In this document: positions 1 to 64,000 of the stretch, piece by piece
How the letters are laid out: every line of letters starts with the position of its first letter
Numbering within the stretch: position 1 is the first letter of the stretch
Source: Burkholderiales bacterium
Lineage (GTDB): Bacteria > Pseudomonadota > Gammaproteobacteria > Burkholderiales > SHXO01
Direction of reading: 5' to 3'
Assembly: GCA_035499005.1 (NCBI GenBank)
Contig: DATJZQ010000158.1
Coordinates: 3,364-67,363 of the forward strand
Length of the DNA stretch: 64,000 bases
Program-made: the position numbers and the translations under genes
The notes under the pieces: generated by a model
What the model was told of the DNA's origin: nothing
The model's database searches: none
What the model saw: the letters and a program-made list of their open reading frames with translations, nothing else

Positions 1-3000
1 CAGGGTGAACTCCTGGCGCTCGAGAGCCACGCGCAGCGCTGTTTCCAGAGTGTGCCGCTCGACCGCCCGCACGTTCATCTCGGGCGAGAAGAACTGGTAG
101 TTGTTCCGGCCTTTTTCCTTGGCGTGGTACATCGCCGTGTCGGCGTTTTTCATCAGAGCGCGGTCGTCTTCCGCATCCAGCGGGAAAATGCTGATGCCGA
201 TCGAGCACGAAGTGTTGAGCGTGTGGCCGGCAACCTCGCAAGGCCGCGCCAGCGCCTTGATGATCTTGCCCGCGACCTGCGCGGCATCCTCGGCCTGCTG
301 CAGTCCCTCCAGGGTGACGACAAACTCGTCGCCGCCCAGGCGCGACAGGGTGTCCCCCTTGCGGATGCAGGTCTGCATGCGGCTCGCCACTTCCTTCAGC
401 AGCAGATCTCCCACCTGATGCCCGAGCGAGTCGTTGATGTTCTTGAAGCGGTCCAGGTCGACGAACAGCAGCGCCAGCGATTGCCCCGTGCGCCGCGCCG
501 CGACGATGCCTTGCTCCAGGCGGTCGTTGAACAGCACGCGGTTGGGCAGTTCGGTCAACGGGTCGCGGGTGGCGAGATAGCTGATGCGTGCTTCCGCCGT
601 CTTGCGGTCGGTGATGTCACGCCCGGTGCCACGCTGTCCGATGCGCCGGCCGGCGGCGTCCAGGATGCCGACGGCGTTGACCAGGATCCAGCGCGTCTCG
701 CCCTGCCGGTTGACGATCATGTGATCGAGATCGTTGAACGATCCGTCCGGCCGCATGTTGTGGCGGATCCAGTCACGCACCCGCTCGGCTTCACCGGGCG
801 GCATGAAATCCGTCGGCACGCGTCCGATCAGCTCCTGGTCCGAGTAGCCCCACACGCTCTGCACCCGGCTGGAGACGTACGTCAGGTGGCCTTCCAGGTC
901 GGCCTCCCAGACGTACTCGCCGGCCGCGGCCGCGAAGTCGCGGAAGCGCGTCTCGCTTTCGCGCAGCGCTGCCTCCGCCGCCTGCCGCGCCTGCTCGCGC
1001 TGAAAGTTGTCGAGCGCGAAGGACAGGTTCATCGTCAGCTTGTCGAGCAGCGAGACCAGCTCATCGTCGAAGAACCCGGTCTGATCCGCGTACAGCTCGA
1101 GCGTGCCGACCACTTTGCCCTGGCAGCGCAGCAGACACGTGGCCATGGAGCGGATGTTGAGATCGGCCAGGACGTCGCGCCAGGGGGCCGTGCGCGGCTC
1201 GGCCGACACGTCGTTGCACACCACGTTCACCCCGCTGCGCAGGGCGTGCCCCGAAATCCCTTGCCCTTCCGCCTTGCCCGGATCGGTCGAGGCGATAAAG
1301 CGCTTGGCGTGCCCCTTGTCATCTCCGGCGGAGGCAACTGTTTCCACCAATCCAGTCTTGAAATCGATCAGCGCGATGCTGACGAAGACGAAATGGACGT
1401 ACGCCACCGCGACGCGGCAGATCGCGCCGAACAGCTCTTCGGAGTTGCGGCTGTGCACGATGGCGCCGTTGGCTTCGCTCATCGCCGCATACATGTCTTT
1501 CAGGCGTGCGATGCGTTGGCGCGCCAGCCGGCGGTCGGTGATGTCGGCCGCCGTGCCGCGGTAGCCGCTGAAGCGGCCCTGCGCGTCGAACATCGGTTCC
1601 CCGCGCACCACTGCATAGCGCCCGCTGCGGCGGTCGCGGAACACCAGATCCCTGAATGGCAGGTGCGCGGCCAGCGCGAGGCGATGCTGCTCGCGTGCCT
1701 CCGGCGACTCCCACTCGATATCGAGGTCGAATCGCGTCTTGCCGATCAATTCCTCCGGCGGCGTGATGGTCTTGCCGGACGTGCCAGCGGAAAAGAACCT
1801 GAAGCGCAGCTCCGCGTCCTGCTCCCAGTACCAATCGGCCGACAGCTCGGTCAGGCTGCGGAAGCGTTGCTCGCTCGCGCGCAGCCGTTCCTCCGCGGCG
1901 TGCCGCTCGGTGACGTCGATCAGCACCAGCACCACCACGCGGCTGCCGTCGGGGCGCGTCAGCGCTGACTTGCGCACTAGCATCCAACGAACATCGTCGC
2001 CGATCGTGTAGGGACGCTCGTATTCGACGAGCACGGCACCGGACAGCGCCTGATCGTCGGTCTCCTGGTAGTACGCGGCGTCCTGCTCGGCGAAAAAGTC
2101 GTAGTCGGTTTTACCCAGGATCTGCTCGACCGGGTTGCGGAAGAAGTCGCAGAACGAGGCGTTCGCGGCGATGTAACGGTGGTGCTCGTCCTTCACCAGA
2201 ACCGGGGTCGGGATGGCATCGATCAGCGCATCGAGAAAGCGCTTGGCCTCGGCGATTTCCGCCACCACGCTCACGCGCTCCTGCGCGAGACTGCTCAGCA
2301 GCAGCGTGGCGAGCGATGAGACGATACCGTAGGTCTGCAGCGCAGTCAGGCCGTCCTGCATCGCGGCCGACGCGAACGGCCCTGTACCGAGCAACGTTGC
2401 GCCCGCCGCAACCGCGAAAGTGAGCAGGTTCAGCGCTGTGACCCACGCGAGTGGCAGGTGCATGGCGGTAAGCAACGCCAGGCTGAGGTACACGTAGGCG
2501 CCACCGCTGCCAGAGGGCAGCGCAAATACACTCGCTCCGACCACCAGCTGCGGCAGCACGAGCAGGAGCCGCCTGGGTGCGAAACGCAGCCGGATGCTCC
2601 CGCTTGTCCAGGACAGCAGCACGGGGGTCAGCAGCAGCACACCCAGCGCATCGCCTCCCCACGCGGTGCCCCAGGCTGCGATCCAGCCATGCCAGTATTC
2701 GAGGTGGCCCCAGTGAGCGCCGGTCGCGCTGCAGGTGGCCGCGATGATCGAGCTCAGGAAGGCGCCCACGCAGATGAGCGACAGGACGTGGCGCGGGTGC
2801 TCCAGCGCCCGGGAGAAGCGGAGTTTGTGCTGCAATACCCAGGCGCCAGTCAGCGCCGAGAGCGTGCCGCCGAGGGCGAACAGCAGGCACACCGCTGTGC
2901 TCGCGCCCGCGCCGTACTGAACCGCGAAAGCACCGATTGCAATCGCTGGTGCCAGACGCAAGCCGCCGAGCAGCAGGGCGGCAAGCCCCAGCCCGGCCGG

Positions 3001-3147
3001 GAGCCAGACGAAACTCGTGTGCGCGGCCTGCAGACTGGCCCGCGCGATCAGGAAATAGGCCGCGGCCACAAGCAGCAGCCATCCGGCATCCCTCAGCAGC
3101 GGGCGGTGCGATGCAGGGAGTGCGGTTTCGCCTCGGACAGCGTGCAT
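1..3147 (-). CDS. Membrane-anchored c-di-GMP turnover sensor: MASE1-like polytopic domain + PAS/GAF/PAS modules + GGDEF + start of EAL (C-terminus cut by left window edge)
   Basis: Absent from the ORF track because the frame never closes inside the window. Hand translation of the minus strand from ATG (complement of 3145-3147) reads MHAVRGETALPASHRPLLRDAGWLLLVAAAYFLIARASLQ... with a hydrophobic polytopic N-terminus. It contains ...LSRLGGDEFVV... (complement of ~318-339) and ends ...MYHAKEKGRNNYQFFSPEMNVRAVERHTLETALRVALERQEFTL at position 1 (GGDEF-to-EAL junction). Start, GGDEF motif and end are all in the same frame, and no minus-strand ORF of that frame is listed in 1-3147. The plus-strand 638-aa ORF 52..1968 is its antisense shadow. 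Confidence 0.85.
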   Translation of the reverse strand, partial: MHAVRGETALPASHRPLLRDAGWLLLVAAAYFLIARASLQAAHTSFVWLPAGLGLAALLLGGLRLAPAIAIGAFAVQYGAGASTAVCLLFALGGTLSALTGAWVLQHKLRFSRALEHPRHVLSLICVGAFLSSIIAATCSATGAHWGHLEYWHGWIAAWGTAWGGDALGVLLLTPVLLSWTSGSIRLRFAPRRLLLVLPQLVVGASVFALPSGSGGAYVYLSLALLTAMHLPLAWVTALNLLTFAVAAGATLLGTGPFASAAMQDGLTALQTYGIVSSLATLLLSSLAQERVSVVAEIAEAKRFLDALIDAIPTPVLVKDEHHRYIAANASFCDFFRNPVEQILGKTDYDFFAEQDAAYYQETDDQALSGAVLVEYERPYTIGDDVRWMLVRKSALTRPDGSRVVVLVLIDVTERHAAEERLRASEQRFRSLTELSADWYWEQDAELRFRFFSAGTSGKTITPPEELIGKTRFDLDIEWESPEAREQHRLALAAHLPFRDLVFRDRRSGRYAVVRGEPMFDAQGRFSGYRGTAADITDRRLARQRIARLKDMYAAMSEANGAIVHSRNSEELFGAICRVAVAYVHFVFVSIALIDFKTGLVETVASAGDDKGHAKRFIASTDPGKAEGQGISGHALRSGVNVVCNDVSAEPRTAPWRDVLADLNIRSMATCLLRCQGKVVGTLELYADQTGFFDDELVSLLDKLTMNLSFALDNFQREQARQAAEAALRESETRFRDFAAAAGEYVWEADLEGHLTYVSSRVQSVWGYSDQELIGRVPTDFMPPGEAERVRDWIRHNMRPDGSFNDLDHMIVNRQGETRWILVNAVGILDAAGRRIGQRGTGRDITDRKTAEARISYLATRDPLTELPNRVLFNDRLEQGIVAARRTGQSLALLFVDLDRFKNINDSLGHQVGDLLLKEVASRMQTCIRKGDTLSRLGGDEFVVTLEGLQQAEDAAQVAGKIIKALARPCEVAGHTLNTSCSIGISIFPLDAEDDRALMKNADTAMYHAKEKGRNNYQFFSPEMNVRAVERHTLETALRVALERQEFTL

Positions 3148-3190
3148 CGCGCGGGAAGCGTGGCGGTGCAGGCTAGGCCGATCGGCCCCG

Positions 3191-5005
3191 CTAGACCGCG
3201 CGTCGTTCACCGGAGGCGGGCGGCGCGACCTTCATGACCTCTTCCACCGAGGTCATTCCGGCCACGATCTTCAGTGCACCACTCACGCGCAGCGGCTTCA
3301 TGCCGTCGCGGATCGCCTGGTCGCGCACTTTGTTGAGGTCGGTTTGCGGGCCGATCAAGCCGCGCTGGGAGCGCGTGAGCGTCATCATTTCGTAGATACC
3401 GATGCGTCCCATGTAGCCGGTCATGCGGCACTCCAGGCAGCCCTTGGCCAAGTTCACGCGCCCCGGGAGCGGCACCTGCCACGGATGCGTGAGCGATTTC
3501 CAGCTCTCCTCGTCGACCGTGCCCGGCTCCCTGCAGTGCGGGCACAACGTGCGCACCAGCCGTTGGGCCAGCACGCCGAGCAAAGTCGAGTGCAGCAGGA
3601 ACGGCTCGACGCCGATGTCCAGCAGTCGCGTCACTGCTGAGGGCGCGTCGTTGGTGTGCAGGGTGGACAGCACGAGGTGACCGGTGAGCGCCGCCTGCAC
3701 GGCCATGTCGGCGGTTTCCGTGTCGCGGATCTCGCCCACCATGATGATGTCCGGGTCCTGACGCATCAGCGTACGCACGCCGCTCGCGAAGTCGAGTCCG
3801 ATGCCCGACTGCACCTGCATCTGGTTGAACTGAGGCTCCACCATTTCGATCGGATCCTCGATCGTGCAGACGTTTACGTCGGGGCTGGCGAGCTGCTTGA
3901 GCGTGGAATACAAAGTGGTGGTCTTGCCCGAGCCGGTCGGGCCGGTCACCAGGATCACGCCATGCGGGCGGCCGACGAGCTGGTTCCAGCGCTTCTTGTC
4001 GTCGTCGGAAAAGCCGAGCTCGGTGAAGTCCTTGACCAGGACCTCGGGGTTGAAAATGCGCATCACGAGCTTCTCGCCGAAGGCGGTAGGCATGGTGGAC
4101 AGGCGCAGCTCCACCTCGTCGCCATCTGGGGTGCGCGTCTTGATGCGACCGTCCTGCGGGCGGCGCTTTTCGACCACGTCCATGCGCCCCAGGATTTTGA
4201 TGCGGCTGGTCATCGCACCCAGCACCGGCGTGGGAATCTGGTAGACCTGATGCAGCACGCCGTCGATGCGGAAGCGCACATTGCCCGCTTCGCGCCGCGG
4301 CTCCAGGTGGATGTCGCTCGCGCGCTGGTCGAATGCGTACTGCAGCAGCCAATCCACGATGCTGACGACGTGACGGTCGTTGGCATCCAGCTTGCCGCTC
4401 TGGCCGAGCTGCACCAGCTGCTCGAAATTGGCGATGTCGCTGATGACGCCCTGGCTCTGCTGCGAGGCGCCGTGCACCGAGCGCGCCAGGTTGTAGAACT
4501 CGATCTGGTAGTTGGCGATGTCCTGGGGATTGGCCAGCACGCGCTTGATCGCGAGGCGCAGGATCTGCGCGAGCTCCGTCTCCCATTCGCGCACATAGGG
4601 CTCGGACGTCGCGATCACGACTTCCTTGGCGGTGACCTGCACGGGCAGAATGCGGAAGCGCGCCGCGTAAGCATTGGACATCACCTTGGTCACGGCCGCG
4701 AAGTCGATCTTGAACGGGTCGATGTGCATGTAAGGAAGATCGACCTTGGCGGCGAGCCACTCGCTCAGCGCATCGAGGCTCAGCAGGTGCTTGGGCTTGC
4801 GCGGGTCTTTCCATTTCTGCTCGGCAATGACGATCAGGGGATGAGCATCCCCCTTGCGCAGCGCTTTCGTGGCGAGCAGGGCGTCCGCGGCCTCGCGGGT
4901 GGCGAGCTGATCGGCGACCAGGTCGCGCAGGATCTCATCGAGCGTCAGCCTGCGATCAGGTTGCCGTTGCGGGGCGGCGGCGCGGGCTGTTGTTGGGGCG
5001 GCCAT
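3191..5005 (-). CDS. GspE/PilB-family secretion/pilus ATPase (type II/IV secretion NTPase), orphan
   Basis: ORF 3191..5230. Walker A GPTGSGKTTT, Asp box IIMVGEIRD, His box LSTLHTND, C-terminal CPHC...CLEC tetracysteine, T2SSE_N-like N-domain (DLPYMHIDPFKIDF...FRILPV). Start moved to Met76 (complement of 5003-5005, MAAPTTARAAAPQRQ...) because the upstream 75 codons are Arg/Ser/Pro-rich and unlike the family. Confidence 0.9.
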   Translation of the reverse strand: MAAPTTARAAAPQRQPDRRLTLDEILRDLVADQLATREAADALLATKALRKGDAHPLIVIAEQKWKDPRKPKHLLSLDALSEWLAAKVDLPYMHIDPFKIDFAAVTKVMSNAYAARFRILPVQVTAKEVVIATSEPYVREWETELAQILRLAIKRVLANPQDIANYQIEFYNLARSVHGASQQSQGVISDIANFEQLVQLGQSGKLDANDRHVVSIVDWLLQYAFDQRASDIHLEPRREAGNVRFRIDGVLHQVYQIPTPVLGAMTSRIKILGRMDVVEKRRPQDGRIKTRTPDGDEVELRLSTMPTAFGEKLVMRIFNPEVLVKDFTELGFSDDDKKRWNQLVGRPHGVILVTGPTGSGKTTTLYSTLKQLASPDVNVCTIEDPIEMVEPQFNQMQVQSGIGLDFASGVRTLMRQDPDIIMVGEIRDTETADMAVQAALTGHLVLSTLHTNDAPSAVTRLLDIGVEPFLLHSTLLGVLAQRLVRTLCPHCREPGTVDEESWKSLTHPWQVPLPGRVNLAKGCLECRMTGYMGRIGIYEMMTLTRSQRGLIGPQTDLNKVRDQAIRDGMKPLRVSGALKIVAGMTSVEEVMKVAPPASGERRAV

Positions 5006-5281
5006 CTGGCGGGTCGCGGTTCGGGTTGGGGCTCCGAGCGTCGGACGAAGCGAATTCCATTCCAACGGCAGGGCAGGGCACTGCGTCCGATGGTGTGCGC
5101 CGCTCCTCATGAGCGACGGGCGCCATTTCGACGAGGTTCTCGCACTGCGGCAGGCTCGCTCGGGATCGCGCGCGAACCGCGGGAGCGCGCTCAACACCTT
5201 GTGCTGCAACACAAAAGATGGCGCGCCCAAGCCGTGTAACGCGTGCGGTGCTGGGGAGCGGCCTGCGCAGAACCGCCCGGA

Positions 5282-5848
5282 TCAGGGGCGAGTCGGCGCC
5301 TGATGCCGCGGCCGACCTGACGCTTCGATCGTCCCGATGTGGAAGCCGAACTTCCCGGTTGCGCGGTCGCTGAGGTAGTGGTTGAGGGTGTTGCGCACGG
5401 TCGCAAAGGCCAGCTGCTCCCAGGGGATGTCGGCCTCTTCGAACAGGCGTGCCTCGAGCGTCTCGGCACCGGCGCCGATCTGGGCGTCGAGCAGCCGCCC
5501 GCGGAACAGCAGATACACCTGATCGATGTGGGGCAGGTTGTAGAGCGAGAACAGCGCGGCGATCTCGACGCGCGCGTTGGCTTCCTCCAAAGTCTCGCGT
5601 TGCGCCCCCTCGGCCGTGGTTTCGCCCTTCTCCAGAAAGCCGGCCGGGACCGTCCACAGGCCGTGGCGCGGCTCAATCGCGCGCCGGCACAGCAAGATGC
5701 GGCCCTCCCACTCTGCCACACAGCCCACGATCATCCGCGGGTTCTCGTAGTGGATCGCGTGGCAGCTGTCGCACACCCAGCGCGGCAAGGTGTCGCCGTC
5801 CGGTACGCGCCGGGCGACGGGTGCTGCGCAGTTGCTGCAGAAGTTCAA
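5282..5848 (-). CDS. NUDIX hydrolase with N-terminal C4 zinc ribbon
   Basis: ORF 188 aa. CSNC...CDSC zinc ribbon, then Nudix box GFLEKGETTAEGAQRETLEEANA (GX5EX7REUXEEXGU pattern). Confidence 0.85.
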   Translation of the reverse strand: MNFCSNCAAPVARRVPDGDTLPRWVCDSCHAIHYENPRMIVGCVAEWEGRILLCRRAIEPRHGLWTVPAGFLEKGETTAEGAQRETLEEANARVEIAALFSLYNLPHIDQVYLLFRGRLLDAQIGAGAETLEARLFEEADIPWEQLAFATVRNTLNHYLSDRATGKFGFHIGTIEASGRPRHQAPTRP

Positions 5849-5879
5849 AACGAGAACTATCGCGTTGAGGCAGGTTCTG

Positions 5880-6314
5880 TCAGCGCGGCTTGAGATTGCG
5901 GATGTAGACGACGATCTGCTTGATCTGGTCGTCGGTGAACACTCCGCCGAAAGCCGCCATGCGTCCGGGCTTGCCGAACTTGATGCGCTCGAAGATCTGC
6001 TCGTCGGTCTTCTCGGTGCCCATCAGCTGAGGCCCTTTGCCTGCCCTGCGCCCGCCGTCCTCGTGACAGAAGCCGCAGATGTTGCTGAACGCACCGTGAG
6101 CGCTGAACTCCGGCGCCTTCGCCGGCTCAGACTGGTCCGCGGTCTTGGTCTGCGCTGGCTGGCCAGCGTCTTTGGGTGTCTCGTAGCGCGTCATCGGTGT
6201 CGCGGGCTTGGTGTCGTCGGCCGCGGCGCTACAAGCCGCGAGAGCGAGGCACACTGCCGTCGCGGACACGGCGTGGTGGACCGCACTACGCGCTGCCGCC
6301 TGCAGACTCGTCAT
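5880..6314 (-). CDS. Class I c-type cytochrome, probable lipoprotein; likely electron acceptor of the adjacent PQQ dehydrogenase
   Basis: ORF 144 aa. Lipobox-like LALAAC after a signal sequence, single heme motif CGFCH, distal Met in GKPGRMAAF. Lies 93 nt downstream of the PQQ dehydrogenase on the same strand. Confidence 0.8.
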   Translation of the reverse strand: MTSLQAAARSAVHHAVSATAVCLALAACSAAADDTKPATPMTRYETPKDAGQPAQTKTADQSEPAKAPEFSAHGAFSNICGFCHEDGGRRAGKGPQLMGTEKTDEQIFERIKFGKPGRMAAFGGVFTDDQIKQIVVYIRNLKPR

Positions 6315-6407
6315 CTCGAATCTCCTCTGAAGCGATATTTTATCCCACCATAAAAAAGAGGCGGGGAAGATTCCCCGCCTCCGATGTGCAGCGCGTTTGC
6401 GGCGAAA

Positions 6408-8147
6408 TTACGGCAGCGCAAACACTTTGAGGACGCCGGCGTCCTTCGGATAGCTCGCGTACGGTTCGCCGAACCATTCGCCGTAGCCATCGCCGACCAG
6501 GCTGCCCCACCCGGTTACCACCGCAATGTACTGCTTGCCCTTCGCGGTGTACGTGATGATGCCGCCGTTGTGGCCCATGCCGTTCTGGTGACCCCACAGC
6601 AGCTTACCGTTGCTCGCGTCGTAGGCGCGCAGTACTCCATCCGCGCCCGGCACGAACAGCAGGTTGCCGCCGGTGGTGAGCAGGCTGGCGTGCGGCGGTA
6701 CGTCATAGTGGATGCTGAACGCGACCTTGCCGGTGATCGGATCGCGCCCATCGACGTGGCCGTACATGCGCTCTTCGCCCTTGGCCGGCACGAACTTGAA
6801 GTCCGCGCCGATGTTGAGTTGCGCCATCGGCTCCAGCACCGGGGTGGTCTTCACCACCTCGAGGTCGATACACCACTCGTAGCCGACGCGGTAGAACAGC
6901 TTGGTCTTCGGATTGTAGGAACCCGAGTTCCAGCTCAAACCGCCGGCGATGGCCGGGCACAGGTTCTCGTGCTTGCCCTCGCGCAGGTCGCGGCGTCCCA
7001 CCAGCGTGCCGTCGTCCTTGATGGTCTGAACGAAGTTGATGTTCTTGACGAACGGCCAGACCTTCTGCGGGTTGGCGTTGCGGTCGTACACGAACACGAA
7101 GCCGCCCTTGTTCGGGTGGACCACGTACTTCTTGCCGCCCTGGTCGATGAACATGAACTCGCCCATCGCGCTGTCGAAGTCCCACGCGTCATGCGGCAGC
7201 TCCTGCCAATAGCCCTTGAGCTTGCCGGTGTCGGGATCGAGCAGCACGACCGAGGTGGTGTACAGGTTCACGCCGGGCCGCGGGCCGTTGTTCTGCCAGT
7301 CGGGACCGGCCCAGTCGTACAGAGGTGCCGGGTTGCCGGTTCCCCACCACACGGAGTTGGTCTCTGGATCGTACGAGCCCGCCATCCAGCCGCCCCCGCC
7401 GCCCGTCTTCCACGAGTCGCCGCCCCAGGTGTTGCGCGAATCCCCGTTGTCCTCATTGCCACCCACCGTGAAGAACTGCCACACCTGCTGGCCGCTCTTG
7501 GCGTCGACGCCGAAGATGGGACCGCGATAGGGCCACTCGCCGCCCTGGGCGCCGATGATCACCTTGTCCTTGACCACCAGCGGAGCGCCGGTGAAGCCCA
7601 CAGTCAGCTTCTCGGAGTTGATCAGCTTCGTTTCCCAGTTGAGCTTGCCGGTCTTCGCGTCGACCGCGACCAGCTTGCCGTCCAGGGTGCCCATGTAGAT
7701 GTTGCCGTAACCCGCTGCGATGCCGCGGTTATAGGGCGAGTGGGTCTGCTTGGCGACCAGATCTTCGTTGAGCTTCTGCTTGTAGGTCCACAGCATCTGC
7801 CCGGTCGCCCCGTCCAGCGCGTAGAGCTGGTTGTACGAGCTCGTGTAGTAGACCACGCCGTCGATGGCCAGGGGGAAGCTCTGCAGCCCACGATAGGCGC
7901 GCGAGGCGACGTGCGACCAGGCCTCCTGCAGCCGTCCCACGTTCGCGGTGTTGATCTGATCGAGCGCGCTGTAATGCCACGACTTGTAGGTGCCGTGATA
8001 CATCATCCAGTTGCCCGGCTCGCCCGCCGCATTCAACAGACGATCGTAAGTCACGTCGGCGGCACCGGCCTGCGCTGCGACGCAGGCGAACGCCGCTGCC
8101 GCAACGGCCTTGACGCCGCCGGCAACCTGGTTCTTCCATCGTTTCAT
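6408..8147 (-). CDS. PQQ-dependent dehydrogenase, methanol/ethanol family (8-bladed propeller quinoprotein)
   Basis: ORF 579 aa with signal peptide. Family blocks GAQGGEWPYRGP, TWGGDSWKTGGGGGWMAGSYDPETNSVWWGTGNPAP, LPHDAWDFDS, TTGGNLLFVPGADGVLRAYDASNGKLLW. See findings for DxD and missing Cys-Cys. Confidence 0.92.
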   Translation of the reverse strand: MKRWKNQVAGGVKAVAAAAFACVAAQAGAADVTYDRLLNAAGEPGNWMMYHGTYKSWHYSALDQINTANVGRLQEAWSHVASRAYRGLQSFPLAIDGVVYYTSSYNQLYALDGATGQMLWTYKQKLNEDLVAKQTHSPYNRGIAAGYGNIYMGTLDGKLVAVDAKTGKLNWETKLINSEKLTVGFTGAPLVVKDKVIIGAQGGEWPYRGPIFGVDAKSGQQVWQFFTVGGNEDNGDSRNTWGGDSWKTGGGGGWMAGSYDPETNSVWWGTGNPAPLYDWAGPDWQNNGPRPGVNLYTTSVVLLDPDTGKLKGYWQELPHDAWDFDSAMGEFMFIDQGGKKYVVHPNKGGFVFVYDRNANPQKVWPFVKNINFVQTIKDDGTLVGRRDLREGKHENLCPAIAGGLSWNSGSYNPKTKLFYRVGYEWCIDLEVVKTTPVLEPMAQLNIGADFKFVPAKGEERMYGHVDGRDPITGKVAFSIHYDVPPHASLLTTGGNLLFVPGADGVLRAYDASNGKLLWGHQNGMGHNGGIITYTAKGKQYIAVVTGWGSLVGDGYGEWFGEPYASYPKDAGVLKVFALP

Positions 8148-8376
8148 AAGTCTCTCCCGATATTGAGTCTTCGCACGACAACTGAAATCACTTTTTGTTC
8201 AACTCGGGACTTGCCGTCGGCGCCTTCGGTTTTATGGTTTTGTGCTGCAGGAAAGTGCGCTGCGGAAAATCCGGACGAGACTCTAGTCCCAGTCGCACTC
8301 CTTTGCAAGCGAAGTCGTCGAAGCGGGAGAACCACGCTGTTCTTGGGTCGTCGCACGCCGGCGTTTTCATAGGACA

Positions 8377-8850
8377 ATGAGCGCCTTGACCGTCAGTTTT
8401 CAAGCAAGGCTAAGCGCGTTGGCAACCATCCGAGTCACCCCGGTGCTCGCTCTGGACGAGCGCGATCTGCAGGAGACCTTCGTGCGTTCGCCCGGACCGG
8501 GTGGACAGAACGTCAATAAGGTTTCCACCGCGGTGCAGCTGCGCTTCGCGCTGGAACAGAGCGCGGACCTGACGGCGGAGGTTCGGCGCAGGCTCCGCGC
8601 GTTGGCAGGCCGGCGCGTCACGGCGGACGGATGGCTCGTCATCGAGGCTAACCGCTTCCGCAGCCAGGCGCGCAACCGGGAAGACGCGCGCGCCAGGCTG
8701 GTCGAGCTCGTACGCAAGGCTGCGCACCCGCCCAAGCCGCGTCGCCCCACCCGGCCCAGCGTGGCATCCAAGGAGCGCCGGCTGCGGGACAAGCGCGCCC
8801 GCGCTCGCACCAAGTTGGCGCGCGGACGGAGTGCTCTGGATCAGGGCTAG
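8377..8850 (+). CDS. arfB: Alternative ribosome-rescue factor ArfB (peptidyl-tRNA hydrolase, GGQ family)
   Basis: ORF 157 aa. GPGGQNVNKVSTAVQLRF GGQ motif plus basic C-terminal tail RRPTRPSVASKERRLRDKRARARTK. True start may be the in-frame TTG at 8419 (MATIRVTPV...). Confidence 0.85.
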   Translation: MSALTVSFQARLSALATIRVTPVLALDERDLQETFVRSPGPGGQNVNKVSTAVQLRFALEQSADLTAEVRRRLRALAGRRVTADGWLVIEANRFRSQARNREDARARLVELVRKAAHPPKPRRPTRPSVASKERRLRDKRARARTKLARGRSALDQG

Positions 8851-8884
8851 AACCCGCGTTGCAGCAGCTGTGCTACGCACCGCT

Positions 8885-9370
8885 TCATCGGTGCTCGGGG
8901 AGAATGCGCTGAAGCAAGGCGACCAGCGTCTCGCGCTCCGCGGCAGTCAGATTGCTGACCAGGCGCTTCTCATGGCGCGCGACCCGCTGTTTCAGCCTCT
9001 TCAAAAGTGCCGTGCCGGCGGCCGTCAGCGAAATACCGTTCACACGGCGATCCTCGACTGAGGCGCGGCGCGCCACCAGCCCGCGCGCCTCGAGCTTGTC
9101 CAGCGCCGGCACCAGGCTGGAGCGGTCGAGGCGGGCCGCGTTTGCCAGCTCGGTCTGCTTCAGGCCCGGATTGGCTTCGATGATGACCAGCATGCCGAAC
9201 AGGCCCGGGCTCATATCGAGCTCACCCATCGCCGCGGCGAAATCGTCGAAGATGGCGCGCTGCGCCAGGCGCAGATGGTAGCCGAGCAAACCCGGCAGCA
9301 GGCCGAGCTTGGCGCCCCCGGCGGCAGAGGCCGCGAGCGGACGAGCTTTGCGCCTAGGCGTTTCCGACAT
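8885..9370 (-). CDS. MarR-family transcriptional regulator
   Basis: ORF 161 aa. Winged-helix pattern typical of MarR (LKQTELANAARLDRSSLVPALDKLEARGLVARRASVEDRRVNGISLTAAG). Divergent from the catabolic operon starting at 9477. Confidence 0.85.
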   Translation of the reverse strand: MSETPRRKARPLAASAAGGAKLGLLPGLLGYHLRLAQRAIFDDFAAAMGELDMSPGLFGMLVIIEANPGLKQTELANAARLDRSSLVPALDKLEARGLVARRASVEDRRVNGISLTAAGTALLKRLKQRVARHEKRLVSNLTAAERETLVALLQRILPEHR

Positions 9371-9382
9371 CCGGTGTTTTGT

Positions 9383-9412
9383 TTGACATCCAACAATTGG
9401 AGGTGTTACTTT
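9383..9412 (+). promoter_or_regulatory. Candidate sigma-70 promoter (TTGACA-N18-TACTTT) with embedded palindrome TCCAA-N3-TTGGA (9389-9401), possible MarR operator
   Basis: Read directly in the 106-bp marR/reductase divergent spacer. Perfect -35 hexamer at 9383-9388, weak -10 at 9407-9412, 13-bp inverted repeat between them. Confidence 0.35.
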
Positions 9413-9476
9413 GTTTCATCCTAGCGGAAATCGCCGCCGCTGACTATCGTGTCTTCCTGATCACCCTCGCAGCGCC

Positions 9477-10535
9477 ATGACTTGGACCATCACCCTGGCC
9501 GGCGATCCGCAGAGCGCACCAGCGGAGGATGGCGAAACCGTGCTGGACGCGCTGCTGCGCCACGGCGTAGGGTTCGCTTACAGCTGCCAGTCGGGCAACT
9601 GCGGCACCTGCAAGTGCGAATACGTCGCGGGCGACATCCTGGAGCTCGAGTACTCGGAGCATGCGCTGTCAGCGGCCGAGCGCAGCCGCGGTGTGATCCT
9701 CGCCTGCCGGACGCAGGTGTGGGGCGACGTCGAGATCCGCCGCCTCACGGCCGAGGACTTCGTGATGCATCCCTCGCGAGTGATGCAATGCAGGGTGGCG
9801 GAGATGAGCTTCGCAACGCACGATGTGCTGCGGCTGCGGCTCGCGATCGAGTCGGGCGGTCCTTACACGTTTTCCGCCGGACAGTTCGCCAAGCTCGAGT
9901 TCGGCTTCGCCCCGAATGTCCCGCGCGACTATTCAATGGCCAATCGGCCGGACGATGCGATGCTGGAGTTTCACATCCGCTGCATGGCCGGCGGGGTGAG
10001 CAGCCATCTTCCGGCGCAGCTCAGGGTGGGCGATCCGGTGCGCGTCTCAGGTCCGTTCGGCACGTCGTATCTGCGCGAACAGCACCCCGGACCGCTGATC
10101 GCCGTCGCGGGCGGCACCGGCCTCGCCCCGATCCGCTCCATCATCGCCGCCGCGCTCGCCAAGGGTATGGTGCAGCCGCTTCACCTCTACTTCGGCGTGC
10201 GCGCAGAGCGCGACGTGTATGGCGAGGCGGAATTGCGCGCATGGCAGGCCCAGCATCCGCAGCTGAAAGCGCACGTGGTGCTGTCCGATCAGCCGCAGCC
10301 CGGTGACGTGCACGAGACCGCCGCCACTCCGGCGCGGCGCTACGGCCTGGTGACGGACGCTGTGCGCGGTGATTTCGCCAGCTTTGCCGGGTTTCAGGCC
10401 TATCTCGCCGGGCCGCCGGCGATGGTGGACGCCGCCACGGAGCTGCTGCGCGCGGGCGGGATTGCGGCGCGCGACATCCACGCGGACGCCTTCTACAGAG
10501 CCATCGACCAGACAGCGTCGGGGGCGGTGGCATGA
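9477..10535 (+). CDS. Ferredoxin-NAD(P)H oxidoreductase: N-terminal plant-type [2Fe-2S] + FNR-like FAD/NAD domains (oxygenase reductase component)
   Basis: ORF 352 aa. CQSGNCGTCKC...ILACR cluster motif, RDYSMAN flavin motif, AVAGGTGLAPIRS NAD(P)-binding motif. Domain order as in NagAa/phenol-hydroxylase-type reductases, opposite to PaaE. Confidence 0.88.
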   Translation: MTWTITLAGDPQSAPAEDGETVLDALLRHGVGFAYSCQSGNCGTCKCEYVAGDILELEYSEHALSAAERSRGVILACRTQVWGDVEIRRLTAEDFVMHPSRVMQCRVAEMSFATHDVLRLRLAIESGGPYTFSAGQFAKLEFGFAPNVPRDYSMANRPDDAMLEFHIRCMAGGVSSHLPAQLRVGDPVRVSGPFGTSYLREQHPGPLIAVAGGTGLAPIRSIIAAALAKGMVQPLHLYFGVRAERDVYGEAELRAWQAQHPQLKAHVVLSDQPQPGDVHETAATPARRYGLVTDAVRGDFASFAGFQAYLAGPPAMVDAATELLRAGGIAARDIHADAFYRAIDQTASGAVA

Positions 10536-11464
10536 GCCGTCCGTTCAGCCTCGAAGGGCAAGTCGCTATCGTGAGCGGGGGCGCGCGCGGCATCGGCTAC
10601 GCCGTCGCGCAAGAGCTGCTCCGGCTCGGCGCGCGCGTGACACTCGTCGATCCGGGCGTCTCGATAGCAGGCGAGGAGGCCGATGCCGACAGCGTGCAAA
10701 CTGCCGCTGCCGCCCTGGGGGCCAACGCGTTGGCTGTGCCTGAAGACATCGCCGCGCCGGGAGCGGCGCAGACGGCGGTGCAGCTGACGCTCGAGCGCTT
10801 CGGCGCGCTGGACATCGTGATCAACAATGCGGCCATTCTGCGCGACGGCTTCATCTTCAAGTCGCAGCGCAGCGATTGGGAGCGCGTCATCCAGACCAAC
10901 CTCACCGGCGCGTGGGCCTTGCTCGCCGCAGCGACGCCGGTCCTGCGCGATGCAGTGAAGAGCGGCCGCGCGCCAGGGCGGATCGTCAACATGACTTCGA
11001 CCGCTGGACTGTACGGCAACTACGCTCAGTCAGCTTATGCGGCGGCAAAGGCGGGTCTGGTCGGGCTCACACGCGCTGTAGCGCTGGACATGGCGCGCTC
11101 CAAGGTGAACTGCAACGCCGTTGCGCCGTTTGCCGCCACGCGCGTGACCGAGTCCATCGCGCCGGCCAACCCGGCGCAACAGGCATACAAGGAGCGCGCG
11201 CTGAAAATCCCGGCCGGCCATGCCGCGCGCCTGGTCGGGTGGCTCTGCTCGCCGGGCTGCGATGTCACCGGCCAGATCTTCGGAGTGCGCGGGCGCGAGG
11301 TGTTTCTGTTTTCCCAGCCGCGGCCCGCAGTACGCGTGCTGACCGCGCCATTGGCGGACCTGACGCCGGAGTCACTTGACGCCGCCATCAGCATCGCGGT
11401 GCAGGATCAGCTGGTCGAGCTCACCTCCGACCTCGAAGCATTCGACAGCGAACCCATCCTCTAG
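10532..11464 (+). CDS. SDR-family oxidoreductase (hydroxyacyl-CoA-dehydrogenase-like, with C-terminal extension)
   Basis: ORF 310 aa. VSGGARGIG cofactor motif, NNAAI, catalytic S...YAAAK. ATGA start/stop overlap with the reductase gene. Confidence 0.85.
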   Translation: MSRPFSLEGQVAIVSGGARGIGYAVAQELLRLGARVTLVDPGVSIAGEEADADSVQTAAAALGANALAVPEDIAAPGAAQTAVQLTLERFGALDIVINNAAILRDGFIFKSQRSDWERVIQTNLTGAWALLAAATPVLRDAVKSGRAPGRIVNMTSTAGLYGNYAQSAYAAAKAGLVGLTRAVALDMARSKVNCNAVAPFAATRVTESIAPANPAQQAYKERALKIPAGHAARLVGWLCSPGCDVTGQIFGVRGREVFLFSQPRPAVRVLTAPLADLTPESLDAAISIAVQDQLVELTSDLEAFDSEPIL

Positions 11465-11466
11465 CT

Positions 11467-12195
11467 ATGGAGCGCAAGATGTCCACCACGGAAGCCACGC
11501 AAATCCAGATCCCCGAGGTGAAGACGGCGGCCGAGCTGGCCCAGCAGCCGGAGGAGTATCGCACCGCCGTGCAGAAGATCGTCATCAGCCACGCGGTCAA
11601 CGAGCTGTACGGCGCGCAGGTGTTCGACGAGCCGGCCATCAAGCTCGCACCGACTCCCTACGCCAAGTGGCTGACCTGCCGGGTGGCGATGGAGGAGTAT
11701 CATCATCACGTCCGCTTCAAGGCCTTGGCGGACGAGATCGGCGTCGAGCCGGAGCGCATGGATCCGCAGCACAAGCGCCCGCTGTCGATTTTCAGCTTCG
11801 CGCTCAGGACCTGGCCGGAATTCTGCGTGATCAAAGCCATCGCGGACTATGCCGAGATCCTGCAGGTGGAGGATCTGCTCCACTGCAGCTTCCATCCGCT
11901 GCGCAATCTGGCACGCATTACCATGCCGGAGGAGAAGTTCCACGCCAAGTTCGGCAAGGACTTCTGCCTGGACTTGATCCAGCGCGGCAGCGCCGCCGAG
12001 GTCCAGGACGCCATCGACCGCTACTTCCCGATCACGCCCGGTTTTTTCGGAGGCAGCCAGTCCAAGAACAACGAGATCTACCGCAAGTGGAAACTGAAGC
12101 AGCGCAGCAACGAGGAAATGCGGCAGGATTTCCTGACCCGCGTTACCGAGCTGGTTGAACGCGACTTCGGCTTGAAGCTCCCCGCGGTGAACTGA
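11467..12195 (+). CDS. Ferritin-like di-iron oxygenase subunit, PaaA-like (phenylacetyl-CoA epoxidase catalytic-subunit family), minimal 242-aa form
   Basis: ORF 242 aa. E...ExxH...D/E...ExxH ligand pattern visible (NELYG, MEEYHHH, ADYAE, PEEKFH). Block-wise resemblance to E. coli PaaA as I recall it (YRKTLIRQIGQHAHSEIVG / QDEAGH / KEESFHQRQG / DAINRFWWP). Start 2 nt after the SDR stop. Confidence 0.7.
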
Positions 12196-12227
12196 GCTGG
12201 AGCCGATTTGAACGACAGGAGGAGAAC

Positions 12228-13268
12228 ATGACACGAGCGGCCACGGACATCCGCGTGGAGCGCGACGCCTACTATCAGCGCATCGCGCAGGCTAATCTGA
12301 CGCCGCTGTGGGAGGTGATGTCCGCGCTGGTGCCTGAGCAGCCGCGCTCCCCGTGTGTGCCGGCCATCTGGCGCTATCAACAGGTGCGCCCCTGGCTGAT
12401 GGAATCGGGCCGGCTGATCTCGGCCAAGGAAGCCGTTCGGCGCGTGCTGATCCTGAAGAATCCCGGCCTGTCAGGCGCCTCGGCGATCACTCAGTCGCTC
12501 TTTGCCGGACTGCAGCTGATCTTGCCGGGCGAAGTTGCTCCCAGCCACCGCCACACGCAGTCGGCGCTGCGCTTGATCGTCGAAGGCAGTGGCGCGTTCA
12601 CCGCGGTCGAAGGCGAGCGCATCACGATGCACCCGGGCGATTTCATCATCACACCGGCATGGACCTGGCACGACCACGGCAATCCCGGCAGCGAGCCCGT
12701 GGTCTGGCTGGACGGCCTGGACATTCCGCTCGTGCGCTTTCTGGAGGCGGGTTTCCAGGAAAACTATCCGCAGGACTCGCAGCCGGTGGCGCGCCCTGAG
12801 GGCGATGCGCTGGCACGCTACGGCGCCAATCTGCTGCCGGTCGACTACCGGCCGCGCGGTCTTGCATCGCCCGTCTTCGCCTACCCCTATGGGCGGACGC
12901 GCGAGACGCTGGAGCAGCTGCGCTGCAACGGGAAGCCGCATGCGGTGCACGGCTACAAGATGCAGTTCATCAACCCGGCGAGCGGTAGTTACCCGATGCC
13001 CAGCATCGGCGCGTTCGTGCAGCTTCTGCCGGCAGGTTTTCGCGGCGGCGCCTGCCGCTGCACGGACGGGACCGTGTTCCACTGCATCGAGGGTGGGGGC
13101 AGCGTGAGCGTCGGCAGCGAGCGCCTCACGTTCTCTGCACGCGATACGTTCGTGGTTCCCGCGTGGTGTACCCATCGACTCGACGCCGACGGCGAGACGG
13201 TGCTGTTCAGCTTCTCAGATCGCCCGGTGCAGCAGGCGCTCGGACTGTGGCGCGAGGAGCTGAGCTGA
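12228..13268 (+). CDS. Gentisate 1,2-dioxygenase (bicupin)
   Basis: ORF 346 aa. Hallmark block [69 protein letters not shown] upstream. Confidence 0.92.
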
Positions 13269-13319
13269 AGAATTCGCGCCGTTGCAGTTTCCCAACCTTT
13301 TTCCTGGAACCCAGCACCG

Positions 13320-14012
13320 ATGACAAACGCCTTCGTCGTTGACGCGCACCAAACGCCGTCGGTTCCCGTTGCCGGCCAAAAAGGCCGCTTCCCGGTGCAT
13401 CGCATCTACTGCGTCGGGCGCAACTACGCCGCGCACGCGCGCGAGATGGGGAAGGACCCCGAGCGTGAGCCGCCGTTCTTTTTCCTGAAGCCCGCCGACG
13501 CAGTGGTCCCCGAAGGCGGCGAGGTCCACTACCCGCCGGGCACTTCCAACCTGCATCACGAGATCGAACTGGTGGTTGCGCTGCACCGCGGCGGGTTCCA
13601 GATTCCCGCGGCGCGGGCGCTGGACCACGTCTACGGCTACGCGGTCGGCTTGGACATGACGCGCCGGGACCTGCAGTTCCAGGCGCGCGACATGGGACGT
13701 CCATGGGATTTCGGCAAGGCCTTCGACGAGTCGGCGCCGATCACCACCATCTACCCCGTTGCCAGCCACGGGCATCATTTGGCGGGCGCCATTACGCTCT
13801 CGGTCAACGGCGAGCTGCGTCAGCAGGGCGACTTGAAGGACATGATCTGGAACGTTCCGGACACGCTGGCGTTTCTGTCCAATTACTACCGCCTCCAGGC
13901 TGGTGACTTGATCTTCACCGGAACGCCTGCGGGGGTGGGTGCTGTGGTGCGCGGGGACAAGCTGGTGGGCAAGGTCGAGGGTCTCGCCGAGCTCCACGTC
14001 ACCATCATCTGA
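13320..14012 (+). CDS. FAH-family hydrolase, probable fumarylpyruvate hydrolase
   Basis: ORF 230 aa. FAH C-terminal fold motifs (CVGRNYAAHAREMG, HHEIELVVAL, DLIFTGTPAGVG). Sits downstream of gentisate dioxygenase. Confidence 0.85.
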   Translation: MTNAFVVDAHQTPSVPVAGQKGRFPVHRIYCVGRNYAAHAREMGKDPEREPPFFFLKPADAVVPEGGEVHYPPGTSNLHHEIELVVALHRGGFQIPAARALDHVYGYAVGLDMTRRDLQFQARDMGRPWDFGKAFDESAPITTIYPVASHGHHLAGAITLSVNGELRQQGDLKDMIWNVPDTLAFLSNYYRLQAGDLIFTGTPAGVGAVVRGDKLVGKVEGLAELHVTII

Positions 14013-14021
14013 ATCGGCGTC

Positions 14022-14924
14022 GTGGACGCGCGCAAGACCTGGCTCGAAGTCGCGCTCAACGGTCCGTGGGGCCGCGCACGCCAGCCAGGGATCCCGGTGA
14101 GCGTGCGGGACATCGTGGACCAGGCCGCAGCGTGCGTGCGTGCCGGGGCGGCGATCGTGCACGTGCACGCCTACGACGAGTCGAGCGGCGCACCGCGGGA
14201 AAGCGCGGCCGCCTACGCCGCCATCATCGAGGGCATCCGGCGACATGTGGACGCGATCGTCTATCCGACCGTGTCAATTCCCGGCATGGCACACTCGCCC
14301 GTGGACGAAACGCCGCCGCAGCGCTTCGCGGTGCACGAGGAGCTCGCGCAACGCGGCCTGCTGGAGTGGGCGGCGGTCGACCCTGGTTCGCTCAACATCG
14401 CCTCGTACGATGATCTGCGCCAGGACCGCGATGGATTCGTGTACCGCAATCCCGAGCAACATCTGCGCTACGCGCTCGGCCTTGCGGCTCGTTATCGTTT
14501 TCATCCAAGCTACGCGATCTACGAGCCGGGCTTTCTGCGGCTGGGGGCGTCGTTGCACTGGCGCTGCGCCTGTCCGGCTCCCATCTACCGCTTCATGTTT
14601 TCCACGGACTACACCTTTGGGTTCCCCGCCGATGACTACGGTCTCACGGCCTATCTCAAGCTCATGGACCAGGTGGCGCCGGGCGCCAGGTGGATGGTGG
14701 CCGGTCTGGGCGTCGACATCCGGCAACTCGTGCCGCGCGCGGTAGCGGAGGGCGGACACGTCCGCGTGGGTCTGGAGGACGCGTCGCTCGGTTGCGCCCA
14801 GACGAACGTCGAACTGGTGGAGGCGGCCGCTCGCATGATCAATGCCTGTGGCGGCGAGCTGGCGACTGCGGTCGAGGTGCGCGCCGAGCTGCGCGCGGCG
14901 GAGAGGGGCGAGGCGCAGCTATAA
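14022..14924 (+). CDS. Beta-keto acid cleavage enzyme (BKACE / 3-keto-5-aminohexanoate cleavage enzyme family, DUF849)
   Basis: ORF 300 aa, GTG start. Family-like N-terminus WLEVALNG and HVHAYD, VRVGLED blocks as I recall for Kce-type TIM barrels. Confidence 0.75.
   Translation: MDARKTWLEVALNGPWGRARQPGIPVSVRDIVDQAAACVRAGAAIVHVHAYDESSGAPRESAAAYAAIIEGIRRHVDAIVYPTVSIPGMAHSPVDETPPQRFAVHEELAQRGLLEWAAVDPGSLNIASYDDLRQDRDGFVYRNPEQHLRYALGLAARYRFHPSYAIYEPGFLRLGASLHWRCACPAPIYRFMFSTDYTFGFPADDYGLTAYLKLMDQVAPGARWMVAGLGVDIRQLVPRAVAEGGHVRVGLEDASLGCAQTNVELVEAAARMINACGGELATAVEVRAELRAAERGEAQL
14919..14924 (+). promoter_or_regulatory. Perfect TATAAT hexamer 29 nt upstream of the pdxA-family start (candidate -10 box; overlaps BKACE stop codon)
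   Basis: Exact hexamer read in sequence. No convincing -35. Confidence 0.25.
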
Positions 14925-14952
14925 TCGCAGCGATCAGCGATCGGCAAACTTC

Positions 14953-15954
14953 ATGACCTCACCACCCAGAATCGGCATCACGATGGGCGACCCCTCCGGA
15001 GTCGGGCCCGAGATCATCGTCAAGGCGCTGGCGGAGATGTCGCCTGAGCAGCGTTCTGCGTCGGCGGTAGTCGGTGATCTCGATTTCCTCAAGCGCGCAG
15101 AACGCTTGGTGGGTGCGGGCCTCACGTATGCTGAGGCGCCTGAGAGCGCGCGCAACGGCGTCGTTCCGGTGTTCCATGTGCCCAGTCGCGGCTCCGGTCA
15201 GATCCGTGACGGCGAGATCACTGCGGCGGGCGGCGAGGCGGCTTACCAATACGTGGTGAAGGCGGTGGAGCTGGCCCTGGCCGGGACGATCGGGGTGATC
15301 GTCACGGCGCCACTGAACAAAGGTGCGATGCATGCGGCCGGCCACCATTTCGACGGTCACACAGAGCTGCTTGCGCATCTGACCGGCGCCAAGTCGTCCT
15401 TCATGCTGCTCGCGTCGAGCAAGATGTCGGTGGTACACGTATCGACTCACGTCAGCCTGCGGACCGCGACCCAGCGCGCGACGACTGAGCGCGTGCTTGC
15501 CACCATCCGCGCTGGCAGCGACCATTTCAACGCACTCGGCTACGCGCACCCGCGCATCGCCGTGGCCGGACTGAACCCGCATTGCGGCGAAGGCGGCATC
15601 TTCGGCAACGAAGAGATCGACCACATCAATCATGCGGTCGAGCTCGCGCGCCAGCAGGGCATGGACGTCAAGGGCCCGATTTCCGGCGACACCGTGTTCT
15701 ACCGCGCGCTCAAGGGCGAATTCGATCTGGTGGTTGCGCAGTACCACGACCAGGGTCACATCCCGAGCAAGCTCATCGCCTTCGACGAAACCGTGAATGT
15801 CAGCCTCGGACTCCCCATCCGGCGCACGTCGGTCGATCACGGCACCGCATTCGACATCGCGTGGAAAGGCAAAGCCAACCACGTCAACATGCGCGCCGCC
15901 GTGGCTTATGCGCGCATGATGGCCGAGCGCCTGCCCGCGAGCGCGGTGGCCTGA
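14953..15954 (+). CDS. PdxA-family NAD-dependent 4-phospho-hydroxyacid dehydrogenase (PdxA2-like)
   Basis: ORF 14842..15954 trimmed to ATG 14953 (MTSPPRIGITMGDPSGVGPEI...). Family blocks TAPLNK, GHTELLA, HVSTHVSL, AGLNPHCGEGG, YHDQGHIP, RTSVDHGTAFD. Confidence 0.88.
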   Translation: MTSPPRIGITMGDPSGVGPEIIVKALAEMSPEQRSASAVVGDLDFLKRAERLVGAGLTYAEAPESARNGVVPVFHVPSRGSGQIRDGEITAAGGEAAYQYVVKAVELALAGTIGVIVTAPLNKGAMHAAGHHFDGHTELLAHLTGAKSSFMLLASSKMSVVHVSTHVSLRTATQRATTERVLATIRAGSDHFNALGYAHPRIAVAGLNPHCGEGGIFGNEEIDHINHAVELARQQGMDVKGPISGDTVFYRALKGEFDLVVAQYHDQGHIPSKLIAFDETVNVSLGLPIRRTSVDHGTAFDIAWKGKANHVNMRAAVAYARMMAERLPASAVA

Positions 15955-15972
15955 CGGCTGTCGGCCGGCGCG

Positions 15973-17169
15973 ATGGCGGCTGTTCCACGACTCACCATCG
16001 TCGCGGACGATCTCACCGGAGCGATGGATGCCGCCGCGCCGCTCGCGGAGCGCGGCCTGGCGACATGGGTCGTAGCCGACGCCGAGCGCAACGCGTCGCA
16101 GACGCTTCCACCGGCACAGGTGGTGTCCATCAACGCGGCGAGTCGGCATCTACCCAAAGAAGATGCCGCCCAGCGCGTGCGCGCGTTGTCATCCAGGTTG
16201 CTCGATCCCGGCTGCGAGATCCTGATCAAAAAGATCGATTCGACGCTGCGCGGCAACGCGGTGGCGGAAACCCTGGCCCTGTTGGAGGCGAGCGGGCGCG
16301 CCGCGGCGGTCGTGGCGCCTGCGTTTCCGCGACAGGGGCGCACGCTCGTCGCGGGTGTGGTGCACGTCCACGGCGTGCCCCTTGCGCATACCGAGCTCGC
16401 ACGCGATACGCTGTCGCCCCCGCCGGCCGAGCCGTTGCACCTGCTGTTCCGCTCCGCGGCTCCGCAAGACGAAGTGCGTCTGGTCGCACGAGGCGCATCC
16501 GTCGCTTTGTCGCGAGTCGGCCGACGGCAGATCCTCGTGGTCGACGCTGCCAGCGACGACGACCTGCGCAGTACGGTGCGTTCGCTGAGCAGCCAGTTGA
16601 GCGACACCTTGCTGGTGGGCTCGGCGGGGATTTCGGAGGCTGTGGCGCACACTTGCTTCGAGGCGCCCCGGGAGGCACTCGCCGCGCCCGCGGTTAGAGA
16701 GCAAATGGTGTTTGTGGTCGGTTCGCGCACGGAGCAAAGCGCGCAACAGGTGCGCGCACTGATCGAGTCCGGCCGGGCGAGGCTGATCGCTGCACCGGCG
16801 GGCTGCGTAGATCTCTCCGCTGCGCTGGGTGCGCCCGAAGCGCTGCTCGTGATCAAGGCGGAGCCCGGCAGCGGGGCAGACCACACGGATGCCGCGGAGG
16901 TTGCCTGTCGTCTGGCGGACGCGGCGGGGACGCTGATCGAGCGCCAACCGATCGCGGCCCTGGTCGTGACGGGCGGCGACACAGCCTTCGCTGTGCTGCG
17001 GCGTCTGGGCCAGACTACAGTGCAGGTGATGGGTAACCTGCTGCCCGGAATCCCGTTCAGCCGTATTCGATTCGGCATGCGGGAGCTGTGGCTTGTGACG
17101 AAAGCGGGCGGGTTTGGCGCGCGAGACACGTTGGCGACCATCGCGCAGCGGTTGCACGGCGCAGCCTGA
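15973..17169 (+). CDS. Four-carbon acid-sugar kinase family protein (DUF1537; threonate/erythronate/3-oxo-tetronate kinase-like)
   Basis: ORF 398 aa. N-terminal IVADDLTGAMD and KIDSTLRGN blocks and C-terminal VTGGDTA...KAGGFG block typical of DUF1537. Adjacent to its usual PdxA2 partner. Confidence 0.82.
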   Translation: MAAVPRLTIVADDLTGAMDAAAPLAERGLATWVVADAERNASQTLPPAQVVSINAASRHLPKEDAAQRVRALSSRLLDPGCEILIKKIDSTLRGNAVAETLALLEASGRAAAVVAPAFPRQGRTLVAGVVHVHGVPLAHTELARDTLSPPPAEPLHLLFRSAAPQDEVRLVARGASVALSRVGRRQILVVDAASDDDLRSTVRSLSSQLSDTLLVGSAGISEAVAHTCFEAPREALAAPAVREQMVFVVGSRTEQSAQQVRALIESGRARLIAAPAGCVDLSAALGAPEALLVIKAEPGSGADHTDAAEVACRLADAAGTLIERQPIAALVVTGGDTAFAVLRRLGQTTVQVMGNLLPGIPFSRIRFGMRELWLVTKAGGFGARDTLATIAQRLHGAA

Positions 17170-17273
17170 GAACCTCAACGGCCGAAACGGTCTCCAACCG
17201 ACACGACAACCCGTCGGAAGATAGCGGCGACCATGTGTCGGAACCAGCGCAGCTCGCGTGACCCTGCGCAGGC

Positions 17274-17870
17274 ATGACGTGGCGGGAGAGCGAAGGCGTG
17301 AGCGCAAACCGTTGGCACCACTTGCTGGCCCGCGTGGCCGCGGTCGCGATCGTGCTCGCAACGGCCGATGCCGCGTGCGAAGATCGAGTCAGCGTCGAGG
17401 CGCACCGCGAGGGCGAAGCGGTGATTGTCGAAGCGCGCGCCGCGCTGCACGTGGATCTGGCAATCGCGTGGGAGGTGCTCACCGGCTACGACCGGTACCC
17501 GCAGTTCATCCCCGATCTCACCTCCAGCCGCGTGTTGAGCCGCTCGGGCAGCGACGTGGTCGTCGAGCAGAAAGGGCAGCTCGCATTCCTGGTATTTCGC
17601 CTCCCGCTGGAGGTGACTATGAACGTCAGCGAGCGGCCCCGCACCGGCATCAGCTCGCGCGCGATCGGGGGCACTTTTCGGGAGATGACCGGGAGCTACG
17701 AGCTGGCGCAGGCGGGCGAAGACTTGCAGCTCACTTACAGCGGCCGCATGGTGCCGCGCTTCGGGTTGCTCTCGCTCATGGGGACCGCAGCCGTGAAGGC
17801 CGCCGTCGAAAAGCAGTTCGGTGCCCTGGTGCGGGAGATGCAGATCCGCGCTGCCGTGCCGGAAAAGTAA
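17274..17870 (+). CDS. SRPBCC-superfamily (polyketide cyclase/dehydrase-like) protein with N-terminal signal/anchor
   Basis: ORF 198 aa. YDRYPQFIPDL motif characteristic of this fold family. Hydrophobic N-terminal segment LLARVAAVAIVLATADAA. Confidence 0.65.
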   Translation: MTWRESEGVSANRWHHLLARVAAVAIVLATADAACEDRVSVEAHREGEAVIVEARAALHVDLAIAWEVLTGYDRYPQFIPDLTSSRVLSRSGSDVVVEQKGQLAFLVFRLPLEVTMNVSERPRTGISSRAIGGTFREMTGSYELAQAGEDLQLTYSGRMVPRFGLLSLMGTAAVKAAVEKQFGALVREMQIRAAVPEK

Positions 17871-17984
17871 GCCCCGCACTCGAACGTATTGACGGATGCG
17901 TAGTGCCTGGACCCTCAGGCGGCCCGGGGATAGCACATCGGTAGAATGGGCAATTCGCCCCCGTTTCGCACCAGAAGGCCTGGC

Positions 17985-19403
17985 ATGACGTCCGTTCCAT
18001 CTGCGTTCTTGCACCCTGCGAGCGTCGCTTTGGTCGGTGCGGGCGATCGGCTCACGAGCTCCGGAGGAGCCGTGCTGCGCAACCTGGAGCGTTCCGGGTT
18101 TCGAGGCCGCGTCGTCCCCGTGAACCCGAAGGGTGGTCAGCTGTTCGGGCTGCCAGTGGCGCGCTCGCTTGCCGCCGTGTCGCCGCCCTGTGAGCTCACG
18201 GTGATCGTGGTTCGACCGGACGCGATCATGGACGTTGCCCGCGAAGCGGCCGCGAGCGGACACCGCAATCTGCTGATCCTGCCCGGTGGATTCGCCGAAG
18301 GCGGTCAAGAGGCCAAGGCGCGCGACCGTGAGCTGCGCGCGTTGTCTGTGGAGCACGAGCTCATAGTTGGCGGGCCGAACTGCGCCGGGACCATCAACCT
18401 GCTCGATGCGTCAGCGCCGTTCGCCGCCACCTTTCTGCGCGATCTGCCGCGCGGAGGCGGTGTGGCGCTGGTGTCGCAGTCGGGCGCTATCGCGGAGGAG
18501 GTGATCGCCTCCAGCCACCGCCTCGGTATCCCGCTCGGCGCGGTGATTTCGGTGGGCAATGCCATGCACCTCGGGTTGACCGAATACCTCGACGAGCTCG
18601 GTGCGGATTCTGCCTGCAGAGCTATCCTGCTGTACGCGGAATCGTTCGGCGATGTACCGCAGTTTCGCGATATCGCGCGGCGCGTCAGCATGCGCAAACC
18701 GGTCGTCGCGCTGGTAGGCGGGCGCACCGCGCCCGGTCGCCGCGCCGCGTTTCGGCACACCGGCTCCCAGGCGCCCGCCAGCGACGAAGCCGACGCTTTC
18801 TGCGCGGAATGCGGCATGGTGAGGGCAACCAATCTGCGTCGGCTCATGCTCGCTGGAAAAGCATTCGGCGTCCATCCGGGCGGCATCGGGCGGCGCGTAT
18901 TGGTGCTATCCAACTCGGGGGGCCCGGGCGTGCTGTGCACCGATCAGACGGCGCTCGAAGGCCTGGAGCTCCCGGATCTGCCTGCGGCGCTCGCTACCCG
19001 ACTGCGCGGCTCACTTCCGCCGGAAGCGGCCGTGGCCAATCCGCTCGATCTGCTCGCGGACGCGCGCGACGACCGGTTCGCAGACACACTGACGGCCGTG
19101 CTGGAGCACGGTGCAAGCTTCGATGCCATATTGATGATCCACGTCGTTCCCTTCATGGTCGATGGCGGTGCGGTCGTCAGCCGGCTCGCCGCGCTATGCC
19201 GCGGCGCCGCCCTTCCGGTCCTGCACACGATGATGGGCACGCTGGAGCACAGGGCGGAATGGATGGCGGCGATGGAGGCGGCCGGTGTGCCGATGTTCGA
19301 CAGCGCGGAGGACATGGCCGAGGCAGCGGGGCTCCTCGCGCGCTACCGCGCCTTGCGAGACGACCTGAAGGCAGACGTGTCGCGGTCGGGTGAAGCACAG
19401 TGA
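17985..19403 (+). CDS. CoA-binding, ADP-forming acyl-CoA synthetase alpha-like protein (no ATP-grasp domain)
   Basis: ORF 17946..19403. Start placed at second Met (MTSVPSAFLHPASVALVGAG...). CoA-binding Rossmann block VPVNPKG, succinyl-CoA-ligase-like GPNCAGTINL and SQSGA blocks, then a third flavodoxin-like domain (VLSNSGGPGVL). No ATP-grasp signature seen. Confidence 0.75.
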   Translation: MTSVPSAFLHPASVALVGAGDRLTSSGGAVLRNLERSGFRGRVVPVNPKGGQLFGLPVARSLAAVSPPCELTVIVVRPDAIMDVAREAAASGHRNLLILPGGFAEGGQEAKARDRELRALSVEHELIVGGPNCAGTINLLDASAPFAATFLRDLPRGGGVALVSQSGAIAEEVIASSHRLGIPLGAVISVGNAMHLGLTEYLDELGADSACRAILLYAESFGDVPQFRDIARRVSMRKPVVALVGGRTAPGRRAAFRHTGSQAPASDEADAFCAECGMVRATNLRRLMLAGKAFGVHPGGIGRRVLVLSNSGGPGVLCTDQTALEGLELPDLPAALATRLRGSLPPEAAVANPLDLLADARDDRFADTLTAVLEHGASFDAILMIHVVPFMVDGGAVVSRLAALCRGAALPVLHTMMGTLEHRAEWMAAMEAAGVPMFDSAEDMAEAAGLLARYRALRDDLKADVSRSGEAQ

Positions 19404-19429
19404 GATCGAGCGCAGCGGAGGAGATGAAG

Positions 19430-20074
19430 ATGAGACTGTTCGGTTATTGGCGCAGCTCTGCGGCTTACCGGGTGCGCATCGCGCTCGCGCTCAAAGGGCT
19501 CACGTACGAGCACGTGGGCGTCCATCTGGCACGAGGCGAACAGCACCTGCCCGATTTTGCAGCCGTCAATCCGCAGCAGCTGGTACCTGCGTTGCAGGAC
19601 GGTGAGCATCTGCTGTTTCAGTCCCTCGCCATCATCGAGTACCTGGAGGAAACACACCCGCAGCCGCGGCTGTTGCCGACCGATGCGGCCGAGCGCGCCC
19701 GGGTGCGCTCGCTCGCGCAGATCGTGGCCTGCGAGATTCATCCTCTGAACAATCTCAGAGTCCTCAGCTACCTCACCGGCCAGCTCGCCGTTTCCGAGGA
19801 GCAGAAATTGACCTGGTACCGGCATTGGGTGACGACCGGGTTCGCCGCGTTCGAGGAGCGCCTGGGGCGCGAACCGTGGACCGGCCGCTTCTGCCACCGC
19901 GACGCGCCGGGGTTGGCCGACATTGCGCTGGCGCCGCAGATTGCTAATGCCCGGCGCTTCAAGGTTGATTTGACGCCCTTCCCGGTCATTCGCCGCATCA
20001 CCGACGAGTGCATGAAACTCGAGGCGTTTCAGAAGGCGGCGCCAGAGCACCAGCCGGATGCGGACAGGAGCTAG
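19430..20074 (+). CDS. maiA: Maleylpyruvate/maleylacetoacetate isomerase (GST zeta class)
   Basis: ORF 19400..20074 trimmed to ATG 19430, 6 nt after GGAGGAG. MRLFGYWRSSAAYRVRIALALKGL...VNPQQLVPAL...QSLAIIEYLEETHP are zeta-GST hallmarks. Confidence 0.88.
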   Translation: MRLFGYWRSSAAYRVRIALALKGLTYEHVGVHLARGEQHLPDFAAVNPQQLVPALQDGEHLLFQSLAIIEYLEETHPQPRLLPTDAAERARVRSLAQIVACEIHPLNNLRVLSYLTGQLAVSEEQKLTWYRHWVTTGFAAFEERLGREPWTGRFCHRDAPGLADIALAPQIANARRFKVDLTPFPVIRRITDECMKLEAFQKAAPEHQPDADRS

Positions 20075-20270
20075 CCGTGACCGTCCGGTGGCACCAGCGC
20101 GCCCCTTGGCAATTCCGATCGCGGTACAGGGACCGCGCTTTCTTTGTGGGTGCGGGCTAGCATAGAATCCAATTCGGTCCGAGGCACTGCTGCTGGCGAA
20201 ATAGCGGCGGCAGTACCCGCCTCGTCGGTTGCAACGCAAAACTGTGAAATCCTTTCCCGAAGGAATGTGT

Positions 20271-20585
20271 ATGTCGATTCGGAAACTTGTCCTCAGCGGG
20301 CCGGCCGTGCTGATCGCGCTGGCTGCTGGCCTGTGTGCAGCGAGCGCCCGCGCAGACGGTGATCCGGCCCCAACCTACCAGCGCGAGCGAGCGGCGCTGA
20401 GGTTCAAGGGCTGCCACTGGACCGACGAGATGGGGAAATACGTCTACGAGTGCATCAAGAAGAACGACGGAATGAATGCGCACTGGTGCTACGATGAAAG
20501 CCTCGAAGTGTTTTGCCCGGCGCAGGTCGAGGCCGCCAAGAAGCCGGAAAGCGGCAGCGAACCGGGGGCAAAACCGGAAAATTGA
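20271..20585 (+). CDS. Hypothetical small secreted protein, four Cys
   Basis: ORF 20229..20585 trimmed to ATG 20271 (AGGAA RBS at 20261). Signal peptide MSIRKLVLSGPAVLIALAAGLCAASARA. No family recognised. Confidence 0.5.
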   Translation: MSIRKLVLSGPAVLIALAAGLCAASARADGDPAPTYQRERAALRFKGCHWTDEMGKYVYECIKKNDGMNAHWCYDESLEVFCPAQVEAAKKPESGSEPGAKPEN

Positions 20586-20810
20586 GCTTGCGCTGCGGCT
20601 GCGTGTTTCCGGACGCGAGGACACCAACAGCGCAGCGGCCTGGCGTATACTCACGAGTAGCTTTAGTCGATGTCGCGTTCCGGTTGGGGAGGCCGCCGCA
20701 GTGGGGCGGAGCGCAGCCGGCGACGTCGTCGCTACCCTAACAGCCTGCAGCGAACATGCGGCATAGAGCCTTGCTGATCGACGCACGCGGCGCACAGGGG
20801 AGGAGACCGC

Positions 20811-21320
20811 GTGTCCCAGCCACCTGAGCAGCCGATGAGCACGCGCGACATCCCCGTGCGCCTCGCGCGGGCGGATGACGCTCAGGAGATCGCACTGATG
20901 GCGCGCGATCTCATCGAGACCGGGCTGGGCTGGTCCTGGACCCGTGCGCGAGTAAGCAAGAGCATCGCCAATCGCGACACCCTGTCGATCGTGATGTGCC
21001 GCGGCACGCGGCTGGTGGGCTTTGCCGTCATGTTCTTCGGCGACGAGCACGCGCACCTCAACCTGCTCGCGGTGCGCCCCGAATTCCAGCGCCTCGGCCT
21101 GGGCACGCGCATGATCCGATGGCTGGAGGAGTCGGCGCACGCCGCCGGCATCCGCGCGATTCATCTGGAAGTGAGGGCGCGCAACCAGCAGGCGCGGCGC
21201 TTCTATCGCCGCCTTGGGTTCCTGGAGATGGCGCTGTTGCCCAAGTACTACCGCGGTGTCGAAGCCGCCGTGTGGATGGCGCGCGACCTGCAAACCACCT
21301 CGCGCAAGCGCGTGGCCTAG
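20811..21320 (+). CDS. GNAT-family N-acetyltransferase (RimI-like)
   Basis: ORF 169 aa, GTG start 5 nt after GGAGGAG. Acetyl-CoA motif LAVRPEFQRLGLGTRMI and ARRFYRRLGF. Confidence 0.85.
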   Translation: MSQPPEQPMSTRDIPVRLARADDAQEIALMARDLIETGLGWSWTRARVSKSIANRDTLSIVMCRGTRLVGFAVMFFGDEHAHLNLLAVRPEFQRLGLGTRMIRWLEESAHAAGIRAIHLEVRARNQQARRFYRRLGFLEMALLPKYYRGVEAAVWMARDLQTTSRKRVA

Positions 21321-21395
21321 CCGGCCAAACGCTGCCCCCGCCGTTTCGATCTTCCCTCGTTTAAGGGCTGTCCTGCGCTCGCGCGTAGTGCCGCA

Positions 21396-22046
21396 TCACC
21401 GCGCGACGCGATTGCGATCGAACCACGCGGCCCACCATACCGCCAGCCATCCCGAGAGCGCGGTTATCGCCAGCACGGCCGTATTCGACGGGGGAGCGCC
21501 ACGCACGGCGCCCACGTACAGGAACGCCAGGAGCGCCAGAAAGCACCAAAAGCCCCAGCTGCCCGCTCGCGTCGCCGGTTTCGTCACGCTAACGTACAGT
21601 GCCACGCCCGTTACGAGCATCGCGATCTCCAGCGCGACCGTCGCGGCCACGTGATTCCATAGATCGAGGCCAAACTTGACGCCGACGCCGGGCGCAAGCG
21701 GCATGTCAGCGCGGTGGCTCACGAAATCCAGCAGCCAGTGGCTGGCGACCCCCAGCGCGATGGCTACAGTGCCTGCCCGGTAGCGCGACCTCCAATAGTA
21801 GAGGGCCGCGAGCAGCACTGCCCATGCAAGCGTCATCAGCAGGCTGTGCGACCAGGGGTAGGAGACAAACTCGAGCGGTGTAAATGCCGTGTCGCCGGGC
21901 GCGATGCGCACGACTTCCACGCCCGCCAGCACAAACAACGGCCAGATCAGGTCGGGGAACATCGGCGCGGCAAGCAGCCACCCAAGCGACGCGCGCGGCG
22001 CGAAACGCTTGGCGGCAAAGCCGACGGCAAAGTGGCCGACGAACAT
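21396..22046 (-). CDS. Polytopic membrane protein, putative metal-dependent hydrolase (YdjM/DUF457-like)
   Basis: ORF 21396..22541 trimmed to Met166 (complement of 22044-22046, MFVGHFAVGF...). The upstream part overlaps the DUF482 gene in another frame and is Arg/Pro-rich. Several TM helices, SHWLLDFVSH motif. Confidence 0.6.
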   Translation of the reverse strand: MFVGHFAVGFAAKRFAPRASLGWLLAAPMFPDLIWPLFVLAGVEVVRIAPGDTAFTPLEFVSYPWSHSLLMTLAWAVLLAALYYWRSRYRAGTVAIALGVASHWLLDFVSHRADMPLAPGVGVKFGLDLWNHVAATVALEIAMLVTGVALYVSVTKPATRAGSWGFWCFLALLAFLYVGAVRGAPPSNTAVLAITALSGWLAVWWAAWFDRNRVAR

Positions 22047-22051
22047 GAGCG

Positions 22052-23266
22052 CTAACCCGGGCGTTGCGGCACGGCCTTGAACGGAGTGTGCTCGGTTAGT
22101 TCGTCCAGGTAGAGGCCGACGCCGCGCGTCTCGCGCCCGAGAAACTCCTCCACCGCGCGCGAGAACTGCGGGTGCGCGAGCCAATGCCCTGAGTGCGTTG
22201 CCACCGGCAGGAAGCCGCGCGCAAGCTTGTGCTCGCCTTGCGCGCCACCCTCGAACACGCGGATGGCGCGGGCGATGCAAAACTCGATCGACTGGTAGTA
22301 GCAGGTCTCGAAGTGCAGGCCGGGCACGTACTGCGCTGCGCCCCAGTATCTTCCCCACAGCGTATGACCGTTGTGTACGTTGAGCGCAGCGGCGACCGGC
22401 TGGTTGTGGCTCGAGCCGAGGATGAGGAGCACGTTGTCCGGCAGCGCTTCGGCCAGGCGGCGGAAGAACGCGCGGTTGAGATAGGGTGTGGAATGATGCT
22501 GCCGATAGGTGCTCTTGTAGCACTGGGTAAAGAAATCCCAATGCGCTGGTGTTGCGTCCCGTCCGCTCAGGTGAACGAACTGAATGCCCGCCTCTCGCAC
22601 CCGGCGTCGCTCCTGTTTGATCTTCTTGCGCTTGTCATGGCTCATCGTGGACAGAAAGTCGTCGAAATCCCGGTAACCGGGGTTGAGCCAGTGGAACTGG
22701 ACACCCGTGCGCAGCATGAGGCCGGCCGCCTTCAACTCCTCTGCCTGCTGTGCCGGCGGGAACAGCAGGTGCAGTGAAGACGCGCGCAGCTCCTGCGCGA
22801 GACTCAGCGCCGCCTGTAGCAGCCGCTGGCGCAGCTCTCTTGTCGGCGCCAGCAGACGTGGCCCGGTTGCGGGTGTGAAGGGCACGGCGCACAACAGCTT
22901 GGGGTAATAGTCCAGGCCGTGCCGCTGATAGGCCTCGGCCCAGGCCCAGTCGAAGACATACTCTCCGTAGGAATGGGACTTCACGTAGAGCGGCATGGCG
23001 CCCGCGAGGTGCCCGTCGTCCCACAGGGTGATGAAGCGTGGTGACCAGCCGCGCTGGTCGCATGCACAGCCGGTTTCGTGCAAGGCATGCAGGAACGCGT
23101 GGCACAAGAACGGATTGTCGCCGGCCAGAGCGTCCCACCGCAGCGGATCGATGTCACCGAGCGAATCAAGGACGCGGACCCGCAGTCGATCAGCCACGGC
23201 GACCGGTTTCCTCACCGGGTTGGCAAGCGCCGCGATCCCGAGGGCGCACCGCGATGGTGCCGGCAT
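22052..23266 (-). CDS. FemAB-like GNAT-fold protein (DUF482 / PF04339-type)
   Basis: ORF 404 aa. Blocks NPFLCHAFLHALHETGC, YVFDWAWAEAY, YYPKLLCAVPFTP, FEGGAQGEHKLARGF recalled for this family. Possible later GTG start near 23197. Confidence 0.75.
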   Translation of the reverse strand: MPAPSRCALGIAALANPVRKPVAVADRLRVRVLDSLGDIDPLRWDALAGDNPFLCHAFLHALHETGCACDQRGWSPRFITLWDDGHLAGAMPLYVKSHSYGEYVFDWAWAEAYQRHGLDYYPKLLCAVPFTPATGPRLLAPTRELRQRLLQAALSLAQELRASSLHLLFPPAQQAEELKAAGLMLRTGVQFHWLNPGYRDFDDFLSTMSHDKRKKIKQERRRVREAGIQFVHLSGRDATPAHWDFFTQCYKSTYRQHHSTPYLNRAFFRRLAEALPDNVLLILGSSHNQPVAAALNVHNGHTLWGRYWGAAQYVPGLHFETCYYQSIEFCIARAIRVFEGGAQGEHKLARGFLPVATHSGHWLAHPQFSRAVEEFLGRETRGVGLYLDELTEHTPFKAVPQRPG

Positions 23267-23268
23267 AG

Positions 23269-23679
<411 letters not shown>

Positions 23680-23732
23680 AGGCTTGATCAGAGTTTCCCT
23701 AACGCGCGGTTGCGGCGCCCTCGCGTCTCGCA

Positions 23733-24344
23733 TCAGGCGAGGGTGTCGTCCCCATCGCTGTCCGCTGCACCCGCGTCGGTCTTGGCGCGGGTTGCCTGCA
23801 GCAACACCACCGCGGCCCCGGCACCGCCTTCGGCCGCCGATGCCTGACAGAACGCCAGCACTTCTCTGCGCTGGGCGAGCCAGCCGGCGACTTTGCGCTT
23901 GAGCACGGGTTCGCGCTTCCCCGCGCCAAGGCCTCTCCCGTGCACCACCAGCACGCAACGCAGCCCTCGTCTGCCGGCCTGGCCCAGGAATTGGACCAGC
24001 AGCCCGCGCGCCTCGTCCACGCGCGCTCCGTGCAGGTCCAGCTGATCCTGCCTGGCCCAGTAGCCGCTGCGCAGCTTGCGCAGCACCTGCCGGGACACGC
24101 CCGGCCGGGCAAACGACAGGGCGTCGCCCGATTCCAGCTCGAGGTCTGCTTCGCCGGGCTCGCTGACGCTGTCCTGGAGGACGCGGCGGTCGTCTTCCAG
24201 ACGCTGAAGAGGAAGCGGAGCGCGCGCCTTCGGCGAGTGCACGACGCGCCCCCGGTCGGGGAGCGGTTGCACATCTTGCACAGCGTCGAGGAACTCGCGG
24301 GCCGGGTCGGGCGCAGTCTCATATCTGCCGCGGCGCCTCGTCAT
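23733..24344 (-). CDS. Smr-domain protein (SmrA/MutS2-related endonuclease domain)
   Basis: ORF 23733..24653 trimmed to Met104 (complement of 24342-24344). The extension overlaps trxB. C-terminal LDLHGARVDEARGLL...VVHGRGLG Smr motif. Confidence 0.8.
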   Translation of the reverse strand: MTRRRGRYETAPDPAREFLDAVQDVQPLPDRGRVVHSPKARAPLPLQRLEDDRRVLQDSVSEPGEADLELESGDALSFARPGVSRQVLRKLRSGYWARQDQLDLHGARVDEARGLLVQFLGQAGRRGLRCVLVVHGRGLGAGKREPVLKRKVAGWLAQRREVLAFCQASAAEGGAGAAVVLLQATRAKTDAGAADSDGDDTLA

Positions 24345-24357
24345 CTCGGCTCCATGA

Positions 24358-25425
<1,068 letters not shown>

Positions 25426-25473
25426 TCACCGATCGTCTGCTTGCGCGTCCGAGGTTGTCCCCGATCCGGGTCG

Positions 25474-25479
25474 TATAAT
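25474..25479 (+). promoter_or_regulatory. Perfect TATAAT hexamer 32 nt upstream of the preferred ftsK start (candidate -10 box)
   Basis: Exact hexamer in the trxB/ftsK divergent spacer. It overlaps the earlier in-frame ATG at 25478, which argues for the ATG at 25511 as start. Confidence 0.3.
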
Positions 25480-25510
25480 GCGGCATGCTCCCGATGCATT
25501 TTTCCCGACA

Positions 25511-27808
25511 ATGTTCCTCCGATCCCGCGCTGACGCGGTGAAGCGCAAGCCGTGGCCTCCGCGGCTGGCGGCCCTGGCGCGGGAGGCGTGGTGGCTGGTG
25601 CTGCTGCTCGGCGCGCTTTATCTCGCCCTTGTCCTCGTTACCTATGACAAATCCGACCCGGGCTGGTCGCTCAGCACGGGCGGCGAGCACGTTCACAACG
25701 CGGGGGGACGGTTTGGCGCCTGGCTGGCCGATGTGCTTCTGTCGTTGTTCGGGTTGTCGGCCTACTGGTGCATCGTGCTTCTGCTGTTCGCAATCCTGTG
25801 GGGTTATCGGCGATTGGATGCTCGCGCGCCGGGCGATCGCCGCTCTCTTCTGATTGCGGGCCTGGGCTTCTTGTCGCTGCTGCTCGCGAGCGCCAGCCTG
25901 GAGGCGATGCGACTGCATGCCTTGCACGCGCAACTGCCGCTCACGCCGGGCGGCGTGCTCGGCACGAGCGTAGCCCACTTGTTCTCGCGTTGGTTCGGTC
26001 ACACCGGCGGCGCTCTGACATTGCTGTTCATCGGCGGCATCGGGTTGTCGCTGTTCAGCGGTTTGTCCTGGCTCGACGTGTCGGAGAAGCTGGGCGAGTG
26101 GATCGAGCGCGTCTGGTCGGCTGCGCTCGTGCGCTGGGACGCGGCGCGCGACCGCAAACTGGGCGAGCGGGCAGCTTACCGCCGCGAAGAGATGGTGGAG
26201 GAGGACAAACGCAAGCTCGACGAGCACGAGCCCATCCGTATCGAGCAGGTTCAGCTGGAGATCCCCAGATCGGCGCGCGTCGCGCGCGAGAAACAGAAGC
26301 CCCTGTTCGAAGACTTGCCCGATTCCCCGCTGCCGCCGCTGCACCTGCTGGAAGAATCCAGAGGGGATGTCCAGATCCTTTCCGCGGACACGTTGGAGTA
26401 CACCTCCCGGCTGATCGAAAAGAAGCTGCTCGACTTTGGCATCGAGGTGAGGGTGGTCGCGGCTCAGCCCGGGCCGGTCATCACGCGCTACGAGATCGAG
26501 CCGGCGGTGGGCGTGAAAGGCAGCCAGATCGTCAACCTGGTGAAGGATCTCGCCCGCGCGCTGTCGGTTGTGAGCATCCGCGTGGTCGAGACCATCCCGA
26601 ACAAGTCGTACATGGGCCTCGAGATACCCAATCCCAAGCGTCAGGTCGTGCGGCTGTCGGAGATTCTGAGCTCGCAGGTATACGCCGATCTCGCATCGCC
26701 GCTCACCCTCGCGCTGGGTAAGGACATCGCCGGCAAGCCTGTCGTCGCCGATCTTGCGCGCATGCCGCACCTGCTGGTGGCAGGGACGACGGGCTCGGGC
26801 AAGTCGGTGGCCATCAACGCCATGATCCTGAGCCTGCTGTTCAAGGCCACGCCGAACGAAGTGCGCCTGATCCTGGTCGATCCCAAGATGCTGGAGCTGT
26901 CGGCCTATGAGGGCATTCCGCACCTGCTTGCCCCCGTCGTGACCGACATGAAGCAGGCGGCGCAGGCGCTGGGCTGGTGCGTCGGCGAGATGGAGCGCCG
27001 CTACCGCCTCATGTCGGCCGTGGGCGTTCGACACCTGGCGGGCTTCAACCAGAAGGTCAAGGACGCGGAGAAGGCCGGTCAGGTGCTGGTCGATCCGCTT
27101 GCTGTGCCGGCTCCCGGCGACGGGCAGATGGCGCCAGCGCCCCTGAAGGAGCTGCCCCTGGTGGTGGTGGTGATCGACGAGCTCGCCGATCTGATGATGG
27201 TGGTGGGCAAGAAAGTCGAGGAGTTGATCGCCCGTCTGGCGCAGAAGGCGCGAGCCGCCGGCATCCATCTGCTTCTGGCCACGCAGCGCCCGTCGGTGGA
27301 CGTCATCACCGGCCTGATCAAAGCCAACATACCGACACGCATCGCATTCCAGGTGTCGAGCAAGGTGGACTCGCGCACCATCCTGGACCAGATGGGAGCA
27401 GAGTCACTGCTCGGCCAGGGTGACATGCTGTACCTTCCACCAGGAACCGGCCACCCGCAGCGCGTGCATGGCGCGTTCGTCGGCGACGAGGAGGTGCACA
27501 ATGTCGTGCAGTATCTCAAGTTGCGCGCGCAGCCTCAGTACATCGAAGGCATTCTGGACAATCCCGACGAGCTCGAAGGTGAGCTCGAGGGGCTGGACCA
27601 GGCGGACGCAGAATCCGACCCGCTCTACGACCAGGCCGTCGAAATCGTGTTGAGATCACGGCGCGCCTCCATCTCGCTGGTGCAACGTCATCTTCGCATC
27701 GGTTACAACCGTGCCGCCCGGCTGATCGAGCAGATGGAGCGCGCCGGCCTGGTATCGGCCATGGCGACCAACGGCAACCGGGAGGTCCTGGTGCAGGGCA
27801 AGGAATGA
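25511..27808 (+). CDS. ftsK: DNA translocase FtsK
   Basis: ORF 25298..27808 trimmed to [15 protein letters not shown]... Four N-terminal TM helices, Walker [36 protein letters not shown]-terminal gamma winged helix ([25 protein letters not shown]). Confidence 0.93.
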
Positions 27809-28497
27809 GAGTGAAGCGCGAGAGCGAAGGGCAAAGGCAGGAAGTGAGGAGGGACGCAGCGGCGATCGTTATCCGTCGTTCGGTTGCGTCGCTTGCGACG
27901 GTCGCCACGCTTCTCCTCGCCGCTGGCGCCTCCGCCGCCGGCAGCATCGAGAAACTCAAAGCGTTCACGCAGCAGACGCAGTCGGCGAGGGCGAGCTTCA
28001 CTCAGATCGTGCGCGACAAGGACGGCGCCACAGCACAGACCGCCAGCGGCAGGCTCGTTTTCGCGCGGCCGGGAAAGTTCCGCTGGGAGTACGACAAACC
28101 CTATCAGCAGACCATCGTGGGCGACGGCGAGAAGCTGTGGGTCTACGACAAGGACCTCAACCAGGTCACAGTCAAGAATCTGAGCGGTGCGCTGGGCAGC
28201 AGCCCGGCTGCGTTGCTCGCAGGGAGCAACGACATCGAGCAGTACTACAACCTGGACGCCAAAGGCGCCCGTGGAGGCCTCGACTGGCTGGAAGCGTATC
28301 CGCGCGATGCCGACAACATGTTCAGCAAAGTGCGCATGGGTTTCAAGGGCAACACGCTCGACACGATGGAGCTGTACGACCACATGGGCCAGACCACCGT
28401 GATCCGCTTTGCCAAGCTCGAGCGCAATCCAAAGCTTGCCGCAAGCCTGTTCACCTTCACCCCGCCAGCTGGGGCGGATGTGATCGAGGACCAGTGA
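27805..28497 (+). CDS. lolA: Outer-membrane lipoprotein carrier protein LolA
   Basis: ORF 230 aa. ATGA overlap with ftsK stop. [17 protein letters not shown]...[14 protein letters not shown]...[15 protein letters not shown] family blocks. Confidence 0.9.
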
Positions 28498-28529
28498 CAG
28501 CGCTGCTGCTCCCAATCGCCCGCTCTTGA

Positions 28530-29873
28530 GTGGGATCTGTCGTGAAGACCGAACCCGCCGCACCCGATCTCTTCCCTGCACCTCAGCCGCAAGCGCCGTT
28601 GGCCGAAGCCATGCGCCCGCAGCGGCTGCAGGACGTGGTGGGGCAAACGCACCTGCTGGGCGAGGGTCGGCCGCTCGCCGTCGCAGCGCGCGCAGGCAAG
28701 CTGCATTCCATGATCCTGTGGGGGCCGCCCGGGGTAGGTAAGACCACCCTCGCGCGCTTGATGGCACGAGCGTGCGACGCGCAATTCATCGCGCTGTCGG
28801 CGGTGTTGTCGGGTGTCAAAGACATCCGCGACGCCGTGGAGCGTGCGCGCAACACGCTGCGCGACAGCGGCCGGCCCACGATCCTGTTCGTCGACGAAGT
28901 GCACCGTTTCAACAAGGCGCAGCAGGATGCGTTCCTTCCTTTCGTCGAGCAGGGCTTGTTCACGTTCATCGGCGCGACCACCGAGAATCCGTCCTTCGAA
29001 GTGAACAGCGCGCTGCTGTCGCGGGCGGCGGTCTACGTGCTTCAGCCACTGAGCGAAGACGAGCTGGCTGTCCTGTTCGAGCGGGCGCGCACCGGCCCTC
29101 TGGGTGGATTGATCTTTTCCGACGATGCCCGCGCGCTGCTGATCGGCTTCGCCGATGGCGATGCGCGGCGTTTATTCAACATGCTGGAGCAGACGGCCGA
29201 CGCGGCGCGCGGAGTGGGACGCAACGAGGCGGACGCGGACTACGTGCGCCAGACGCTCGCTTCCAAGTTGCGCCAGTTCGACAAAGGCGGCGACGCCTTC
29301 TACGATCAGATCTCGGCGCTGCACAAAGCCGTGCGAGGCTCGGCGCCGGATGCTGCTTTGTACTGGCTGTGCCGCATGCTGGACGGAGGGGCAGACCCGC
29401 TGTACATCGGGCGGCGCCTGGTCCGGATGGCGGCCGAGGACATCGGCCTCGCCGATCCGCGTGCGCTGCGCCTGGCTCTCGATGCCTGCGAGACCTACGA
29501 GCGGCTGGGCACGCCAGAGGGAGAGCTGGCGCTCGCGGAGGCCGCCATTTACCTCGCCTGCGCAGCGAAGAGCAACGCACTATACAACGCCTACAACCAG
29601 GCCCGCGCGTTTGTATCGGAAGACGGCTCGCGCCCGGTTCCCATCCATCTTCGCAACGCACCGACCAGGCTGATGAAGGAGCTAGGCTACGGGCGCGAGT
29701 ATCGCTACGCGCACGATGAGCCGGAAGCGTACGCGGCGGGTGAAGACTACCTCCCGGAGGGAATGGGGGACGTGAGATTCTACGCTCCCACCACGCGCGG
29801 GCTGGAGGGCAAGATCAGCGAGAGGCTCGCGCACCTTCGCGACCTCGACCGGCAGGCGCGGAAGAAACCTTAG
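28530..29873 (+). CDS. rarA: Replication-associated recombination protein A (AAA+ ATPase)
   Basis: ORF 447 aa. LWGPPGVGKTTLARL, ILFVDEVHRFNKAQQD, MgsA C-terminal block DAFYDQISALHKAVRGS...ALYWLCRML. Confidence 0.93.
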   Translation: MGSVVKTEPAAPDLFPAPQPQAPLAEAMRPQRLQDVVGQTHLLGEGRPLAVAARAGKLHSMILWGPPGVGKTTLARLMARACDAQFIALSAVLSGVKDIRDAVERARNTLRDSGRPTILFVDEVHRFNKAQQDAFLPFVEQGLFTFIGATTENPSFEVNSALLSRAAVYVLQPLSEDELAVLFERARTGPLGGLIFSDDARALLIGFADGDARRLFNMLEQTADAARGVGRNEADADYVRQTLASKLRQFDKGGDAFYDQISALHKAVRGSAPDAALYWLCRMLDGGADPLYIGRRLVRMAAEDIGLADPRALRLALDACETYERLGTPEGELALAEAAIYLACAAKSNALYNAYNQARAFVSEDGSRPVPIHLRNAPTRLMKELGYGREYRYAHDEPEAYAAGEDYLPEGMGDVRFYAPTTRGLEGKISERLAHLRDLDRQARKKP

Positions 29874-31181
<1,308 letters not shown>

Positions 31182-31195
31182 AGCTCGGCGGCGCG

Positions 31196-32665
31196 CTATT
31201 TGAGCGCGCGAACGTTGGCGCCGGGACCGCGCAGGCCGCCCTGGTCTGCCGGCCGCGGCTCGTCGGCATCTGCGCGCGCGCCCCCGTTGCCTGCCAGCGC
31301 CGTGTACAGGCTCGGGGAATGCGGCTCCTCGAAACGCGCGAGGATGTCGAAGTAGTTGCGGATGTTCTCCGTCAGCGACAGCGCCTCTCCGCCGCGGCAG
31401 AAGCCGCGCTTCACCGTGCTGTAGTACTCGTACCGCGCCAGCAGCGGCAGCACTTTCTTGACGTCCAGCCACAGGTCCGGGTTGCCGCCACGCCGCTGAG
31501 TGAGAATGCGCGCATCTTCCAGATGTCCAAGGCCGATGTTGTACGCGGCGAGCGCGAGCCAGGTGCGGTCAGGCTCGGTGATGCGGCTCGGCAGCGACTC
31601 CTTCAGCTCCTGTAAATACAGTGCCCCGGCGACGATGCTCTGACTCGGATCGAGCCGATCGGTGAGCTGCATGCGATCAGCGGTATCGGAGGTGAGCATC
31701 ATCAGGCCGCGTACGCCCGTGGGCGAGGTCGCGAGCGGGTCCCAATGCGACTCCTGGAAGCCGAGCGCTGCGATCAGCCGCCAGTCGATGCCGGTCTGCT
31801 CCTGTGCCTGCTTGAACATGCTGCGGAAGTGCGGTAACAGGCTCTGTCGAAGCTCCAGGAAGTTCGCGATATCCAGCCGGTTCAGGCGATTGACGTGACC
31901 GTAATAGCGCTCCAGGACTTGCTTGAGCGTACCGTCGTAGCTGATGCGCATGAAGAATTCCTGCGCGCGCTTGTACAGCTCGGGATCGCCTTCCCGGGGG
32001 AAGGCCCAGGCCAGGGGCTGCTGATCGCCGACGGAGAAAGCGCGCCCGAGGTTGGGGTAGAAGTTTCGCCCCACATCGAGCACCGTGGAATCGGTGATCA
32101 CATAGTCCACTTTGCCCTCCGACAGCCGACTGAGCAGCCCCTCGCTGTCATTCTCGGCCACCTCGGTCCAGGTGAGTCCCGGGCTGTGCTTTCTAAGCTG
32201 TTTCAGACGCTCCGACACGCCGGAGCCTCTCACCACTTCGATGCGCTTGCCAACGACATCACGCAGATCGCGCGGCGCTGGGTTGTCGGTGTTGTAGGCG
32301 AGCACGGGCTGCACGAGCTGGTAAGCGGGCCCAAAGCGAAAATCATTAAGTCTAACTGGCGTGATGGCGACGCCGGCGGCGGCGAAGTGCGCGCGCTGCT
32401 CGCTCAGCGCCGGCAGCAGCTGATAGAACGGCTGACGGTCGAGGTAGCGTACCTTCACGCCGAGCTCGCGCGCGAACATCTCGACCAGGTCGTACTCGAG
32501 TCCGGCGTAGCGGCCTTGCGCATCGATGTATCGGGTGGTGGCGGAATTGCGCGTGAGCACCACCAGCTCGCCGGTCTGGTCGAGCGGCGGCACGGGATGC
32601 TGTGCCACGACCCCGGGGTCGCACAGTACCGGCAACATCACCAGCGCGGAGTAGACATTGCGCAT
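31196..32665 (-). CDS. mltF: Membrane-bound lytic murein transglycosylase F
   Basis: ORF 489 aa. N-terminal periplasmic-binding-protein-like domain plus C-terminal SLT domain (LIAALGFQESHWDPLATSPTGVRGLMMLT, AAYNIGLGH). Confidence 0.88.
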   Translation of the reverse strand: MRNVYSALVMLPVLCDPGVVAQHPVPPLDQTGELVVLTRNSATTRYIDAQGRYAGLEYDLVEMFARELGVKVRYLDRQPFYQLLPALSEQRAHFAAAGVAITPVRLNDFRFGPAYQLVQPVLAYNTDNPAPRDLRDVVGKRIEVVRGSGVSERLKQLRKHSPGLTWTEVAENDSEGLLSRLSEGKVDYVITDSTVLDVGRNFYPNLGRAFSVGDQQPLAWAFPREGDPELYKRAQEFFMRISYDGTLKQVLERYYGHVNRLNRLDIANFLELRQSLLPHFRSMFKQAQEQTGIDWRLIAALGFQESHWDPLATSPTGVRGLMMLTSDTADRMQLTDRLDPSQSIVAGALYLQELKESLPSRITEPDRTWLALAAYNIGLGHLEDARILTQRRGGNPDLWLDVKKVLPLLARYEYYSTVKRGFCRGGEALSLTENIRNYFDILARFEEPHSPSLYTALAGNGGARADADEPRPADQGGLRGPGANVRALK

Positions 32666-32809
32666 GCTTACACCGTAGCCGCGTCGCTCAAGAGCTTACT
32701 GAGAAGCAAGAAGAAGGCCGCCGCAATTTCATGTTTTTCCGCACTTTGACCGACGTTGGATCGTGCTCACCGGAGATGGGTTCACTTGCATGTAAAATAG
32801 CGCGCGACA

Positions 32810-32901
<92 letters not shown>

Positions 32902-33271
32902 AGCGCAGCTGCCTGCTGCGGCTTGGTTGTCCGTGTCGGCTGCCTGAGTCGCGCGCCGTCCAGTGTGTCAACGCTAGCCTACACTGGATTGGGGCCGCTT
33001 TCGACATTGCAATCCAGTTTGGCGGAAAAAACTTAAGCCGGAGTTAAGCGCATCCATTGACGTTTCGCTTCGACACTCGTATGCAGCTGCTTGAAGCAGC
33101 AGCATTTGCAGTCACCCTCCGCTCAGCATTGTTGAACTCGCGGCGCCGTTTGAGAACAATAGTGAGAGCAGGTCAACTGCACCTGAGGCGATTTCGGAGG
33201 ACAACGAGGTGGCCGCTGCGCGAGGCCCCGTCCATACCCAACAGGCCTCAAGCATCGACGGAGGTGATTTC

Positions 33272-34381
33272 ATGGCTTCTCTTCTCGATCTTGCTCGCCA
33301 TGGCCAATCAGTGTGGCTCGACTTCATCGACCGCAATCTGGTGGCCCGCGGCGGCTTGCAGCGCCTGGTGGACAGCGGCATCACCGGCGTAACCACCAAT
33401 CCGTCGATCTTCAACAAAGCGATCGGCGGCGGTTCCGACTATGACGAAGGCATACGAGAGCAGATCGAGCGCAACCCTGAGATCGAGCCCGCGCAGCTGT
33501 GCGAAGCCTTGATGGTGGCGGACGTGCAGGCGGCCGCGGACGTGCTGCGGCCGGTCTACGACCGCACGCAGGGGCGCGACGGTTACGTGAGCCTCGAGGT
33601 GCCTCCGGATCTGGCCTACGACGTCGAGCGTACGGTGGCCAGCGCCGGGCGGTTGTGGGCATCTGTGGGACGCCCGAACGCGATGATCAAAGTGCCGGGA
33701 ACGACGCAAGGCGTGCAGGCATTCGAGCGCCTGATCGCCTCCGGGATCAACGTCAACGTCACCCTGCTGTTCGGCGTGGCGCGCTATGAGGAGGTGGTGC
33801 GCGCGTGGGCTCGCGGCCTGTCGCAAAGCGCTCGGCCGCGCGACATCGCGTCGGTTGCCTCATTTTTCGTGAGCCGCGTGGACACCAAGGTGGACCGACG
33901 CCTCGACGCAATCGGCGGTGCCGAGGCCGCACGCCTGCGCGGGCACATCGCTGTGGGCAACGCCAAGGCGGCCTACCAGCGTTTCAAGGCCCTGCTGAAC
34001 GAGCCCGACATCGCCGCACAACTAAAACGCGGCGCCCGGCCCCAGAGACCGCTGTGGGCCAGCACCAGCACCAAGGACCCGAGTTACAGCGATGTGCTGT
34101 ACGTGGAATCTTTGATCGGCCCCGACACCGTCAACACGCTGCCGCCGGAGACGCTCGACGCTTTTCTCTACCACGGTGAAGCAAGCTATTCGCTGGAAAA
34201 CGACACCGATGTCGCCCAGCGCGAGCTGCACGCGCTCGAAACGCTCGGCATCGATCTGCACGCCATTACGCGGGAGCTGGAAGGCGAGGGCGTGAAGAGC
34301 TTCCAGGCATCCTGGGACGATCTGCTGGGCGCGCTCGAGCGGAAGCGCTTCGCGGTGGCGAAGGATTTCGCCGGTCCCTGA
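33272..34381 (+). CDS. tal: Transaldolase
   Basis: ORF 33209..34381 trimmed to ATG 33272 (GGAGGTGA RBS). QSVWLDFIDR...GVTTNPSIF...MIKVPGT family blocks. Confidence 0.9.
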   Translation: MASLLDLARHGQSVWLDFIDRNLVARGGLQRLVDSGITGVTTNPSIFNKAIGGGSDYDEGIREQIERNPEIEPAQLCEALMVADVQAAADVLRPVYDRTQGRDGYVSLEVPPDLAYDVERTVASAGRLWASVGRPNAMIKVPGTTQGVQAFERLIASGINVNVTLLFGVARYEEVVRAWARGLSQSARPRDIASVASFFVSRVDTKVDRRLDAIGGAEAARLRGHIAVGNAKAAYQRFKALLNEPDIAAQLKRGARPQRPLWASTSTKDPSYSDVLYVESLIGPDTVNTLPPETLDAFLYHGEASYSLENDTDVAQRELHALETLGIDLHAITRELEGEGVKSFQASWDDLLGALERKRFAVAKDFAGP

Positions 34382-34396
34382 GGCGCCTGCCTCCGG

Positions 34397-34402
34397 TATA
34401 AT
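34397..34402 (+). promoter_or_regulatory. Perfect TATAAT hexamer 22 nt upstream of ccmA (candidate -10 box of the ccm operon)
   Basis: Exact hexamer in the 43-nt tal/ccmA spacer. Poor -35. Confidence 0.3.
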
Positions 34403-34424
34403 TTGCCACTTTTTGCGGGGCGTG

Positions 34425-35045
34425 ATGCTCGACGCGGCGTCTCTGGAATGCGTGCGAGGCCAACGCCGCCTGTTTCATCGCCTGTCGTTCAATCTTCCTT
34501 CCGGCCACGTGCTGTGGGTGCTGGGGCCTAACGGAAGCGGCAAGACCAGCCTCATCCGGATGTTGTGCGGATTGCTGCGGCCGGATGCGGGTGAGGTGCG
34601 CTGGAGGGGCGAGGAGGTACGGGCCTCGGGCGACAGCTTCCATGCGGACCTGCTCTATCTGGGTCACGCGCCGGCGGTGAAGGGCGATCTCACCAGCCTC
34701 GAGAACGTGCGTTTCGGGCTGGCGCAAACCGGGCTTGGCGCCGATGCGCACGAAGCCGAGGCGGCGCTGAACGAGTTCGGTCTGGCGGGACGCGAACGGC
34801 TGCTCGCCCGCTTCCTGTCGGCCGGGCAGCAGCGGCGCGTCGGCCTGAGCCGCTTAGCGCTCGGGAGGTCAAAGCCGTTGTGGATCCTGGACGAGCCGTT
34901 CACGGCGCTCGACTCCCAGGCCGTGGAGCTGGTTCAGTCCCATCTGACGCGGCACGTGATGGGCGGCGGGACTGTCGTGCTGGCGAGCCATCACGACATC
35001 GGTTTTGCAGGAACCCCGGTGCAGCGGCTGCAGCTCGGCGCATGA
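34425..35045 (+). CDS. ccmA: Heme exporter ATP-binding protein CcmA
   Basis: ORF 34413..35045. Walker A GPNGSGKTS, signature LSAGQQRR, Walker B LWILDEP. ATG 34425 preferred over TTG 34413. Confidence 0.92.
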   Translation: MLDAASLECVRGQRRLFHRLSFNLPSGHVLWVLGPNGSGKTSLIRMLCGLLRPDAGEVRWRGEEVRASGDSFHADLLYLGHAPAVKGDLTSLENVRFGLAQTGLGADAHEAEAALNEFGLAGRERLLARFLSAGQQRRVGLSRLALGRSKPLWILDEPFTALDSQAVELVQSHLTRHVMGGGTVVLASHHDIGFAGTPVQRLQLGA

Positions 35046-35725
35046 AACCGCTCGCTTTGGCGCCGATGCTCGCGTCGGTGGTTCGGCGCGATCTCACGCT
35101 GGCACTGAGGCGGCGCTCGGATGCGCTCACGACATTCTTCTTTTTCGTCATCGTGGTCAGCTTGTTTCCCCTTGGCATCAGCCCAGAGCCAAGTATCCTG
35201 CGGGTCATCGCCCCCGGCGTAGTCTGGGTTGCGGCGCTGCTCGCCTCAATGTTGGCGCTACTGCGCCTGTTCGCGCCGGACTTCGACGACGGCACGCTGG
35301 AGCAGCTCGCGCTTAGCCCGCAGCCCTTGGTTCTGCTGGTGAGCGCGAAGGTGCTGGCGCATTGGCTGGTGACTGGCCTGCCGCTGGTATTGATCGCGCC
35401 TCTGCTCGGCCTGCAGTTCCAGCTTCCCGCGAGCGCGCTTGGCAACATGACGCTGTCCCTGCTTCTCGGCACCCCTTGCTTGAGCTTGATTGGTGCGATC
35501 GGCGCAGCGCTGACGTTGGGGGTGCGCGGTGCCGGCGCACTGCTGGCACTCCTGGTGCTGCCGCTGTATATCCCGGTGCTGATCTTCGGGGCGGCGGCGG
35601 TTTCGGCCAGCACCGAGGGCATGCCGGCAGGCGGGCATCTGTCCGTGCTGGGAGCGTTGCTGCTGCTCGCCATCGTGTTCGGTCCAGTCGCATCGGCGGC
35701 TGCGGTGCGCATCGCTCTGGGATAG
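35042..35725 (+). CDS. ccmB: Heme exporter membrane protein CcmB
   Basis: In-frame part of ORF 34880..35725 from ATG 35042 (ATGA overlap with ccmA stop). Six TM segments, LFAPDFDDGTLEQL block. Confidence 0.9.
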   Translation: MKPLALAPMLASVVRRDLTLALRRRSDALTTFFFFVIVVSLFPLGISPEPSILRVIAPGVVWVAALLASMLALLRLFAPDFDDGTLEQLALSPQPLVLLVSAKVLAHWLVTGLPLVLIAPLLGLQFQLPASALGNMTLSLLLGTPCLSLIGAIGAALTLGVRGAGALLALLVLPLYIPVLIFGAAAVSASTEGMPAGGHLSVLGALLLLAIVFGPVASAAAVRIALG

Positions 35726-35732
35726 GCCCGAC

Positions 35733-36473
35733 ATGGCGCTCAACTGGTGGAAATACGCCGCGCCGCAAACGTTTTATCCGCTGGCCGGCCGACTTGCGCC
35801 GTGGTTCCTTGCGCTCGCTGCAGCGCTGGCTGCGGCGGGCCTTTACATCGGTTTGTTCGCGGCTCCGACCGACTTCCAGCAAGGCGAGTCGTACCGGATC
35901 ATCTTCGTGCATGTGCCCGCGGCCTGGATGTCCATGTTCATGTATGTGGTGATGGCGTCATGGTGTGCAGTCGGGTTGGCGCTGGGCACCCGTCTGTCAT
36001 TCATCATGGCGCTCGCGATCGCGCCCACCGGCGCGATGTTCACCTTCATCGCACTGTGGAGCGGCTCGCTGTGGGGTAAGCCGACTTGGGGCACCTGGTG
36101 GGTGTGGGACGCGCGCCTCACTTCGGAGCTGATTCTGCTGTTCCTGTACATCGGCTTCATGGCGTTGCATGCCGCGATCGACGACGTGCGGCGCGCCGAC
36201 CGCGCTGCGGCGCTGCTCGCCCTGGTCGGGGTGGTCAACGTGCCCATCATCTATTTCTCGGTGAAGTGGTGGAACACGCTTCATCAGGGCGCCTCGGTGA
36301 GCCTGACACGCGCACCCTCCATGGCTGCGACCATGCTCGTTGGAATGCTGATCATGGCGCTCGCCGCGTGGATGTACGCGATCGCTGCGAGCCTCTATCG
36401 GGTGCGCAGCATCATCCTCGAGCGTGAGGCGCATGCGGACTGGGTGCGGCAACTGCCCGAGGCGAACGCATGA
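35733..36473 (+). CDS. ccmC: Heme exporter protein CcmC
   Basis: ORF 246 aa. [18 protein letters not shown] tryptophan-rich (WGxxWxWD-type) motif. Confidence 0.93.
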
Positions 36474-36649
36474 GCTGGGACAGCCCCCAGGCTTTCTTCG
36501 CGATGGGCGGGTACGCCGCGTATGTCTGGGGGTCGTACGGGCTCGCCGCCGTGTGCATCGCCGTGGAGTTGTGGCTCCTACGTCGACGTCGACGAACTCT
36601 GCTCCGGGCTCTCGGTCGTACGGGCGGGAGGAGGGACGGACCCGCATGA
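36470..36649 (+). CDS. ccmD: Heme exporter protein CcmD (59 aa)
   Basis: Not in the ORF track (below size cut-off). Hand translation gives [59 protein letters not shown]. Single TM followed by basic tail. ATGA overlaps with ccmC stop and ccmE start. Confidence 0.85.
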
Positions 36650-37116
36650 GGCCGAGGCACAAACGACTGGCATTGATCGGTGTTGGGCTGGCGGCCCTCG
36701 GCGCCGCCGCCGCCTTGATCCTCAACGCGTTTCAGAGCAATCTCGTGTTTTTTTTCAGCCCTTCGCAGGTGGCGGCCCACGAGGCGCCACAGGGGCGCAG
36801 CTTTCGCATCGGTGGCCTGGTGCAACCGGGCAGCGTGCAGCGTGAGGTTAACGGGGTCGGCGTGCGCTTCGTCGTCACCGACACCGCGCATGACATTGCT
36901 GTCGTCTACAGCGGGATGCTGCCCGACTTGTTCAAGGAGGGAAAGGGCGTGGTGGCGCTGGGGCAGCTCGGTGGCGACGGCGTGTTCCGCGCGCAGGAGG
37001 TGTTGGCTAAGCACGACGAGAACTACATGCCGCCGGAGGCAGCGGATGCGGTGGAGAAGGCCCGGCGCGCAGCCCTCACCTCGCAGAAGACCTTGATCGT
37101 TCCGTCAAGGAAGTAA
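36646..37116 (+). CDS. ccmE: Cytochrome c-type biogenesis heme chaperone CcmE
   Basis: In-frame part of ORF 36424..37116 from ATG 36646. FRIGGLV, heme-binding [10 protein letters not shown] (HxxxY). Confidence 0.93.
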
Positions 37117-37141
37117 ACACGCACATAGAGATGAAACACCC

Positions 37142-39142
37142 ATGATCCCGGAGCTCGGACACTTCGCCCTCATCGTGGCGCTGTGCATCGCGTGCGTGCA
37201 GGCATCGATCCCGCTGCTTGGCGCACAGCGCGGCGACGCCGCCTGGATGGCCCTGGCGCGGCCAGCGGCGCAGGGTCAGCTCGTGTTCGTCGTGATCGCC
37301 TTTGCGTGCTTGGCGTGGTCGTTCGTCAGCAACGACTTCTCGGTGCTCAACGTCGCGTCGAACTCGAATTCTCACCTGCCCCTGCGCTACCGTTTCGCCG
37401 CCACGTGGGGCAGCCACGAGGGCTCGCTGCTGCTTTGGGTGCTCATGCTGAACCTGTGGATGACAGCGGTCAGCGTGTTCAGCCGGCATCTGCCCGACGC
37501 GATGACGGCCAGGATACTTTCTGTAATGGCTGCGATCAGCGTCGGCTTCCTGCTGTTCTTGCTGTTCACTTCGAATCCCTTTGAGCGCTTGCTGCCGCCG
37601 GCTCCCGACGGGCGCGACTTGAACCCGCTGCTGCAGGATCCGGGCATGGTCATTCACCCGCCCATGCTCTACATGGGATACGTGGGCTTCTCGGTGGCGT
37701 TTGCCTTTGCCATTGCCGCGCTCATCGGCGGACAGCTGGATGCTGCCTGGGCCCGCTGGTCGCGCCCCTGGACCACGCTGGCGTGGGCCTTCCTCACGGT
37801 GGGCATTGCGTTGGGCAGCGGCTGGGCCTACTACGTACTCGGCTGGGGCGGCTGGTGGTTCTGGGATCCCGTCGAGAACGCGTCGTTCATGCCATGGCTG
37901 GTGGGGACGGCTCTGATGCACTCGCTCGCGGTGACCGAAAAGCGCGGCGGCTTCAAGCTGTGGACGGTGCTGCTCGCGATCGTTGCGTTCTCGCTGAGCC
38001 TGCTCGGCACATTTCTCGTGCGCTCGGGGGTACTCACCTCGGTGCACGCTTTTGCCACCGACCCCAAGCGTGGCATCTTCATTCTGGCGTTTCTGGCGCT
38101 GGTGATCGGGGCCTCGCTGCTGCTGTTTGCGTGGCGCGCGCCGAGGGTCGGCCTGGGCGGTGCCTTCGGCCTGCTGTCGCGCGAGTCGGCGCTGTTGGTC
38201 AACAACGTGCTGCTCGTGGTTGCGGCGGCGGCCGTGCTGCTCGGGACGCTGTACCCGCTGTTCCACGAGGTCCTCGGTTACGGCAAGCTCTCGGTCGGCC
38301 TGCCGTGGTTCGAGGTCACTTTCCCTATCGCGATGGTGCCCGCGGTGCTGGTGATGGGAATCGGCCCGCTTCTACGCTGGAAGGAAGATCAACCGAGCGC
38401 GCTGGCGAGGCGCCTTAGATGGGCCTTTGCCGCGTCGATAGTGATCGCGGTCCTGGTGCCGGTGGCGATGGGCGGGTGGTCGAACTGGGTCGCGGTCGGC
38501 GTCTTCCTCGCGGCCTGGGTGGCCGCGACAAGCTGCGTGAATCTCGCCCACCGTGTCGCGCAAGCGCGCGCTTCCGGCGTGGAGTCTCCGAGCGCGGCTA
38601 TCCGACGGCTCCCGCGCGGCTACTGGGGCATGCTGGCCGCTCACCTCGGCGTGTGCGTCTTCATCGTCGGCGTGACGCTGGTGCGTGGTTACGAGGCGCA
38701 GAAGGATGTTCGCATGACGCCGGGCGATACGGTCGCGGTCGGCGGTTATCAGTTTCGTCTCGAGGGACTCAGGGATGTGCACGGACCTAATTACGAAGCG
38801 ACGCGTGGCATTTTCAACGTGACCAGAGGCGGCCGGCCGGTCGCAACGCTGTATCCGGAGAAGCGCTTCTTCACGGTGCAGCAGATGCCCGTCACCGATG
38901 CGGCGATCGATAGCGGTGTCACGCGCGACCTGTACGTCTCGCTCGGCGAGCCGCTGCAGGACGGGGCGTGGACCGTGCGCGTGCAGTACAAGCCGTTCGT
39001 CGACTGGATCTGGGGCGGGGCCTTCTTGATGGCGCTGGGCGGGTTGATCGCCGTTACGGACCGTCGCTACCGGTTGGCTCGCCGCGAACGGAATGTGTCG
39101 GTGGGCGCCGGCGCAGAGCCTGCGGCGCAAGGCGCGCGATGA
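37142..39142 (+). CDS. ccmF: Cytochrome c-type biogenesis heme lyase subunit CcmF
   Basis: ORF 666 aa. Polytopic, WGGWWFWDPVENASFMPWL tryptophan-rich motif. Confidence 0.95.
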   Translation: MIPELGHFALIVALCIACVQASIPLLGAQRGDAAWMALARPAAQGQLVFVVIAFACLAWSFVSNDFSVLNVASNSNSHLPLRYRFAATWGSHEGSLLLWVLMLNLWMTAVSVFSRHLPDAMTARILSVMAAISVGFLLFLLFTSNPFERLLPPAPDGRDLNPLLQDPGMVIHPPMLYMGYVGFSVAFAFAIAALIGGQLDAAWARWSRPWTTLAWAFLTVGIALGSGWAYYVLGWGGWWFWDPVENASFMPWLVGTALMHSLAVTEKRGGFKLWTVLLAIVAFSLSLLGTFLVRSGVLTSVHAFATDPKRGIFILAFLALVIGASLLLFAWRAPRVGLGGAFGLLSRESALLVNNVLLVVAAAAVLLGTLYPLFHEVLGYGKLSVGLPWFEVTFPIAMVPAVLVMGIGPLLRWKEDQPSALARRLRWAFAASIVIAVLVPVAMGGWSNWVAVGVFLAAWVAATSCVNLAHRVAQARASGVESPSAAIRRLPRGYWGMLAAHLGVCVFIVGVTLVRGYEAQKDVRMTPGDTVAVGGYQFRLEGLRDVHGPNYEATRGIFNVTRGGRPVATLYPEKRFFTVQQMPVTDAAIDSGVTRDLYVSLGEPLQDGAWTVRVQYKPFVDWIWGGAFLMALGGLIAVTDRRYRLARRERNVSVGAGAEPAAQGAR

Positions 39143-39672
39143 AAAGCCTGCGCTTCATACTCCCGCTGCTTCTGTTCCTGGTCCTCCTGGTATTTCTCTG
39201 GGTCGGCCTCTCGCTCGATCCGCGCGAGGTCCCGTCGCCGCTGGTCGGGAAGGCGGCCCCGGCTTTCCGCCTGGCGCGCCTGGACGACCCTGCGAAGTCC
39301 GTGGCGGACGGCGATCTGCGCGGTCAGGTGTGGCTGCTCAACGTGTGGGCGTCCTGGTGTGTGTCATGTGTCGAAGAGCACCCGGTGCTGGTGGAGTTGT
39401 CCAAGCAAGGCCTCGTACCGATCTATGGCCTCAACTACAAGGACAATCGGCCGGCGGCGCAGGCATGGCTCGCGCGCAACGGCAACCCGTACACGCTTTC
39501 GGTGAGCGATCCCGACGGCAAGGTCGGCATCGACTATGGTGTGTACGGCGTGCCCGAAACCTACGTCATCGACAAGAGCGGCGTCATCCGCTTCAAGCAG
39601 ATCGGACCGGTCACGCTCAAGGTGCTCGGCCAGCGCATTCTCCCGCTGGTGAAACGGCTGCAGGCGTCGTGA
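39139..39672 (+). CDS. ccmG: Thiol:disulfide interchange protein CcmG/DsbE
   Basis: In-frame part of ORF 38968..39672 from ATG 39139 (ATGA overlap with ccmF). N-terminal anchor, active site WASWCVSC, GVYGVPETY. Confidence 0.92.
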   Translation: MKSLRFILPLLLFLVLLVFLWVGLSLDPREVPSPLVGKAAPAFRLARLDDPAKSVADGDLRGQVWLLNVWASWCVSCVEEHPVLVELSKQGLVPIYGLNYKDNRPAAQAWLARNGNPYTLSVSDPDGKVGIDYGVYGVPETYVIDKSGVIRFKQIGPVTLKVLGQRILPLVKRLQAS

Positions 39673-40142
39673 TCCGGGGACTGCTCGCTGCTCTGCTGTG
39701 TTTGGTTCCAGCGCTGGCGGCCGCCAACGAAGCGCCGCCGGCGGCGGAGGACCCGGTGCTCGAGCAACGCCTCGCGCGCCTTACGCAGGAGCTGCGCTGT
39801 CTGGTGTGCCAGAACGAGAGCCTGGCGGACTCTCACGCCGATCTCGCTGCCGATCTGCGCAACCAGATGCGCGAACAGATGCGGGCCGGCCGGAGCGATG
39901 AGCAGATCAAGGCATGGCTCACCGAGCGCTATGGCGACTTCGTGCTCTACCGCACGCCACTCAAGGCCACCACCGCGGTGTTGTGGTTTGGGCCTGCCGT
40001 GCTGCTCATTGGCGGGTTGGGTGGTCTGGTGGTGTACCTGACCCGCCGGCGTGGGCGCGTCACCGCGCGCACGCTGACAGCGTCGGAACACGCGCGGGCC
40101 CAGGCCTTGCTCCAGGCCGACGAGCCTCCGGGCCCCGCCTGA
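39669..40142 (+). CDS. ccmH: Cytochrome c-type biogenesis protein CcmH (NrfF-like)
   Basis: In-frame part of ORF 39093..40142 from GTG 39669 (GTGA overlap with ccmG stop). Signal peptide, LRCLVCQNESLADS motif, C-terminal TM. Confidence 0.88.
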   Translation: MIRGLLAALLCLVPALAAANEAPPAAEDPVLEQRLARLTQELRCLVCQNESLADSHADLAADLRNQMREQMRAGRSDEQIKAWLTERYGDFVLYRTPLKATTAVLWFGPAVLLIGGLGGLVVYLTRRRGRVTARTLTASEHARAQALLQADEPPGPA

Positions 40143-40181
40143 GGCGTGGTGCCGCGAGCCGGGGCGCCAGCCGCGCTGCGC

Positions 40182-40187
40182 TATAAT
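40182..40187 (+). promoter_or_regulatory. Perfect TATAAT hexamer 62 nt upstream of ccmI (candidate internal -10 box)
   Basis: Exact hexamer in the 107-nt ccmH/ccmI spacer, flanked by GCGC...GCGC and followed by CTTTTTC. Confidence 0.25.
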
Positions 40188-40249
40188 TCGCGCCTTTTTC
40201 GTGCCATTTTCGAGCAACGCAAGCTGCCTCGCCACGTGGGCAGCCGATC

Positions 40250-41479
40250 ATGACCTGGTTTGCACTCGTCGCAATCGCCCTGGCGGGCGCTGCCGTGCTG
40301 TTCCTGGTGGTTCCGTTGCTGCGGCCCCGGCGTGTTTCTGCGGCGTCACAGCGCGGGGCGAACATTTCGATTTTCCGGGACCAGGCCGGGGAGCTGGAGC
40401 GCGACCTTCACAGCGGCGCGCTCGGTGCCGCACAGTTCTCTCAAGCGCGAGCCGAGTTGGAGCAGCGCTTGCTCGACGAACTGCCAGGCACTGCACAGAC
40501 CGTTCCCACCGACGTGCGCACTGCGCGCCGTGCGGCATGGATGGTCGCCGTCGGTCTGCCCGTCTGCGCCGCTCTGCTGTATCTGTATCTGGGCAACCCG
40601 GCGGCGCTTACGGCGCCCAAGCGCGGCGCGCCCGAAGCGCCATCGATCACGGCCGAGCAGTTCCGCGACATGACGGAGAAGCTCGCATCACGGCTGGAAA
40701 AGCAGCCCAACGACCCTGTGGGCTGGATGATGCTCGGGCGCGCCTACAAAGCGTTGGAGCGCTACACAGACGCTGTCCACGCGCTGCAGCAGGCGGAGAA
40801 GCTGGAACCGCGCAACGCCGATATTCTCGTGGAGTACGCCGAGGCTCTGGCGCTGGAGCGTGGCCGTACTCTCGAAGGCGAACCCACGCGCTTGCTGGAG
40901 CGTGCGTTGCAGATTGCGCCCGATAACGAGAAGGCACTGACCTTGGCCGGTGCCGCCGCTTTCGGGCGCAACGATTACGCAGGCGCTGTACGCTATTGGC
41001 AGCGGCTGGTAGCCAAGCTGCCGGCGGACTCCGAGCTGGCGCACGCGCTGTCCACTGGAATCGCGGAAGCCAAAGCGCGCTCCGCGGGAAGAGCGCCGGC
41101 GGCACCGAGCACGGCGCAGCGCGAGGCCGGCGCATCTAGAACCGTGCGTGGGACCGTACGGCTGTCGCCTGCCCTTGCCACACGAGTTTCCCCTGAAGAC
41201 GCGCTGTTCGTCTTTGCGCGCGCGGCCGAAGGCCCAAAGATGCCGCTCGCGGTGCTCAAACGACGGGTGAAGGATTTGCCGCTCGCCTTCGAGCTGAACG
41301 ACAGCATGGCGATGACGCCAGGCCTCGAGCTCTCTTCCTTCCCTCGCGTGGTCGTCGGCGCCCGCATCTCCAAATCCGGCAGCGCGCTAGCGCAGGCGGG
41401 TGACCTGCAGGGCCAGAGTCAGGTGGTCGCGCCCGGCGCGAAAGGCGTGCTCGTCACGATCGACAGCGCCAGTCCATGA
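40250..41479 (+). CDS. ccmI: Cytochrome c-type biogenesis TPR protein CcmI
   Basis: ORF 409 aa. N-terminal TM pair, TPR repeats (GWMMLGRAYKALERYTDAVHALQQAEKLEP...). Last gene of ccm order. Confidence 0.85.
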   Translation: MTWFALVAIALAGAAVLFLVVPLLRPRRVSAASQRGANISIFRDQAGELERDLHSGALGAAQFSQARAELEQRLLDELPGTAQTVPTDVRTARRAAWMVAVGLPVCAALLYLYLGNPAALTAPKRGAPEAPSITAEQFRDMTEKLASRLEKQPNDPVGWMMLGRAYKALERYTDAVHALQQAEKLEPRNADILVEYAEALALERGRTLEGEPTRLLERALQIAPDNEKALTLAGAAAFGRNDYAGAVRYWQRLVAKLPADSELAHALSTGIAEAKARSAGRAPAAPSTAQREAGASRTVRGTVRLSPALATRVSPEDALFVFARAAEGPKMPLAVLKRRVKDLPLAFELNDSMAMTPGLELSSFPRVVVGARISKSGSALAQAGDLQGQSQVVAPGAKGVLVTIDSASP

Positions 41480-42519
41480 CGCCGCGGATGATCCGAGCCG
41501 CTTCACGCTTTGCGGTGTGCCTGGCCCTGGCGCTGTGTTGGGTTGTCAGCGCTGGCGCCCAGACCGCCGAGGACGGCGCCCGGCTTCGGCCCGAGATCGA
41601 GAAGTTCATCGCCTACATGGCGCAGACGCACGCCTTCAACCCGCGTGAGCTGCGTGTGCTGTTCGCCAAGGTGCAGCCCAGCCAGGACGTGACGCGGGCG
41701 ATGAGCTCACCGTCCACGGCAAAGCCGTGGTACGAGTTCAAGCCCCTGTTCGTGGATCAGGCGCGCATCAACGGTGGCGTCAAGTTCTGGAACGAGAACG
41801 CAGAGGTACTGACTCAGGCGCGGATGGAGTTCGGGGTGCCGGAAGCGATCGTGGTCGCGTTGCTCGGCGTCGAGACGCGCTATGGCCGCAACGCCGGCGG
41901 CTTCCGCGTGCTGGACACGCTCTCCACGCTGGCGTTCGACTGGCCTTCGCGGCGCGATTTTTTTCGTGGCCAGCTCGAGCAGTTCCTGCTGCTCGCGCGC
42001 GAGCAAGGCTGGGATCCGCTCGCGATCAAGGGATCGTTCGCGGGGGCGTTGGGCATGCCGCAATTTCTGCCCGGAAGCTACCGCAAGTACGCGATCGACT
42101 ACGATCGCGACGGACGTATCGATCTGTGGCGCAACCCAGCGGACGTGATCGGGAGCGTAGCAAGCTACCTCAAGGAGTTCGGCTGGAAGGACGGGGAACC
42201 CGTCGTGGCGCCAGCCCGGGTCGCCACACCCGAGTGGCAGGCGCTGCTCGACCTCGGGCTCAAGCCCTCGCTCACGCTCGAGCAGTGGAAGGTGCGCGGC
42301 GTGGACAGCTTGCAGGAGCTGCCGACCGCGTTGTCGGCCTGCCTGTTTTCCATCGATCTGGCGGGCGGAGCCGAGTTCTGGTTCGGATTCGACAACTTTT
42401 ACGCGCTGCTGCAATACAACCGCAGCCGCAATTACGCCATGGCGATCGTCGAGCTGGCGCGCGAGATCGCCCTAGAGCGCGACAGGCTGGCGCGGGCTGC
42501 GGTGCCGCATGTAGAGTGA
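41476..42519 (+). CDS. mltB: Lytic murein transglycosylase B
   Basis: ORF 347 aa. LGVETRYGRNAG, GALGMPQFLPGSYRKYAIDYDRDGRIDLW blocks. ATGA overlap with ccmI stop. Confidence 0.9.
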   Translation: MTPRMIRAASRFAVCLALALCWVVSAGAQTAEDGARLRPEIEKFIAYMAQTHAFNPRELRVLFAKVQPSQDVTRAMSSPSTAKPWYEFKPLFVDQARINGGVKFWNENAEVLTQARMEFGVPEAIVVALLGVETRYGRNAGGFRVLDTLSTLAFDWPSRRDFFRGQLEQFLLLAREQGWDPLAIKGSFAGALGMPQFLPGSYRKYAIDYDRDGRIDLWRNPADVIGSVASYLKEFGWKDGEPVVAPARVATPEWQALLDLGLKPSLTLEQWKVRGVDSLQELPTALSACLFSIDLAGGAEFWFGFDNFYALLQYNRSRNYAMAIVELAREIALERDRLARAAVPHVE

Positions 42520-42563
42520 ACGTTGGCGGTACGCCGAGCGTCGCGCCCAGCAGCGTGCGCAGC

Positions 42564-43298
42564 TCAGTTCATCAGGCTGGCGGCGCCGCAGTTGTCCGAG
42601 CCGTTGGCTTCGATCCAGGCCGCTGCGGCGGAATCCGAGTCGGTGCAGCCGTTCGGCGTCCCGCCGATCGGCGGAGCCGCTCCGGCGGCCGCGTAGGTCG
42701 AAAATCGCACCTTGCCGCTGCCCGGCAGACCGTCGTCGGTCTTGCGGTCGACCTCCGCGAGCACCACCGCCGGCACGTAGTTTCCAGTCTTGATGTTGTT
42801 GCGCGAGACGGCGTTCCCGCTGTAACCCCAGATGTTGTCCGTCACCACCTCCATATAGCCTCCGAACACGCTGCTTGGCGTGTTGTCGGGGGCGGGCGTT
42901 GTCGTAGCGGGGCTCGCCATCCGGTACTGACCGTTGATGAAGCCGGCGCTGCTCAGGTGCTGCCAGGCCAGAATTTCCTCGTGCAGCGCGCCGCCGGTGC
43001 CCCGCTCGATGCGGCCGTTACCGTTCCCGTTCAAACAGGGGGAAGGCCCGCAGTCGATGTTCGTGCTGGCGTTGGGGTAGTCGCCCGGGAGCCCCCGGAA
43101 GCGGTCTTGAAAGGCCAGGAACGCAGACTCGGCGGCGCCCTGCTGCGCGATGATGTCGCGAACGCGCGCGTTCTGCACAAGCTCGCGCCCTTGGAGAACG
43201 ACCTGGACGAGCAGTCCGAGCATGACCAGGACGACCGCCGCCTCCACCAGGGTGAGTCCGTGATTGGCTGAAGGACGAAGGGAACGACGGGGATGCAT
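42564..43298 (-). CDS. Prepilin-type N-terminal cleavage/methylation-domain protein, large type IV pilin-like (244 aa)
   Basis: ORF 42564..43415 trimmed to ATG (complement of 43296-43298), 5 nt after GGGAGGAG. Leader MHPRRSLRPSANHG followed by LTLVEAAVVLVMLGLLVQVVL (Glu at +5). C-terminal Cys pair CTDSDSAAAAWIEANGSDNC resembling a pilin D-region. Confidence 0.8.
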   Translation of the reverse strand: MHPRRSLRPSANHGLTLVEAAVVLVMLGLLVQVVLQGRELVQNARVRDIIAQQGAAESAFLAFQDRFRGLPGDYPNASTNIDCGPSPCLNGNGNGRIERGTGGALHEEILAWQHLSSAGFINGQYRMASPATTTPAPDNTPSSVFGGYMEVVTDNIWGYSGNAVSRNNIKTGNYVPAVVLAEVDRKTDDGLPGSGKVRFSTYAAAGAAPPIGGTPNGCTDSDSAAAAWIEANGSDNCGAASLMN

Positions 43299-43410
43299 CG
43301 AGGCTCCTCCCATTGGTCTCCATGTTTGTCGCCGGGCATCCGTGCCCGCGGCGCCCTGTTTGAATTTTTCAGGGGGGCACACGGCCCCATGGCGCCTGAT
43401 TTCGTCCCCA

Positions 43411-43426
43411 GGCAACTGTCGTGCCT
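43411..43426 (-). promoter_or_regulatory. Sigma-54 (RpoN) promoter, near-consensus -24/-12 element
   Basis: Minus strand reads A-GGCACG-ACAG-TTGC-C versus consensus TGGCACG-N4-TTGCW, with correct GG/GC spacing. Lies ~113 nt upstream of the pilin-like ATG. Confidence 0.65.
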
Positions 43427-43809
43427 AACGCACGGTGCGCCCTGGCGTACCCAAGCGGGGGCCCGGGATTGCATCGCGACGGTAGAGTGTTTCGTCGCGA
43501 GCGGCAGTTTCCACAGTCAGCTCGACGCAGGTGGAACCGGCTAACCGATTGAATATAGACGCTTTGAGCTCGCCCACGCCATGCTTGGCGCAACCGACGT
43601 CTTCGGCAGCTGCAGGCGGTGCCGCCGGGCGGGTCAGGGCGGCGTCTGGAGATTCGGGAACTGCCCCTGTAAACGGAGGTGACACTTGGCCGATCAGCGG
43701 CATGCGCAGGTCGGCGTGAGGCGGGGCATCGCGGTCGAATTCTGAGATGCGCGGCCTCGATCCTTGCGGGACCAGGCGGCGATCTGGCGCGCGGGGGGCC
43801 GCCCGCTAC

Positions 43810-44250
43810 CTAGGAACCGACGCTTCGTTGTACGTGCGGCACCCGCTGCGCGCCCAGTTTCATCTCGTGCGACGCGCTTGCCCAGGCGTGCACGCGGGGC
43901 GTTCCGGCGGGCAGCCATCCTCGGCGCGCGATGCGCATCAGGGAAATGACGTTAAACAGCGCGACCACGCAGACGAGCGACGCGAGCGCCTGCGCTATGC
44001 TGACGGTGAGCGCAGCCGACTCAGTGTCCGCCAAAGCCAAGCTCGACAGCGTCTGCGCCGACCTGACACCGGTCTGCGCTGCGTTGTTGCCTTGACTCAA
44101 CATCGCAACGCGCTGCTGCAGCGCTGCGTAGTCCGCTTGCATGCGCTCGGAGCCGTGCTGGAGCTGAATCGACAGCCACAGCAGTGCGATCGAGATCGCA
44201 AACAGTATCGCGGGGACGATGCCGAGAGAGATGAGGTCACGCCTGGACAT
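43810..44250 (-). CDS. Hypothetical membrane protein (two predicted TM helices flanking a Gln/Ala-rich helical segment)
   Basis: ORF 146 aa. TM1 LISLGIVPAILFAISIALLWLSI, TM2 ALASLVCVVALFNVISLMRI. No family recognised. Confidence 0.5.
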   Translation of the reverse strand: MSRRDLISLGIVPAILFAISIALLWLSIQLQHGSERMQADYAALQQRVAMLSQGNNAAQTGVRSAQTLSSLALADTESAALTVSIAQALASLVCVVALFNVISLMRIARRGWLPAGTPRVHAWASASHEMKLGAQRVPHVQRSVGS

Positions 44251-44342
44251 GTTTTTGTGTGAGCTCCGACCTGCGGTTTGGATCAGCAGCGCCCGGTGCA
44301 GCCGCCCGGGAGGCGCAGACCGCGCAGCGGTACGCGATGTTC

Positions 44343-44666
44343 TCAGTTTCCCGGGACGAGCTGGTCCAGGGCGGGCGAATCAACCAGTTCCTGCTCCGCG
44401 CGATAGGCCAGGTCGACCAGAACGCTGGCTTCATCACCGGTGAGCACCAGCGGGTCGCCGTTCAGCGGCACGCGGATCGCGGTGTGCTGCGCCAAGTACT
44501 GGTAGACCTCCGAGCGGAACTCGAACGGTATCGACGTGACGTACACGCGATGCGCACCCGAGGGCACGACGCTGACTCGAACCGACGTGGGGGCGATGCC
44601 GCACGTGATCTCCGCCAGCTTCCTGAGGGCCATGCGCACCGTTACGCTCGTGACAGTGATGCTCAT
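44343..44666 (-). CDS. Hypothetical protein (107 aa)
   Basis: ORF 44343..44678. Start placed at the third Met (MSITVTSVTV...), 6 nt after GGAG. No family recognised. Confidence 0.45.
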   Translation of the reverse strand: MSITVTSVTVRMALRKLAEITCGIAPTSVRVSVVPSGAHRVYVTSIPFEFRSEVYQYLAQHTAIRVPLNGDPLVLTGDEASVLVDLAYRAEQELVDSPALDQLVPGN

Positions 44667-44857
44667 CTCATGCTCCATTGCTCAGCGTTCTGTCGGAGCT
44701 AAGCAAGGGCTTTGCCCGCGCGCCGCACATTGACATTTTCGCAGCAATTGAATGCGGCGCCGCGTGTGTGCCTGCGCGCAGCACGGCCCGCCGTGACTCG
44801 CAGGCACGCGGCGACTCGAGAGCTGCGCTCAAGATTGTTTGTGCGTGCCGTCGCGTT

Positions 44858-47425
44858 TCAGTCGAGCAACTTGCGCAACCGGTAGATGAGCTCGAGCGCC
44901 TGTCGCGGAGTAATCGCGTCGGGATCGGCCTGGCGCAGCTCGTACAATGCCGTTTGCAACGCTGCTGTGGAGGCGTCCGCCGGCGCCGGGGGCCGCTGGA
45001 ACAAGTCCGCCTGCGGACCGTGCGTTTCGTCGCGCGTCTCGAGCTCCGATAGACGCTTCCTCGCTGCGCGTATCACCACAGGAGGCACACCTGCAAGTTG
45101 CGCAACCTGCAGACCATAGCTTTGCGATGCCGGCCCGGCTTCGACGCTGTGCAAGAACACGATGTGGTCCTTGTGCTCGACGGCATCGAGATGCACGTTC
45201 GCGATCTCGCGATACTCCTGGGCTAGCTGCGTCAACTCGAAATAGTGCGTGGCGAACAGCGTGTACGCCTGAGTTTTTTCGGTGAGGTGACGTGCGATAG
45301 CCCAGGCGAGCGCCAGCCCGTCGAAAGTCGAAGTACCCCGACCTACCTCGTCCATCAGCACCAGACTGCTGCGGCTGGCGTTGTGCAGAATGTTAGCCGT
45401 TTCGGTCATCTCCACCATGAACGTAGAGCGCCCCAGCGCCAATTCGTCCGCTGCGCCGATGCGAGTGAAGATGGCGTCGATCGGCCCCAGCCGCGCTGCT
45501 TTGGCGGGCACGAAGCAGCCGCAGTAGGCGAGCAGCACGATCAGCGCGGTCTGACGCATGTACGTGCTCTTGCCGCCCATGTTGGGACCGGTGATGAGCA
45601 GCAGCTTGCGAGACAGCGACAGCCGCAGATCGTTGGGGACGAAGCTCGCGACCTGCTGCTCCACCACTGGGTGGCGGCCCGCCTCGATCTCGATCGTGTC
45701 CTCGTCGGCAAAAGAGGGCCGCGTGTAGCCCAGCGCCAGGGCGCGCTCAGCGAAGGTCGCTAACAGATCGAGCTCAGCCAGCGCTGCCGCAAGCGGCAGC
45801 AGAACCGGTATGGCCTGCGCGAGCTGGTCGAGCAGGCGCTCGTAAAGCAGTTTCTCGCGCGCGACGGCGCGCTCCTGCGCTGACAAGGCTTTGTCTTCGA
45901 AGGCCTTCAACTCCGGCGTGATGAAGCGCTCTGCGTTCTTGAGCGTCTGGCGGCGCCGATAGTCGTGCGGAGCTTTGTCGGCATTGGATCGCGTGAGCTC
46001 GATGTAAAACCCGTGCACGCGGTTGTACTCGACTCTCAAGTTGGGGATACCGGTGCGCGCCCGTTCCCGGCGTTCCAGCTCCAGAAGAAACGCGCCGCAG
46101 TTGTTCTGGATCGCGCGCAGCTCATCGAGCTCGGCATCGTAGCCGTCGGCGATGACGCCGCCTTCGCGCACCGTTGCGCTCGGCTCGGGGCGGATGGCGC
46201 GGGCGAGCAAATCTGCCAGCTCGGGATGCGGCGCGGCATGCCGCGACAGTTCGGTCAGGCGCGGGCTCGAGGGCTCCGAGAAGCTTGCCTGGAGCTCGGG
46301 TAGCAGCTGCAGCGTGGCGTGCAATCCGGTGAGGTCGCGGGGACGGGCGCTTCGCAGTGCGATGCGTGCTGTGATGCGTTCCACGTCGGCTGCTCGCTTC
46401 AACAGGGTGCGCACCGTTTCGAACGGACCCGCTCCGCTCGGTCCAGCCAGTACCTGCACTGCGTCGAGTCTCGCATCCACCGAAGGTCGATCCCGCAATG
46501 GATGATGCAGGACATGGCGCAGGAGGCGGCTGCCCATGCTGCTCGTGCACGTGTCGAGCAACGAGAGCAGGGTTGGCGCAGCCTCCCCGCGCAAAGTCTC
46601 GCTGATTTCGAGGTTGCGGCGGGTCACAGCGTCCAGGCGCAGGAAGTCCGACTGATGCTCAACTCGCAGGGAGCACACATGCGGCAGCGCGCCCCCTTGC
46701 GTGGTGCGGCAGTAGTCGAGGAGCGCCCCGGCAGCGCCGAGCGCTGGCCCCAGAGTCTCGCAGCCGAAGGCGCCCAGGTCGCGCGTCCCAAACTGCCGGC
46801 TGAGATTGCGCACCGCGGAGTCGCGATCGAAGGCCCACGCTGGCAGCCGTCGCTGCGGAACCTCGAGGCCAGGAGGCAGCAGATCATCGCTGCCCTCGGG
46901 CAACAGAATCTCGGCCGGGCCGAGGCGCTCCAGCTCCGACGCCAAGTTGTCAGGCAGGGTTTCGAGCACGCGAAAGTCGCCAGAAGCGAGGCTCAGCCAG
47001 GCGATGCCGACTACCTGCTGCCCGGGAGCGATCGCGAGCAGAGCGTTCTCGCGCTTCTCGTCCAGCAGAGCGGCGTCGCTGAGCGTACCCGGGGTGATGA
47101 TGCGGGTGACCTGCCGTTCGATCGGTCCTTTGGACGTGGCCGGATCGCCGACCTGCTCGCAGATCGCGACCGACTCGCCGATCTTGAGCAGCCGCGCCAC
47201 GTATTGATCGACGGAATGGACCGGGACGCCCGCCATCTTGACCGGTGCGCCAGCGGACGCGCCACGCTGAGTGAGAGTGATGTCGAGGAGCCGCGACGCG
47301 CGCTCCGCGTCATCGTAGAACAGCTCGTAGAAGTCGCCCATGCGATACAGCAGCAGAGTATCCGGATGCTGCGCCTTGATGCGCAGGTACTGCTGCATCA
47401 TGGGCGTGTGATCTGCCTGGTTCAT
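44858..47425 (-). CDS. mutS: DNA mismatch repair protein MutS
   Basis: ORF 855 aa. [30 protein letters not shown], Walker [24 protein letters not shown]-terminal dimerisation region. Confidence 0.96.
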
Positions 47426-47677
47426 CGGCGCATTTCTAATCCGGCATTCAACTGCGGTCTGTGCGAGCGCGGCTCGCGCGATCGGCGCGGGCGTAGGGAG
47501 TGGTTCGAAAACGCCGCTAGACTACCATCGAGCTAAGGGGCCTGCGGCGTAGGGAACGCGATCCTGCGTTGACCTGAGACGGGCGTCTCAGTACAGTCTG
47601 ACGGTGAAGCGGTGGGTCGGGCGCTGGCCGCCTGCAGTTGCAGCGTTGCAGCGACAGCCTTTGCTTGAGGGACCAGC

Positions 47678-48553
47678 ATGCCAAGAATCGCACGCAGCCA
47701 GATCCTGGAAAAATTCCGCGGCATGGTGGAGCGCGGCGAACCGATCATCGGCGGTGGTGCCGGCACGGGGCTGTCGGCGAAGTGCGAGGAGGCCGGAGGC
47801 ATCGACCTGATCGTGATCTACAATTCAGGCCGCTATCGCATGGCGGGGCGCGGGTCGCTGGCCGGCATGATGGCATACGGCAACGCCAATCAGATCGTGC
47901 TGGAGATGGCGGCCGAAGTGCTCCCGGTGGTAAGGAGGACCCCCGTCCTGGCAGGGGTCAACGGCACCGATCCATTCATGTTGCTTGAACCGTTCCTGCG
48001 TCAGCTGATCGAGCTCGGATTCTCCGGCGTGCAGAATTTCCCGACGGTCGGCCTCATCGACGGGAAGTTTCGCGCCAATCTGGAAGAAACCGGCATGGGC
48101 TACGGTCCCGAAGTAGACCTGATCCGCAAAGCGCACGCCATGGACCTGCTCACCACGCCCTATGTATTCAGTGCCGAAGACGCACAGGCGATGGCGGCAG
48201 CGGGCGCCGATATCATCGTGTGCCACCTGGGTCTCACTACCGGCGGATCAATCGGCGCTGATACCGCCTTCAAGCTGGACGAGTGCGTCGAGCTGATCGA
48301 GAATTGGGCACAGGCCGCGCTGCGTGTGCGCCGGGACGTGATCGTTCTGTGTCATGGCGGCCCCGTCGCCACGCCGGAAGACGCTTCGTTCGTGCTGGCC
48401 AACTGTGAGGATTGCCATGGCTTCTACGGGGCCAGCAGCATGGAGCGCCTGCCGGCGGAAGCCGCGCTAACCGAACAGACGCGGCGCTTCAAAGCCATTA
48501 CAGCCAGACGCACCCCGGGTAACGCCCGTGCAACGCGGGCGGGCCTAAAATAG
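47678..48553 (+). CDS. Phosphoenolpyruvate-hydrolase-like TIM-barrel protein (PF09370-type 'TIM-barrel signal transduction' family)
   Basis: ORF 291 aa. [80 protein letters not shown] blocks as recalled for this family. Confidence 0.8.
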
Positions 48554-48620
48554 GCGCCGAATCGCGCGCAAGCGCACGGATCGGCATCGACCGGATCGCA
48601 CTCATCGCGGGGATTGCTCC

Positions 48621-49061
48621 ATGGTCAAAGTCTACGTCTCAAGCGTCATAGACGCGCCGGTCGAGCGGGTATGGGCCCATATCCGCGATTTCAACGGCCT
48701 GCCGAGGTGGGTGCCGGCGGTAGCGGACAGCCGCATCGAAGGAGGCGTCGCGGCCGATAAAGTCGGCTGCGTTCGTAACTTCAACCTGCACGACGGCGGC
48801 AACCTCCGTGAGCAGTTGCTCGCGCTGTCCGACTGCGATTACAGCGTCACGTACAACATCCTCGTCTCGCCGATGGGTGTGCAGAATTATGTGGCGACTC
48901 TGAAGCTGACGCCCGTAACCGACGGCGGACGTACCTTCGTGCAGTGGACCGCCGAATTCGATTGCGAGACTGGGCGCGAGCGTGAGCTCTCCGATGACAT
49001 CGGCAACGGTGTGTTCCAGGCTGCCTTCGACAATCTGAAGCGCCAACTCGATAGGACCTGA
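48621..49061 (+). CDS. SRPBCC-superfamily protein (Polyketide_cyc2-like)
   Basis: ORF 146 aa. VERVWAHIRDFNGLPRWVP block typical of the fold. Confidence 0.7.
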   Translation: MVKVYVSSVIDAPVERVWAHIRDFNGLPRWVPAVADSRIEGGVAADKVGCVRNFNLHDGGNLREQLLALSDCDYSVTYNILVSPMGVQNYVATLKLTPVTDGGRTFVQWTAEFDCETGRERELSDDIGNGVFQAAFDNLKRQLDRT

Positions 49062-49143
49062 GCGGGTTATTGCCCGATTGGCTGGACCCCTTCCGTCCTG
49101 AGGCGCGCCGCAGGGCAACCCGATGTCGTTCCTCACCGACGGC

Positions 49144-49159
49144 TGGCATGGAACGTGCA
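49144..49159 (+). promoter_or_regulatory. Sigma-54-like -24/-12 element (TGGCAT-GGAAC-GTGCA)
   Basis: Correct GG-N10-GC spacing, two mismatches to TGGCACG-N4-TTGCW. Lies ~110 nt upstream of the histidine-kinase start. A GATAAT/TAATAT sigma-70-like box follows at ~49168-49176, so the assignment is ambiguous. Confidence 0.4.
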
Positions 49160-49267
49160 TTTTGCCGATAATATTTCACAAGTTCGACGCGGGCGATCGG
49201 CGAAAGCAGCAGAGGGGATCGACGCTCGGACGGCGCAACCAACAAATCACCTGACTCGGCGTCCACC

Positions 49268-51076
49268 ATGATTGGTCAAGTGCTGCGGACGCTCCTGGCG
49301 CTGCTGCTGGTAGGCGTGCTCGCCTACCTGTACGTGATGAGTCAGGGGGGCGACCTCAAGCGTCAGACTCAGATCGTCACCGATCTTCGCAGCCTCAAGG
49401 AGATCGACAGCCGCTGGAACCGAGATCTCGCCACTGCACGCAGCGACACATTGGCTACCGAGCCTCGCTCGCGCGAACCGGCGGTCAGGCTGCAGCCTTT
49501 GCTGGGCGATATCGCGGTAGAAACGGCTGCCCTCAACAATCGCGCCCTGGCTACCGGGGTCGAGAGCCTGCGCAGTGCGTTCCTGGAAAAGCAGAAGCGC
49601 GTCGACCAGTTCGAGCAGGCAAACGCTGATCTGCGCGCGGCGGTCAAGGATCTGCTGAATCAGCTGTCTGGCGTTCGCCAGACGGTCGCCCGATTGGCAG
49701 AGGCCGATGCCAAGCAGCGGCAGAAGCTGTCGGCCCTGGACGGGCAGCTGGTGGCGTTGAACGCCGAGCTTTTGCGCCTCTATGTACAACCGGACGACGG
49801 TGCGCGAAAGGCGGTCGAAACGGCCGCCAGCACCCTCGCTGAAGCGGCGCCGCAATACCCCGAAGCCATCCGTACTCCGCTCTCGGGCCTGGTCCCCGCC
49901 GTTGGCGCGCTGCTTAAGCAAGAGCCCGCAGTCACGCAGCTTGGCGAGCAAATCGCGTTGCTGCCCACCTCCCCGCGCATCACATCTCTCAACGACGCCT
50001 ACGATCGAGAGTTCCAGGCCATCGCCGATCAGAAGGAACAGTTTCGCGTCTATCTGGTGTTCTATTCCGCGGCTCTGCTGGTTTTCCTGGCCTATGTCGT
50101 GTACCAGTTGCGCCAGAGCTACGGCAAGATCAACCAGGCCAACGAGGCCCTGAAGGCGGCCAACGAGAATCTCGAGCACAAGGTGCAGGATCGGACGAAG
50201 GAGCTGTCCGAGGCGCTCAAGCACCTGAAGGAATCGGAGCTGATGCTGGTCCAGTCCGAGAAGATGTCTTCGCTCGGTCAGATGGTGGCCGGCATCGCCC
50301 ACGAGATCAACACGCCGCTCGCGTATGTGAAAGCCAGTCTAGCCTCGGTCAAGGAGAGGCTGCCCCAAGTCGAGGGCGTGGTGGCCGAGTGCACGAAACT
50401 GTTAGCCATGCTCGAGCGCGGCGACGTGCCGGATGCGGAGCTTTCGGCGCAATTCACCCGCGTGTCCACGCTGTCCTCCAAGTTCCGCGCCGAATCCGAG
50501 GCTGGCGATCTGCTCCATCTCACCAGCGATGGGCTGCACGGCATCGACCAGATCGCGGAGATCGTCATCAACCTGAAGAACTTCAGCCGCCTGGACCGCA
50601 GCAAGCTGCAGCGCTTCAACCTCAACGAAGGCATCGAGAGCACGTTGGTGATCGCCCGCAACATGATCAAGCACAAGACGGTGCACAAGCAGCTGCGGGA
50701 GATTCCGCTGGTGGAATGCTCGCCATCGCAGATCAATCAGGTGTTCCTCAACCTCGTGACCAATGCAGCACAGGCGACGGATGAGACATCCGGCGAGATC
50801 ACCGTTGCCAGTGCCATCGCCCCAGGCGGACAAGTGCGGGTGGACGTTTCGGACAACGGTCACGGTATTCCCGAGGCTATCCTGTCCAAAATCTTCGACC
50901 CGTTCTTCACGACCAAAGATGTGGGGCAGGGCACCGGGCTTGGCCTGTCCATCGCCTATAAGATCGTCCAGGAGCACGGCGGCCGCATCGAGGTCAAGTC
51001 GAGTGTGGGTCGCGGCACGACCTTCTCGGTATTCCTCCCGGTGAAGGCAGCGCAGCCGCAGGCGCTCGCGGCATGA
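49268..51076 (+). CDS. Sensor histidine kinase (TM - ~240-aa helical extracytoplasmic domain - TM - coiled coil - HisKA - HATPase_c)
   Basis: ORF 602 aa. TM1 [17 protein letters not shown]2 [22 protein letters not shown]-box [13 protein letters not shown] box [11 protein letters not shown] boxes DNGHGIP and GTGLGLS. Confidence 0.9.
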
Positions 51077-51107
51077 GTGCACCGATGGCTGGACCCGACC
51101 CGTTCGC

Positions 51108-53024
51108 ATGAACATTCCGGCCGTCATCGGGCGCTACGAGGTGCGTGGCCTGCTCGGAGAAGGCGGCATGGCGACCGTGCTGGAGGGCTGGGACCCAGTC
51201 CTGCATCGGACGCTGGCGATCAAGCTGGTAGACAAGACCAAGCTCGAACAGGAGACGAAGGACGAGGCGCTTAGCCGATTCAAACGCGAGGCGCAGGCGG
51301 CTGCGCGTTTGACCCACGCCAACGTGGTGCAAGTCTACGAGTACGGCGAGGAGGGTGACTTCTGCTTCATCGCCATGGAGCACGTCGCCGGCAAGCCACT
51401 GACGGCTTACCTGAGCGAGGGTCTCAAGTCCGAATTACAGCGGGTGCGCGACATCATTGGCCAGTTGCTGGATGCGCTGGCCTATTCTCATGCGCAGGGC
51501 GTCATCCACCGCGATATCAAACCGGGCAACCTGCTCGTCACGCGCGAGGGCAACATCAAAGTCACCGACTTTGGCATTGCGCGTATCGAGACCTCGAACG
51601 TAACTCAGCATGGCCACATGCTGGGCACGCCTAGCTACATGTCGCCGGAACAGTATCTTGGCGAAACGCCGGACGGCAGAGCCGACTTGTTTGCCGCGGG
51701 AGTTCTCCTGTACGAACTGCTCACCGGCGTCAAACCGTTTGCCGGCGAGAGCAGCGGGCAGATCATGAACAAGATCCTGTATGAGACGGCAGTGGATCCG
51801 TCCCGTCTCAACCCGCTCCTGCCGCCGGCGGTGGACTGGGTAGTGCAAAGGGCGCTGGCCAAGGCGCCCCAGGATCGCTTCGACAATGCCCGCGAATTCA
51901 GCGAGGCGCTGTTCAACGCCATCCCGGATCAGCTCGGCGACGAGGCGTCACCGCGTGCCAGCGCCGGGGCCCCCGCGTCGTCGCCCAGCGCGCCCGGCAT
52001 GCTCAGCAGCGCGCGCAAGCTGCGTTCGCTCGCGCGCAGCAGCGATGCAACGGTGCCAAGCGATGCGATTAGCGAGCTCTCGCCGCTCAACGAAGCGGTG
52101 ATGACTGTTCAGCGCGCTCGCATCCTGTTCGTGGACGACGAGGAGCGCATACTGACAGCGCTGAAGACGATCTTCCGCGGGCGATACCACGTTCTCACTG
52201 CAGCCAACGGCAAAGAGGCTCTGGACTTCATCAGCAAGTTCAAGATCCCGGTGATCGTGAGCGACCAGCGCATGCCGGGAATGCTCGGCGTCGAGCTGCT
52301 GCGTCGTGCGCGCGACATCTCGCCGGACAGCGTGCGCATCCTGCTGACCGGCTATTCCGACCTCGCCTCCATCGTGGGTTCCATCAATGACGGTGAGGTC
52401 TACCGCTTCATCAGCAAGCCCTGGGACAATCAGGAATTGCAGCAGGTGGTTGGCGAAGCGGTTGCGATCGGCCAGCAGCTGCTGGAGCGCAATCGACCCA
52501 GGCAGGCGCCTCCGCCCAAGATAGACGGGGCCATACTCCTGCTGGAGCAGAAGCCGGGGCTGCACGACGCGCTCGGCAAGCTGCTCGGATCGAGCTACGA
52601 GTTGGTGTGCGTGTCGGACATCGATCAGGCGCTGGCCGAGCTCGAGGCGCGCGAAATCGCTCTGTTCATCACCGACATCGACGCCGACTTCGACAACTAC
52701 CTGATCCTGTTCAATCTGCTCAAGCGCAAGTACCCACAGATTCTGGTCCTGGTCGTCACCAGCGCTTCAGACTCGGAGATGGTGATCCACCTTATCAACG
52801 AGGCGCAGATCTACCGCTTCCTGAACAAGCCCGTCAACCTCGGTCTGTTGCAGCAACACTTGAGCTCGGCTATCACGCGCTACGCGGAATATCAGAGCTC
52901 GCCCGAGCTCCTCGAGCGGCACAAGGTCAAAGACACCCCGAAGGCCGAAACGAGCTCGTTCGCCCAGGGGCTGCTCGAGCGGCTCAGATCGTTCAAGAAC
53001 CGCCTCGCAGCCGCCGGCCGGTAG
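51108..53024 (+). CDS. Hanks-type Ser/Thr protein kinase fused to two C-terminal receiver (REC) domains
   Basis: ORF 638 aa. GEGGMATV, AIK, HRDIKPGN, DFGIAR, SYMSPE (aa 7-270). REC1 aa ~338-455 (FVDDEE, VSDQRMPG, LLTGY, ISKPW). REC2 aa ~474-592 (LLLEQK, FITDID, VVTSA, LNKPV). Confidence 0.88.
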   Translation: MNIPAVIGRYEVRGLLGEGGMATVLEGWDPVLHRTLAIKLVDKTKLEQETKDEALSRFKREAQAAARLTHANVVQVYEYGEEGDFCFIAMEHVAGKPLTAYLSEGLKSELQRVRDIIGQLLDALAYSHAQGVIHRDIKPGNLLVTREGNIKVTDFGIARIETSNVTQHGHMLGTPSYMSPEQYLGETPDGRADLFAAGVLLYELLTGVKPFAGESSGQIMNKILYETAVDPSRLNPLLPPAVDWVVQRALAKAPQDRFDNAREFSEALFNAIPDQLGDEASPRASAGAPASSPSAPGMLSSARKLRSLARSSDATVPSDAISELSPLNEAVMTVQRARILFVDDEERILTALKTIFRGRYHVLTAANGKEALDFISKFKIPVIVSDQRMPGMLGVELLRRARDISPDSVRILLTGYSDLASIVGSINDGEVYRFISKPWDNQELQQVVGEAVAIGQQLLERNRPRQAPPPKIDGAILLLEQKPGLHDALGKLLGSSYELVCVSDIDQALAELEAREIALFITDIDADFDNYLILFNLLKRKYPQILVLVVTSASDSEMVIHLINEAQIYRFLNKPVNLGLLQQHLSSAITRYAEYQSSPELLERHKVKDTPKAETSSFAQGLLERLRSFKNRLAAAGR

Positions 53025-53053
53025 ATGGACCGTCTTTGGCGAGCGGGCAAAAC

Positions 53054-53878
53054 TTAGGCGCTGTGTTCGGTTGCGTTGCGCAGCTTCGCGGTGAGGTGGG
53101 GTCGAACCGCCTGCACCAGTTGCGCGAAGATCTTTGGGCTGCCGGCGACGAGGTTGCCGCTCTGCAAGAACTCCTGGTTGCCCTCGAGATCGCCCACTAG
53201 GCCACCGGCCTCGGTGATCATGAGGCAGCCGGCGGCCATGTCCCATGGAGCGAGCCCGATCTCCCAGAAGCCGTCCAGCCGGCCCGCGGCCACGTTGGCC
53301 AGATCGAGCGCGGCAGAACCGGCCCGGCGTACTCCCGCAGTCTTGGTCATGAGGTCCTTCAGCATCCCGCTGTACGCGTCGAGATGCTCGAACATGCGGA
53401 ACGGAAAGCCGGTCCCGATCAGCGCATCGATCAGCTTTTCACGGCGTGACACGCGCAGGCGTTTGTCGTTCAGGTACGCGCCGCGTCCGCGCGTGGCGGT
53501 GTACAGGTCGTTGCGGCACGGATCGTAGATGACGCCGTGCGTAATGACACCCTTGTGCAGCAGCGCAACGGACACGCTGTACTGCTGGAACCCGTGCAGG
53601 TAGTTGGTGGTTCCGTCGAGCGGATCGATGACCCATACATGCTCCGACTGGCCGGATGCACCGCTTTCTTCTGCTAGAATCGCGTGCCCCGGATAGGCCG
53701 TCTGCAGCGTCTCGATGATCACGGCCTCGGCCGCACGATCCACCTCCGACACCAGGTCGTTCAAGCTCTTGTGCCGCACCGTCAACGCGTCGAGGTCGCC
53801 CGCCGCCTGATTGATGATGCGGCCCGCCCGGCGCGCCGCTTTCACCGCGATGTTCACCATCGGATGCACCGTCGCCAT
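53054..53878 (-). CDS. suhB: Inositol monophosphatase family protein SuhB
   Basis: ORF 274 aa. [25 protein letters not shown] motifs. Confidence 0.92.
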
Positions 53879-53931
53879 CTCGCGTCTTCCTGCGCGTAAG
53901 CGCCGCTAGAACGAAGCGCGGATTCTACTCC

Positions 53932-54666
53932 ATGCTCGACGCGCCTCTTCTGGACCGTGTGCGCATCGTCCTGTGCGGCACCAGCCATCCGGGAAACATC
54001 GGCGCGAGCGCGCGCGCCATGAAGACCATGGGCCTGAGCTCGCTGTATCTGGTCAATCCACAGCGCTTCCCCGCGACCGAGGCCGTGGCAATGGCATCCA
54101 ATGCTGCGGACTTGCTGGAGCACGCCGTCGTTTGCGGCTCGCTCGACGAAGCTCTGACCGGGACCGTATTCGCGGCAGCCTGCACGGCGCGCAGCCGTGA
54201 CCTGCCTCACGCGGTGCTGACGCCTCGCGAAGCTGCTCCACGTCTGCTCCAAGAGAGCGCGGCCGGCGGGGTCGCCTTGGTATTCGGACCGGAAAAGACA
54301 GGCCTTACCAGCGGTGAAGTCAGCCGGTGCGGGGCAATTGCCATGATTCCGACCGATCCGCGCTGCGCGTCTCTCAATCTCGCTGCGGCTGTGCAGGTCT
54401 TCGCGTACGAGCTTTGGCAGGCAGCGCAGCTTCCCGAGAGTTCCCCGCAGGACGCCTATCAGGCCGCCAGCTACGAGGAGGTCGAGTTCTTCTTCAATCA
54501 CCTCGAGCAGACGCTCTACGACATCCGGTTCCTCGATCCAAGCCAGCCCAAGCGCCTGATGCGGCGACTGCGCCGGCTGTTTCAGCGGGCGCGCCTCGAA
54601 AAGGAAGAGGTGAACATCCTTCGCGGCATTCTGACCGCGGCCCAAAAGGCCAGATCCAATAGTTGA
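53932..54666 (+). CDS. trmJ: tRNA (cytidine/uridine-2'-O)-methyltransferase TrmJ (SpoU/TrmH class)
   Basis: ORF 244 aa. VRIVLCGTSHPGNIGASARAMKTMG, LVFGPEKTGLT, SLNLAAAVQVFAYE, ILRGILTA close to E. coli TrmJ as recalled. Confidence 0.9.
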   Translation: MLDAPLLDRVRIVLCGTSHPGNIGASARAMKTMGLSSLYLVNPQRFPATEAVAMASNAADLLEHAVVCGSLDEALTGTVFAAACTARSRDLPHAVLTPREAAPRLLQESAAGGVALVFGPEKTGLTSGEVSRCGAIAMIPTDPRCASLNLAAAVQVFAYELWQAAQLPESSPQDAYQAASYEEVEFFFNHLEQTLYDIRFLDPSQPKRLMRRLRRLFQRARLEKEEVNILRGILTAAQKARSNS

Positions 54667-54691
54667 CCTGGTTACTCGGTATTCTTAAAGT
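54663..54691 (+). promoter_or_regulatory. Candidate sigma-70 promoter TTGACC-N17-TAAAGT upstream of cysE
   Basis: Read in sequence. Overlaps trmJ stop codon. 33 nt upstream of cysE ATG. Confidence 0.35.
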
Positions 54692-54723
54692 GCTGTTTTC
54701 CTTGGAGAGCAGGGTGGACATTG

Positions 54724-55476
54724 ATGTTTGACCGGATCCGCGAGGACATCCGCTGCGTGTTCGAGCGCGACCCCGCGGCGCGCACCACCTGGGAGGTCAT
54801 CACCTGCTACCCGGGCTTTCACGCCCGTCTGCTGCACCGCTTCTCGCACCGGTTGTGGCGGTGGGATCTGAAGTGGCTTGGACGATTCGTCTCGCATCTC
54901 GCGCGCTGGCTCACGGGCATCGAGATCCATCCGGCCGCCGTGATCGGACGGCGCTTCTTCATCGACCATGGCATGGGCGTCGTCATTGGAGAAACCGCGG
55001 AGATTGGAGACGACGTCACGCTTTACCACGGCGTGACCCTGGGCGGGACGACCTGGCAGAAGGGGAAACGGCACCCAACATTGGGCAATGGAATCGTGGC
55101 TGGAGCGGGCGCCAAGCTCCTTGGCCCGATTCACGTTGGGGACGGGGCAAAGATCGGCTCGAACGCCGTGGTCGTGAGGGACGTGCCGGCGGGAGCAACG
55201 GCCGTTGGCATTCCGGCTCGGATCATCGACAACGGACGCGACGAGGCGCGCGCGCGGATGGCCGAGAGGATCGGCTTCCCCGCCTATGGGATCAGCGGGG
55301 AGGTGGGCGATCCTGTCGCGCAGGCGATTAACAGCCTTTTGGATCATGTAGTTACGATCGACCAGCGGATCGAGCAGATCCTCGAGCGCCTGCAGCGGGC
55401 CGGCATCGAGTGCCGCGAAGAACTAGAGAAATCCAAGGCGCTCGACCCCACTTATCTCAGTAGAATTGTTGACTGA
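54724..55476 (+). CDS. cysE: Serine O-acetyltransferase
   Basis: ORF 54721..55476 (ATG at 54724). [64 protein letters not shown] hexapeptide region. Confidence 0.93.
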
Positions 55477-55497
55477 AATGTTTGGGTATCATAAACT
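55469..55497 (+). promoter_or_regulatory. Candidate sigma-70 promoter TTGACT-N17-TAAACT of the iscR-suf operon
   Basis: Read in sequence. -35 overlaps cysE stop. -10 lies inside IscR-type box 1. Confidence 0.45.
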
Positions 55498-55519
55498 TGA
55501 CCGAAATGATCGGGTTTAT
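55491..55519. promoter_or_regulatory. IscR Type-1-like binding site (box 1)
   Basis: ATAAACTTGACCGAAATGATCGGGTTTAT with palindromic ends ATAAAC/GTTTAT. Reverse complement core CCCGATCATTTCGGTCAAG resembles the E. coli Type-1 motif ATAsyyGACTrwwwyAGTCrrsTAT as recalled. Confidence 0.55.
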
Positions 55520-55527
55520 GGATTTGG

Positions 55528-55550
55528 ATTGACCGAACTGATTTTCTTCC
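55528..55550. promoter_or_regulatory. Second IscR-like half-repeat (box 2)
   Basis: ATTGACCGAACTGATTTTCTTCC repeats the TTGACCGAA(A/C)TGAT core of box 1, 37 nt downstream and just before the iscR RBS. Confidence 0.4.
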
Positions 55551-55563
55551 CGAGGAGCTTGCC

Positions 55564-56043
55564 ATGCGACTAACCACCAAGGGACGCTTCGCAGTGACCG
55601 CCATGATGGATCTTGCGATGCAGGACGGAGAACGGCCGGTAACGCTTGCCGACATCTCCGACCGGCAAAAGATCTCGCTGTCCTACCTGGAACAGCTGTT
55701 CGGCAAGCTGCGCCGGCGCGCGCTGGTCACCAGCGTGCGCGGGCCTGGAGGCGGTTACCAACTGGCAAAGAGCGTGGGTGAGCTGTCTGTGGCCGAGATT
55801 ATCCGCGCGGTCGACGAGCCGATCGACGCTACCCAGTGCGGTGGCCGCGAGAATTGCAAGGACGAACGCAAATGCCTTACCCACGACCTGTGGGCGAGCC
55901 TCAACGAGAGGATCTTCGAGTACCTCAACTCGGTGACCCTGGGTCAGCTGGTCGACAAAGCGCGCGCGCAGGCGGGCGACAGCAAGGTGATGGAGCTGAA
56001 GGACCAGCGCGCGCGCCGCGATCAACCTGAACCCGTGCACTGA
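55564..56043 (+). CDS. iscR: Rrf2-family Fe-S cluster regulator IscR
   Basis: ORF 159 aa. MRLTTKGRFAVTAMMDLA, ISLSYLEQLF, VRGPGGGYQLA, cluster ligands CGGRENCKDERKCLTH (3 Cys + His). Confidence 0.9.
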   Translation: MRLTTKGRFAVTAMMDLAMQDGERPVTLADISDRQKISLSYLEQLFGKLRRRALVTSVRGPGGGYQLAKSVGELSVAEIIRAVDEPIDATQCGGRENCKDERKCLTHDLWASLNERIFEYLNSVTLGQLVDKARAQAGDSKVMELKDQRARRDQPEPVH

Positions 56044-56085
56044 TAAGTGCGGGCCACGGGTCCAATTCAAGACGGAGTGACAGCA

Positions 56086-56409
56086 GTGGCAATCAACCTG
56101 ACCGAAAGCGCGGCAAGGCAGATTCAAAGATCCTTGGCCAAACGCGGGAAAGGAGTTGGCCTGCGGTTGGGGGTGAAGGAGGTCGGCTGCTCCGGTCTCA
56201 CCTATACCTTCGACTACGCCGACGAGGTCGGCGCGAACGATGCGCTGTTCGAGGCGCACGATGCGAAGGTCGTGGTCGACAAGGAGATCCTGAAGTATCT
56301 GGACGGCTCGACGCTCGACTTCGCACGCGAGGGTCTCAAGGAAGCCTTCAAGTTCGACAACCCGAATGCCAAGAGCGAGTGCGGCTGCGGGGAAAGCTTC
56401 AGTGTGTGA
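56086..56409 (+). CDS. sufA: A-type Fe-S carrier (SufA/IscA/ErpA family)
   Basis: ORF 56047..56409 trimmed to GTG 56086 (GACGGAG RBS). GLRLGVKEVGCSGLTY and C-terminal CGCGESF. Confidence 0.85.
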   Translation: MAINLTESAARQIQRSLAKRGKGVGLRLGVKEVGCSGLTYTFDYADEVGANDALFEAHDAKVVVDKEILKYLDGSTLDFAREGLKEAFKFDNPNAKSECGCGESFSV

Positions 56410-56467
56410 ATCGATGACGGCGCAGGTGCGGTTGGCGCCGCGCCGCTATCACGGGTGAATCGGAGCC

Positions 56468-58683
<2,216 letters not shown>

Positions 58684-58688
58684 GAGCC

Positions 58689-59996
58689 ATGGACGCGCAG
58701 GCGGAGAGTTACCTGGAGCGGCTGCTGCCGGGGCAGGCAGGCGCGCCGGCAAGCTCGCCGTCCTGGTTGACCGAGCTCCGAGCGCGGGCGCTGGAGCGCG
58801 CCAACGCACTGAGGGTTCCCACCACGCGCGACGAAGACTGGCGCTTCACCGATCCTTCACCGCTGTACAAAGTCGTGCTGGAGGCACCCCGACAAGCTGC
58901 CCAAGTCGATGCGGGCGCGCTCGAGCCGTGGTTGATCCCCGAGGCGGCGAGCCGCCTGGTCTTTGTCGATGGCTCGTTTGCGCCCGGCCTTTCCTCGATA
59001 CGGCCGGAGAGCGGCGTGGTGGTCGCGCCGCTGGGTCGCACGCTGAGTGAGCGCGACGAGCGGGTGCAGGACGCACTCGCGCGCATTGTCTCCGGTACCG
59101 ACGAGGCTTTCAGCGCAGTGAACACCGCTTGGCTGCGGGACGGCGCGGTAGTCCTCGTGTCTCGCGAGCGGGACGCTCGCGATCCGATCCACCTGCTGTT
59201 TCTCAGCGTCAGCGAGCGCTCTGCGACATACCCACGCTCGCTGGTGGTTGCCGAGCGCGGCAGCTGTTGCACCGTGGTAGAGGACTATGTCTCTCTGCAT
59301 TCCGAAGTCGGTCTCACCAACGCGGTCAGCGAAATCCACGTCGGTGAAGGCGCCAGCGTTCGTCATGTCCGCTTGCAACGCGAGGGCACGGCCGCCTTCC
59401 ATATCGGCACCTGCGGCGTGCGCGTCGCGCGCGATGGCCGCTACCGCAGCGTGAGCATCGCATTGGGGGCGCGCCTCTCGCGCTACAACCTGCAGGTCGT
59501 GCAGGCCGGGGAAGGAACTGACTTCGACATCGACGGACTGGCGTTGATTTCGGGCCGTCAACTGGCGGATACACACAGCTTCGTGGATCACGCGTTGCCA
59601 CACGGGCGCAGCCGGCAGCTGCACAAGTGCGTCGTCGGCGATGCCGCTCATGCGGTGTTCAACGGCAAGATCCTGGTACGGCCCGGAGCGCAGCGGACCG
59701 ACTCGGCGCAGGAAAGCCGCAATCTGCTGCTGACCCAGCGGGCACAGGTGGATACCAAACCACAGCTGGAGATTTTCGCGGACGACGTGAAGTGCGGACA
59801 TGGCGCAACCGTTGGACAGCTCGATGCCGAGCAGGTCTTCTATCTGCGGAGCCGCGGTCTGTCCGAAAGCGCGGCACGCGATCTGTTGACCTTCGCTTTT
59901 GCGGCTCAAGTGGTCGAGCGCATTGCGCTGCCGTCCGTAGTCCGGCGCCTCGAGGACGCCATCGTTCGCCGTACGCAGAAGGAGAGCCGATCATGA
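58689..59996 (+). CDS. sufD: Fe-S cluster assembly protein SufD
   Basis: ORF 58680..59996 (ATG 58689 or GTG 58680). DEDWRFTD, beta-helix core, PQLEIFADDVKCGHGATVGQLD. Confidence 0.9.
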   Translation: MDAQAESYLERLLPGQAGAPASSPSWLTELRARALERANALRVPTTRDEDWRFTDPSPLYKVVLEAPRQAAQVDAGALEPWLIPEAASRLVFVDGSFAPGLSSIRPESGVVVAPLGRTLSERDERVQDALARIVSGTDEAFSAVNTAWLRDGAVVLVSRERDARDPIHLLFLSVSERSATYPRSLVVAERGSCCTVVEDYVSLHSEVGLTNAVSEIHVGEGASVRHVRLQREGTAAFHIGTCGVRVARDGRYRSVSIALGARLSRYNLQVVQAGEGTDFDIDGLALISGRQLADTHSFVDHALPHGRSRQLHKCVVGDAAHAVFNGKILVRPGAQRTDSAQESRNLLLTQRAQVDTKPQLEIFADDVKCGHGATVGQLDAEQVFYLRSRGLSESAARDLLTFAFAAQVVERIALPSVVRRLEDAIVRRTQKESRS

Positions 59997-61249
59997 ACAG
60001 CGCGGTCCTTGCTACAGTGGAACGCAGCACCGGGCTGGACGTGGCACGCCTGCGCTCCGACTTCCCCATACTGCGTCTGAAGGTGAACGGCAATCCCCTG
60101 GCTTATCTGGATAACGCGGCGAGCAGCCAGATGCCGCAGCGGGTCCTCGACCGGCTGATCCGCTACCAGACCCAGGAGCACTCCAACATCCACCGCGCGG
60201 TTCATTACCTGTCGGAGACCGCGACCGCGGCCTACGAAGGAGCGCGGAGCACGATCCAGAGATTTATCAACGCTCGCGAGGCACGCGAGGTCATCTACAC
60301 GCGCGGGACGACGGACGCGGTCAACCTGGTGATGCAGGGCTTCGGGCGCGCTTTCCTCGGGCGCGGTGACGAGATCATCCTGTCCCAGCTCGAGCACCAT
60401 TCCAACATCGTGCCGTGGCAGATGCTGCGCGACGAGAAAGGCTGCACGCTGCGCGTCGTGCCATGCAACGACGCCGGCGAACTGCTGCTCGACGAATACG
60501 CGGCGCTGTTCAACGAGCGCACCAGACTGGTGGCTGTGACCCACGTCTCCAACGCGCTCGGCACGGTGAATCCGATCAAACAGATGATCGCGCAAGCGCA
60601 CGCGCGCGGCGTACCGGTGCTGGTCGACGGCGCGCAGGCGGTACCGCATCTTGCCGTCGATGTGCAGGACTTGGATTGTGATTTCTACTGCTTCTCGGGC
60701 CACAAGATGTTCGGTCCAACCGGCATCGGGATCCTCTATGGCAAAGCGCATTGGCTCGAGAAGATGCAGCCATACCAGGGCGGTGGGGACATGATCCTGT
60801 CGGTGAGCTTCGAGCGTACCGTGTACAACAGCATCCCGCACAAGTTCGAGGCCGGCACGCCACCGATTGCCGCTGCGATCGGTCTGGGCGCCGCCGTGGA
60901 CTACTTGACGGACATCGGCATGCCGCACATCGCGGCCTGGGAACACGAGTTGCTGACCTACGCCACAGAGCAGGTCGAGGCGCTGCCCGGCGTGCGCATC
61001 GTCGGCACCGCCCAGGACAAGGCGTCCGTTCTGTCGTTCACGGTGGCGGGCGTCCACCCGCACGATGTCGGAACGCTGCTGAACGAGGACGGTGTGGCTG
61101 TGCGGACCGGGCACCACTGCGCACAGCCCGTCATGCAGCGCTTCGCGATTCCTGCGACGGCGCGCGCTTCATTCGCCTTCTACAACACGTTCCAGGAAGT
61201 CGATCAGCTGGTGGCCGGTATCAGGCGGGTGCAGGAGATTTTTTCCTGA
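59993..61249 (+). CDS. sufS: Cysteine desulfurase SufS (class II aminotransferase V)
   Basis: In-frame part of ORF 59627..61249 from ATG 59993 (ATGA overlap with sufD). YLDNAASSQ, THVSNALG, FSGHKMFGPTGIGILYG (PLP Lys), RTGHHCAQP (active Cys). Confidence 0.93.
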   Translation: MNSAVLATVERSTGLDVARLRSDFPILRLKVNGNPLAYLDNAASSQMPQRVLDRLIRYQTQEHSNIHRAVHYLSETATAAYEGARSTIQRFINAREAREVIYTRGTTDAVNLVMQGFGRAFLGRGDEIILSQLEHHSNIVPWQMLRDEKGCTLRVVPCNDAGELLLDEYAALFNERTRLVAVTHVSNALGTVNPIKQMIAQAHARGVPVLVDGAQAVPHLAVDVQDLDCDFYCFSGHKMFGPTGIGILYGKAHWLEKMQPYQGGGDMILSVSFERTVYNSIPHKFEAGTPPIAAAIGLGAAVDYLTDIGMPHIAAWEHELLTYATEQVEALPGVRIVGTAQDKASVLSFTVAGVHPHDVGTLLNEDGVAVRTGHHCAQPVMQRFAIPATARASFAFYNTFQEVDQLVAGIRRVQEIFS

Positions 61250-61267
61250 TCGGCCAGGGCACGTGCA

Positions 61268-61759
61268 ATGGACAGCAAGCAGCTGTACCAGGAGGTCGTC
61301 CTGGATCACAACAAAAAGCCGCGCAACTGGGGCAGCCTGGCTGATGCCACGCATCGCGCAGAGGGCTTGAACCCACTGTGCGGCGATCATATCTGGGTTG
61401 CTCTCAAGGTGCAGGACGGCTTGATCGAGAAAATCGCGTTCGAGGGCGAGAGTTGCGCGATCTGCAAAGCCTCGGCCTCGATGATGACCGCCAACGTCAA
61501 GGGCAAGCAGATCGAGCAGGCCGAGCGGCTGGTGCAGGAGTTCCGCGACATGGCTACCGGGCGTTTGAATCCTGCTACGCAGCCCAGCCAGCTGGGGCGT
61601 CTCGTGGTGTTCGCGGGAGTGAAGGATCTGCCTTCGCGTGTCAAGTGCGCCATCCTTCCCTGGCACACGCTGCACGCGGCGTTCCACGACCGGGGCACCA
61701 CGTCGACCGAAGGTGATGCAGATCCCATGGGCCTCTCCCCCGCCAGCGAGTCGGCCTAG
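61268..61759 (+). CDS. sufU: SufU-type (IscU/NifU-N-like) sulfur acceptor
   Basis: ORF 163 aa. HNKKPRNWG, NPLCGD, EGESCAICKASASMMT, RVKCAILPW resemble B. subtilis SufU blocks as recalled. Confidence 0.82.
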   Translation: MDSKQLYQEVVLDHNKKPRNWGSLADATHRAEGLNPLCGDHIWVALKVQDGLIEKIAFEGESCAICKASASMMTANVKGKQIEQAERLVQEFRDMATGRLNPATQPSQLGRLVVFAGVKDLPSRVKCAILPWHTLHAAFHDRGTTSTEGDADPMGLSPASESA

Positions 61760-61779
61760 CGCACTGGTACACGTCTTCC

Positions 61780-62364
61780 ATGCCCCGAATCGCTGAAATC
61801 GAATTCACACCCAACCCCAACGCCAGGAAATTCATCCTGCGGGAGCCGCTGACTTATGGCGTCACTCGTTCGTACGAGAACGCCGAGCAGGCCGCAGGGG
61901 ATGCGCTGGCCAAGGCGCTATTCGCCATTGCGCACGTGACCAACGTGTTCTACGTCGACCACTGGATCACCGTCACGCAGGATGGCAAGGCGCATTGGCC
62001 GGAGCTGCTGCGTGAGCTTGCCGTGCCGATCCGCGATGCGCCGTCCGCGCAGCAGCAGTCGGCGGAACTGATCGGCGGAAACTCCGACCAGCCGGACGGG
62101 GTCGCCGCCTTCGACGAGTCGAAGCTGTCGCCTGCCGACCGCGAGAAGCTCGAGGCGATCCAGCAGCTGCTGGACGAGCGGGTGCGCCCCTACCTTCAAG
62201 GCGACGGCGGTGATCTGTACGTGCTGGGGTTCGAGGACAACGTGCTGAAGGTTCACTATCAAGGCGCGTGCGGAAGCTGCCCGAGCTCGATCTCCGGAAC
62301 GCTGGCCGGAATAGAAGGCCTGGTGCAGGAGATCGATCCGCAGATCGAAGTGATCGCGGTCTAA
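61780..62364 (+). CDS. Nfu-type Fe-S scaffold/carrier (Nfu_N + NifU C-terminal CxxC domain)
   Basis: ORF 194 aa. FTPNPNARKF N-domain, VRPYLQGDGGDLYVLGFEDNVLKVHYQGACGSCPSS C-domain. Confidence 0.85.
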   Translation: MPRIAEIEFTPNPNARKFILREPLTYGVTRSYENAEQAAGDALAKALFAIAHVTNVFYVDHWITVTQDGKAHWPELLRELAVPIRDAPSAQQQSAELIGGNSDQPDGVAAFDESKLSPADREKLEAIQQLLDERVRPYLQGDGGDLYVLGFEDNVLKVHYQGACGSCPSSISGTLAGIEGLVQEIDPQIEVIAV

Positions 62365-62369
62365 GTCGC

Positions 62370-62693
62370 GTGAGTGACTGGATCAGCGTGTGCCGGGCAG
62401 AAGACCTGCCGCCCGGCGGTCACAGGCTGGTGGAGGCGGACGGCACGCAGATCGCGGTCTTCAACCTCGACGGACACTACTACGCCATTGAAGACGTGTG
62501 CACGCATGACGGGGGCGTGTTGACCGGTGGCGCCGTCGAAGGCGATCAGATCGTCTGCCCGCGCCACGGCGCGCGCTTCTCGATCAGAACCGGCGAAGCG
62601 CTCGCTCCGCCTGCATTCGAAGCCACAGCAGTGTTTCCGGTACGAATCCAGGACGGCCACGTACAGGTGCGCGACGACCGCTGGGAGCGTTGA
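62370..62693 (+). CDS. Rieske-type [2Fe-2S] ferredoxin (107 aa)
   Basis: In-frame part of ORF 62268..62693 from GTG 62370, 5 nt after the nfu stop. CTHDGG...CPRHGARF Rieske ligands. Confidence 0.8.
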   Translation: MSDWISVCRAEDLPPGGHRLVEADGTQIAVFNLDGHYYAIEDVCTHDGGVLTGGAVEGDQIVCPRHGARFSIRTGEALAPPAFEATAVFPVRIQDGHVQVRDDRWER

Positions 62694-62706
62694 GCGGCGC
62701 GCCGAG

Positions 62707-63096
62707 CTACTCCACCAGGCAGCTGTGGAAGGCTTTGCTGCGGATCGCTTTGTAGCGCATCCCCATGCTCTTTCCCTCCGAGCTGTCGCGCACGGCGGTG
62801 CCCCGCTCTCCTGCGATCTGCCCGGCGTCGGCGGCAGTGGACAGCTCAACGTACTCTTCGTACTGGAGCTCTCCGGCGATTGCGTCCAACGCGCAGGAGC
62901 ATTTGTACAACATCTCCTGACGGGATCGATCCGGATGCTCACGCGCGCAGCTCTCCACGAACAGCACGCGCTCAATGGTCGGGAAATCGTTGCTGGTCGC
63001 TGCGCGACTGCTCAGGGCCGAGGCCAACACGACTACCACGGCAGCCACGCCGGTTCGCGCGGCGTTCGTTATTCCAAGCGGACTCAGCCATTTCAT
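62707..63096 (-). CDS. Hypothetical secreted protein, four Cys (129 aa)
   Basis: ORF 129 aa. Signal-like VAAVVVVLASALSSRA. ATGA overlap with the upstream MoxJ-like gene. No family recognised. Confidence 0.5.
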   Translation of the reverse strand: MKWLSPLGITNAARTGVAAVVVVLASALSSRAATSNDFPTIERVLFVESCAREHPDRSRQEMLYKCSCALDAIAGELQYEEYVELSTAADAGQIAGERGTAVRDSSEGKSMGMRYKAIRSKAFHSCLVE

Positions 63097-63959
63097 GGCT
63101 TCAACCGTCCTTGCGCGTCCAGCAGTGGCACGCTGTAGGCGCGCAGGATCTGTTCGATGTCGCCTTCATGCGCGGCGAGGAGGTGCTCGATCTTCGCCTT
63201 CCATTCGCGCTCGCCGTAGCGCACGCCCATCGCGATGTCGTAGTCGAGCCGCACGGATGGTTCGGACGTCAGCGGAACCAGAATCAAGCGCGGTTCGCGC
63301 AAGCGCTGGGTGACGAAGCCGGCGATGGGTCCCCACACGATGGCGGCGTCGAGCTTGCCTGCCGCCAGATCCTTCTCGATGATCTCACTCGGGGAATAAT
63401 CGGGATCTGCGTTGAGCATGGGGTACGGTACGGCTTGCTCCAGCAGGCCGTGCTTCACCAGCCATTCGGATGCGGGCGAGCGGTCGAACACGCCGATCCT
63501 CAGTTCGGCTAGCTTGTTGGGCGGGAGTCGATCCAAGTCCTTGGCCGCGTGCACCCCCTCCAGCTTGCCGCCCTGCGGATAGATCAAGACATAGGTCGAG
63601 CGATAGTACGGCCGAGTCGGCCACACCTGCTCGTAGCCGGCGGGAACGCCTATCACCAGGTCGCAGCGATACTGCTCTCCCGGCAGCTTGAAGCGCAGCG
63701 TGTTGCGAATGAAGCCCATGCGCTGCGGGAAAGAAAAGTATTCGAGTTTCCAGCCGAGCTCGCGTGCCAACAGCTCGGCGATCTTGTTCTCGAATCCCTG
63801 TCCGGCCTCGTTCGAGAAGGGCAGATTGTTCGGGTCCTGGCACACACGCAGCACATCTTCCTGCGCCAGGGAAGGATTCGCCGCGGCCGTCGCTGCCAGC
63901 AGCGCAAGAGCGAGCGACGCTCGCCGGAGTGCCGCCGGCCCGGGACACGCCGGGATCAT
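63093..63959 (-). CDS. Quinoprotein-dehydrogenase-associated periplasmic binding protein (MoxJ/MxaJ/XoxJ family)
   Basis: ORF 288 aa. Signal peptide, LRVCQDPNNLPFSNEAGQGFENKIAELLAREL block and PBP type 2 fold pattern recalled for MoxJ-like proteins. Confidence 0.78.
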   Translation of the reverse strand: MIPACPGPAALRRASLALALLAATAAANPSLAQEDVLRVCQDPNNLPFSNEAGQGFENKIAELLARELGWKLEYFSFPQRMGFIRNTLRFKLPGEQYRCDLVIGVPAGYEQVWPTRPYYRSTYVLIYPQGGKLEGVHAAKDLDRLPPNKLAELRIGVFDRSPASEWLVKHGLLEQAVPYPMLNADPDYSPSEIIEKDLAAGKLDAAIVWGPIAGFVTQRLREPRLILVPLTSEPSVRLDYDIAMGVRYGEREWKAKIEHLLAAHEGDIEQILRAYSVPLLDAQGRLKP

Positions 63960-64000
63960 TTGAGCAGCTCTACCTTGGCGCGCGTTATTGCGCCGTCGGA
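63956..64000 (-). CDS. 3' end (last 14 codons) of an unidentified gene continuing beyond the right window edge
   Basis: Minus-strand frame ...SDGAITRAKVELLK-stop, with TGA overlapping the MoxJ-like ATG (ATGA). Identity cannot be determined from 14 residues. Confidence 0.35.
   Translation of the reverse strand, partial: SDGAITRAKVELLK

Follow-up and report, generated by a model that had tools for sequence, protein, structure and literature searches.

The locus considered here lies on the minus strand of the window, that is, the whole 64,000-nt stretch of DNA that was analysed, and comprises the gene of a PQQ-dependent dehydrogenase and, directly downstream, that of a small cytochrome c, with a terminator-like hairpin between the two. 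The features discussed below are listed with their coordinates in the window.

6408-8147, minus strand: PQQ-dependent dehydrogenase gene (579 aa; eight-bladed beta-propeller, methanol/ethanol superfamily)
8061-8147, minus strand: N-terminal signal peptide of the dehydrogenase as read from the sequence (about residues 1 to 27/29; putative cleavage at the slash in ...VAAQAGA/AD)
7722-7745, minus strand: THSPYNRG loop (residues 135-142), with T135-H136 at the vicinal Cys-Cys positions of PedH, XoxF and ExaA
7536-7538, minus strand: Glu204, predicted metal ligand, equivalent by alignment to PedH Glu199 and preceded by Gly203; clade-invariant
7332-7334, minus strand: Asn272, predicted metal ligand, equivalent by alignment to PedH Asn281; clade-invariant
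7173-7184, minus strand: W322-D323-F324-D325, with D323 as predicted catalytic base and metal ligand and D325 as the additional 'lanthanide-type' Asp
6870-6959, minus strand: Cys397 (6957-6959) and Cys426 (6870-6872), the sole cysteines of the mature dehydrogenase; clade-invariant
6351-6382, minus strand: intrinsic-terminator-like hairpin from a terminator scan, past the stop codon of the dehydrogenase and ahead of the start codon of the cytochrome
5880-6314, minus strand: small class I c-type cytochrome (144 aa; signal peptide, linker and a haem domain at about residues 70-144)
6231-6242, minus strand: lipobox-like LAAC (residues 25-28) inside the cytochrome signal peptide, followed by SAAA/DD
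6063-6077, minus strand: haem motif CGFCH (residues 80-84), the one CxxCH of the protein
5958-5960, minus strand: Met119 in GKPGRM, the probable sixth haem ligand by analogy with c6/c551-type cytochromes

The dehydrogenase matched Pfam PF01011 with 214 bits, and its AlphaFold2 model (pLDDT 81, pTM 0.86) was aligned by Foldseek to PedH, XoxF, MxaF and ExaA with TM scores of 0.81-0.83, as befits a PQQ propeller, PedH ranking first and XoxF next (TM 0.83, 32-33% identity). The pLDDT falls below 50 at residues 320-324, which take in W322 to F324 of the WDFD motif, and in the signal segment, past which the alignments to PedH and others start. The top solved relatives in HMMER were PedH (6zcv, 272 bits) and the quinohaemoprotein alcohol dehydrogenase 1kb0 (271 bits), and identity to all solved PQQ dehydrogenases, for this protein as for its clade, is 28-33%. 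On TIGR03075 the protein scored 447.4 bits, under the curated cut-off of 480.05 and so short of the family level, and its relatives bear at NCBI only the product name 'PQQ-binding-like beta-propeller repeat protein'. The model of the membrane glucose/quinate/shikimate family, TIGR03074, gave 147 bits (cut-off 833), and no N-terminal membrane domain was found in the alignment with E. coli Gcd; the signal peptide, in turn, points to periplasmic export. These results support a PQQ dehydrogenase belonging to the methanol/ethanol superfamily; neither a solved structure nor a specific name was found for its clade. They agree with the sequence-only reading, which had proposed a PQQ alcohol dehydrogenase of a poorly studied clade.

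At the active site, HMMER set W322-D323-F324-D325 opposite the identically numbered residues of PedH (6zcv), and E204, N272 and D323 opposite its E199, N281 and D323, so that the catalytic Asp and the Glu and Asn ligands are all accounted for. MAFFT against an annotated XoxF5 brought D325 into register with WDYD. The W-D-F-D first picked out at residues 322-325 (codons 7173-7184) was exact, and its second Asp stands in register with the lanthanide ligand in both comparisons. In an alignment of 54 clade members (mean column identity 75%), Q134, T135, H136, P138, R141 and G142 are invariant, as are E204, N272, D323, D325, C397, C426 and the conserved tryptophans W254, W406 and W518; WD[FY]D was found in 22 of 22 genome loci. 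Since the ligand set is the same in kind as in PedH, ExaF and XoxF, a light lanthanide is the most likely metal.

The loop next to the predicted PQQ site differs from that of these enzymes. T135-H136 lies opposite Cys131-Cys132 of PedH (6zcv) in HMMER, and MAFFT with XoxF5 yielded the same register, upholding the alignment by eye of THSPYNRG (residues 135-142, 7722-7745) with CCDxxNRG; R141 is the conserved arginine of NRG. An exact QTHSPYNRG occurs in 21/22 genome loci, and Cys-Cys is absent from the dehydrogenase, from all 22 loci and from all 54 aligned members. The earlier statement that no Cys-Cys pair exists anywhere in the protein was likewise correct, its cysteines being confined to positions 22 (in the signal peptide), 397 and 426. 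In the MAFFT alignment the last two fall on the distal Cys pair of XoxF5 (ICPAALG, HVCMDYE), both members of which PedH lacks, and, being 29 residues apart, they do not form a vicinal pair; a shifted or alternative vicinal disulfide is therefore ruled out. Histidine 262 of E. coli Gcd, considered as a stand-in for the disulfide ring, occupies the same loop and can be set within about one position of H136, its register being ambiguous by one to four positions with the choice of gap, and no literature report of such a role was found. The alignments together point to a probable lanthanide-type, disulfide-free quinoprotein dehydrogenase.

The clade to which the protein belongs is large and drawn almost entirely from metagenome-assembled genomes of uncultured Burkholderiales, those of soil commonly carrying it. 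More than 4000 homologues were retrieved at E <= 1e-20, the best 120 sharing at least 69% identity with the dehydrogenase, and no clade member carried an accession from a cultured reference. In a neighbour-joining tree without bootstrap, the clade joined other clusters without Cys-Cys, outside XoxF5, PedH/ExaF and the quinohaemoprotein alcohol dehydrogenases; a placement within XoxF1-5 or ExaF/PedH was not borne out. PedH/ExaF, the lanthanide-dependent PQQ ethanol dehydrogenases of 'PQQ-ADH type 2b' (6zcv, 6zcw), are nonetheless the best match (272 bits; Foldseek E 1.7e-47), being identical in the Glu, Asn and D-x-D ligands and the Gly before Glu, periplasmic, and encoded near small cytochrome c and SBP_bac_3 genes. 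They differ from it in overall sequence (32-33% identity), in having Cys-Cys where T135-H136 stands, in their branch of the tree and in their cytochrome, that of the window not being PedF-like (no match to TIGR04494).

The frequency of the motif combination was assessed among the 116 nearest 50%-identity cluster representatives that keep the catalytic Asp and an acidic metal ligand. The extra Asp is present in 99 of these. Cys-Cys is missing from 47, all but four of which carry the extra Asp; of the 72 representatives with Gly before the metal Glu, 70 carry it too. DxD without Cys-Cys is thus not rare: the combination described in the sequence-only reading is real, but at 43 of 116 representatives it is not unusual. 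Surveys have already noted PQQ dehydrogenases of this kind (PMC7300363; PMC11996626). The motif pair is described for thaumarchaeal quinoproteins of a different clade, with lanthanide use predicted from sequence (PMC7300363), and for putative lanthanide glucose/sorbose dehydrogenases of other clades, again as a prediction (PMC11996626; bioRxiv 10.64898/2026.07.10.737718). The ISME 2025 supplementary tree labels its types solely by accession, Type 9, for example, by Bradyrhizobium-type accessions. The searched passages of PMC7300363, PMC11996626 and bioRxiv 10.64898/2026.07.10.737718 hold no description of the Burkholderiales clade or of its cytochrome/SBP cassette, and we regard a metal site of this type in a protein devoid of Cys-Cys as an only moderately novel combination.

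The same features could belong to a Ca2+ (or Mg2+) enzyme of identical fold and partner, with the extra Asp ancestral or structural. E. coli Gcd, a Ca2+/Mg2+ enzyme, likewise lacks Cys-Cys and reads W-D-M-D at the homologous catalytic Asp. Since it prevails in the nearest environmental clusters (99/116), the extra Asp may be a default residue rather than a specific adaptation. A scan of a subset of the window ORFs also turned up no genes for lanthanide uptake or handling and no TonB-dependent receptor. However, the four ligand positions and the Gly before Glu fit PedH and XoxF5 rather than Gcd, in which the Glu and Asn ligand positions are out of line and unconserved. The Ca2+-dependent ExaA, PedE, MxaF and quinohaemoprotein alcohol dehydrogenases share the fold, the catalytic Asp and the Glu/Asn ligands, and their acceptor is likewise cytochrome c or haem c, but they have a Cys-Cys ring and Ser, Ala or Thr at the D325 position. 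The Ca-type quinohaemoprotein reference has Thr there, the S. stutzeri quinohaemoprotein showing WDFT, and Ala ahead of the Glu, against WDFD and Gly in the window's dehydrogenase. Moreover, in the biochemically tested methanol/ethanol-family enzymes cited in PMC11996626 and bioRxiv 10.1101/2020.02.25.964783, the Asp always goes with lanthanide use. The latter paper describes DxD as a requirement for XoxF and ExaF to bind lanthanides, though not a proven sufficient one. We consider the Ca2+/Mg2+ alternative unlikely, while giving it serious weight, and lanthanide dependence of the dehydrogenase is put forward as a prediction.

The partner protein is a single-haem cytochrome. Its haem domain matched Pfam PF13442 (E 2.4e-11) and showed weak similarity in the PDB to cytochrome c6, CcoP and c-552; the preceding linker, of about 45 aa, is rich in Pro, Ala, Lys, Glu, Thr and Gln. 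Nearly all orthologues keep both CxxCH and G.PG.M. Against the cytochrome cL model TIGR03872 it reached only 16.2 bits (cut-off 147.8), and is thus not of the cL (XoxG/MxaG) type. The claim of a one-haem cytochrome c gene downstream was confirmed by the single CxxCH and by the homologues that come after the dehydrogenase gene in all but one of 25 loci, whereas the accompanying claim of a membrane-tethered lipoprotein was not supported. A canonical lipobox occurs in one of 26 orthologous cytochromes, the window's own, and is missing from the other 25; even the cytochrome of locus L001, 98% identical to that of the window, reads LAVC. Most orthologues have an Ala-rich signal-peptidase-I-type or similar small-residue site ahead of an acidic residue, which in the window's protein lies downstream of LAAC. 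With LAAC restricted to the window's copy, a lipoprotein cytochrome was rejected as a conserved trait.

Linkage of the two genes is widely conserved. The cytochrome c gene lies directly 3' of the dehydrogenase gene in 24/25 related Burkholderiales loci, and the same order recurs in a Skermanella locus (40% identical) and a plasmid record (69% identity). The order dehydrogenase, cytochrome c, SBP_bac_3 was seen in 24 fetched loci in all, 21 of them further loci of the clade, with differing flanks. The window holds only the first two, a NUDIX gene coming next, so that it has no complete xoxFGJ-type row; the third cassette gene is lost in its sub-clade. The scanned ORFs of the window yielded no pqq biosynthesis, PqqU or SBP gene and no second dehydrogenase copy, but the window does contain a ccm cluster for cytochrome c maturation. 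In one related record, the N-terminal half of a PqqU-type PQQ importer adjoins the cassette, and PQQ may accordingly be imported. Gene context allowed no substrate to be deduced, the flanks being housekeeping genes that vary by locus. Locus L039 offers an anecdotal hint of secondary alcohols or ketones: a Baeyer-Villiger-type monooxygenase and another PQQ dehydrogenase are encoded close by.

The triad order of most clade members mirrors xoxF, xoxG and xoxJ, the cassette of the lanthanide-dependent methanol dehydrogenase, and matches the layout of an annotated xoxF5 / cytochrome / XoxJ-type SBP locus. Together with the lanthanide-type D-x-D site and the distal Cys pair (C397, C426) common to XoxF5, this could suggest a divergent XoxF-type methanol dehydrogenase, the cassette then being a xoxFGJ equivalent for methylotrophy or methanol scavenging. 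We find this doubtful. XoxF5 has MCCDTVNRG where the clade is without vicinal Cys-Cys, XoxF enzymes are about 30-33% identical to the dehydrogenase, and its identity to solved methanol and ethanol dehydrogenases alike is 28-33%; the neighbour-joining tree separates the clade from XoxF5 and joins it to clusters without Cys-Cys. The cytochrome does not resemble cL (16 versus 148 bits on TIGR03872), and the relatives' SBP, itself missing from the window, is only distantly MoxJ/XoxJ-like, scoring 72 bits on TIGR03871 (cut-off 212) in a tie with a generic amino-acid SBP model. The neighbouring genes are housekeeping genes, with no C1-assimilation genes among them.

The hairpin between the two genes has an 11-bp stem with eight G-C pairs and a 4-nt loop, followed by TTTTTT. 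All 23 clade loci have it at this position, with the GGCGGG...CCCGCC core kept and the outer pairs co-varying. No matching hairpin was found 3' of xoxF5 (L042) or of the Skermanella homologue, which speaks against a general trait of PQQ-ADH operons. So strong a hairpin makes separate transcription of the two genes possible. A conserved terminator-like element at this point could mean that it ends the dehydrogenase transcript and that the cytochrome is not the electron acceptor, electrons leaving by another route, for instance to quinone. The disulfide-less Gcd uses ubiquinone as acceptor. The absence of the disulfide ring from the clade also casts doubt on a cytochrome acceptor, the ring being reported as needed in ExaA if electrons are to pass efficiently to cytochrome c550 (cited in PMC12997753). 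Against such a route stands the adjacency of the two genes, which persists in 24/25 loci, and at identities as low as 40%, amid changing flanks. A hairpin within an operon, moreover, is a common device for setting the ratio of two products, and the dehydrogenase has no counterpart of the N-terminal membrane domain of Gcd (TIGR03074, 147 versus 833 bits). An acceptor other than the cytochrome appears quite improbable to us.

A cofactor-less or non-catalytic 'empty' quinoprotein-like propeller was also weighed, the second-best NCBIfam match of the dehydrogenase being TIGR04528, 'acido-empty-quinoprotein group A' (278 bits), and no pqq genes having been found in the window ORFs scanned. That score is nevertheless far under the cut-off of 650, the metal ligands, the NRG arginine and the three tryptophans are invariant, a dedicated cytochrome gene is kept adjacent, and half of a PqqU-type importer lies beside the cassette in one related record; an empty propeller is thus very improbable.

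Given the fold family, the residue identities and their conservation, and the gene linkage, the account that we favour as a whole, and hold to be on balance probable, is a periplasmic redox pair of a lanthanide-PQQ dehydrogenase and a cytochrome c. The exported dehydrogenase would fold as an eight-bladed propeller and bind PQQ, with Glu204, Asn272, Asp323 and Asp325 holding the active-site metal, most likely a light lanthanide. Asp323 would act as the catalytic base on an alcohol, aldehyde or sugar-like compound, and PQQH2 would be re-oxidised by the co-encoded cytochrome, through one haem with His84/Met119 as ligands, feeding an aerobic respiratory chain. The invariant Thr135-His136 sits, by alignment, where the ring is found in other enzymes, and the His may pack on PQQ; the hairpin probably sets a high dehydrogenase-to-cytochrome expression ratio. 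More tentatively, and with expectations well short of even, we propose that the clade is a lanthanide-PQQ family that needs no ring to pass electrons to its own dedicated, soluble cytochrome c, His136 substituting for it through PQQ packing and electron tuning or relay. If so, the ring would be dispensable for transfer from PQQ to haem c, and an abundant lanthanide enzyme of soil Burkholderiales would be added, with a new substrate range.

As metagenomes commonly hold this motif combination and earlier work had remarked on it, the value of these findings lies in biochemistry rather than in the sequence observation. The Cys-Cys ring is an assumed hallmark of cytochrome-linked quinoprotein alcohol dehydrogenases, and this clade keeps the cytochrome c, usually with a XoxJ-like SBP, while having Thr-His instead; it therefore offers a ready natural test of the purpose of the ring. 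If the lanthanide site is real, the clade would also add a widespread lanthanide enzyme in uncultured soil and freshwater Burkholderiales.

The dehydrogenase gene and the adjoining cytochrome gene are both high in GC3 (0.89 and 0.83, respectively), both are preceded by Shine-Dalgarno-like sequences, and their translated ORFs bore out all the residue-level statements of the sequence-only reading on the two proteins. The locus comprises the following features:

Features of the dehydrogenase locus
5282-5848, NUDIX hydrolase gene, 3' of the cytochrome gene
5880-6314, minus strand, cytochrome c gene, 144 aa, with one CGFCH and with LAAC at residues 25-28
6351-6382, minus strand, terminator-like hairpin between both genes, whose 11-bp stem includes 8 G-C pairs and precedes TTTTTT
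6408-8147, minus strand, PQQ dehydrogenase gene, 579 aa
7173-7184, minus strand, WDFD, residues 322-325 of the dehydrogenase
7722-7745, minus strand, THSPYNRG, residues 135-142 of the dehydrogenase

The dehydrogenase matched the Pfam PQQ model PF01011 (214 bits) and scored 447 bits on TIGR03075, the NCBIfam model of methanol/ethanol-family PQQ dehydrogenases. The latter score falls under the curated cut-off of 480, which is why its relatives are publicly named merely 'PQQ-binding-like beta-propeller repeat protein'. HMMER comparison with solved structures yielded 272 bits for PedH, 271 for the Comamonas quinohaemoprotein alcohol dehydrogenase (ADH), 245 for ExaA, 242 for XoxF of strain SolV and approximately 205 for MxaF, suggesting that the protein is about equidistant from all solved PQQ dehydrogenases. 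The AlphaFold2 model, for which 54 clade sequences served as input, reached a mean pLDDT of 81 and a pTM of 0.86, and its top Foldseek matches were PedH (E 1.7e-47, TM 0.83, 33% identity) and XoxF. Since residues 320-324 of the active site had a pLDDT below 50, the model is uninformative on the geometry of the site.

The sequence-only reading had proposed a lanthanide-type second Asp and the lack of the vicinal Cys-Cys disulfide ring of classical methanol and ethanol dehydrogenases. Both proposals were supported by alignment, in which HMMER against PedH (6zcv) and MAFFT against a plasmid-borne Phyllobacterium protein annotated as XoxF5 gave an identical register, with the second Asp aligned to the lanthanide ligand. 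The HMMER equivalences are listed below:

Residues of the window dehydrogenase and their equivalents in PedH (6zcv)
E204, equivalent to PedH E199
N272, equivalent to PedH N281
W322-D323-F324-D325, equivalent to PedH W322-D323-F324-D325
T135-H136, equivalent to PedH C131-C132

Across its whole sequence, the protein contains cysteines at positions 22, 397 and 426 only, and no Cys-Cys pair. A shifted disulfide was also dismissed, as C397 and C426 match the cysteines of ICPAALG and HVCMDYE in XoxF5, with counterparts missing in PedH in the MAFFT alignment; in MxaF, this pair would have its equivalent in Cys386-Cys415, a distal structural disulfide. Within the alignment of 54 clade members, which has a mean column identity of 75%, the invariant residues include Q134, T135, H136, P138, R141, G142, T154, E204 and W254, together with N272, D323, D325, K347, C397, W406, C426 and W518. 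By this conservation, the active site is under purifying selection, and the Thr-His substitution for Cys-Cys has become fixed in the clade.

The residue preceding the metal-binding Glu was also informative on the metal site. The window protein was aligned with references and with those representatives of the 150 best 50%-identity clusters that were full-length. Position 325 was an Asp in 70 of the 72 representatives with a Gly directly before this Glu, while a different residue was accompanied by Asp in 29 representatives and by a non-Asp residue in 15, these counts being drawn from sequences that are not phylogenetically independent. The combination of G-E and D-x-D is common to PedH, an ExaF-like protein of M. 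extorquens, XoxF5 and the window protein, and the quinohaemoprotein ADH of S. stutzeri carries A-E and D-x-T. Being shared with PedH and XoxF5, the signature supports a metal site of the PedH/XoxF type, for which a light lanthanide would be the best guess. Outside the methanol/ethanol clades, the D-x-D motif by itself is non-diagnostic: E. coli Gcd, which lacks Cys-Cys, presents WDMD (D466, D468) with the same spacing as the 'lanthanide motif'. As the Glu and Asn ligand positions of Gcd are out of alignment with the E/N set, it warns against reading D-x-D as proof, without being a close counter-example.

The concurrence of D-x-D and a missing ring is not very unusual. The acidic ligand as well as the catalytic Asp was kept in 116 representatives, 47 of which had no Cys-Cys in the loop, and the extra Asp was present in 43 of these 47. 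PQQ dehydrogenases of this kind are already described in the literature (PMC7300363), and surveys predict many additional lanthanide-type clades (PMC11996626; bioRxiv 10.64898/2026.07.10.737718). A neighbour-joining tree of the nearest clusters, computed with no bootstrap, nested the QTHSPYNRG clade in a broader lineage devoid of Cys-Cys, including P0121 (53% identity, TFYNPYNRG), P0123, P0126 with Skermanella, and P0128. This lineage was placed apart from XoxF5 (MCCDTVNRG), PedH/ExaF (PCCDV[IV]NRG) and the quinohaemoprotein group, and Cys-Cys was also lost in several further branches.

At least 4466 homologues were found at E <= 1e-20 among 8000 candidates scored, the best 120 of them being 69-98% identical to the window protein, and the representative library comprised 1237 clusters at E <= 1e-30. 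Genome matches were nearly all MAGs of uncultured Burkholderiales/Betaproteobacteria from soil and freshwater, and at least 10 metagenome contigs carried the identical dehydrogenase in an unchanged neighbourhood. The sole isolate records found for the clade were two 288-kb plasmids of 'Rhodococcus qingshengii' (NZ_CP054209.1, 166492-186135, and NZ_CP096568.1; 69% identity), both carrying the dehydrogenase, the cytochrome c, an SBP_bac_3 protein and a Bug/TctC-type binding protein. Of a PqqU-type TonB-dependent PQQ importer, these records also encode the N-terminal half, which scores 307 bits on NF041535; such proteobacterial-looking genes in an actinobacterial record may reflect either horizontal transfer or a misassigned replicon.

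The cytochrome is a small class I protein (PF13442), unlike the cL type, in which the Met ligand of the haem is probably supplied by the GKPGRM motif. The earlier proposal of a membrane-tethered lipoprotein did not hold as a trait of the system: a canonical lipobox occurred in one of 26 cytochrome orthologues, the window's own (LAAC), the 98% identical cytochrome of locus L001 reads LAVC, and a suitably placed Cys was not found in those of L002-L004. Most orthologues present a small-residue site before D/E/Q, which in the window protein (SAAA/DD) immediately follows the Cys. Confined as the lipobox is to the window sequence, tethering is possible there, and a soluble periplasmic cytochrome seems more likely. 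The linker also differs, spanning approximately 45 residues rich in Pro, Ala, Lys, Glu, Thr and Gln in the window's sub-clade (the window, L001-L004 and L025) versus approximately 18 in other members.

The hairpin between the two genes was kept 20-50 nt 3' of the dehydrogenase stop codon in all 23 clade loci (L001-L023), with a constant GGCGGG...CCCGCC core and co-varying outer pairs (GAG/CTC, CAG/CTG, ACG/CGT, AAG/CTT); it was not found 3' of xoxF5 or of the Skermanella homologue. Its most likely role would be partial termination or 3'-end stabilisation, yielding more dehydrogenase than cytochrome. Separate transcription of the cytochrome gene would also be compatible with such a structure.

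In 24 of 25 Burkholderiales loci, a cytochrome homologue lies directly 3' of the dehydrogenase; the remaining locus is on a contig that ends too early. The gene of an SBP_bac_3 periplasmic binding protein (SBP) comes third in 24 of the fetched loci, corresponding to 21 distinct loci of the clade with the plasmid record included, and the Skermanella locus (40% identical) shows the same order by annotation. This layout equals that of an annotated locus of xoxF5, methanol-related cytochrome c and quinoprotein-associated SBP, and its components match those of a pedF/SBP/ExaF-like locus. The clade SBP is only distant kin of MoxJ/XoxJ, with 72 bits on TIGR03871 against a cut-off of 212 and a tie with a generic amino-acid SBP model. 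The SBP gene, kept in 21 other clade loci, was lost in the window's sub-clade, where a NUDIX hydrolase gene follows the cytochrome, and none was found across the 64-kb window. Flanking genes vary by locus and are mostly housekeeping (fpg, coaD, rsmD, M16 peptidases, ftsY; in the window arfB, marR, the NUDIX gene and a type II secretion ATPase). The cassette stands as a module of its own, with a context that is silent on the substrate.

Among the window ORFs scanned, pqq genes, a TonB-dependent receptor and a second PQQ dehydrogenase were not found. The window does contain a System I cytochrome c maturation (ccm) cluster at about 34400-42500, including a CcmC-like Cytochrom_C_asm protein (35733-36473) and CcmF (37142-39142), so the host is able to mature the c-type cytochrome. 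Just past the divergent arfB and marR, a catabolic-looking cluster (9477-17169, plus strand) encodes a Fer2/FAD/NAD reductase, an SDR, a PaaA/PaaC-like oxygenase subunit, a cupin, an FAA hydrolase, a BKACE enzyme, a PdxA-like dehydrogenase and a four-carbon-acid-sugar-kinase-like protein. An unusual signalling arrangement unrelated to the dehydrogenase, namely a DAHL-domain histidine kinase followed by a Ser/Thr protein kinase fused to response-regulator receiver domains, occupies 49268-53024 (plus strand). Elsewhere, locus L039 (ERZ25039527 contig_10397, 3.39 Mb; 1297-12169) holds two tandem pairs of PQQ dehydrogenase and cytochrome c, between which lies the gene of an FMO-like (Baeyer-Villiger-type) monooxygenase. 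Upstream there is a sigma-54 activator bearing a MimR_N domain, and the SBP of the clade member has a gene of the Zn-ADH family downstream of it; this single locus offers a possible hint of secondary-alcohol or ketone metabolism.

The dehydrogenase would be exported and bind PQQ and the metal via E204, N272, D323 and D325, with D323 acting as the base in the oxidation of an alcohol-type substrate and electrons flowing via the neighbouring cytochrome c into the respiratory chain. His136, at the position of the second ring cysteine, would be the obvious candidate for packing on PQQ. In modelled E. coli glucose dehydrogenase, His262 was proposed to pack against PQQ, and it aligned within the same loop as His136, in an insecure register. 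Of this scheme, the fold family, the key residues with their conservation and the linkage of the genes are shown directly; the bound cofactor and metal, the electron acceptor and what His136 and the hairpin do are inferred.

This mode of working would be most like that of PedH/ExaF and XoxF, although the clade lies outside both groups and is set apart from the methanol/ethanol family by its TIGR03075 score and the missing ring. The clade is uncharacterised and abundant; it is marked by Thr-His in place of Cys-Cys, by a lanthanide-type site, by a small cytochrome dedicated to it and, in most cases, an SBP, and by a conserved intergenic hairpin, each unsurprising on its own. In ExaA, the ring was reported to be essential for efficient transfer to c550 (Mennenga 2009, as cited in PMC12997753). 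Combined, the features of the clade provide a clean experimental system for the old question of what the disulfide ring does.

Follow-up and report, generated by a model that had tools for sequence, protein, structure and literature searches.

In the window (the whole stretch of 64,000 nucleotides of Burkholderiales DNA that was analysed), genes for a reductase, an SDR and a PaaA-like di-iron protein are joined in one operon with genes for gentisate ring cleavage. We read this operon, with a probability of about 0.55, as a CoA-dependent upper pathway that feeds gentisate to its own ring-cleavage enzymes; the reading builds on observed gene identities, conservation of ligands and catalytic residues, fold, and genomic associations. 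The reductase, SDR and di-iron genes form a near-invariant unit that usually abuts gentisate 1,2-dioxygenase (GDO) across widely divergent genomes. If the reading is correct, this would be CoA-dependent gentisate formation of an undescribed kind, encoded by a conserved, uncharacterised operon commonly found in uncultured bacteria from soil and marine habitats. The first-pass annotation had suggested a non-canonical, possibly CoA-dependent, di-iron route to gentisate or gentisyl-CoA, and the computational evidence (a conserved module, swapped CoA genes and CoA-type homology) supports such a route, with CoA dependence now probable.

The named genes and their junctions were all present among the window ORFs, laid out exactly as first described: the reductase and SDR genes share an ATGA overlap (10532-10535), a 2-nt gap (11464 to 11467) separates the SDR gene from the di-iron gene, and the genes for the CoA-binding protein and the GST-zeta isomerase meet in a GTGA overlap (19400-19403). 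Pfam and NCBIfam profile searches bore out the family assignments of the reductase, SDR, di-iron protein, GDO, FAH hydrolase, GST-zeta isomerase and CoA-binding protein. No convincing plus-strand terminator was found between 9477 and 20074, and a terminator-like hairpin followed by a T-run (20120-20137, plus strand) is the probable operon end. The boundaries are probably set by this terminator after the last gene and by a conserved operator, which counts for the favoured reading. The term "island", applied earlier to the region, was wrong, since G+C is flat at 0.62-0.68 and the flanking housekeeping genes are syntenic in relatives: the PQQ dehydrogenase and RF-1-domain genes keep their synteny, and the gene order, housekeeping neighbours included, is shared by about 60 related MAGs.

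The survey comprised 160 related loci from soil and marine sources (G+C 30-74%), which are not phylogenetically independent, and a wide-flank subset of 76 loci was used for counts of neighbouring genes. In 123 of 125 loci the di-iron gene is directly preceded by the SDR gene, with at most 200 nt between them, and the reductase gene was found in 103 of 108. A gene-neighbourhood survey of the 242-aa family had been proposed; it placed the start of GDO at most 450 nt 3' of the di-iron gene in 97 of 132 loci, some of them from genomes of 30% G+C whose synteny with the window goes no further. That adjacency argues against the possibility, which we consider improbable, that the trio acts on another acyl-CoA (for example a 3-hydroxyacyl-CoA, aliphatic or alicyclic, or a side chain) and that gentisate comes from a canonical hydroxylase elsewhere, the two gene sets being linked by common regulation or by synteny that was inherited; the co-occurrence of the trio with aryl-acid-type CoA ligases and 4HBT thioesterases also speaks against it. 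In its favour are the absence of a nearby GDO from 15 of the 76 wide-flank loci (one subtype has an alpha/beta hydrolase instead), the neighbours found in a deeper clade (an amidohydrolase-like gene and a CoxS-like [2Fe-2S] gene), the unrelated BKACE, PdxA and kinase genes inside the operon, and the synteny of the window's lineage, which reaches unrelated housekeeping genes so that gene order by itself carries little weight there.

The lower pathway is complete. GDO (12228-13268, plus strand) scores 538 bits with the equivalog model TIGR02272 (cutoff 442), and the GDO of the marine locus L116 also lies above this cutoff. The FAH-family hydrolase (13320-14012, plus strand; PF01557, FAA_hydrolase, 179 bits) is probably a fumarylpyruvate hydrolase as judged by homology (PRK10691, 165 bits, under the cutoff of 201), and its gene occurs in 55 of the 76 wide-flank loci. 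The GST-zeta protein (19400-20074, plus strand) is assigned as a maleylpyruvate/maleylacetoacetate isomerase by its match to the maiA model TIGR01262 (291 bits, cutoff 171). The Nag/Mhb gentisate pathways have the identical lower part, i.e., GDO (NagI), GST-zeta (NagL) and FAH (NagK), but form gentisate by the Rieske salicylate 5-hydroxylase NagGH or a flavoprotein 3-hydroxybenzoate 6-hydroxylase, whereas the scanned ORFs of the window contain neither and CoA enzymes are found instead. The reported lack of a canonical hydroxylase holds for the roughly 40 window ORFs scanned with Pfam, a scope that covers these ORFs and not the genome; they belong to a G+C3-filtered list of 45 ORFs, from which genes may be missing, and the scan left out five short ORFs of 111-146 aa on it.

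The di-iron protein (11467-12195, plus strand; 242 aa) is the best-conserved protein of the cluster among the related loci. The profile check suggested for it gave 77 bits with PF05138 (cutoff 28.5), a clear pass, and 85.5 bits with the PaaA model TIGR02156, under the cutoff of 280, so that it fails the equivalog. All six PaaA iron ligands are retained (E46, E77, H80, D127, E156 and H159, invariant or nearly so in the related loci), the substrate-orienting Phe is kept (F109, corresponding to PaaA F108), the entrance Lys is likewise conserved, and the position of the "lysine-bridge" Lys68 is occupied by Arg. An AlphaFold2 model (pLDDT 93.9) had PaaA as its best Foldseek match (TM 0.80-0.82, 26% identity). 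Judged by sequence, ligands and modelled fold, the protein is a stand-alone PaaA-like oxygenase; in our literature search we found no paper on it and none tying a PaaA-like protein to gentisate.

Source annotations name it "PaaA" or "phenylacetic acid catabolic protein", but its identity as a true phenylacetyl-CoA epoxidase subunit is effectively refuted by the sub-cutoff PaaA score, the low identity to PaaA (just 26-32%) and the missing paa genes (no paaB, paaC, paaD, paaG, paaZ or paaK in the window or the loci), and the domain order of its reductase is the reverse of that in PaaE. The system resembles the PaaABC(D)E phenylacetyl-CoA 1,2-epoxidase in its PF05138 ferritin-like catalytic subunit, with the six ligands, the orienting Phe and the fold (TM ~0.8), in its NAD(P)H/[2Fe-2S]/flavin reductase partner, and in its CoA-thioester context. 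It differs in the sequence of that subunit (just 26-30% identical) and in its length (242 aa against ~309 aa, the C-terminal lid being missing), in having no PaaB, PaaC or PaaD partner, in being always paired with an SDR (apart from the few relatives named below), and in leading to gentisate cleavage, whereas oxepin hydrolysis and beta-oxidation follow PaaABC(D)E. The benzoyl-CoA 2,3-epoxidase BoxAB likewise oxygenates a benzoyl-type CoA ester at a di-iron centre with no PaaC-like partner, and is the chemical precedent for the proposed epoxide step; however, BoxB is much larger (~475 aa) and its similarity is marginal (E 0.02; TM 0.64), BoxA is a [4Fe-4S] flavoprotein unlike the reductase of the window, and the Box product undergoes hydrolytic ring cleavage by BoxC and not the re-aromatisation proposed here.

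The NAD(P)H:[2Fe-2S] reductase (9477-10535, plus strand; Pfam Fer2, FAD_binding_6 and NAD_binding_1) has the Fer2, FAD, NAD order of BenC and MmoC, with scores of 175 bits (BenC) and 172 bits (MmoC) that are each under the cutoff; its Cys4 motif, RxYS and GGxGxxP are conserved in the related loci. The SDR (10532-11464, plus strand; classical type, adh_short, 310 aa) is by homology closest to the MFE-2/(3R)-hydroxyacyl-CoA dehydrogenase type (best PDB match 2et6, E 7e-64, followed by 17beta-HSD4). Its catalytic tetrad is intact, GxxRGIG, NNAAI, Ser/Tyr-x3-Lys and the C-terminal tail are conserved, and a conserved Asp after beta2 suggests NAD as the cofactor. The pairing with the di-iron protein is still seen in L083, at identities of 44% and 49%.

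Whether the SDR takes part in catalysis bears on an unlikely, if simpler, alternative, in which the di-iron protein and the reductase alone hydroxylate salicylyl-CoA (at C5) or 3-hydroxybenzoyl-CoA (at C6) in one step, as SdgC does, and the SDR plays no catalytic part in gentisyl-CoA formation (being a structural partner in place of PaaC, keeping the hydroquinone reduced, or acting elsewhere). This is the simplest chemistry; the SDR is missing in L156, L082 and the NRPS-context locus L084, the best match of a marine AMP ligase is 3-hydroxybenzoate-CoA ligase, and the solubility of PaaA depends on PaaC, which the di-iron protein lacks. The adjacency of the SDR gene in nearly all loci and its translational coupling are harder to accommodate, and conservation of at least 97% in the catalytic Ser/Tyr/Lys and the cofactor motifs would be unexpected for a purely structural subunit. 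The salicylate pathway SdgABC(D) of Streptomyces WA46 and the 4-hydroxybenzoate pathway PhgABC of Brevibacillus follow the same general course (acid, aryl-CoA, gentisyl-CoA, gentisate by a thioesterase, then GDO), and ligase, thioesterase and GDO genes also cluster in relatives of the window locus. The hydroxylase of Sdg and Phg is a flavoprotein. It is encoded by a single gene, unlike the di-iron protein, separate reductase and SDR of the window. PhgC, PhgB and PhgA are enough in E. coli (PMC11848710).

The CoA-binding protein (17946-19403, plus strand; 485 aa; CoA_binding_2, Succ_CoA_lig and Ligase_CoA_2) is, by homology, an alpha-only NDP-forming acyl-CoA synthetase homologue with a phosphohistidine motif and no ATP-grasp part (TIGR02717, 323 bits, under the cutoff of 567). 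It matches the alpha subunit of two-subunit ACDs end to end (best PDB matches 2csu and 4xyl, RHTGS aligned to SHTGS); unlike in those enzymes, no gene for an ATP-grasp beta subunit adjoins it in the 45 of the 76 wide-flank loci that carry the alpha-only gene, and no ATP-grasp homologue was found in the window or in any locus with the CoA-binding gene. In other lineages, non-homologous CoA-activating genes take its place and 4HBT thioesterases recur: L111 has a fused full-length ACD and a thioesterase, L070 and L071 a PRK12582 (Fcs-like) AMP ligase (849 bits, cutoff 777) with a 4HBT thioesterase, the marine L116 a 499-aa AMP ligase (best matches 3-hydroxybenzoate-CoA ligase and benzoate-CoA ligase, both under cutoff) with a 4HBT thioesterase, and L077, L078 and L087 a thioesterase only. 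Because the CoA genes swap between loci, often together with a 4HBT thioesterase, oxygenation at the thioester level is supported. It is highly improbable that the di-iron system, as a small multicomponent monooxygenase, hydroxylates a free aromatic acid (such as salicylate or 3-hydroxybenzoate) and that the CoA enzymes serve another step: the characterised proteins closest to the di-iron protein, PaaA and BoxB, each use CoA esters, ligases and thioesterases recur, and the SDR belongs to the hydroxyacyl-CoA type. On the other side, the MmoC/BenC domain order of the reductase is typical of free-substrate systems, the C-terminal 65 residues that help to cover the CoA pocket of PaaA are missing, and a CoA enzyme was absent from the examined stretch in 22 of the 76 wide-flank loci, partly because loci end too early.

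In the favoured CoA-dependent route, a benzoate-type aromatic acid would be activated to its CoA thioester, in the window by the alpha-type ACD homologue (either paired with an ATP-grasp protein whose gene lies elsewhere, or acting through its phosphohistidine as a CoA transferase) and in other lineages by AMP-forming ligases. Electrons from NAD(P)H would then pass through the [2Fe-2S]/FAD reductase to the PaaA-like protein, which would oxygenate the aryl-CoA ring, and the NAD-type MFE-2-like SDR would re-aromatise the product by oxidising a ring carbinol beta to the thioester. The chemistry we favour would lead from benzoyl-CoA by a 2,3-epoxide and a 2,5-dihydrodiol to gentisyl-CoA; it needs a hydration, to which no enzyme of the window is assigned. 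The SDR step is a rationalisation, because no SDR is needed to hydroxylate salicylyl-CoA or 3-hydroxybenzoyl-CoA once. The thioester would be removed by the 4HBT thioesterase in many relatives, and in the window, whose operon has no thioesterase, by another route or by CoA transfer; GDO, the GST-zeta isomerase and the FAH hydrolase would then yield fumarate and pyruvate. Points against this route are that the operon of the window has neither a thioesterase nor an ATP-grasp partner for the CoA-binding protein, and that some wide-flank loci show no GDO nearby (15 of 76) or no CoA enzyme (22 of 76). Homology and genomic neighbourhood are our grounds for inferring which substrate is used, the regiochemistry, and the steps of SDR oxidation and CoA release.

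The marR gene (8885-9370, minus strand; PF01047, 50 bits) is divergent from the operon, and its best NCBIfam match is the Saro_0803 family (98 bits, under the cutoff of 200); a MarR gene is present in 65 of the 76 wide-flank loci. The palindrome noted earlier at 9389-9401 (TCCAAcaaTTGGA) is real, yet it makes up only the right-hand portion of a conserved and larger dyad of 18 bp at 9379-9396 (TTGTTTGA-CA-TCCAACAA), which overlaps a perfect -35 hexamer (TTGACA, 9383-9388). With up to three mismatches allowed, 61 of 99 loci have the dyad 5' of the reductase gene, against no occurrence in 2.65 Mb of control, i.e., the remaining locus sequence; in L053, L077, L078 and L080 it is a perfect 8+2+8 palindrome. 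From this conservation it is probably the MarR operator, at which MarR would repress the operon.

The distance of 5.39 kb from the FAH gene to the GST-zeta gene agrees with the earlier description, but of the genes in between, that of the CoA-binding protein had been named and the following had not. These, all on the plus strand, encode a beta-keto acid cleavage enzyme (BKACE; 14022-14924; PF05853, 193 bits), a PdxA-family NAD-dependent dehydrogenase (14950-15954; PF04166, 330 bits; TIGR00557, 350 bits, cutoff 290), a DUF1537 four-carbon acid-sugar kinase (15973-17169; SBD_N and NBD_C) and an SRPBCC (Polyketide_cyc) protein (17274-17870; PF03364, 44 bits). The favoured reading gives no role to the first three, which tells against it. 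The BKACE gene occurs solely in the window's Burkholderiales lineage, remote and marine variants having none; the PdxA-like and kinase genes, embedded in the operon, are lineage-specific and score below cutoff with the D-threonate-4-phosphate dehydrogenase (318 against 583 bits) and D-threonate kinase (198 against 450 bits) models, respectively. The SRPBCC protein has a hydrophobic N-terminus and probably stands outside the cytoplasmic pathway; its gene occurs in just 9 of the 76 wide-flank loci.

The ORF map and the junction sequences reproduced exactly the gene layout and junctions described in the first-pass annotation, and profile searches bore out the gene families named there. The marR gene (8885-9370, minus strand) is divergent from the reductase gene (9477-10535) across a 106-nt spacer, and from the latter onwards all genes lie on the plus strand: the SDR (10532-11464, in ATGA overlap with the reductase gene), the di-iron protein (11467-12195, after a 2-nt gap), gentisate 1,2-dioxygenase (GDO; 12228-13268, 32-nt gap), the FAH hydrolase (13320-14012, 51-nt gap), BKACE (14022-14924, 9-nt gap), a PdxA-like protein (14950-15954, 25-nt gap), a DUF1537 kinase (15973-17169, 18-nt gap), an SRPBCC protein (17274-17870, 104-nt gap), a CoA-binding protein (17946-19403, 75-nt gap) and GST-zeta (19400-20074, in GTGA overlap with the CoA-binding protein gene). 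A terminator-like hairpin (20120-20137) lies 3' of GST-zeta, the last gene; a terminator scan inside the operon returned nothing convincing, and Rfam and tRNA scans gave no matches within it. G+C is uniform. The genes near the marR flank, encoding an RF-1-domain protein of 157 aa (8377-8850, plus strand), a PQQ-dependent dehydrogenase (6408-8147, minus strand) and a cytochrome c (5880-6314, minus strand), keep their synteny with the operon in most relatives within Burkholderiales, which shows that the locus has been inherited vertically. The genes had earlier been called an island; the flat G+C and the syntenic flanks rule this out, and the locus is therefore a resident chromosomal operon.

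Aerobic aromatic catabolism runs through a small number of central intermediates, of which gentisate is one, and the entry enzymes known to us belong to the flavoprotein or Rieske hydroxylases (SdgC and PhgA being flavoproteins). The entries described as of 2026 are NagGH, 3-hydroxybenzoate 6-hydroxylase, SdgC and PhgA (PMC13215587; PMC11848710), of which PhgA functions as a single gene in E. coli (PMC11848710). As previously proposed, the whole gentisate lower pathway (NagI / NagL / NagK type) is predicted by profiles in this one cluster: GDO scored 538 bits with the TIGR02272 equivalog (cutoff 442), GST-zeta 291 bits with maiA TIGR01262 (cutoff 171) and FAH 179 bits with PF01557, the specific NCBIfam FAH models staying below cutoff. 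The claim that the window has no canonical gentisate-forming hydroxylase holds for the ORFs scanned: no flavoprotein or Rieske aromatic hydroxylase was found by Pfam in about 40 of the 45 ORFs of the G+C3-filtered list. Nor did the scanned ORFs include a FAD_binding_3-type monooxygenase; the oxygenase candidate is the di-iron protein, in contrast to the single-component aryl-CoA hydroxylase of the Sdg and Phg routes. The remaining scanned ORFs are housekeeping genes (T2SS ATPase, FtsK, LolA, MgsA, transaldolase, Ccm, MutS, Suf). The operon ties a different type of oxygenase genetically to GDO, with a dehydrogenase and CoA enzymes alongside, and our literature search turned up no report in which a PaaA-like or di-iron enzyme is connected with gentisate formation.

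Profile searches upheld the description of the di-iron protein as PaaA-like at the level of the Pfam family (PF05138, 77 bits vs the cutoff of 28.5) and not at that of PaaA itself (equivalog TIGR02156, 85.5 bits vs 280). Its best solved relatives are PaaA (E ~1e-15, 26% identity), the uncharacterised SSO1313 of Sulfolobus, PaaC and, distantly, BoxB; sequence and Foldseek searches returned no solved structure closer than PaaA. The AlphaFold2 model is confident (pLDDT 93.9) and superposes on PaaA with a TM-score of 0.80-0.82, which points to the same four-helix-bundle fold. The six iron ligands of PaaA (listed in PMC4498308) correspond to E46, E77, H80, D127, E156 and H159, which are invariant or nearly so down to relatives at 28-50% identity. 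The substrate-orienting Phe108 of PaaA is conserved as F109, and a conserved Lys is present at the pocket entrance, whereas the 'lysine-bridge' Lys68 of PaaA is replaced by Arg and the last ~65 residues of PaaA are missing. No paaB, paaC or paaD partner was found in the scanned window ORFs or in the annotated loci. The reductase has its Fer2 domain at the N-terminus, as in BenC/MmoC, whereas in PaaE the FNR domain is N-terminal and Fer2 C-terminal. The Box system is likewise a poor fit: BoxB (~475 aa) was matched at E 0.02, 17.6 bits and a TMq of 0.64, and the boxA model, which represents the [4Fe-4S] reductase, scored 36.6 bits vs its cutoff of 459.

The SDR is most similar to the dehydrogenase domains of MFE-2, as the earlier label of a hydroxyacyl-CoA-dehydrogenase-like protein implied; its best solved relative is the yeast MFE-2 (3R)-hydroxyacyl-CoA dehydrogenase (2et6, E 7e-64), followed by 17beta-HSD4, and 1zbq and 1gz6 are among the matches. 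The classical motifs (glycine motif, NNAAI, catalytic Ser/Tyr/Lys and the Asp after beta2 that indicates NAD preference) are at least 97% conserved. Because of these relatives and motifs, the SDR is very likely active as an NAD-dependent dehydrogenase, with a beta-hydroxy thioester as its predicted substrate. The PRK07791 model scored 177 bits vs a cutoff of 373, so the SDR was not assigned to that subfamily.

The arrangement was compared across 80 genome and 80 metagenome loci (G+C 0.30-0.74; di-iron identity to the window 54-94%), which were annotated by tblastn with the window proteins and with proteins from variant loci. The SDR gene ends within 200 nt before the di-iron gene in 123 of 125 loci, the reductase is present in 103 of 108, and in 97 of 132 GDO begins no more than 450 nt beyond the di-iron gene; these loci are not phylogenetically independent. 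Among the 76 loci with wide flanks, GDO was found in 61, FAH in 55, GST-zeta in 34, MarR in 65, an alpha-type CoA synthetase in 45, an AMP ligase in 7 and a 4HBT thioesterase in 11. In the window's lineage synteny extends to unrelated flanking genes, and the distant loci are therefore the informative cases; in L083, a locus from a 46% G+C organism, the SDR-di-iron pairing is kept at 44% and 49% identity. Conservation within the cluster is highest in the di-iron protein (77-94% identity where its neighbours show 45-70%).

The strongest new evidence is the interchange of CoA enzymes between lineages. In the related loci L070 and L071 the trio of reductase, SDR and di-iron genes is followed by GDO, a ~170-aa protein, FAH, an AMP ligase (PRK12582, 849 bits vs 777), a 4HBT thioesterase and GST-zeta, without an alpha-type synthetase. 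The marine locus L116 (G+C 0.32) has the trio, GDO (530 bits), the ~170-aa protein, a 499-aa AMP ligase (its top-scoring models are 3-hydroxybenzoate-CoA ligase at 295 bits and the benzoate-CoA ligase family at 264 bits, neither reaching its cutoff) and a 4HBT thioesterase. L161 shows the order trio, GDO, ~170-aa protein, FAH, alpha-type synthetase, thioesterase and GST-zeta; L111 carries a full-length fused NDP-forming synthetase and a thioesterase; and L077 and L078 carry the trio, the ~170-aa protein, a thioesterase and GST-zeta together with a TRAP transporter. Even L087, from a deeper clade, still pairs the di-iron gene with a thioesterase. Non-orthologous replacement of the ligase and recurrent thioesterases are expected if the oxygenase acts on a thioester, and the thioester logic of the Sdg and Phg routes matches that of the ligase-swapping loci. 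Of the AMP-forming aryl-CoA ligase and 4HBT thioesterase of those routes, neither was found in the window and both were found in L071, L116 and L161.

In the window the candidate CoA enzyme is the 485-aa CoA-binding protein, which contains CoA_binding_2, Succ_CoA_lig and Ligase_CoA_2 domains and can be aligned over its full length to the alpha subunits of NDP-forming acyl-CoA synthetases of the two-subunit type (2csu, 4xyl). The phosphohistidine motif is kept (RHTGS vs SHTGS of 2csu and 4xyl) and is conserved among relatives. A fused full-length enzyme occurs in L111 only, the homologues in the other carrying loci being the alpha subunit only, and tblastn with the beta part of L111 detected no ATP-grasp (beta) partner, either in the window or among 165 other loci. 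Some archaeal ACDs have a beta subunit that is encoded at an unlinked site. Either the protein has such an unlinked beta subunit or it works in a different mode, e.g., as a CoA transferase; the latter, we infer, might proceed via an acyl-phosphate and the phosphohistidine.

We classify the system as a combination of two known kinds, an aryl-CoA di-iron oxygenase and CoA-dependent gentisate formation. An aromatic acid would be converted to its aryl-CoA, the ring would be oxygenated by the reductase and the di-iron protein, the SDR would oxidise a ring carbinol beta to the thioester and so bring back aromaticity to give gentisyl-CoA, the thioester would be taken off, and GDO, GST-zeta and FAH would yield fumarate and pyruvate. 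For the steps up to gentisyl-CoA we favour conversion of benzoyl-CoA to the 2,3-epoxide (for which BoxB is the precedent), conjugate addition of water to a 2,5-dihydrodiol, and dehydrogenation, a sequence that would neither consume nor yield NADH overall, as when a Rieske dioxygenase works together with a diol dehydrogenase. In the main rival reading, salicylyl-CoA or 3-hydroxybenzoyl-CoA would simply be hydroxylated at position 5 or 6, and the SDR would have another role. The epoxide and dihydrodiol route is favoured because it accounts for the obligatory dehydrogenase; its weak point is that the window has no assigned hydratase or thioesterase.

Taken as a whole, the epoxide and dihydrodiol route would place the system beside PaaABCE and BoxAB as a third class of aryl-CoA di-iron oxygenase, for which, with all its parts jointly, we would give odds of roughly one in four. 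A minimal 240-aa hydroxylase with an MmoC-type reductase would epoxidise benzoyl-CoA, an obligatory MFE-2-like NAD+ dehydrogenase would re-aromatise the 2,5-dihydrodiol-CoA to gentisyl-CoA, the orphan 170-aa protein would assist in most lineages, and the alpha-only ACD of the window's lineage would recycle CoA as a phosphohistidine-dependent CoA transferase. Benzoate would thereby be turned into gentisate at the level of the thioester, in a 'dioxygenase-like' manner that is NADH-neutral. If true, it would account for the source of gentisate in the abundant uncultured marine alphaproteobacteria and soil Burkholderiales that possess GDO. It would also account for the CoA-dependent benzoate-to-gentisate route long suspected in haloarchaea; in Haloferax sp. 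D1227, CoA-synthetase and thioesterase genes have reportedly been implicated in the gentisate route. This strain degrades benzoate, cinnamate and phenylpropionate via gentisate (PMC4005966). For SAR116 bacterioplankton, a 2026 preprint survey describes GDO genes that are expressed, together with aryl-CoA ligases; PaaA-type genes go unmentioned in it.

The di-iron family has about 2,000 matching proteins in the database. The best 120 of these are all 80-92% identical and carry only the automatic name 'PaaA', a label which, for members of this family everywhere, we regard as a mis-annotation. A library clustered at 50% identity gave 399 representatives at E of at most 1e-3, with few full-length relatives near 50% identity before the PaaA-level zone of 30%. 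In the cluster data the named members are MAGs only (Burkholderiales, Rhodospirillales, Rhodospirillaceae, Polyangiaceae and 'Alphaproteobacteria bacterium' from Tara Oceans), and low-G+C marine alphaproteobacteria and uncultured Burkholderiales are among the carriers. One 90%-identity cluster has 283 members, the most widespread of which was seen on 120 contigs, Tara Oceans samples among them. When 72,556 plasmids were searched by tblastn for cultured or plasmid-borne relatives, only true PaaA was recovered (at most 32% identity). If the module has been read correctly, a systematic 'PaaA' mis-annotation would be put right, models of how aromatic carbon is turned over in soil and ocean would gain a pathway, and a compact three-protein system for para-dihydroxylation of aromatic acids would be available.

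The regulator has a winged-HTH MarR domain (PF01047), and cross-locus comparison revealed an 18-bp dyad, TTGTTTGA-CA-TCCAACAA, at 9379-9396 in the divergent promoter. In 61 of 99 loci a copy with at most three mismatches precedes the reductase gene, and 2.65 Mb of control sequence contains none; the dyad, TTGTTTGACATCCAACAA, overlaps a perfect TTGACA -35 hexamer (9383-9388). It is likely to be the MarR operator. The palindrome noted in the first-pass annotation (9389-9401) is real; it comprises only the right half and flank of this larger, differently centred dyad. A promoter scan and an inverted-repeat finder returned nothing in the marR-reductase spacer. The best match of MarR is the resveratrol-responsive Saro_0803 family, so far below cutoff that MarR is uninformative as a clue to the substrate and was dropped as such. 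In the spacer of L005, another of the related loci, about five tandem copies of a ~21-nt unit (GGCGTCATCAA(T/C)GTTCC-like) lie ~30-130 nt upstream of the reductase gene, and displace the operator to 171 nt from the start codon.

In the orphan family (~170-185 aa), W, F, G and K residues are invariant at certain positions, and the C-terminus carries a GRWPLG motif; searches of Pfam, NCBIfam and the PDB gave no match, and profile comparison showed no resemblance to the di-iron family. It was found in L071 (9719-10240), L077 (8709-9248), L116 (9756-10304) and ~80 other loci, and in 51 of the 76 loci with wide flanks its gene immediately follows GDO or the di-iron gene; it is absent from the window and was lost from its closest relatives. 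In a subtype without GDO, the reductase, SDR, di-iron and 170-aa genes are followed by an alpha/beta-fold hydrolase (Abhydrolase_1; L152:9369-10187, L139:9297-10133, L104:10103-11143), a candidate epoxide hydrolase, thioesterase or C-C hydrolase.

BKACE, the PdxA-family dehydrogenase and the DUF1537 acid-sugar kinase are packed between the FAH and CoA-binding genes (14022-17169); the kinase and PdxA resemble a D-threonate-type module, both below equivalog cutoffs. No chemically sensible role in an aromatic pathway was found for the three enzymes. The block occurs in 39-42 of the 76 loci with wide flanks, all of the Burkholderiales lineage, and since it is absent elsewhere we treat it as an embedded, unexplained module.

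Other settings of the di-iron family were also seen. In L084 (2833-7872) a 49%-identical homologue lies, without an SDR, in a high-G+C biosynthetic cluster with an NRPS module, a 205-aa unknown protein, an AMP-binding enzyme and a fused GATase / chorismate-binding gene (anthranilate- or ADC-synthase-like), a setting that suggests a further role for the family, the tailoring of aryl thioesters during natural-product synthesis. In the deepest clade, whose di-iron proteins are 54-58% identical to that of the window, the neighbours are different ones, identified by eye from translations: a CoxS/HcrC-like [2Fe-2S] small subunit of a molybdenum hydroxylase in L092 (2101-2601), and an amidohydrolase-like gene with a 4HBT-like thioesterase in L087 (480-1589). 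Elsewhere in the window, a DAHL-domain histidine kinase (49268-51076) precedes a 638-aa protein (51108-53024) in which a Ser/Thr protein kinase domain is fused to response-regulator receiver domains.

Follow-up and report, generated by a model that had tools for sequence, protein, structure and literature searches.

To our knowledge, the known di-iron oxygenases of CoA esters (PaaABCE and BoxAB) lead to non-aromatic ring opening, and the known gentisate-forming enzymes are either flavoproteins or Rieske oxygenases. Conversion of benzoyl-CoA to gentisate was described in old biochemical reports, and PhgABC and benzoyl-CoA 3-monooxygenase also represent CoA-dependent gentisate routes with flavin hydroxylases. 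In several known routes gentisate is made through gentisyl-CoA (PMC516016, PMC11335346, PMC13215587); SdgABC and CehGHI are CoA-dependent routes of this kind with flavin hydroxylases, BH1999 is a gentisyl-CoA thioesterase, and the Aromatoleum catabolism paper gives the flavin route only.

In the PaaABC(D)E enzyme of E. coli and Pseudomonas the di-iron ligands of PaaA are E42, E72, H75, D126, E155, and H158, while F108 orients the acyl ring and K103 stands at the entrance (PMC4498308); the lysine bridge of PaaA is formed by K68, which contacts E49, E72, and D126. BoxB, a monomer, has BoxA as its only partner (PMC4498308), and BoxAB is thus already a precedent for a di-iron epoxidase of CoA esters that does without structural subunits. 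Among the biosynthetic relatives, the antimycin enzyme AntHIJKL, a Paa-type oxygenase which keeps all five subunits, hydroxylates an aryl thioester by way of an epoxide with a 1,2-shift (PMC3869250), and the BoxB homologue CysC of the cystobactamid pair CysC/CysL is proposed to act on pABA-CoA (PMC7966384).

The window analysed here is a stretch of 64,000 nucleotides from a Burkholderiales bacterium, which was compared with 80 genome loci and with about 160 related loci of up to 20 kb. It encodes a short PaaA-like di-iron protein next to an SDR-family dehydrogenase, and this system is probably an uncharacterised way to oxidise CoA-bound aromatic acids in uncultured soil Burkholderiales. The chances appear about even that the PaaA-like protein descends from the PaaA/BoxB lineage and provides the catalytic di-iron subunit of a ring oxygenase, so far uncharacterised, whose substrates are aromatic acyl-CoA thioesters. 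On the best reading, in which we infer the thioester substrate, the product identity, the role of the SDR, and the direction of the ACD-alpha reaction, the oxygenase and the dehydrogenase would make gentisyl-CoA.

The short PaaA-like subunit

The open reading frame at 11467-12195 (plus strand) has a coding-type GC3 of 0.89 and matches the Pfam family PF05138 (PaaA_PaaC) over residues 24-240 with 77.2 bits (cutoff 28.5, E 1.5e-21). Because a GGAG motif lies at 11469-11472 upstream of the ATG at 11479 and the closest homologues have 238 aa, this ATG is the likelier start, and the product is more likely a protein of 238 aa than one of 242 aa read from 11467. The E...ExxH...(D/E)...ExxH ligand pattern noticed by the first-pass annotation was placed by MAFFT on the published PaaA ligands, E46, E77, H80, D127, E156, and H159 corresponding to E. 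coli PaaA E42, E72, H75, D126, E155, and H158, and these six predicted iron ligands are 100% conserved across the 186 family members. PaaC lacks four of the six, and by its aligned ligands the product is a catalytic-type PaaA homologue, not a PaaC-type one, as that annotation had also proposed.

Further similarity to PaaA concerns the substrate site, where F108 corresponds to F109, invariant in the 186 members, and the position of K103 is occupied by R or K in 176 of them. The lysine bridge is less clearly preserved, since in the sequence alignment alone K68 falls on V73, with an invariant R72 immediately preceding it, and D54/E55 come close to E49. The AF2 model calculated with 18 close homologues gave pLDDT 65.6 and was replaced by one from a 58-sequence alignment with pLDDT 95.7, for which Foldseek returned PaaA first (TMq 0.80–0.83, 26% identity), followed by SSO1313, PaaC, and BoxB. 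The second match, SSO1313 of Sulfolobus solfataricus (PDB 4mud, TMt 0.88), is likewise a PaaA-like protein of 235 aa with no partner in the entry; however, its identity is only 19%, its clade is a different one, and the structure is a structural-genomics entry without assigned function. BoxB resembles the proposed enzyme as a di-iron ring oxygenase of CoA esters that needs only a reductase and accepts a benzoyl-CoA-type substrate, as proposed here, but with about 475 aa it is a remote relative (phmmer E 0.02, TMq 0.67–0.72, TMt 0.35–0.39). Since CoA thioesters are the substrates of PaaA and BoxB, the characterised enzymes among these matches, such a substrate is favoured for the PaaA-like protein too.

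At the same time the protein is set apart from PaaA itself. The PaaA equivalog TIGR02156 gives 85.5 bits against a 280-bit cutoff, and the protein is 25% (MAFFT) or 29% (tblastn) identical to E. coli PaaA. The difference of about 65 residues from E. coli PaaA that had been noticed at first (242 versus 309 aa; PaaA generally has about 300–330 aa) corresponds to the C-terminal extension, as the alignment stops at the LxxP motif and PaaA runs on beyond it. Lengths within the 186-member family are 231–242 aa. In the phylogeny the protein falls in its own clade apart from PaaA, its ligands being homologous to those of PaaA. Judged by the equivalog cutoff, the lacking C-terminal residues, and the separate clade, it is not PaaA, and it represents not a one-off truncation but a single clade within a broad radiation of PaaA-like proteins of 235–260 aa; the family numbers more than 2000 sequences.

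The Paa partners are missing as well, as had been proposed from the letters of the window. With E. coli queries, tblastn gave no match to PaaB, PaaC, or PaaD at E <= 1e-3 in the window and about 160 related loci, which rules out that one of these genes is hidden in the window, and no PaaB- or DUF59-like frame occurs among the scanned window ORFs. It might be supposed that the protein is a spare PaaA catalytic subunit assembling with PaaB, PaaC (and PaaD) from genes at another place in the genome, and thus part of a canonical multicomponent enzyme with unlinked genes, given that E. coli PaaA alone is insoluble through its hydrophobic PaaC interface (PMC4498308) and that the view is limited to 64 kb of the genome. 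This explanation is highly improbable: besides the empty loci, it meets the absent C-terminal extension, a score far under the PaaA cutoff, a clade of its own with a different invariant neighbour, and the stand-alone SSO1313, crystallised as four copies of one chain with no partner subunit (4mud chains A–D).

The reductase and the invariant dehydrogenase

The gene at 9477-10535 (plus strand) encodes an NAD(P)H:ferredoxin-type reductase of class IB layout, with the Pfam domains Fer2 (residues 5-81), FAD_binding_6 (105-197), and NAD_binding_1 (210-320) and with the motif C37-x4-C42-x2-C45, which agrees with the N-terminal [2Fe-2S] domain recognised earlier. Among named models BenC (175 bits) and MmoC (172 bits) score highest, each under its cutoff, while the PaaE model gives 115 bits against a 421-bit cutoff and the BoxA model gives 36.6 bits against 459. 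An NAD(P)H/FAD/[2Fe-2S] reductase as electron source is common to this locus and PaaABC(D)E; however, the predicted domain order is opposite to that of the class IA reductase PaaE, where the FAD/NAD part is N-terminal and the [2Fe-2S] domain is C-terminal. BoxA, a [4Fe-4S]/FAD protein, is unrelated to it.

The ATG of the next gene (10532-11464, plus strand) overlaps the reductase TGA. Its product is a 310-aa SDR of MFE-2 or (3R)-hydroxyacyl-CoA dehydrogenase type (adh_short 141.8 bits) with the motifs SGGARGIG, LVD, NNAA, and YAAAK, and its closest solved relative is the (3R)-hydroxyacyl-CoA dehydrogenase 2et6 (E 7e-64). In all related loci that cover the position, including the actinobacterial nonribosomal peptide synthetase (NRPS) clusters, the gene immediately upstream of the PaaA-like one encodes an SDR, and the pair is always accompanied by a CoA-handling enzyme, namely, ACD-alpha, a 4HBT thioesterase, or an AMP-ligase. 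According to these facts the bare, stripped-down two-component system suggested by the first-pass annotation, which had also missed the gentisate operon, has to be rejected; its statement that the subunit stands alone holds for Paa subunits, none of which lies nearby, but not for the SDR and the CoA-handling enzyme. An obligatory SDR also separates these loci from AntHIJKL and CysC/CysL, for which none is reported.

The gentisate operon and its CoA-handling genes

A divergently transcribed gene for a MarR-family regulator (8885-9370, minus strand; the Saro_0803 family gives 97.7 bits, cutoff 200) precedes the reductase gene, and among the 80 genome loci most of those that extend far enough have it at the same place; the intergenic region between this gene and the reductase showed no inverted repeat. 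After the reductase, the SDR, and the PaaA-like gene, all further genes on the plus strand follow in the order of gentisate 1,2-dioxygenase (12228-13268), which exceeds the TIGR02272 equivalog cutoff with 537.8 bits (442.1), and an FAH-family hydrolase (13320-14012; FAA_hydrolase, 179 bits), by context a fumarylpyruvate hydrolase, whose gene stands after the dioxygenase in most loci. Next come three accessory genes. They encode the beta-keto acid cleavage enzyme BKACE (14022-14924; PF05853, 193 bits), which is missing from the more divergent loci, a PdxA-family dehydrogenase (14953-15954; PF04166, 330 bits; TIGR00557, 350 bits), on which the D-threonate 4-phosphate dehydrogenase model gives 318 bits, under its 583-bit cutoff, and a DUF1537-type acid-sugar kinase (15973-17169; SBD_N and NBD_C), on which the D-threonate kinase model gives 198 bits, also under cutoff. 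An SRPBCC or polyketide-cyclase-like protein (17274-17870; PF03364, 44 bits) is encoded in only some related loci. The set ends with ACD-alpha (17946-19403), the alpha subunit of an NDP-forming acyl-CoA synthetase, and a zeta-class GST (19400-20074), by context a maleylpyruvate isomerase, with 290.7 bits to TIGR01262 maiA (cutoff 171).

The order of regulator, reductase, SDR, PaaA-like protein, dioxygenase, FAH hydrolase, and, further on, ACD-alpha and GST recurs in the 80 genome loci, and the SDR/PaaA-like pair is co-oriented with the gentisate genes in 80/80. Because the PaaA-like gene heads a complete gentisate degradation operon, the system is not a phenylacetate enzyme; the paa system is associated with paaG, paaZ, and beta-oxidation instead. 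The aromatic ring-cleavage dioxygenase that comes next also distinguishes the locus from the Box pathway, in which the ring is opened non-oxidatively (BoxC). No other gentisate-forming hydroxylase is present in the operon.

ACD-alpha contains CoA_binding_2, Succ_CoA_lig, and Ligase_CoA_2 domains and an HTGS motif at residue 271, its closest solved relatives are 2csu and the alpha subunit of 4xyl, and TIGR02717 gives 323 bits, under the 567-bit cutoff. Its gene sits between the FAH and GST genes in the genome loci, and no ATP-grasp beta subunit for it is encoded in the operon. A 4HBT acyl-CoA thioesterase, absent from the window, adjoins the GST in L072, L078, and L079, the three complete loci without ACD-alpha, and since it is present just where ACD-alpha is missing, the gentisyl-CoA thioesterase step may fall to ACD-alpha here. 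An AMP-binding protein (aryl-CoA ligase) was not detected among the scanned window ORFs and was found only in the actinobacterial clade.

These genes bear on an alternative in which the reductase and the PaaA-like protein together hydroxylate a free aromatic acid as a two-component enzyme, with salicylate 5-hydroxylase or 3-hydroxybenzoate 6-hydroxylase activity, in place of NagGH/NagAaAb or MhbM, the SDR and ACD-alpha serving other steps. The PaaA-like gene does occupy the operon slot of a gentisate-forming hydroxylase, reductases of the present type serve Rieske and BMM oxygenases that act on free aromatics, the window has no aryl-CoA ligase, and a TRAP transporter for an acid is encoded in L078. 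However, the use of CoA thioesters by PaaA and BoxB, the invariable attachment of a hydroxyacyl-CoA dehydrogenase-type SDR, and the alternation of ACD-alpha and 4HBT together with the actinobacterial AMP-ligase, which are hard to explain without thioesters, make the free-acid hydroxylase rather improbable.

The aryl-CoA reading is closest in logic to the SdgABC/CehGHI-type routes, in which an aryl-CoA is converted through gentisyl-CoA to gentisate for gentisate 1,2-dioxygenase, and the 4HBT thioesterase of the three loci strengthens this likeness. The differences are that the hydroxylase would be a ferritin-like di-iron protein, not a flavoprotein, that the operon contains no AMP-forming ligase, that ACD-alpha usually takes the place of the thioesterase, and that there is an extra SDR.

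Proposed reaction and related loci

In the proposed sequence, electrons from NAD(P)H would reach the di-iron site by way of the adjacent Fer2-FAD-NAD reductase, and this site would oxygenate the ring of a benzoyl-type CoA ester (candidates are benzoyl-, salicylyl-, and 3- or 4-hydroxybenzoyl-CoA) by epoxidation or hydroxylation. Then a non-aromatic intermediate may be oxidised by the NAD-type SDR at a ring hydroxyl in the beta position relative to the thioester, whereupon the ring would re-aromatise to gentisyl-CoA; this role is a conjecture, because plain monooxygenation of salicylyl- or 3-hydroxybenzoyl-CoA needs no SDR. ACD-alpha, or the 4HBT thioesterase in some relatives, would free gentisate, which the dioxygenase, the GST isomerase, and the FAH hydrolase would convert to fumarate and pyruvate.

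This aryl-CoA reading is supported by PF05138 membership, the six invariant ligands, the PaaA-like fold, F109, and R/K at the K103 position, as well as by the recurrent operon, in which the dioxygenase and the isomerase pass NCBIfam equivalog cutoffs, and by the CoA-type SDR, the CoA-binding ACD-alpha, 4HBT in three loci, and the AMP-ligase in the actinobacterial clade. Precedents are provided by the gentisyl-CoA routes, AntHIJKL, and CysC; the latter two belong to the PaaA/BoxB family and act on aromatic thioesters with the ring kept aromatic, although both are biosynthetic and the present locus is catabolic, and CysC is of BoxB type. The reading is weakened by the missing AMP-forming aryl-CoA ligase in the window and ATP-grasp partner in the operon, by the unaligned PaaA Lys68, by the BKACE, PdxA, and kinase genes within the operon, and by seven loci that lack the reductase and gentisate genes. 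A ferritin-like di-iron oxygenase that, coupled to a dehydrogenase, leaves the ring aromatic and supplies gentisate for cleavage would represent an enzymatic solution of a new kind and would link the two styles of aerobic aromatic catabolism.

A more specific and doubtful version, to which we give a low probability, is that the reductase, the PaaA-like protein, and the SDR convert unsubstituted benzoyl-CoA to gentisyl-CoA. Here an arene oxide would be opened by water to a 2,5-dihydrodiol-type dienoyl-CoA, the SDR would re-aromatise it with NADH regenerated, and ACD-alpha would save the thioester energy as ATP. If true, aromatic acids would have a third aerobic CoA-dependent "hybrid" route beside Paa and Box, ending in a classical ring-cleavage dioxygenase, and the old reports on benzoyl-CoA and gentisate would receive a gene-level account.

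The seven loci (L126-128, L130, L134, L138, and L142) contain the SDR, the PaaA-like protein, an unknown protein, an EEP phosphatase, and ACD-alpha, with housekeeping genes beside the module, and they indicate that the core pair is not tied to gentisate everywhere. The SRPBCC frame of the window was tried as a homologue of the recurrent unknown partner of about 180 aa and was rejected at 16% identity. Such modules favour another explanation, in which the pair acts on a non-aromatic or other acyl-CoA, for example, by desaturating or aromatising an alicyclic acyl-CoA or by oxygenating another thioester, and was merely recruited beside the gentisate genes, gentisyl-CoA not being its direct product. 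In line with this, the pair also occurs in NRPS clusters, SDRs of this type normally handle aliphatic 3-hydroxyacyl-CoAs, and BKACE, PdxA, and the kinase lie inside the operon. The strict co-orientation with gentisate genes, the place of ACD-alpha between FAH and GST, the lack of another gentisate-making enzyme in the operon, and the invariant ring-orienting Phe of PaaA speak against it, which leaves it unlikely, if still with an appreciable chance.

Functional assignments across the clade are made through guilt by association. The 80 genome loci retrieved all come from MAGs of uncultured organisms, most of which bear the label Burkholderiales or Betaproteobacteria, and metagenome annotations therefore at present list the pathway wrongly as "PaaA". 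No paper on the short PaaA-like family was found in the literature on gentisate, PaaA-like/diiron, or hydroxybenzoyl-CoA enzymes, and tblastn of 72,556 plasmids gave only canonical PaaA with at most 32% identity. A profile search with distant short forms returned the same clade and added little; the contigs of four such forms (P0156, P0161, P0174, and P0122) are too short to inform gene context.

The actinobacterial sister clade, 45–49% identical, combines the SDR and the PaaA-like protein with an AMP-binding ligase inside NRPS clusters, which also contain a PabAB-like gene. This arrangement with an aryl-acid ligase resembles the AntHIJKL and CysC/CysL systems and suggests that the actinobacterial pair tailors aryl starter units, an activity that would serve genome mining and biocatalysis.

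The PaaA-like protein and its clade

The ORF at 11467-12195 on the forward strand is real, with a GC3 of 0.89 and codon-position GC typical for genes of this 65% GC window. Its product matches the Pfam family PF05138 (PaaA_PaaC) with 77 bits (gathering score 28.5) and scores 85.5 bits against the NCBIfam PaaA equivalog model, below the cutoff of 280, versus 17.9 bits only against the PaaC model, so that on profile scores it is classed as PaaA-like, neither PaaC-like nor a PaaA orthologue. In a phmmer search against PDB sequences PaaA ranked first (E about 1e-15), followed by the stand-alone SSO1313 protein 4mud (4e-6) and BoxB (0.02).

The di-iron ligands of PaaA, namely, E42, E72, H75, D126, E155, and H158 (PMC4498308), corresponded to E46, E77, H80, D127, E156, and H159, respectively, in the MAFFT alignment with E. 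coli PaaA and PaaC (from NC_000913), and four of the six were missing from PaaC. The six, like D54, E55, R72, and F109, show 100% conservation across 186 family members (65–100% identity). Lys68 of PaaA (the “lysine bridge”) aligns with V73, which is immediately preceded by the invariant R72. The ligand pattern and the catalytic, PaaA rather than PaaC, type proposed in the first-pass annotation are thus upheld, as is the shortening by about 65 residues, since the C-terminus of the protein falls where the C-terminal extension of PaaA starts. In the 52%-identical relative P0122 (L165 329-1027, seen on a 1.8-kb contig only) the positions of E77 and E156 are occupied by A and Q, and this protein may be a structural paralogue that has degenerated in the manner of PaaC. 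The ATG at 11467 lies 2 nt past the stop codon of the preceding SDR gene, while ATG 11479 is suggested as the true start by the GGAG at 11469-11472 and by the length of the closest homologues, 238 aa.

An AlphaFold2 model built on 18 close homologues reached a pLDDT of only 65.6, and one built on 58 sequences, distant short forms among them, reached pLDDT 95.7 and pTM 0.89. Foldseek search of PDB ranked PaaA first (TMq 0.80–0.83, 26% identity), then SSO1313 (TMq 0.81, TMt 0.88), PaaC (about 0.76), and BoxB (0.67–0.72). Of these, PaaA and BoxB are characterised, and both epoxidise the ring of a CoA-thioester substrate. The PaaA-like protein is predicted to work like both; however, its equivalog score and length, its partners, and the type of its reductase set it apart from PaaA, and it is no BoxB.

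The family counts more than 2000 sequences in a 5.8-billion-protein collection, nearly all of 231–242 aa, and in the library clustered at 50% identity it forms a handful of clusters followed by a gap to proteins of 24–33% identity. In the neighbour-joining tree the window clade groups with the relatives P0125 and P0130 within a broad radiation of 235–260 aa PaaA-like proteins, and true PaaAs (300–330 aa) are separate. It is a distinct, well-conserved, and uncharacterised clade; no paper was found on it, on its dehydrogenase partner, or on its gentisate placement, and no close relatives were found on sequenced plasmids.

Reductase, dehydrogenase, and Paa partners

The reductase (9477-10535) contains Fer2 (5–81), FAD_binding_6 (105–197), and NAD_binding_1 (210–320) Pfam domains with an intact C-x4-C-x2-C motif and is closest to BenC and MmoC by NCBIfam. 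PaaE is a class IA reductase of the reverse domain order (PMC4498308), which agrees with the inverted order reported earlier. The claim that the PaaA-like subunit stands alone also holds, because tblastn with the E. coli PaaB, PaaC, and PaaD proteins gave no match either in the window or among some 160 related loci, each of at most 20 kb. Dependence on PaaB and PaaC encoded at unlinked sites is accordingly regarded as very improbable. The remaining window ORFs are housekeeping only by Pfam (ftsK, lolA, serS, ccm, mutS, suf, and others); coding-type GC3 was also seen in 23940-24365, which has no Pfam match at E 1e-3, and in 39561-40235, 42564-43415, and 63093-63959 (all on the reverse strand), with none at E 1e-5.

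Between the reductase and PaaA-like genes lies a 310-aa short-chain dehydrogenase (SDR, 10532-11464), the ATG of which shares bases with the stop codon of the reductase. Among solved structures the (3R)-hydroxyacyl-CoA dehydrogenase of MFE-2 comes closest to it (2et6, E 7e-64), and classical NAD-type SDR motifs are present. A scan of metagenomes that started from P0125 and P0130, both 49% identical, placed the SDR gene immediately before the PaaA-like gene in all loci covering that position, and this MFE-2-type SDR is a new fixed partner. The idea of a stripped-down two-component enzyme was therefore inaccurate, because the SDR is obligatory and a CoA-handling enzyme is present; nor would such an enzyme be unprecedented, since BoxAB is a CoA-ester di-iron epoxidase which works without structural subunits (PMC4498308).

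The gentisate operon

The first-pass annotation overlooked the gentisate context, in which the PaaA-like gene is placed at the head of the pathway. A MarR gene is divergently transcribed upstream of the reductase, and gentisate 1,2-dioxygenase (GDO; TIGR02272, 538 bits, cutoff 442), a FAH-family hydrolase, and a zeta-class GST above the maiA equivalog cutoff are encoded downstream of the PaaA-like gene, together with the alpha subunit of an NDP-forming acyl-CoA synthetase (ACD-alpha, 17946-19403), the HTGS motif of which at residue 271 corresponds to the phosphohistidine loop. Between FAH and ACD-alpha lie genes of BKACE, a PdxA-family dehydrogenase, and an acid-sugar kinase of the DUF1537 type (14022-17169), which are accessory, as most of the best 80 loci of 211 relatives keep them and the most divergent ones lack them. 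PdxA and the kinase are reminiscent of the gene pairs for D-threonate/D-erythronate catabolism. An SRPBCC/polyketide-cyclase-like ORF between the kinase and ACD-alpha (17274-17870) is found in some of the related loci only. Upstream of the cluster a PQQ-dependent dehydrogenase (579 aa) and an adjacent small c-type cytochrome are encoded at 5880-8147 on the reverse strand, and the same pair lies upstream in the related locus L001.

The 211 relatives were retrieved from genomes sampled at one per species, and the best 80 are all uncultured MAGs labelled mostly Burkholderiales or Betaproteobacteria. Where the contig was long enough, their recurrent order was MarR divergent from reductase, SDR, PaaA-like, GDO, (a protein of about 180 aa), FAH, (BKACE, PdxA, kinase), ACD-alpha, and GST. 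The 180-aa protein, which adjoins the PaaA-like gene or GDO in 75 related loci (L001 11798-12328, L125 11762-12325, L127 10714-11271, and L165 1126-1653 among them), carries the motifs WFSACGxPL, NPxWDxxWW, and GRWPLG, and has no Pfam or NCBIfam match; both the window and the nearest relatives of the window lack it. It may act as an effector or accessory subunit.

Probable thioester chemistry and other gene contexts

Thioester chemistry is argued for by the use of CoA esters in the homologues PaaA and BoxB, by the hydroxyacyl-CoA dehydrogenase type of the SDR, by the CoA-binding ACD-alpha with its retained HTGS motif, by the AMP-forming ligase found instead in the biosynthetic clade, and by three otherwise complete gentisate-type loci without ACD-alpha (L072, L078, and L079), where a 4HBT-family acyl-CoA thioesterase is encoded next to GST, so that the two genes alternate. 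Gentisate is formed via gentisyl-CoA by other enzyme types, with BH1999 as the gentisyl-CoA thioesterase (PMC516016), and salicylyl-CoA is converted to gentisyl-CoA, also by other enzyme types (PMC11335346, PMC13215587). There are precedents, too, for oxygenases of the Paa/Box family that hydroxylate aryl thioesters, the ring staying aromatic: AntHIJKL does so via an epoxide and 1,2-shift (PMC3869250), and CysC is proposed to act on pABA-CoA (PMC7966384).

In the proposed route the class-IB-type reductase would pass electrons from NAD(P)H to the di-iron site, the di-iron protein would oxygenate a benzoyl-type CoA ester at its ring, and the coupled SDR would oxidise a ring hydroxyl beta to the thioester, converting a non-aromatic intermediate to gentisyl-CoA. 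Gentisate would then be freed by ACD-alpha (by the thioesterase in relatives) and broken down by GDO, isomerase, and hydrolase. The first and last steps are predicted from strong homology and the three between them from gene context; the route as a whole is given an even chance. The most novel of the readings, conversion of benzoyl-CoA to gentisyl-CoA through an arene oxide and dehydrogenation, is considered improbable. Against the route stand the lack of an aryl ligase in the window operon and of an ATP-grasp beta subunit for ACD-alpha in the operon or the flanks of related loci, and also that simple hydroxylation would make the SDR superfluous. Hydroxylation of a free acid is likewise considered improbable, given the signs of thioester chemistry.

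A further point against the aryl-CoA route is that the SDR and PaaA-like core pair occurs elsewhere without gentisate genes, for in addition to the gentisate type two other contexts were found. That the pair acts on some other substrate or as a desaturase, and came to the gentisate genes by secondary recruitment, is on the whole unlikely but deserves some weight. In the actinobacterial GC-rich sister clade of 45–49% identity the SDR, the PaaA-like protein, (the 180-aa protein), and an AMP-binding ligase are encoded in NRPS clusters (metagenome and genome contigs L084, L108, and L163); a PabAB-like gene is also present (genome of P0130; fused in L163), and the gene content suggests that this clade tailors an aminobenzoyl or aryl starter unit. 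The compact module (L126-L128, L130, L134, L138, and L142) has neither reductase nor gentisate genes and consists of SDR, PaaA-like protein, the 180-aa protein, an EEP/Exo_endo_phos-family phosphatase, and ACD-alpha. In L127 this module follows closely after ftsK and lolA, and the ftsK and lolA genes of the window (25298-28497) are about 5 kb from the cluster.

Follow-up and report, generated by a model that had tools for sequence, protein, structure and literature searches.

The pair formed by D-threonate kinase (DtnK) and D-threonate 4-phosphate dehydrogenase, which also serves in 4-hydroxythreonine recycling, is a described system in which a DUF1537 kinase and a PdxA2 enzyme are encoded by adjacent, co-oriented genes, as they are at the locus analyzed here. 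In the DUF849 family, Kce, PdKce/BKACE15 and BsfD are beta-keto acid cleavage enzymes (BKACE) with a TIM barrel, His-His-Glu zinc ligands, a conserved Tyr (PMC12871164) and an HVRVGLED motif, all of which they have in common with the DUF849 protein of this locus. Their catalytic base is a Glu, namely E143 in CcaKce, E171 in PdKce (PMC11961710) and E164 in BsfD. In cis-epoxysuccinate hydrolase, CESH[D] (PDB 5zmu), D115 and E190 are catalytic, R11 is the proton donor and E14 is a metal ligand (PMC6429283). The oxidative deoxyribonate pathway combines a short-chain dehydrogenase (SDR) with a BKACE to give glyceryl-CoA (10.1101/205583), and a gtdA-FAH-maiA cluster of the nagIKL type is carried on plasmid pXWY of Pseudomonas sp. 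XWY-1. A literature search found no described BKACE-PdxA-DUF1537 partnership, in agreement with an earlier note on this DNA that was aware of none, and no FAH-DUF849-PdxA2-kinase combination.

In the window, which is the whole stretch of 64,000 nucleotides that was analyzed, a DUF849 gene (14022-14924, GTG start, 300 aa), a PdxA2-type gene (14953-15954, 333 aa) and a DUF1537 gene (15973-17169, 398 aa) follow one another on the plus strand between a fumarylpyruvate-hydrolase-type FAH gene and the remainder of an 11-gene operon. The three plus-strand genes and their gaps of 28 nt (14925-14952) and 18 nt (15955-15972) match the earlier description exactly. The ATG start of the PdxA2-type gene lies within a longer ORF (14842-15954); the start at 14953 was backed by alignment to PdxA2 structures, which begins at residue 6, and it retains the conserved RIGITMGDP strand that a later start would truncate. 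The three frames were accepted as coding because their GC3 was 0.79-0.82. Long antisense ORFs over the trio were rejected as high-GC artefacts. Purifying selection was detected on all 12 genes analyzed and was tightest on PdxA and FAH, with dN/dS of 0.05-0.09 for each of these two, 0.13-0.16 for DUF849 and 0.22-0.33 for DUF1537.

The trio belongs to one predicted transcription unit of 11 genes (9477-20074), because the intergenic gaps are tight or overlapping and the sole non-coding terminator-like site on the plus strand follows the last gene. The unit begins with a Fer2-FAD-NAD reductase of the BenC/MmoC type (9477..10535, plus strand; Pfam Fer2, FAD_binding_6 and NAD_binding_1), which scored 175 bits against NCBIfam BenC, under the cut-off. 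Its stop is overlapped by 4 nt by the start of an SDR of 310 aa (10532..11464, plus strand; Pfam adh_short 2.5e-41). A PaaA-like di-iron oxygenase subunit follows (11467..12195, plus strand; PF05138 1.5e-21; PDB PaaA 4iit 2.2e-15) and is the best-conserved gene of the operon, with 75-94% identity across the clade. Gentisate 1,2-dioxygenase (GDO; 12228..13268, plus strand; TIGR02272 537.8 bits against a cut-off of 442) and the FAH-family hydrolase (13320..14012, plus strand; PF01557 9.8e-53) complete the part upstream of the trio. Downstream lie an SRPBCC/polyketide-cyclase-fold protein (17274..17870, plus strand; Pfam Polyketide_cyc 2.5e-11), which is restricted to a subclade and patchily distributed, and the alpha part of an ADP-forming acyl-CoA synthetase (17946..19403, plus strand; Succ_CoA_lig 8.7e-38, CoA_binding_2 and Ligase_CoA_2), which has no ATP-grasp part. 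The true start of the latter may be 18072 instead of 17946; the gene calls in metagenome copies are 443 aa. The last gene encodes a Zeta-class glutathione S-transferase (GST) of the maleylpyruvate/maleylacetoacetate isomerase (MaiA) type (19400..20074, plus strand; TIGR01262 290.7 bits against a cut-off of 171). A terminator-like hairpin with a T-run (20120..20137, plus strand) was located 46 nt past its stop, and the other plus-strand site in the operon span (13461-13478) falls inside the FAH coding sequence; as the overall count of such sites was not above that in shuffled sequences, the hairpin is weak evidence. A MarR-family regulator (8885..9370, minus strand; Pfam MarR 2.5e-13) is divergent from the operon and was found at the same position in most full-length loci.

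Thus GDO, FAH and GST, all three enzymes of the lower gentisate pathway, are present in one predicted unit, and the trio is indeed embedded in a gentisate-type operon, with GDO and FAH upstream and the MaiA-type GST downstream. Compared with the pXWY cluster, the three enzymes are 59%, 59% and 49% identical, respectively, and keep the same order, but five genes (DUF849, PdxA2, DUF1537, SRPBCC and the CoA-ligase alpha part) separate FAH from GST here. Moreover, the regulator here is of the MarR and not the LysR type, and a PaaA-like oxygenase set takes the upstream place of a flavin or Rieske hydroxylase.

The family assignments of PdxA (Pfam PF04166, E = 3.2e-98) and the kinase (DUF1537 SBD_N 4.2e-43 and NBD_C 6.1e-17) given earlier were borne out by Pfam. 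The PdxA protein exceeded the TIGR00557 cut-off (350 bits against 290) and scored 292 bits with the PdxA2 structure 2hi1 and 278 bits with the D-threonate-4-phosphate dehydrogenase 6e85, compared with 176 bits for E. coli PdxA and 151 bits for TphB. It reached 318 bits with NF002891, the D-threonate 4-phosphate dehydrogenase equivalog, for which the cut-off is 583, and 238 against 476 with PRK01909. It is about 45-50% identical to the solved PdxA2/D-threonate-4-phosphate dehydrogenases and keeps all motifs, including RTSVDHGTAFDIAW; in the alignment to 2hi1 and 6e85, H136, H166, H210, H265 and D266 fall within conserved motifs. Following E. coli numbering, we take H166, H210 and H265 to be the putative zinc histidines. 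H136 corresponds to a substrate-contacting residue (PMC10471632). The protein is clearly PdxA2-like in sequence and is predicted to be an oxidative decarboxylase of the NAD-dependent type.

The kinase matched PDB 4xfr at 3.5e-28. Its best NCBIfam model was DtnK (198 bits against 450), ahead of OtnK (111 against 350) and OiaK (35 against 700); the nearest DUF1537 subgroup is thus DtnK, but all three cut-offs were missed and no subgroup was assigned. Among kinases encoded on plasmids of cultured organisms, none was more than 37% identical to it. It is a divergent member of the DUF1537 family whose closest relative among these models is D-threonate kinase. Unlike in the described acid-sugar pair, PdxA precedes the kinase, both proteins remain under the equivalog cut-offs, and the pair is wedged among FAH, DUF849 and gentisate genes; no transporter gene was found in the operon. 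The absence of LtnD/DenD/OtnI/OtnC-type partners and of a transporter, which had been noted before, was confirmed, but the argument drawn from it is weak because the known D-threonate route reportedly requires only the kinase and PdxA2.

The first protein of the trio carries the DUF849 domain (Pfam PF05853, E = 6.5e-57), as had been stated, but not the signature of BKACE function. Its predicted structure is a (beta/alpha)8 fold (pLDDT 81) that best matches CESH[D] and Kce (Foldseek TM 0.77-0.79). The Kce-type zinc ligand positions H47, H49 and E252 are retained in HxH and GLED motifs and shared by 68-69 of 71 orthologues, and the BKACE Tyr (Y145/Y173) is kept as the invariant Y167. In contrast, the position of the catalytic Glu is occupied by A165, which aligns to BsfD E164, the equivalent of PdKce E171; it is Ala in 68/71 orthologues, Gly in the other 3/71 and Ala in 8/8 outgroup homologues. 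This undercuts the earlier premise that the gene encodes an acetyl-CoA-using beta-keto acid cleavage enzyme. The BKACE motif PELExF(D) reads PSYAIYE, a VDPGSxNIxxYDD loop is additional, and the identity to canonical BKACE is 24-25%. CESH[D], which ranks first by fold and joint first by sequence, also has no BKACE Glu and has in common with the protein a VDxGSxNI..YDD segment including the catalytic Asp115 (D120 here). However, R11, E14 (the third metal ligand) and E190 of CESH[D] correspond to A11, G14 and F193, whereas the Kce-type Glu ligand kept here is Gly in CESH[D]. An exhaustive search placed the protein in a small DUF849 subfamily inside a larger branch that has Ala, Gly or Ser at the catalytic-Glu position and includes CESH[D]. 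The label BKACE therefore appears misleading; the protein is a member of a non-canonical DUF849 branch, retains the Kce zinc site and has Ala in place of the acetyl-CoA-activating Glu. A homologue in Cupriavidus pinatubonensis (46% identical) neighbors tpiA, gpmA, glycerate kinase, pyk and eno, a setting consistent with a function in the metabolism of small acids or acid sugars.

The trio occurs in identical order in more than 100 independent loci, and the arrangement is kept by about 100 related loci of one uncultured soil Burkholderiales clade; such recurrence far exceeds chance. The host clade is an abundant uncultured soil lineage. Conservation was counted over 72 species-representative genomes, using only loci on contigs long enough to judge. 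FAH adjoins DUF849 in all 67 of 67 species loci, PdxA is present in 65/66 and DUF1537 in 57/61, compared with 49/64 for GDO (at the locus only) and 30/40 for GST. When loci were anchored on PaaA instead of DUF849, DUF849 was present in 31/33, PdxA in 28/29 and DUF1537 in 18/18. The arrangement is old and vertically inherited, and its place in the core chromosome is constant, so that the term island used previously does not suit it.

In-place deletions were judged between common flanks, with PQQ dehydrogenase and ArfB on one side and a FemAB-like gene on the other. The reductase, SDR, PaaA-like gene and GDO were deleted in place in two loci (L029 and L023), the upper genes were partly lost in two others (L033 and L036), and GDO alone was lost in L032. 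Only the core was left between the common flanks in L047, the core and GST in L049, and the core alone in L055 and L058, on whose contigs the flank genes were not detected. The marine low-GC MAGs (L059-L071) likewise contain the core only; in these streamlined genomes of 44% GC, FAH, DUF849 and PdxA are packed 22 nt and 14 nt apart, and three marine species without the kinase retain DUF849 and PdxA. In the DUF849 tree, the deletion lineages are scattered at several places among full-operon lineages, and at least five independent deletions end exactly at FAH. Consequently, FAH-DUF849-PdxA(-DUF1537) is an invariant core, retained as a separate module within the operon, and the GDO, PaaA-like, SDR and reductase genes, the CoA-ligase part and GST are accessory genes that were lost repeatedly and independently. 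FAH, named earlier only as a neighbor, belongs with the trio. Because the core stays where the upper genes are deleted, the trio is independent of gentisate cleavage encoded at the locus, although GDO-less species may encode a gentisate dioxygenase at another genomic site. Of the options raised before, the deletion pattern agrees best with the second, in which a separable module has been joined to the gentisate genes.

In our preferred reading, to which we give somewhat less than even confidence, the module would stand on its own, phosphorylating a small hydroxy acid and decarboxylating it oxidatively, and its DUF849 step would not involve CoA. The kinase would place the phosphate on the terminal hydroxyl of this acid, probably a four-carbon compound, and the PdxA2 enzyme would oxidize the beta-hydroxyl and decarboxylate the product to a compound at the triose-phosphate level, such as DHAP. 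Instead of acetyl-CoA-dependent beta-keto acid cleavage, the DUF849 protein may act as a zinc-dependent enzyme of a hydrolase, hydratase, isomerase or decarboxylase kind, whose substrate would be a hydroxy- or keto-carboxylate able to chelate the metal. Its probable partner is the FAH-family enzyme, which would cleave or decarboxylate 2,4-dioxo or beta-keto acids and, in full-operon species, may double as the fumarylpyruvate hydrolase of the gentisate route. Substrate and step order are the conditional part of this scheme; gene content, conservation, loss pattern and active-site substitutions are its observed basis.

Plain juxtaposition, in which an ordinary PdxA2-DUF1537 route (for D-threonate, D-erythronate or 4-hydroxythreonine recycling) lies beside unrelated DUF849 and FAH neighbors through common descent, is somewhat unlikely. 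Kinase-PdxA pairs stand alone in many contexts, for example on rhizobial plasmids with amino-acid-type neighbors, and the PdxA is very near PdxA2. As all co-occurrence comes from one clade and the flanking genes are likewise syntenic throughout it, the conserved order partly reflects descent. Other clades of this DUF849 subfamily have no linkage to FAH, PdxA or DUF1537, and DUF849 is cleanly deleted in L097 or has lost its metal ligands (L067, L073 and L075) where PdxA and the kinase are retained. With L097 and the kinase-less marine species, the components are not lost all-or-none, unlike what a strictly linear obligatory pathway predicts; this, like the missing transporter, speaks against the preferred reading. 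However, unrelated neighbors do not readily account for deletions halting exactly at FAH, for clear purifying selection on DUF849, or for the packed FAH, DUF849 and PdxA genes of marine genomes that shed everything else, in three species even the kinase. A role in pyridoxal phosphate (PLP) supply, with PdxA2 as the (or one) 4-phosphohydroxythreonine dehydrogenase of the lineage and the kinase salvaging 4-hydroxythreonine, would explain why PdxA is almost never lost, has the lowest dN/dS, exceeds the TIGR00557 pdxA cut-off and is kept without the kinase in marine MAGs. PdxA2 can catalyze the PdxA reaction, and DUF1537/PdxA2 has been linked to the recycling of toxic intermediates (PMC9997740). 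Nevertheless, this role is improbable: PdxA falls far under the equivalog cut-offs of specific PdxA models such as PRK01909, and FAH and DUF849 would be left without a function.

The earlier suggestion that an SDR forms a beta-keto acid, that BKACE cleaves it with acetyl-CoA and that the hydroxy acid so formed then passes to the kinase and the oxidative decarboxylase finds precedent in SDR-BKACE pairs such as that of the oxidative deoxyribonate pathway, where, as here, SDR and DUF849 share an operon with acid-sugar-type enzymes, and the full operon does contain an SDR. The BKACE of that pathway is canonical and acetyl-CoA-using, whereas the base is absent here in all orthologues; a BKACE would also yield an acyl-CoA, not a free acid usable by a DUF1537 kinase. 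The idea was weakened further by the many lineages that keep the trio where SDR, the PaaA-like gene and GDO were deleted in place, and it is very unlikely. Equally doubtful is a C4-dicarboxylate branch of gentisate catabolism, in which FAH hydrolyses maleylpyruvate, a CESH-like DUF849 adds water to maleate or opens a related cis-dicarboxylate, and PdxA oxidatively decarboxylates the hydroxy-diacid. A glutathione-independent route from maleylpyruvate through maleate to D-malate exists in Pseudomonas. The catalytic-Asp motif in common with cis-epoxysuccinate hydrolase, which acts on the epoxide of maleate (PMC6429283), points the same way, as do the DUF849 homologues that adjoin TRAP DctPQM transporters, a dicarboxylate symporter and an Asp/Glu-racemase-family gene. 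However, the CESH residues R11, E14 and E190 are not conserved, PdxA is PdxA2-like and nearly always followed by the kinase, the GST isomerase of the operon would yield fumarate rather than maleate, and the core is kept at loci without GDO.

Beyond the module itself, FAH, the non-BKACE DUF849, PdxA2 and DUF1537 may constitute an undescribed four-enzyme pathway wired to aromatic catabolism, a proposal that we regard as unlikely at present. If true, it would add to the DUF849 family a new type of reaction that needs no CoA and would give the organism, for example, a phosphate-dependent disposal of a C4 fragment with or beside gentisate ring cleavage.

The three genes described in the earlier note were confirmed by ORF and Pfam analysis on the plus strand: a DUF849 (BKACE-family) gene at 14022-14924 with a GTG start (Pfam E = 6.5e-57), a PdxA-family gene at 14953-15954 with an ATG start (E = 3.2e-98), and a DUF1537 gene at 15973-17169 with two domains (E = 4.2e-43 and 6.1e-17). 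Exactly 28 nt separate the first gene from the second, and 18 nt the second from the third. The window has a G+C content of approximately 65%, and GC3 cleanly separated coding frames from numerous spurious ORFs. As the PdxA protein aligned with PdxA2 structures from residue 6, including the conserved first strand, the ATG at 14953 is the correct start.

The trio lies within eleven plus-strand genes that are faced by a minus-strand MarR gene (8885-9370). These encode, in order, a BenC/MmoC-type reductase, an SDR, a PaaA-like di-iron protein, a gentisate 1,2-dioxygenase (GDO), an FAH-family hydrolase, the trio, an SRPBCC protein, the alpha part of an ADP-forming acyl-CoA synthetase, and a MaiA-type GST. 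Junctions are tight or overlapping. A terminator-like hairpin 46 nt past the GST stop was the sole plus-strand one outside coding sequence; terminator-like sites were no commoner than in shuffled sequences, and only this one was positionally meaningful. The promoter scan found no sigma-70 consensus, and the operon holds no transporter gene, as the earlier note had observed. GDO and GST scored above the TIGR02272 and TIGR01262 cut-offs, respectively. Moreover, the GDO, FAH, and GST proteins were 59%, 59%, and 49% identical to those of the canonical gtdA-FAH-maiA cluster of a Pseudomonas plasmid; thus, the gentisate lower pathway is really present. Unlike that cluster, the window operon has five extra genes between hydrolase and isomerase.

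Several accessory genes deserve mention in their own right. The reductase-SDR-PaaA-like set (9477-12195) presumably supplies gentisate; its 242-aa PaaA-like protein, the best-conserved product of the operon (75–94% identity), is accompanied by the reductase and the 310-aa SDR, and PaaB/C/D partners are absent. A paralogous SDR-PaaA-GDO set, roughly 50% identical, was observed in a related locus (L018, 84-2900). The acyl-CoA synthetase gene (17946-19403) encodes only CoA-binding and phosphohistidine domains, with no ATP-grasp partner in the operon, and is kept along with GST in two loci that lack GDO (L023 and L029). The SRPBCC-fold protein (17274-17870), confined to a subclade, has a hydrophobic signal-like N-terminus within a cytoplasmic catabolic operon.

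The earlier note had placed the trio in an island. A mobile island was rejected, as the flanks consist of housekeeping genes syntenic across the clade: a T2SS-type ATPase, Nudix, cytochrome c, PQQ dehydrogenase, and ArfB on one side, and GNAT, FemAB-like, P-II, TrxB, FtsK, LolA, and RarA on the other, with MutS and SufB farther away. Elsewhere in the window, a Ser/Thr protein kinase domain is fused, in an unusual arrangement, to response-regulator receiver domains (51108-53024); the fusion adjoins a DAHL-domain histidine kinase (49268-51076).

The exact trio proteins were found only in metagenome assemblies and MAGs named Burkholderiales bacterium, and the carriers are widespread uncultured Burkholderiales of soil, freshwater, and sea. 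When each species was represented by a single genome, the scan recovered 80 loci; FAH was directly upstream of DUF849 (58–96% identical) in 72 of them, and the gene order matched the window in almost all. Among loci whose contigs were long enough to judge, FAH was present in 67/67, PdxA in 65/66, DUF1537 in 57/61, GDO in 49/64, and GST in 30/40. When the PaaA-like gene was used as the anchor, DUF849 was recovered in 31/33, PdxA in 28/29, and DUF1537 in 18/18 loci. All twelve genes were under purifying selection relative to three orthologous loci (dN/dS 0.03–0.33), with PdxA and FAH lowest and DUF1537 highest.

Deletions were placed by mapping flank genes at the same chromosomal site. In L029 and L023, the reductase, SDR, PaaA-like, and GDO genes were gone, while FAH-DUF849-PdxA-DUF1537-CoA ligase-GST was kept. 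Only the four-gene core (FAH, DUF849, PdxA, and DUF1537) was found in L047, as well as in L055 and L058, where flank genes were undetected on the contigs. L049 kept the core and GST, the upper genes were partly lost in L033 and L036, and GDO alone was missing in L032. Absence of GDO refers to this locus, as a dioxygenase may lie elsewhere in those genomes. In marine MAGs with 44–45% G+C (L059, L060, L063, L065, L070, and L071), FAH-DUF849-PdxA lies between the PQQ dehydrogenase and FemAB-like genes; a DUF1537 kinase, 32% identical, accompanies these genes in L060 and L065 and is absent in L059, L063, and L070. In a DUF849 neighbour-joining tree rooted on eight homologues without the partners, the reduced lineages branched at several distinct points, interspersed with full-operon lineages. 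Most simply, the common ancestor had the full operon, and its descendants repeatedly shed gentisate-related genes while keeping the core, as read from a single-gene tree and with some calls restricted by contig ends. A role of the trio in the upper, gentisate-forming pathway was rejected because the trio persists where the GDO, PaaA-like, and SDR genes are deleted.

The earlier note named the DUF849 protein a beta-keto acid cleavage enzyme; the family assignment stands, and the cleavage function is not supported. The query segment P162-S-Y-A-I-Y-E168 aligned with P161-E-L-E-L-F-D167 of the canonical enzyme BsfD (9zsc). As BsfD F166 has been equated with Tyr173 of PdKce and Tyr145 of CcaKce (PMC12871164), BsfD E164 corresponds to PdKce E171, the proposed catalytic base (PMC11961710). 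The window protein has Ala at this position, as do 68 of 71 orthologues, the other three having Gly, and all eight outgroup homologues have Ala. Y167, E168, R248, and D253 never varied across the 71 orthologues, and H47, H49, and E252 hardly did. The protein shares the 'VDxGSxNI..YDD' segment with catalytic Asp115 of cis-epoxysuccinate hydrolase (CESH[D]) but lacks its R11, E14, and E190 (residue roles from PMC6429283). The AlphaFold model (pLDDT 81, pTM 0.86) matched CESH[D] and Kce equally well (TM 0.77–0.79). When 1.8 billion representatives were searched exhaustively, 1,620 DUF849 relatives were found, only 75 of them at E <= 1e-30. Most of the full-length ones, to as low as about 31% identity, had Ala/Gly/Ser in place of the base and 'YEPGF' directly after it. 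Judged from the missing base, its conservation, the CESH[D] relation, the fold, and the subfamily search, the window protein belongs to a non-canonical DUF849 branch. DUF849 proteins without the catalytic Glu form the G7 group, termed 'non-BKACE', for which family curators detected no keto-acid activity (10.1101/2023.02.15.528638). The window branch corresponds to these enzymes, and acetyl-CoA-dependent cleavage should not be assumed.

The contexts of outgroup DUF849 genes (L077-L084, plasmids of cultured bacteria, and other clades) were heterogeneous, including TRAP transporters, patatin, an MR_MLE dehydratase with an MFS transporter, GST, and glycolytic genes, and gave no firm substrate clue. 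A 46%-identical homologue in a partly decayed region of Cupriavidus pinatubonensis HN-2 plasmid p2 (L086, 450870-471712) neighbours tpiA, gpmA, an Asp/Glu-racemase-family gene, glycerate kinase, pyk, and eno, which hints at a role in small acid or acid-sugar metabolism.

The PdxA protein scored 292, 278, and 278 bits against PdxA2/D-threonate-4-phosphate dehydrogenase structures, compared with approximately 176 bits against E. coli PdxA and a much lower 151 bits against the non-phosphate family member TphB, a terephthalate dihydrodiol dehydrogenase compared by score only. It retains every conserved motif, including H136 and the expected histidines and aspartate, and scored above the generic pdxA cut-off and below that of every equivalog model tried. 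In the kinase, both DUF1537 domains are present. Its best model was D-threonate kinase (198 bits), followed by 3-oxo-tetronate kinase (111 bits); as the former cut-off is 450, no characterised subgroup was assigned. Its nearest relatives on plasmids of cultured bacteria (<=37% identical) likewise adjoin a PdxA gene, among neighbours of amino-acid type. The pair thus resembles the established unit that would 'phosphorylate, then oxidatively decarboxylate', outside the characterised subgroups.

Losses also occurred within the core. In L097 (Ga0335082_10006902, 2552-4234), DUF849 was cleanly deleted, with 57 nt between the FAH stop at 3241 and the PdxA start at 3299 and every other operon gene intact. 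Metal-ligand or catalytic positions of DUF849 were replaced in one subclade (H47Q, H49T/N, E252A, and D120V; L067, L073, and L075), and E252Q occurred in two marine species (L063 and L071), which suggests decay or changed function there. Only PdxA and FAH were never lost, except in L010 (9311-17538) and L109, where unrelated genes (frameshifted amidase, AAA ATPase, hydrolase, and PEP-CTERM proteins) follow DUF849 in place of PdxA; these contigs, taken as rearranged or chimeric, were not counted as evidence. Separately, a 447-aa GHL15-like gene (putative glycosyl hydrolase) is inserted between DUF849 and PdxA in L068 (10972-12315) and, judged by spacing, in L043, L073, L075, and L169.

These losses argue against a rigid linear four-step pathway. 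The explanation we tentatively favour, at somewhat less than even probability, is a separately selected module acting on a small hydroxy acid and related carboxylates. Gene content, conservation, loss pattern, and active-site substitutions were observed directly; for substrate, product, and step order, we infer a route in which the kinase and PdxA2 would turn a small hydroxy acid into a compound at the triose-phosphate level, the zinc-dependent DUF849 enzyme would act without CoA on a related hydroxy- or keto-carboxylate, and the FAH enzyme would belong to the module and double as fumarylpyruvate hydrolase in full-operon species.

The core losses keep two rivals alive. An ordinary kinase/PdxA2 pair merely juxtaposed with unrelated neighbours would accommodate the L097 deletion and the replaced metal ligands; this is unlikely, though it carries appreciable weight. 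A PLP-related role for PdxA, in line with its almost unbroken retention, is less probable again. A maleate-type C4-dicarboxylate branch draws on the CESH likeness and on homologues that neighbour dicarboxylate transporters, and we give it only a slight chance; the same low probability is assigned to the earlier note's scheme, in which the pair processes a hydroxy acid produced by the BKACE/SDR steps.

Each family, the kinase/PdxA2 pair, and the gentisate lower pathway are already known. The literature searched on DUF1537/PdxA with gentisate, BKACE/DUF849, and PdxA2/four-carbon acid sugar kinases contained nothing linking these families, which agrees with the earlier note's statement that no BKACE partnership with this pair had been described. 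Likewise, no description was found of a stable link of non-BKACE DUF849 and FAH hydrolase with the pair, of its insertion in a gentisate operon, or of a minimal FAH-DUF849-PdxA unit persisting in streamlined genomes. The module offers enzyme-function discovery a tractable subject, although as a system it is not categorically new. As this DUF849 subfamily has a stable, strongly selected partnership with a kinase-dehydrogenase pair of known chemistry, a concrete handle for assigning its reaction is available. Meanwhile, the labels 'BKACE' and '3-keto-5-aminohexanoate cleavage protein' are spreading through annotation to proteins probably incapable of that chemistry as described. A conserved pathway in uncultured Burkholderiales also bears on their use of small organic acids and aromatic compounds.
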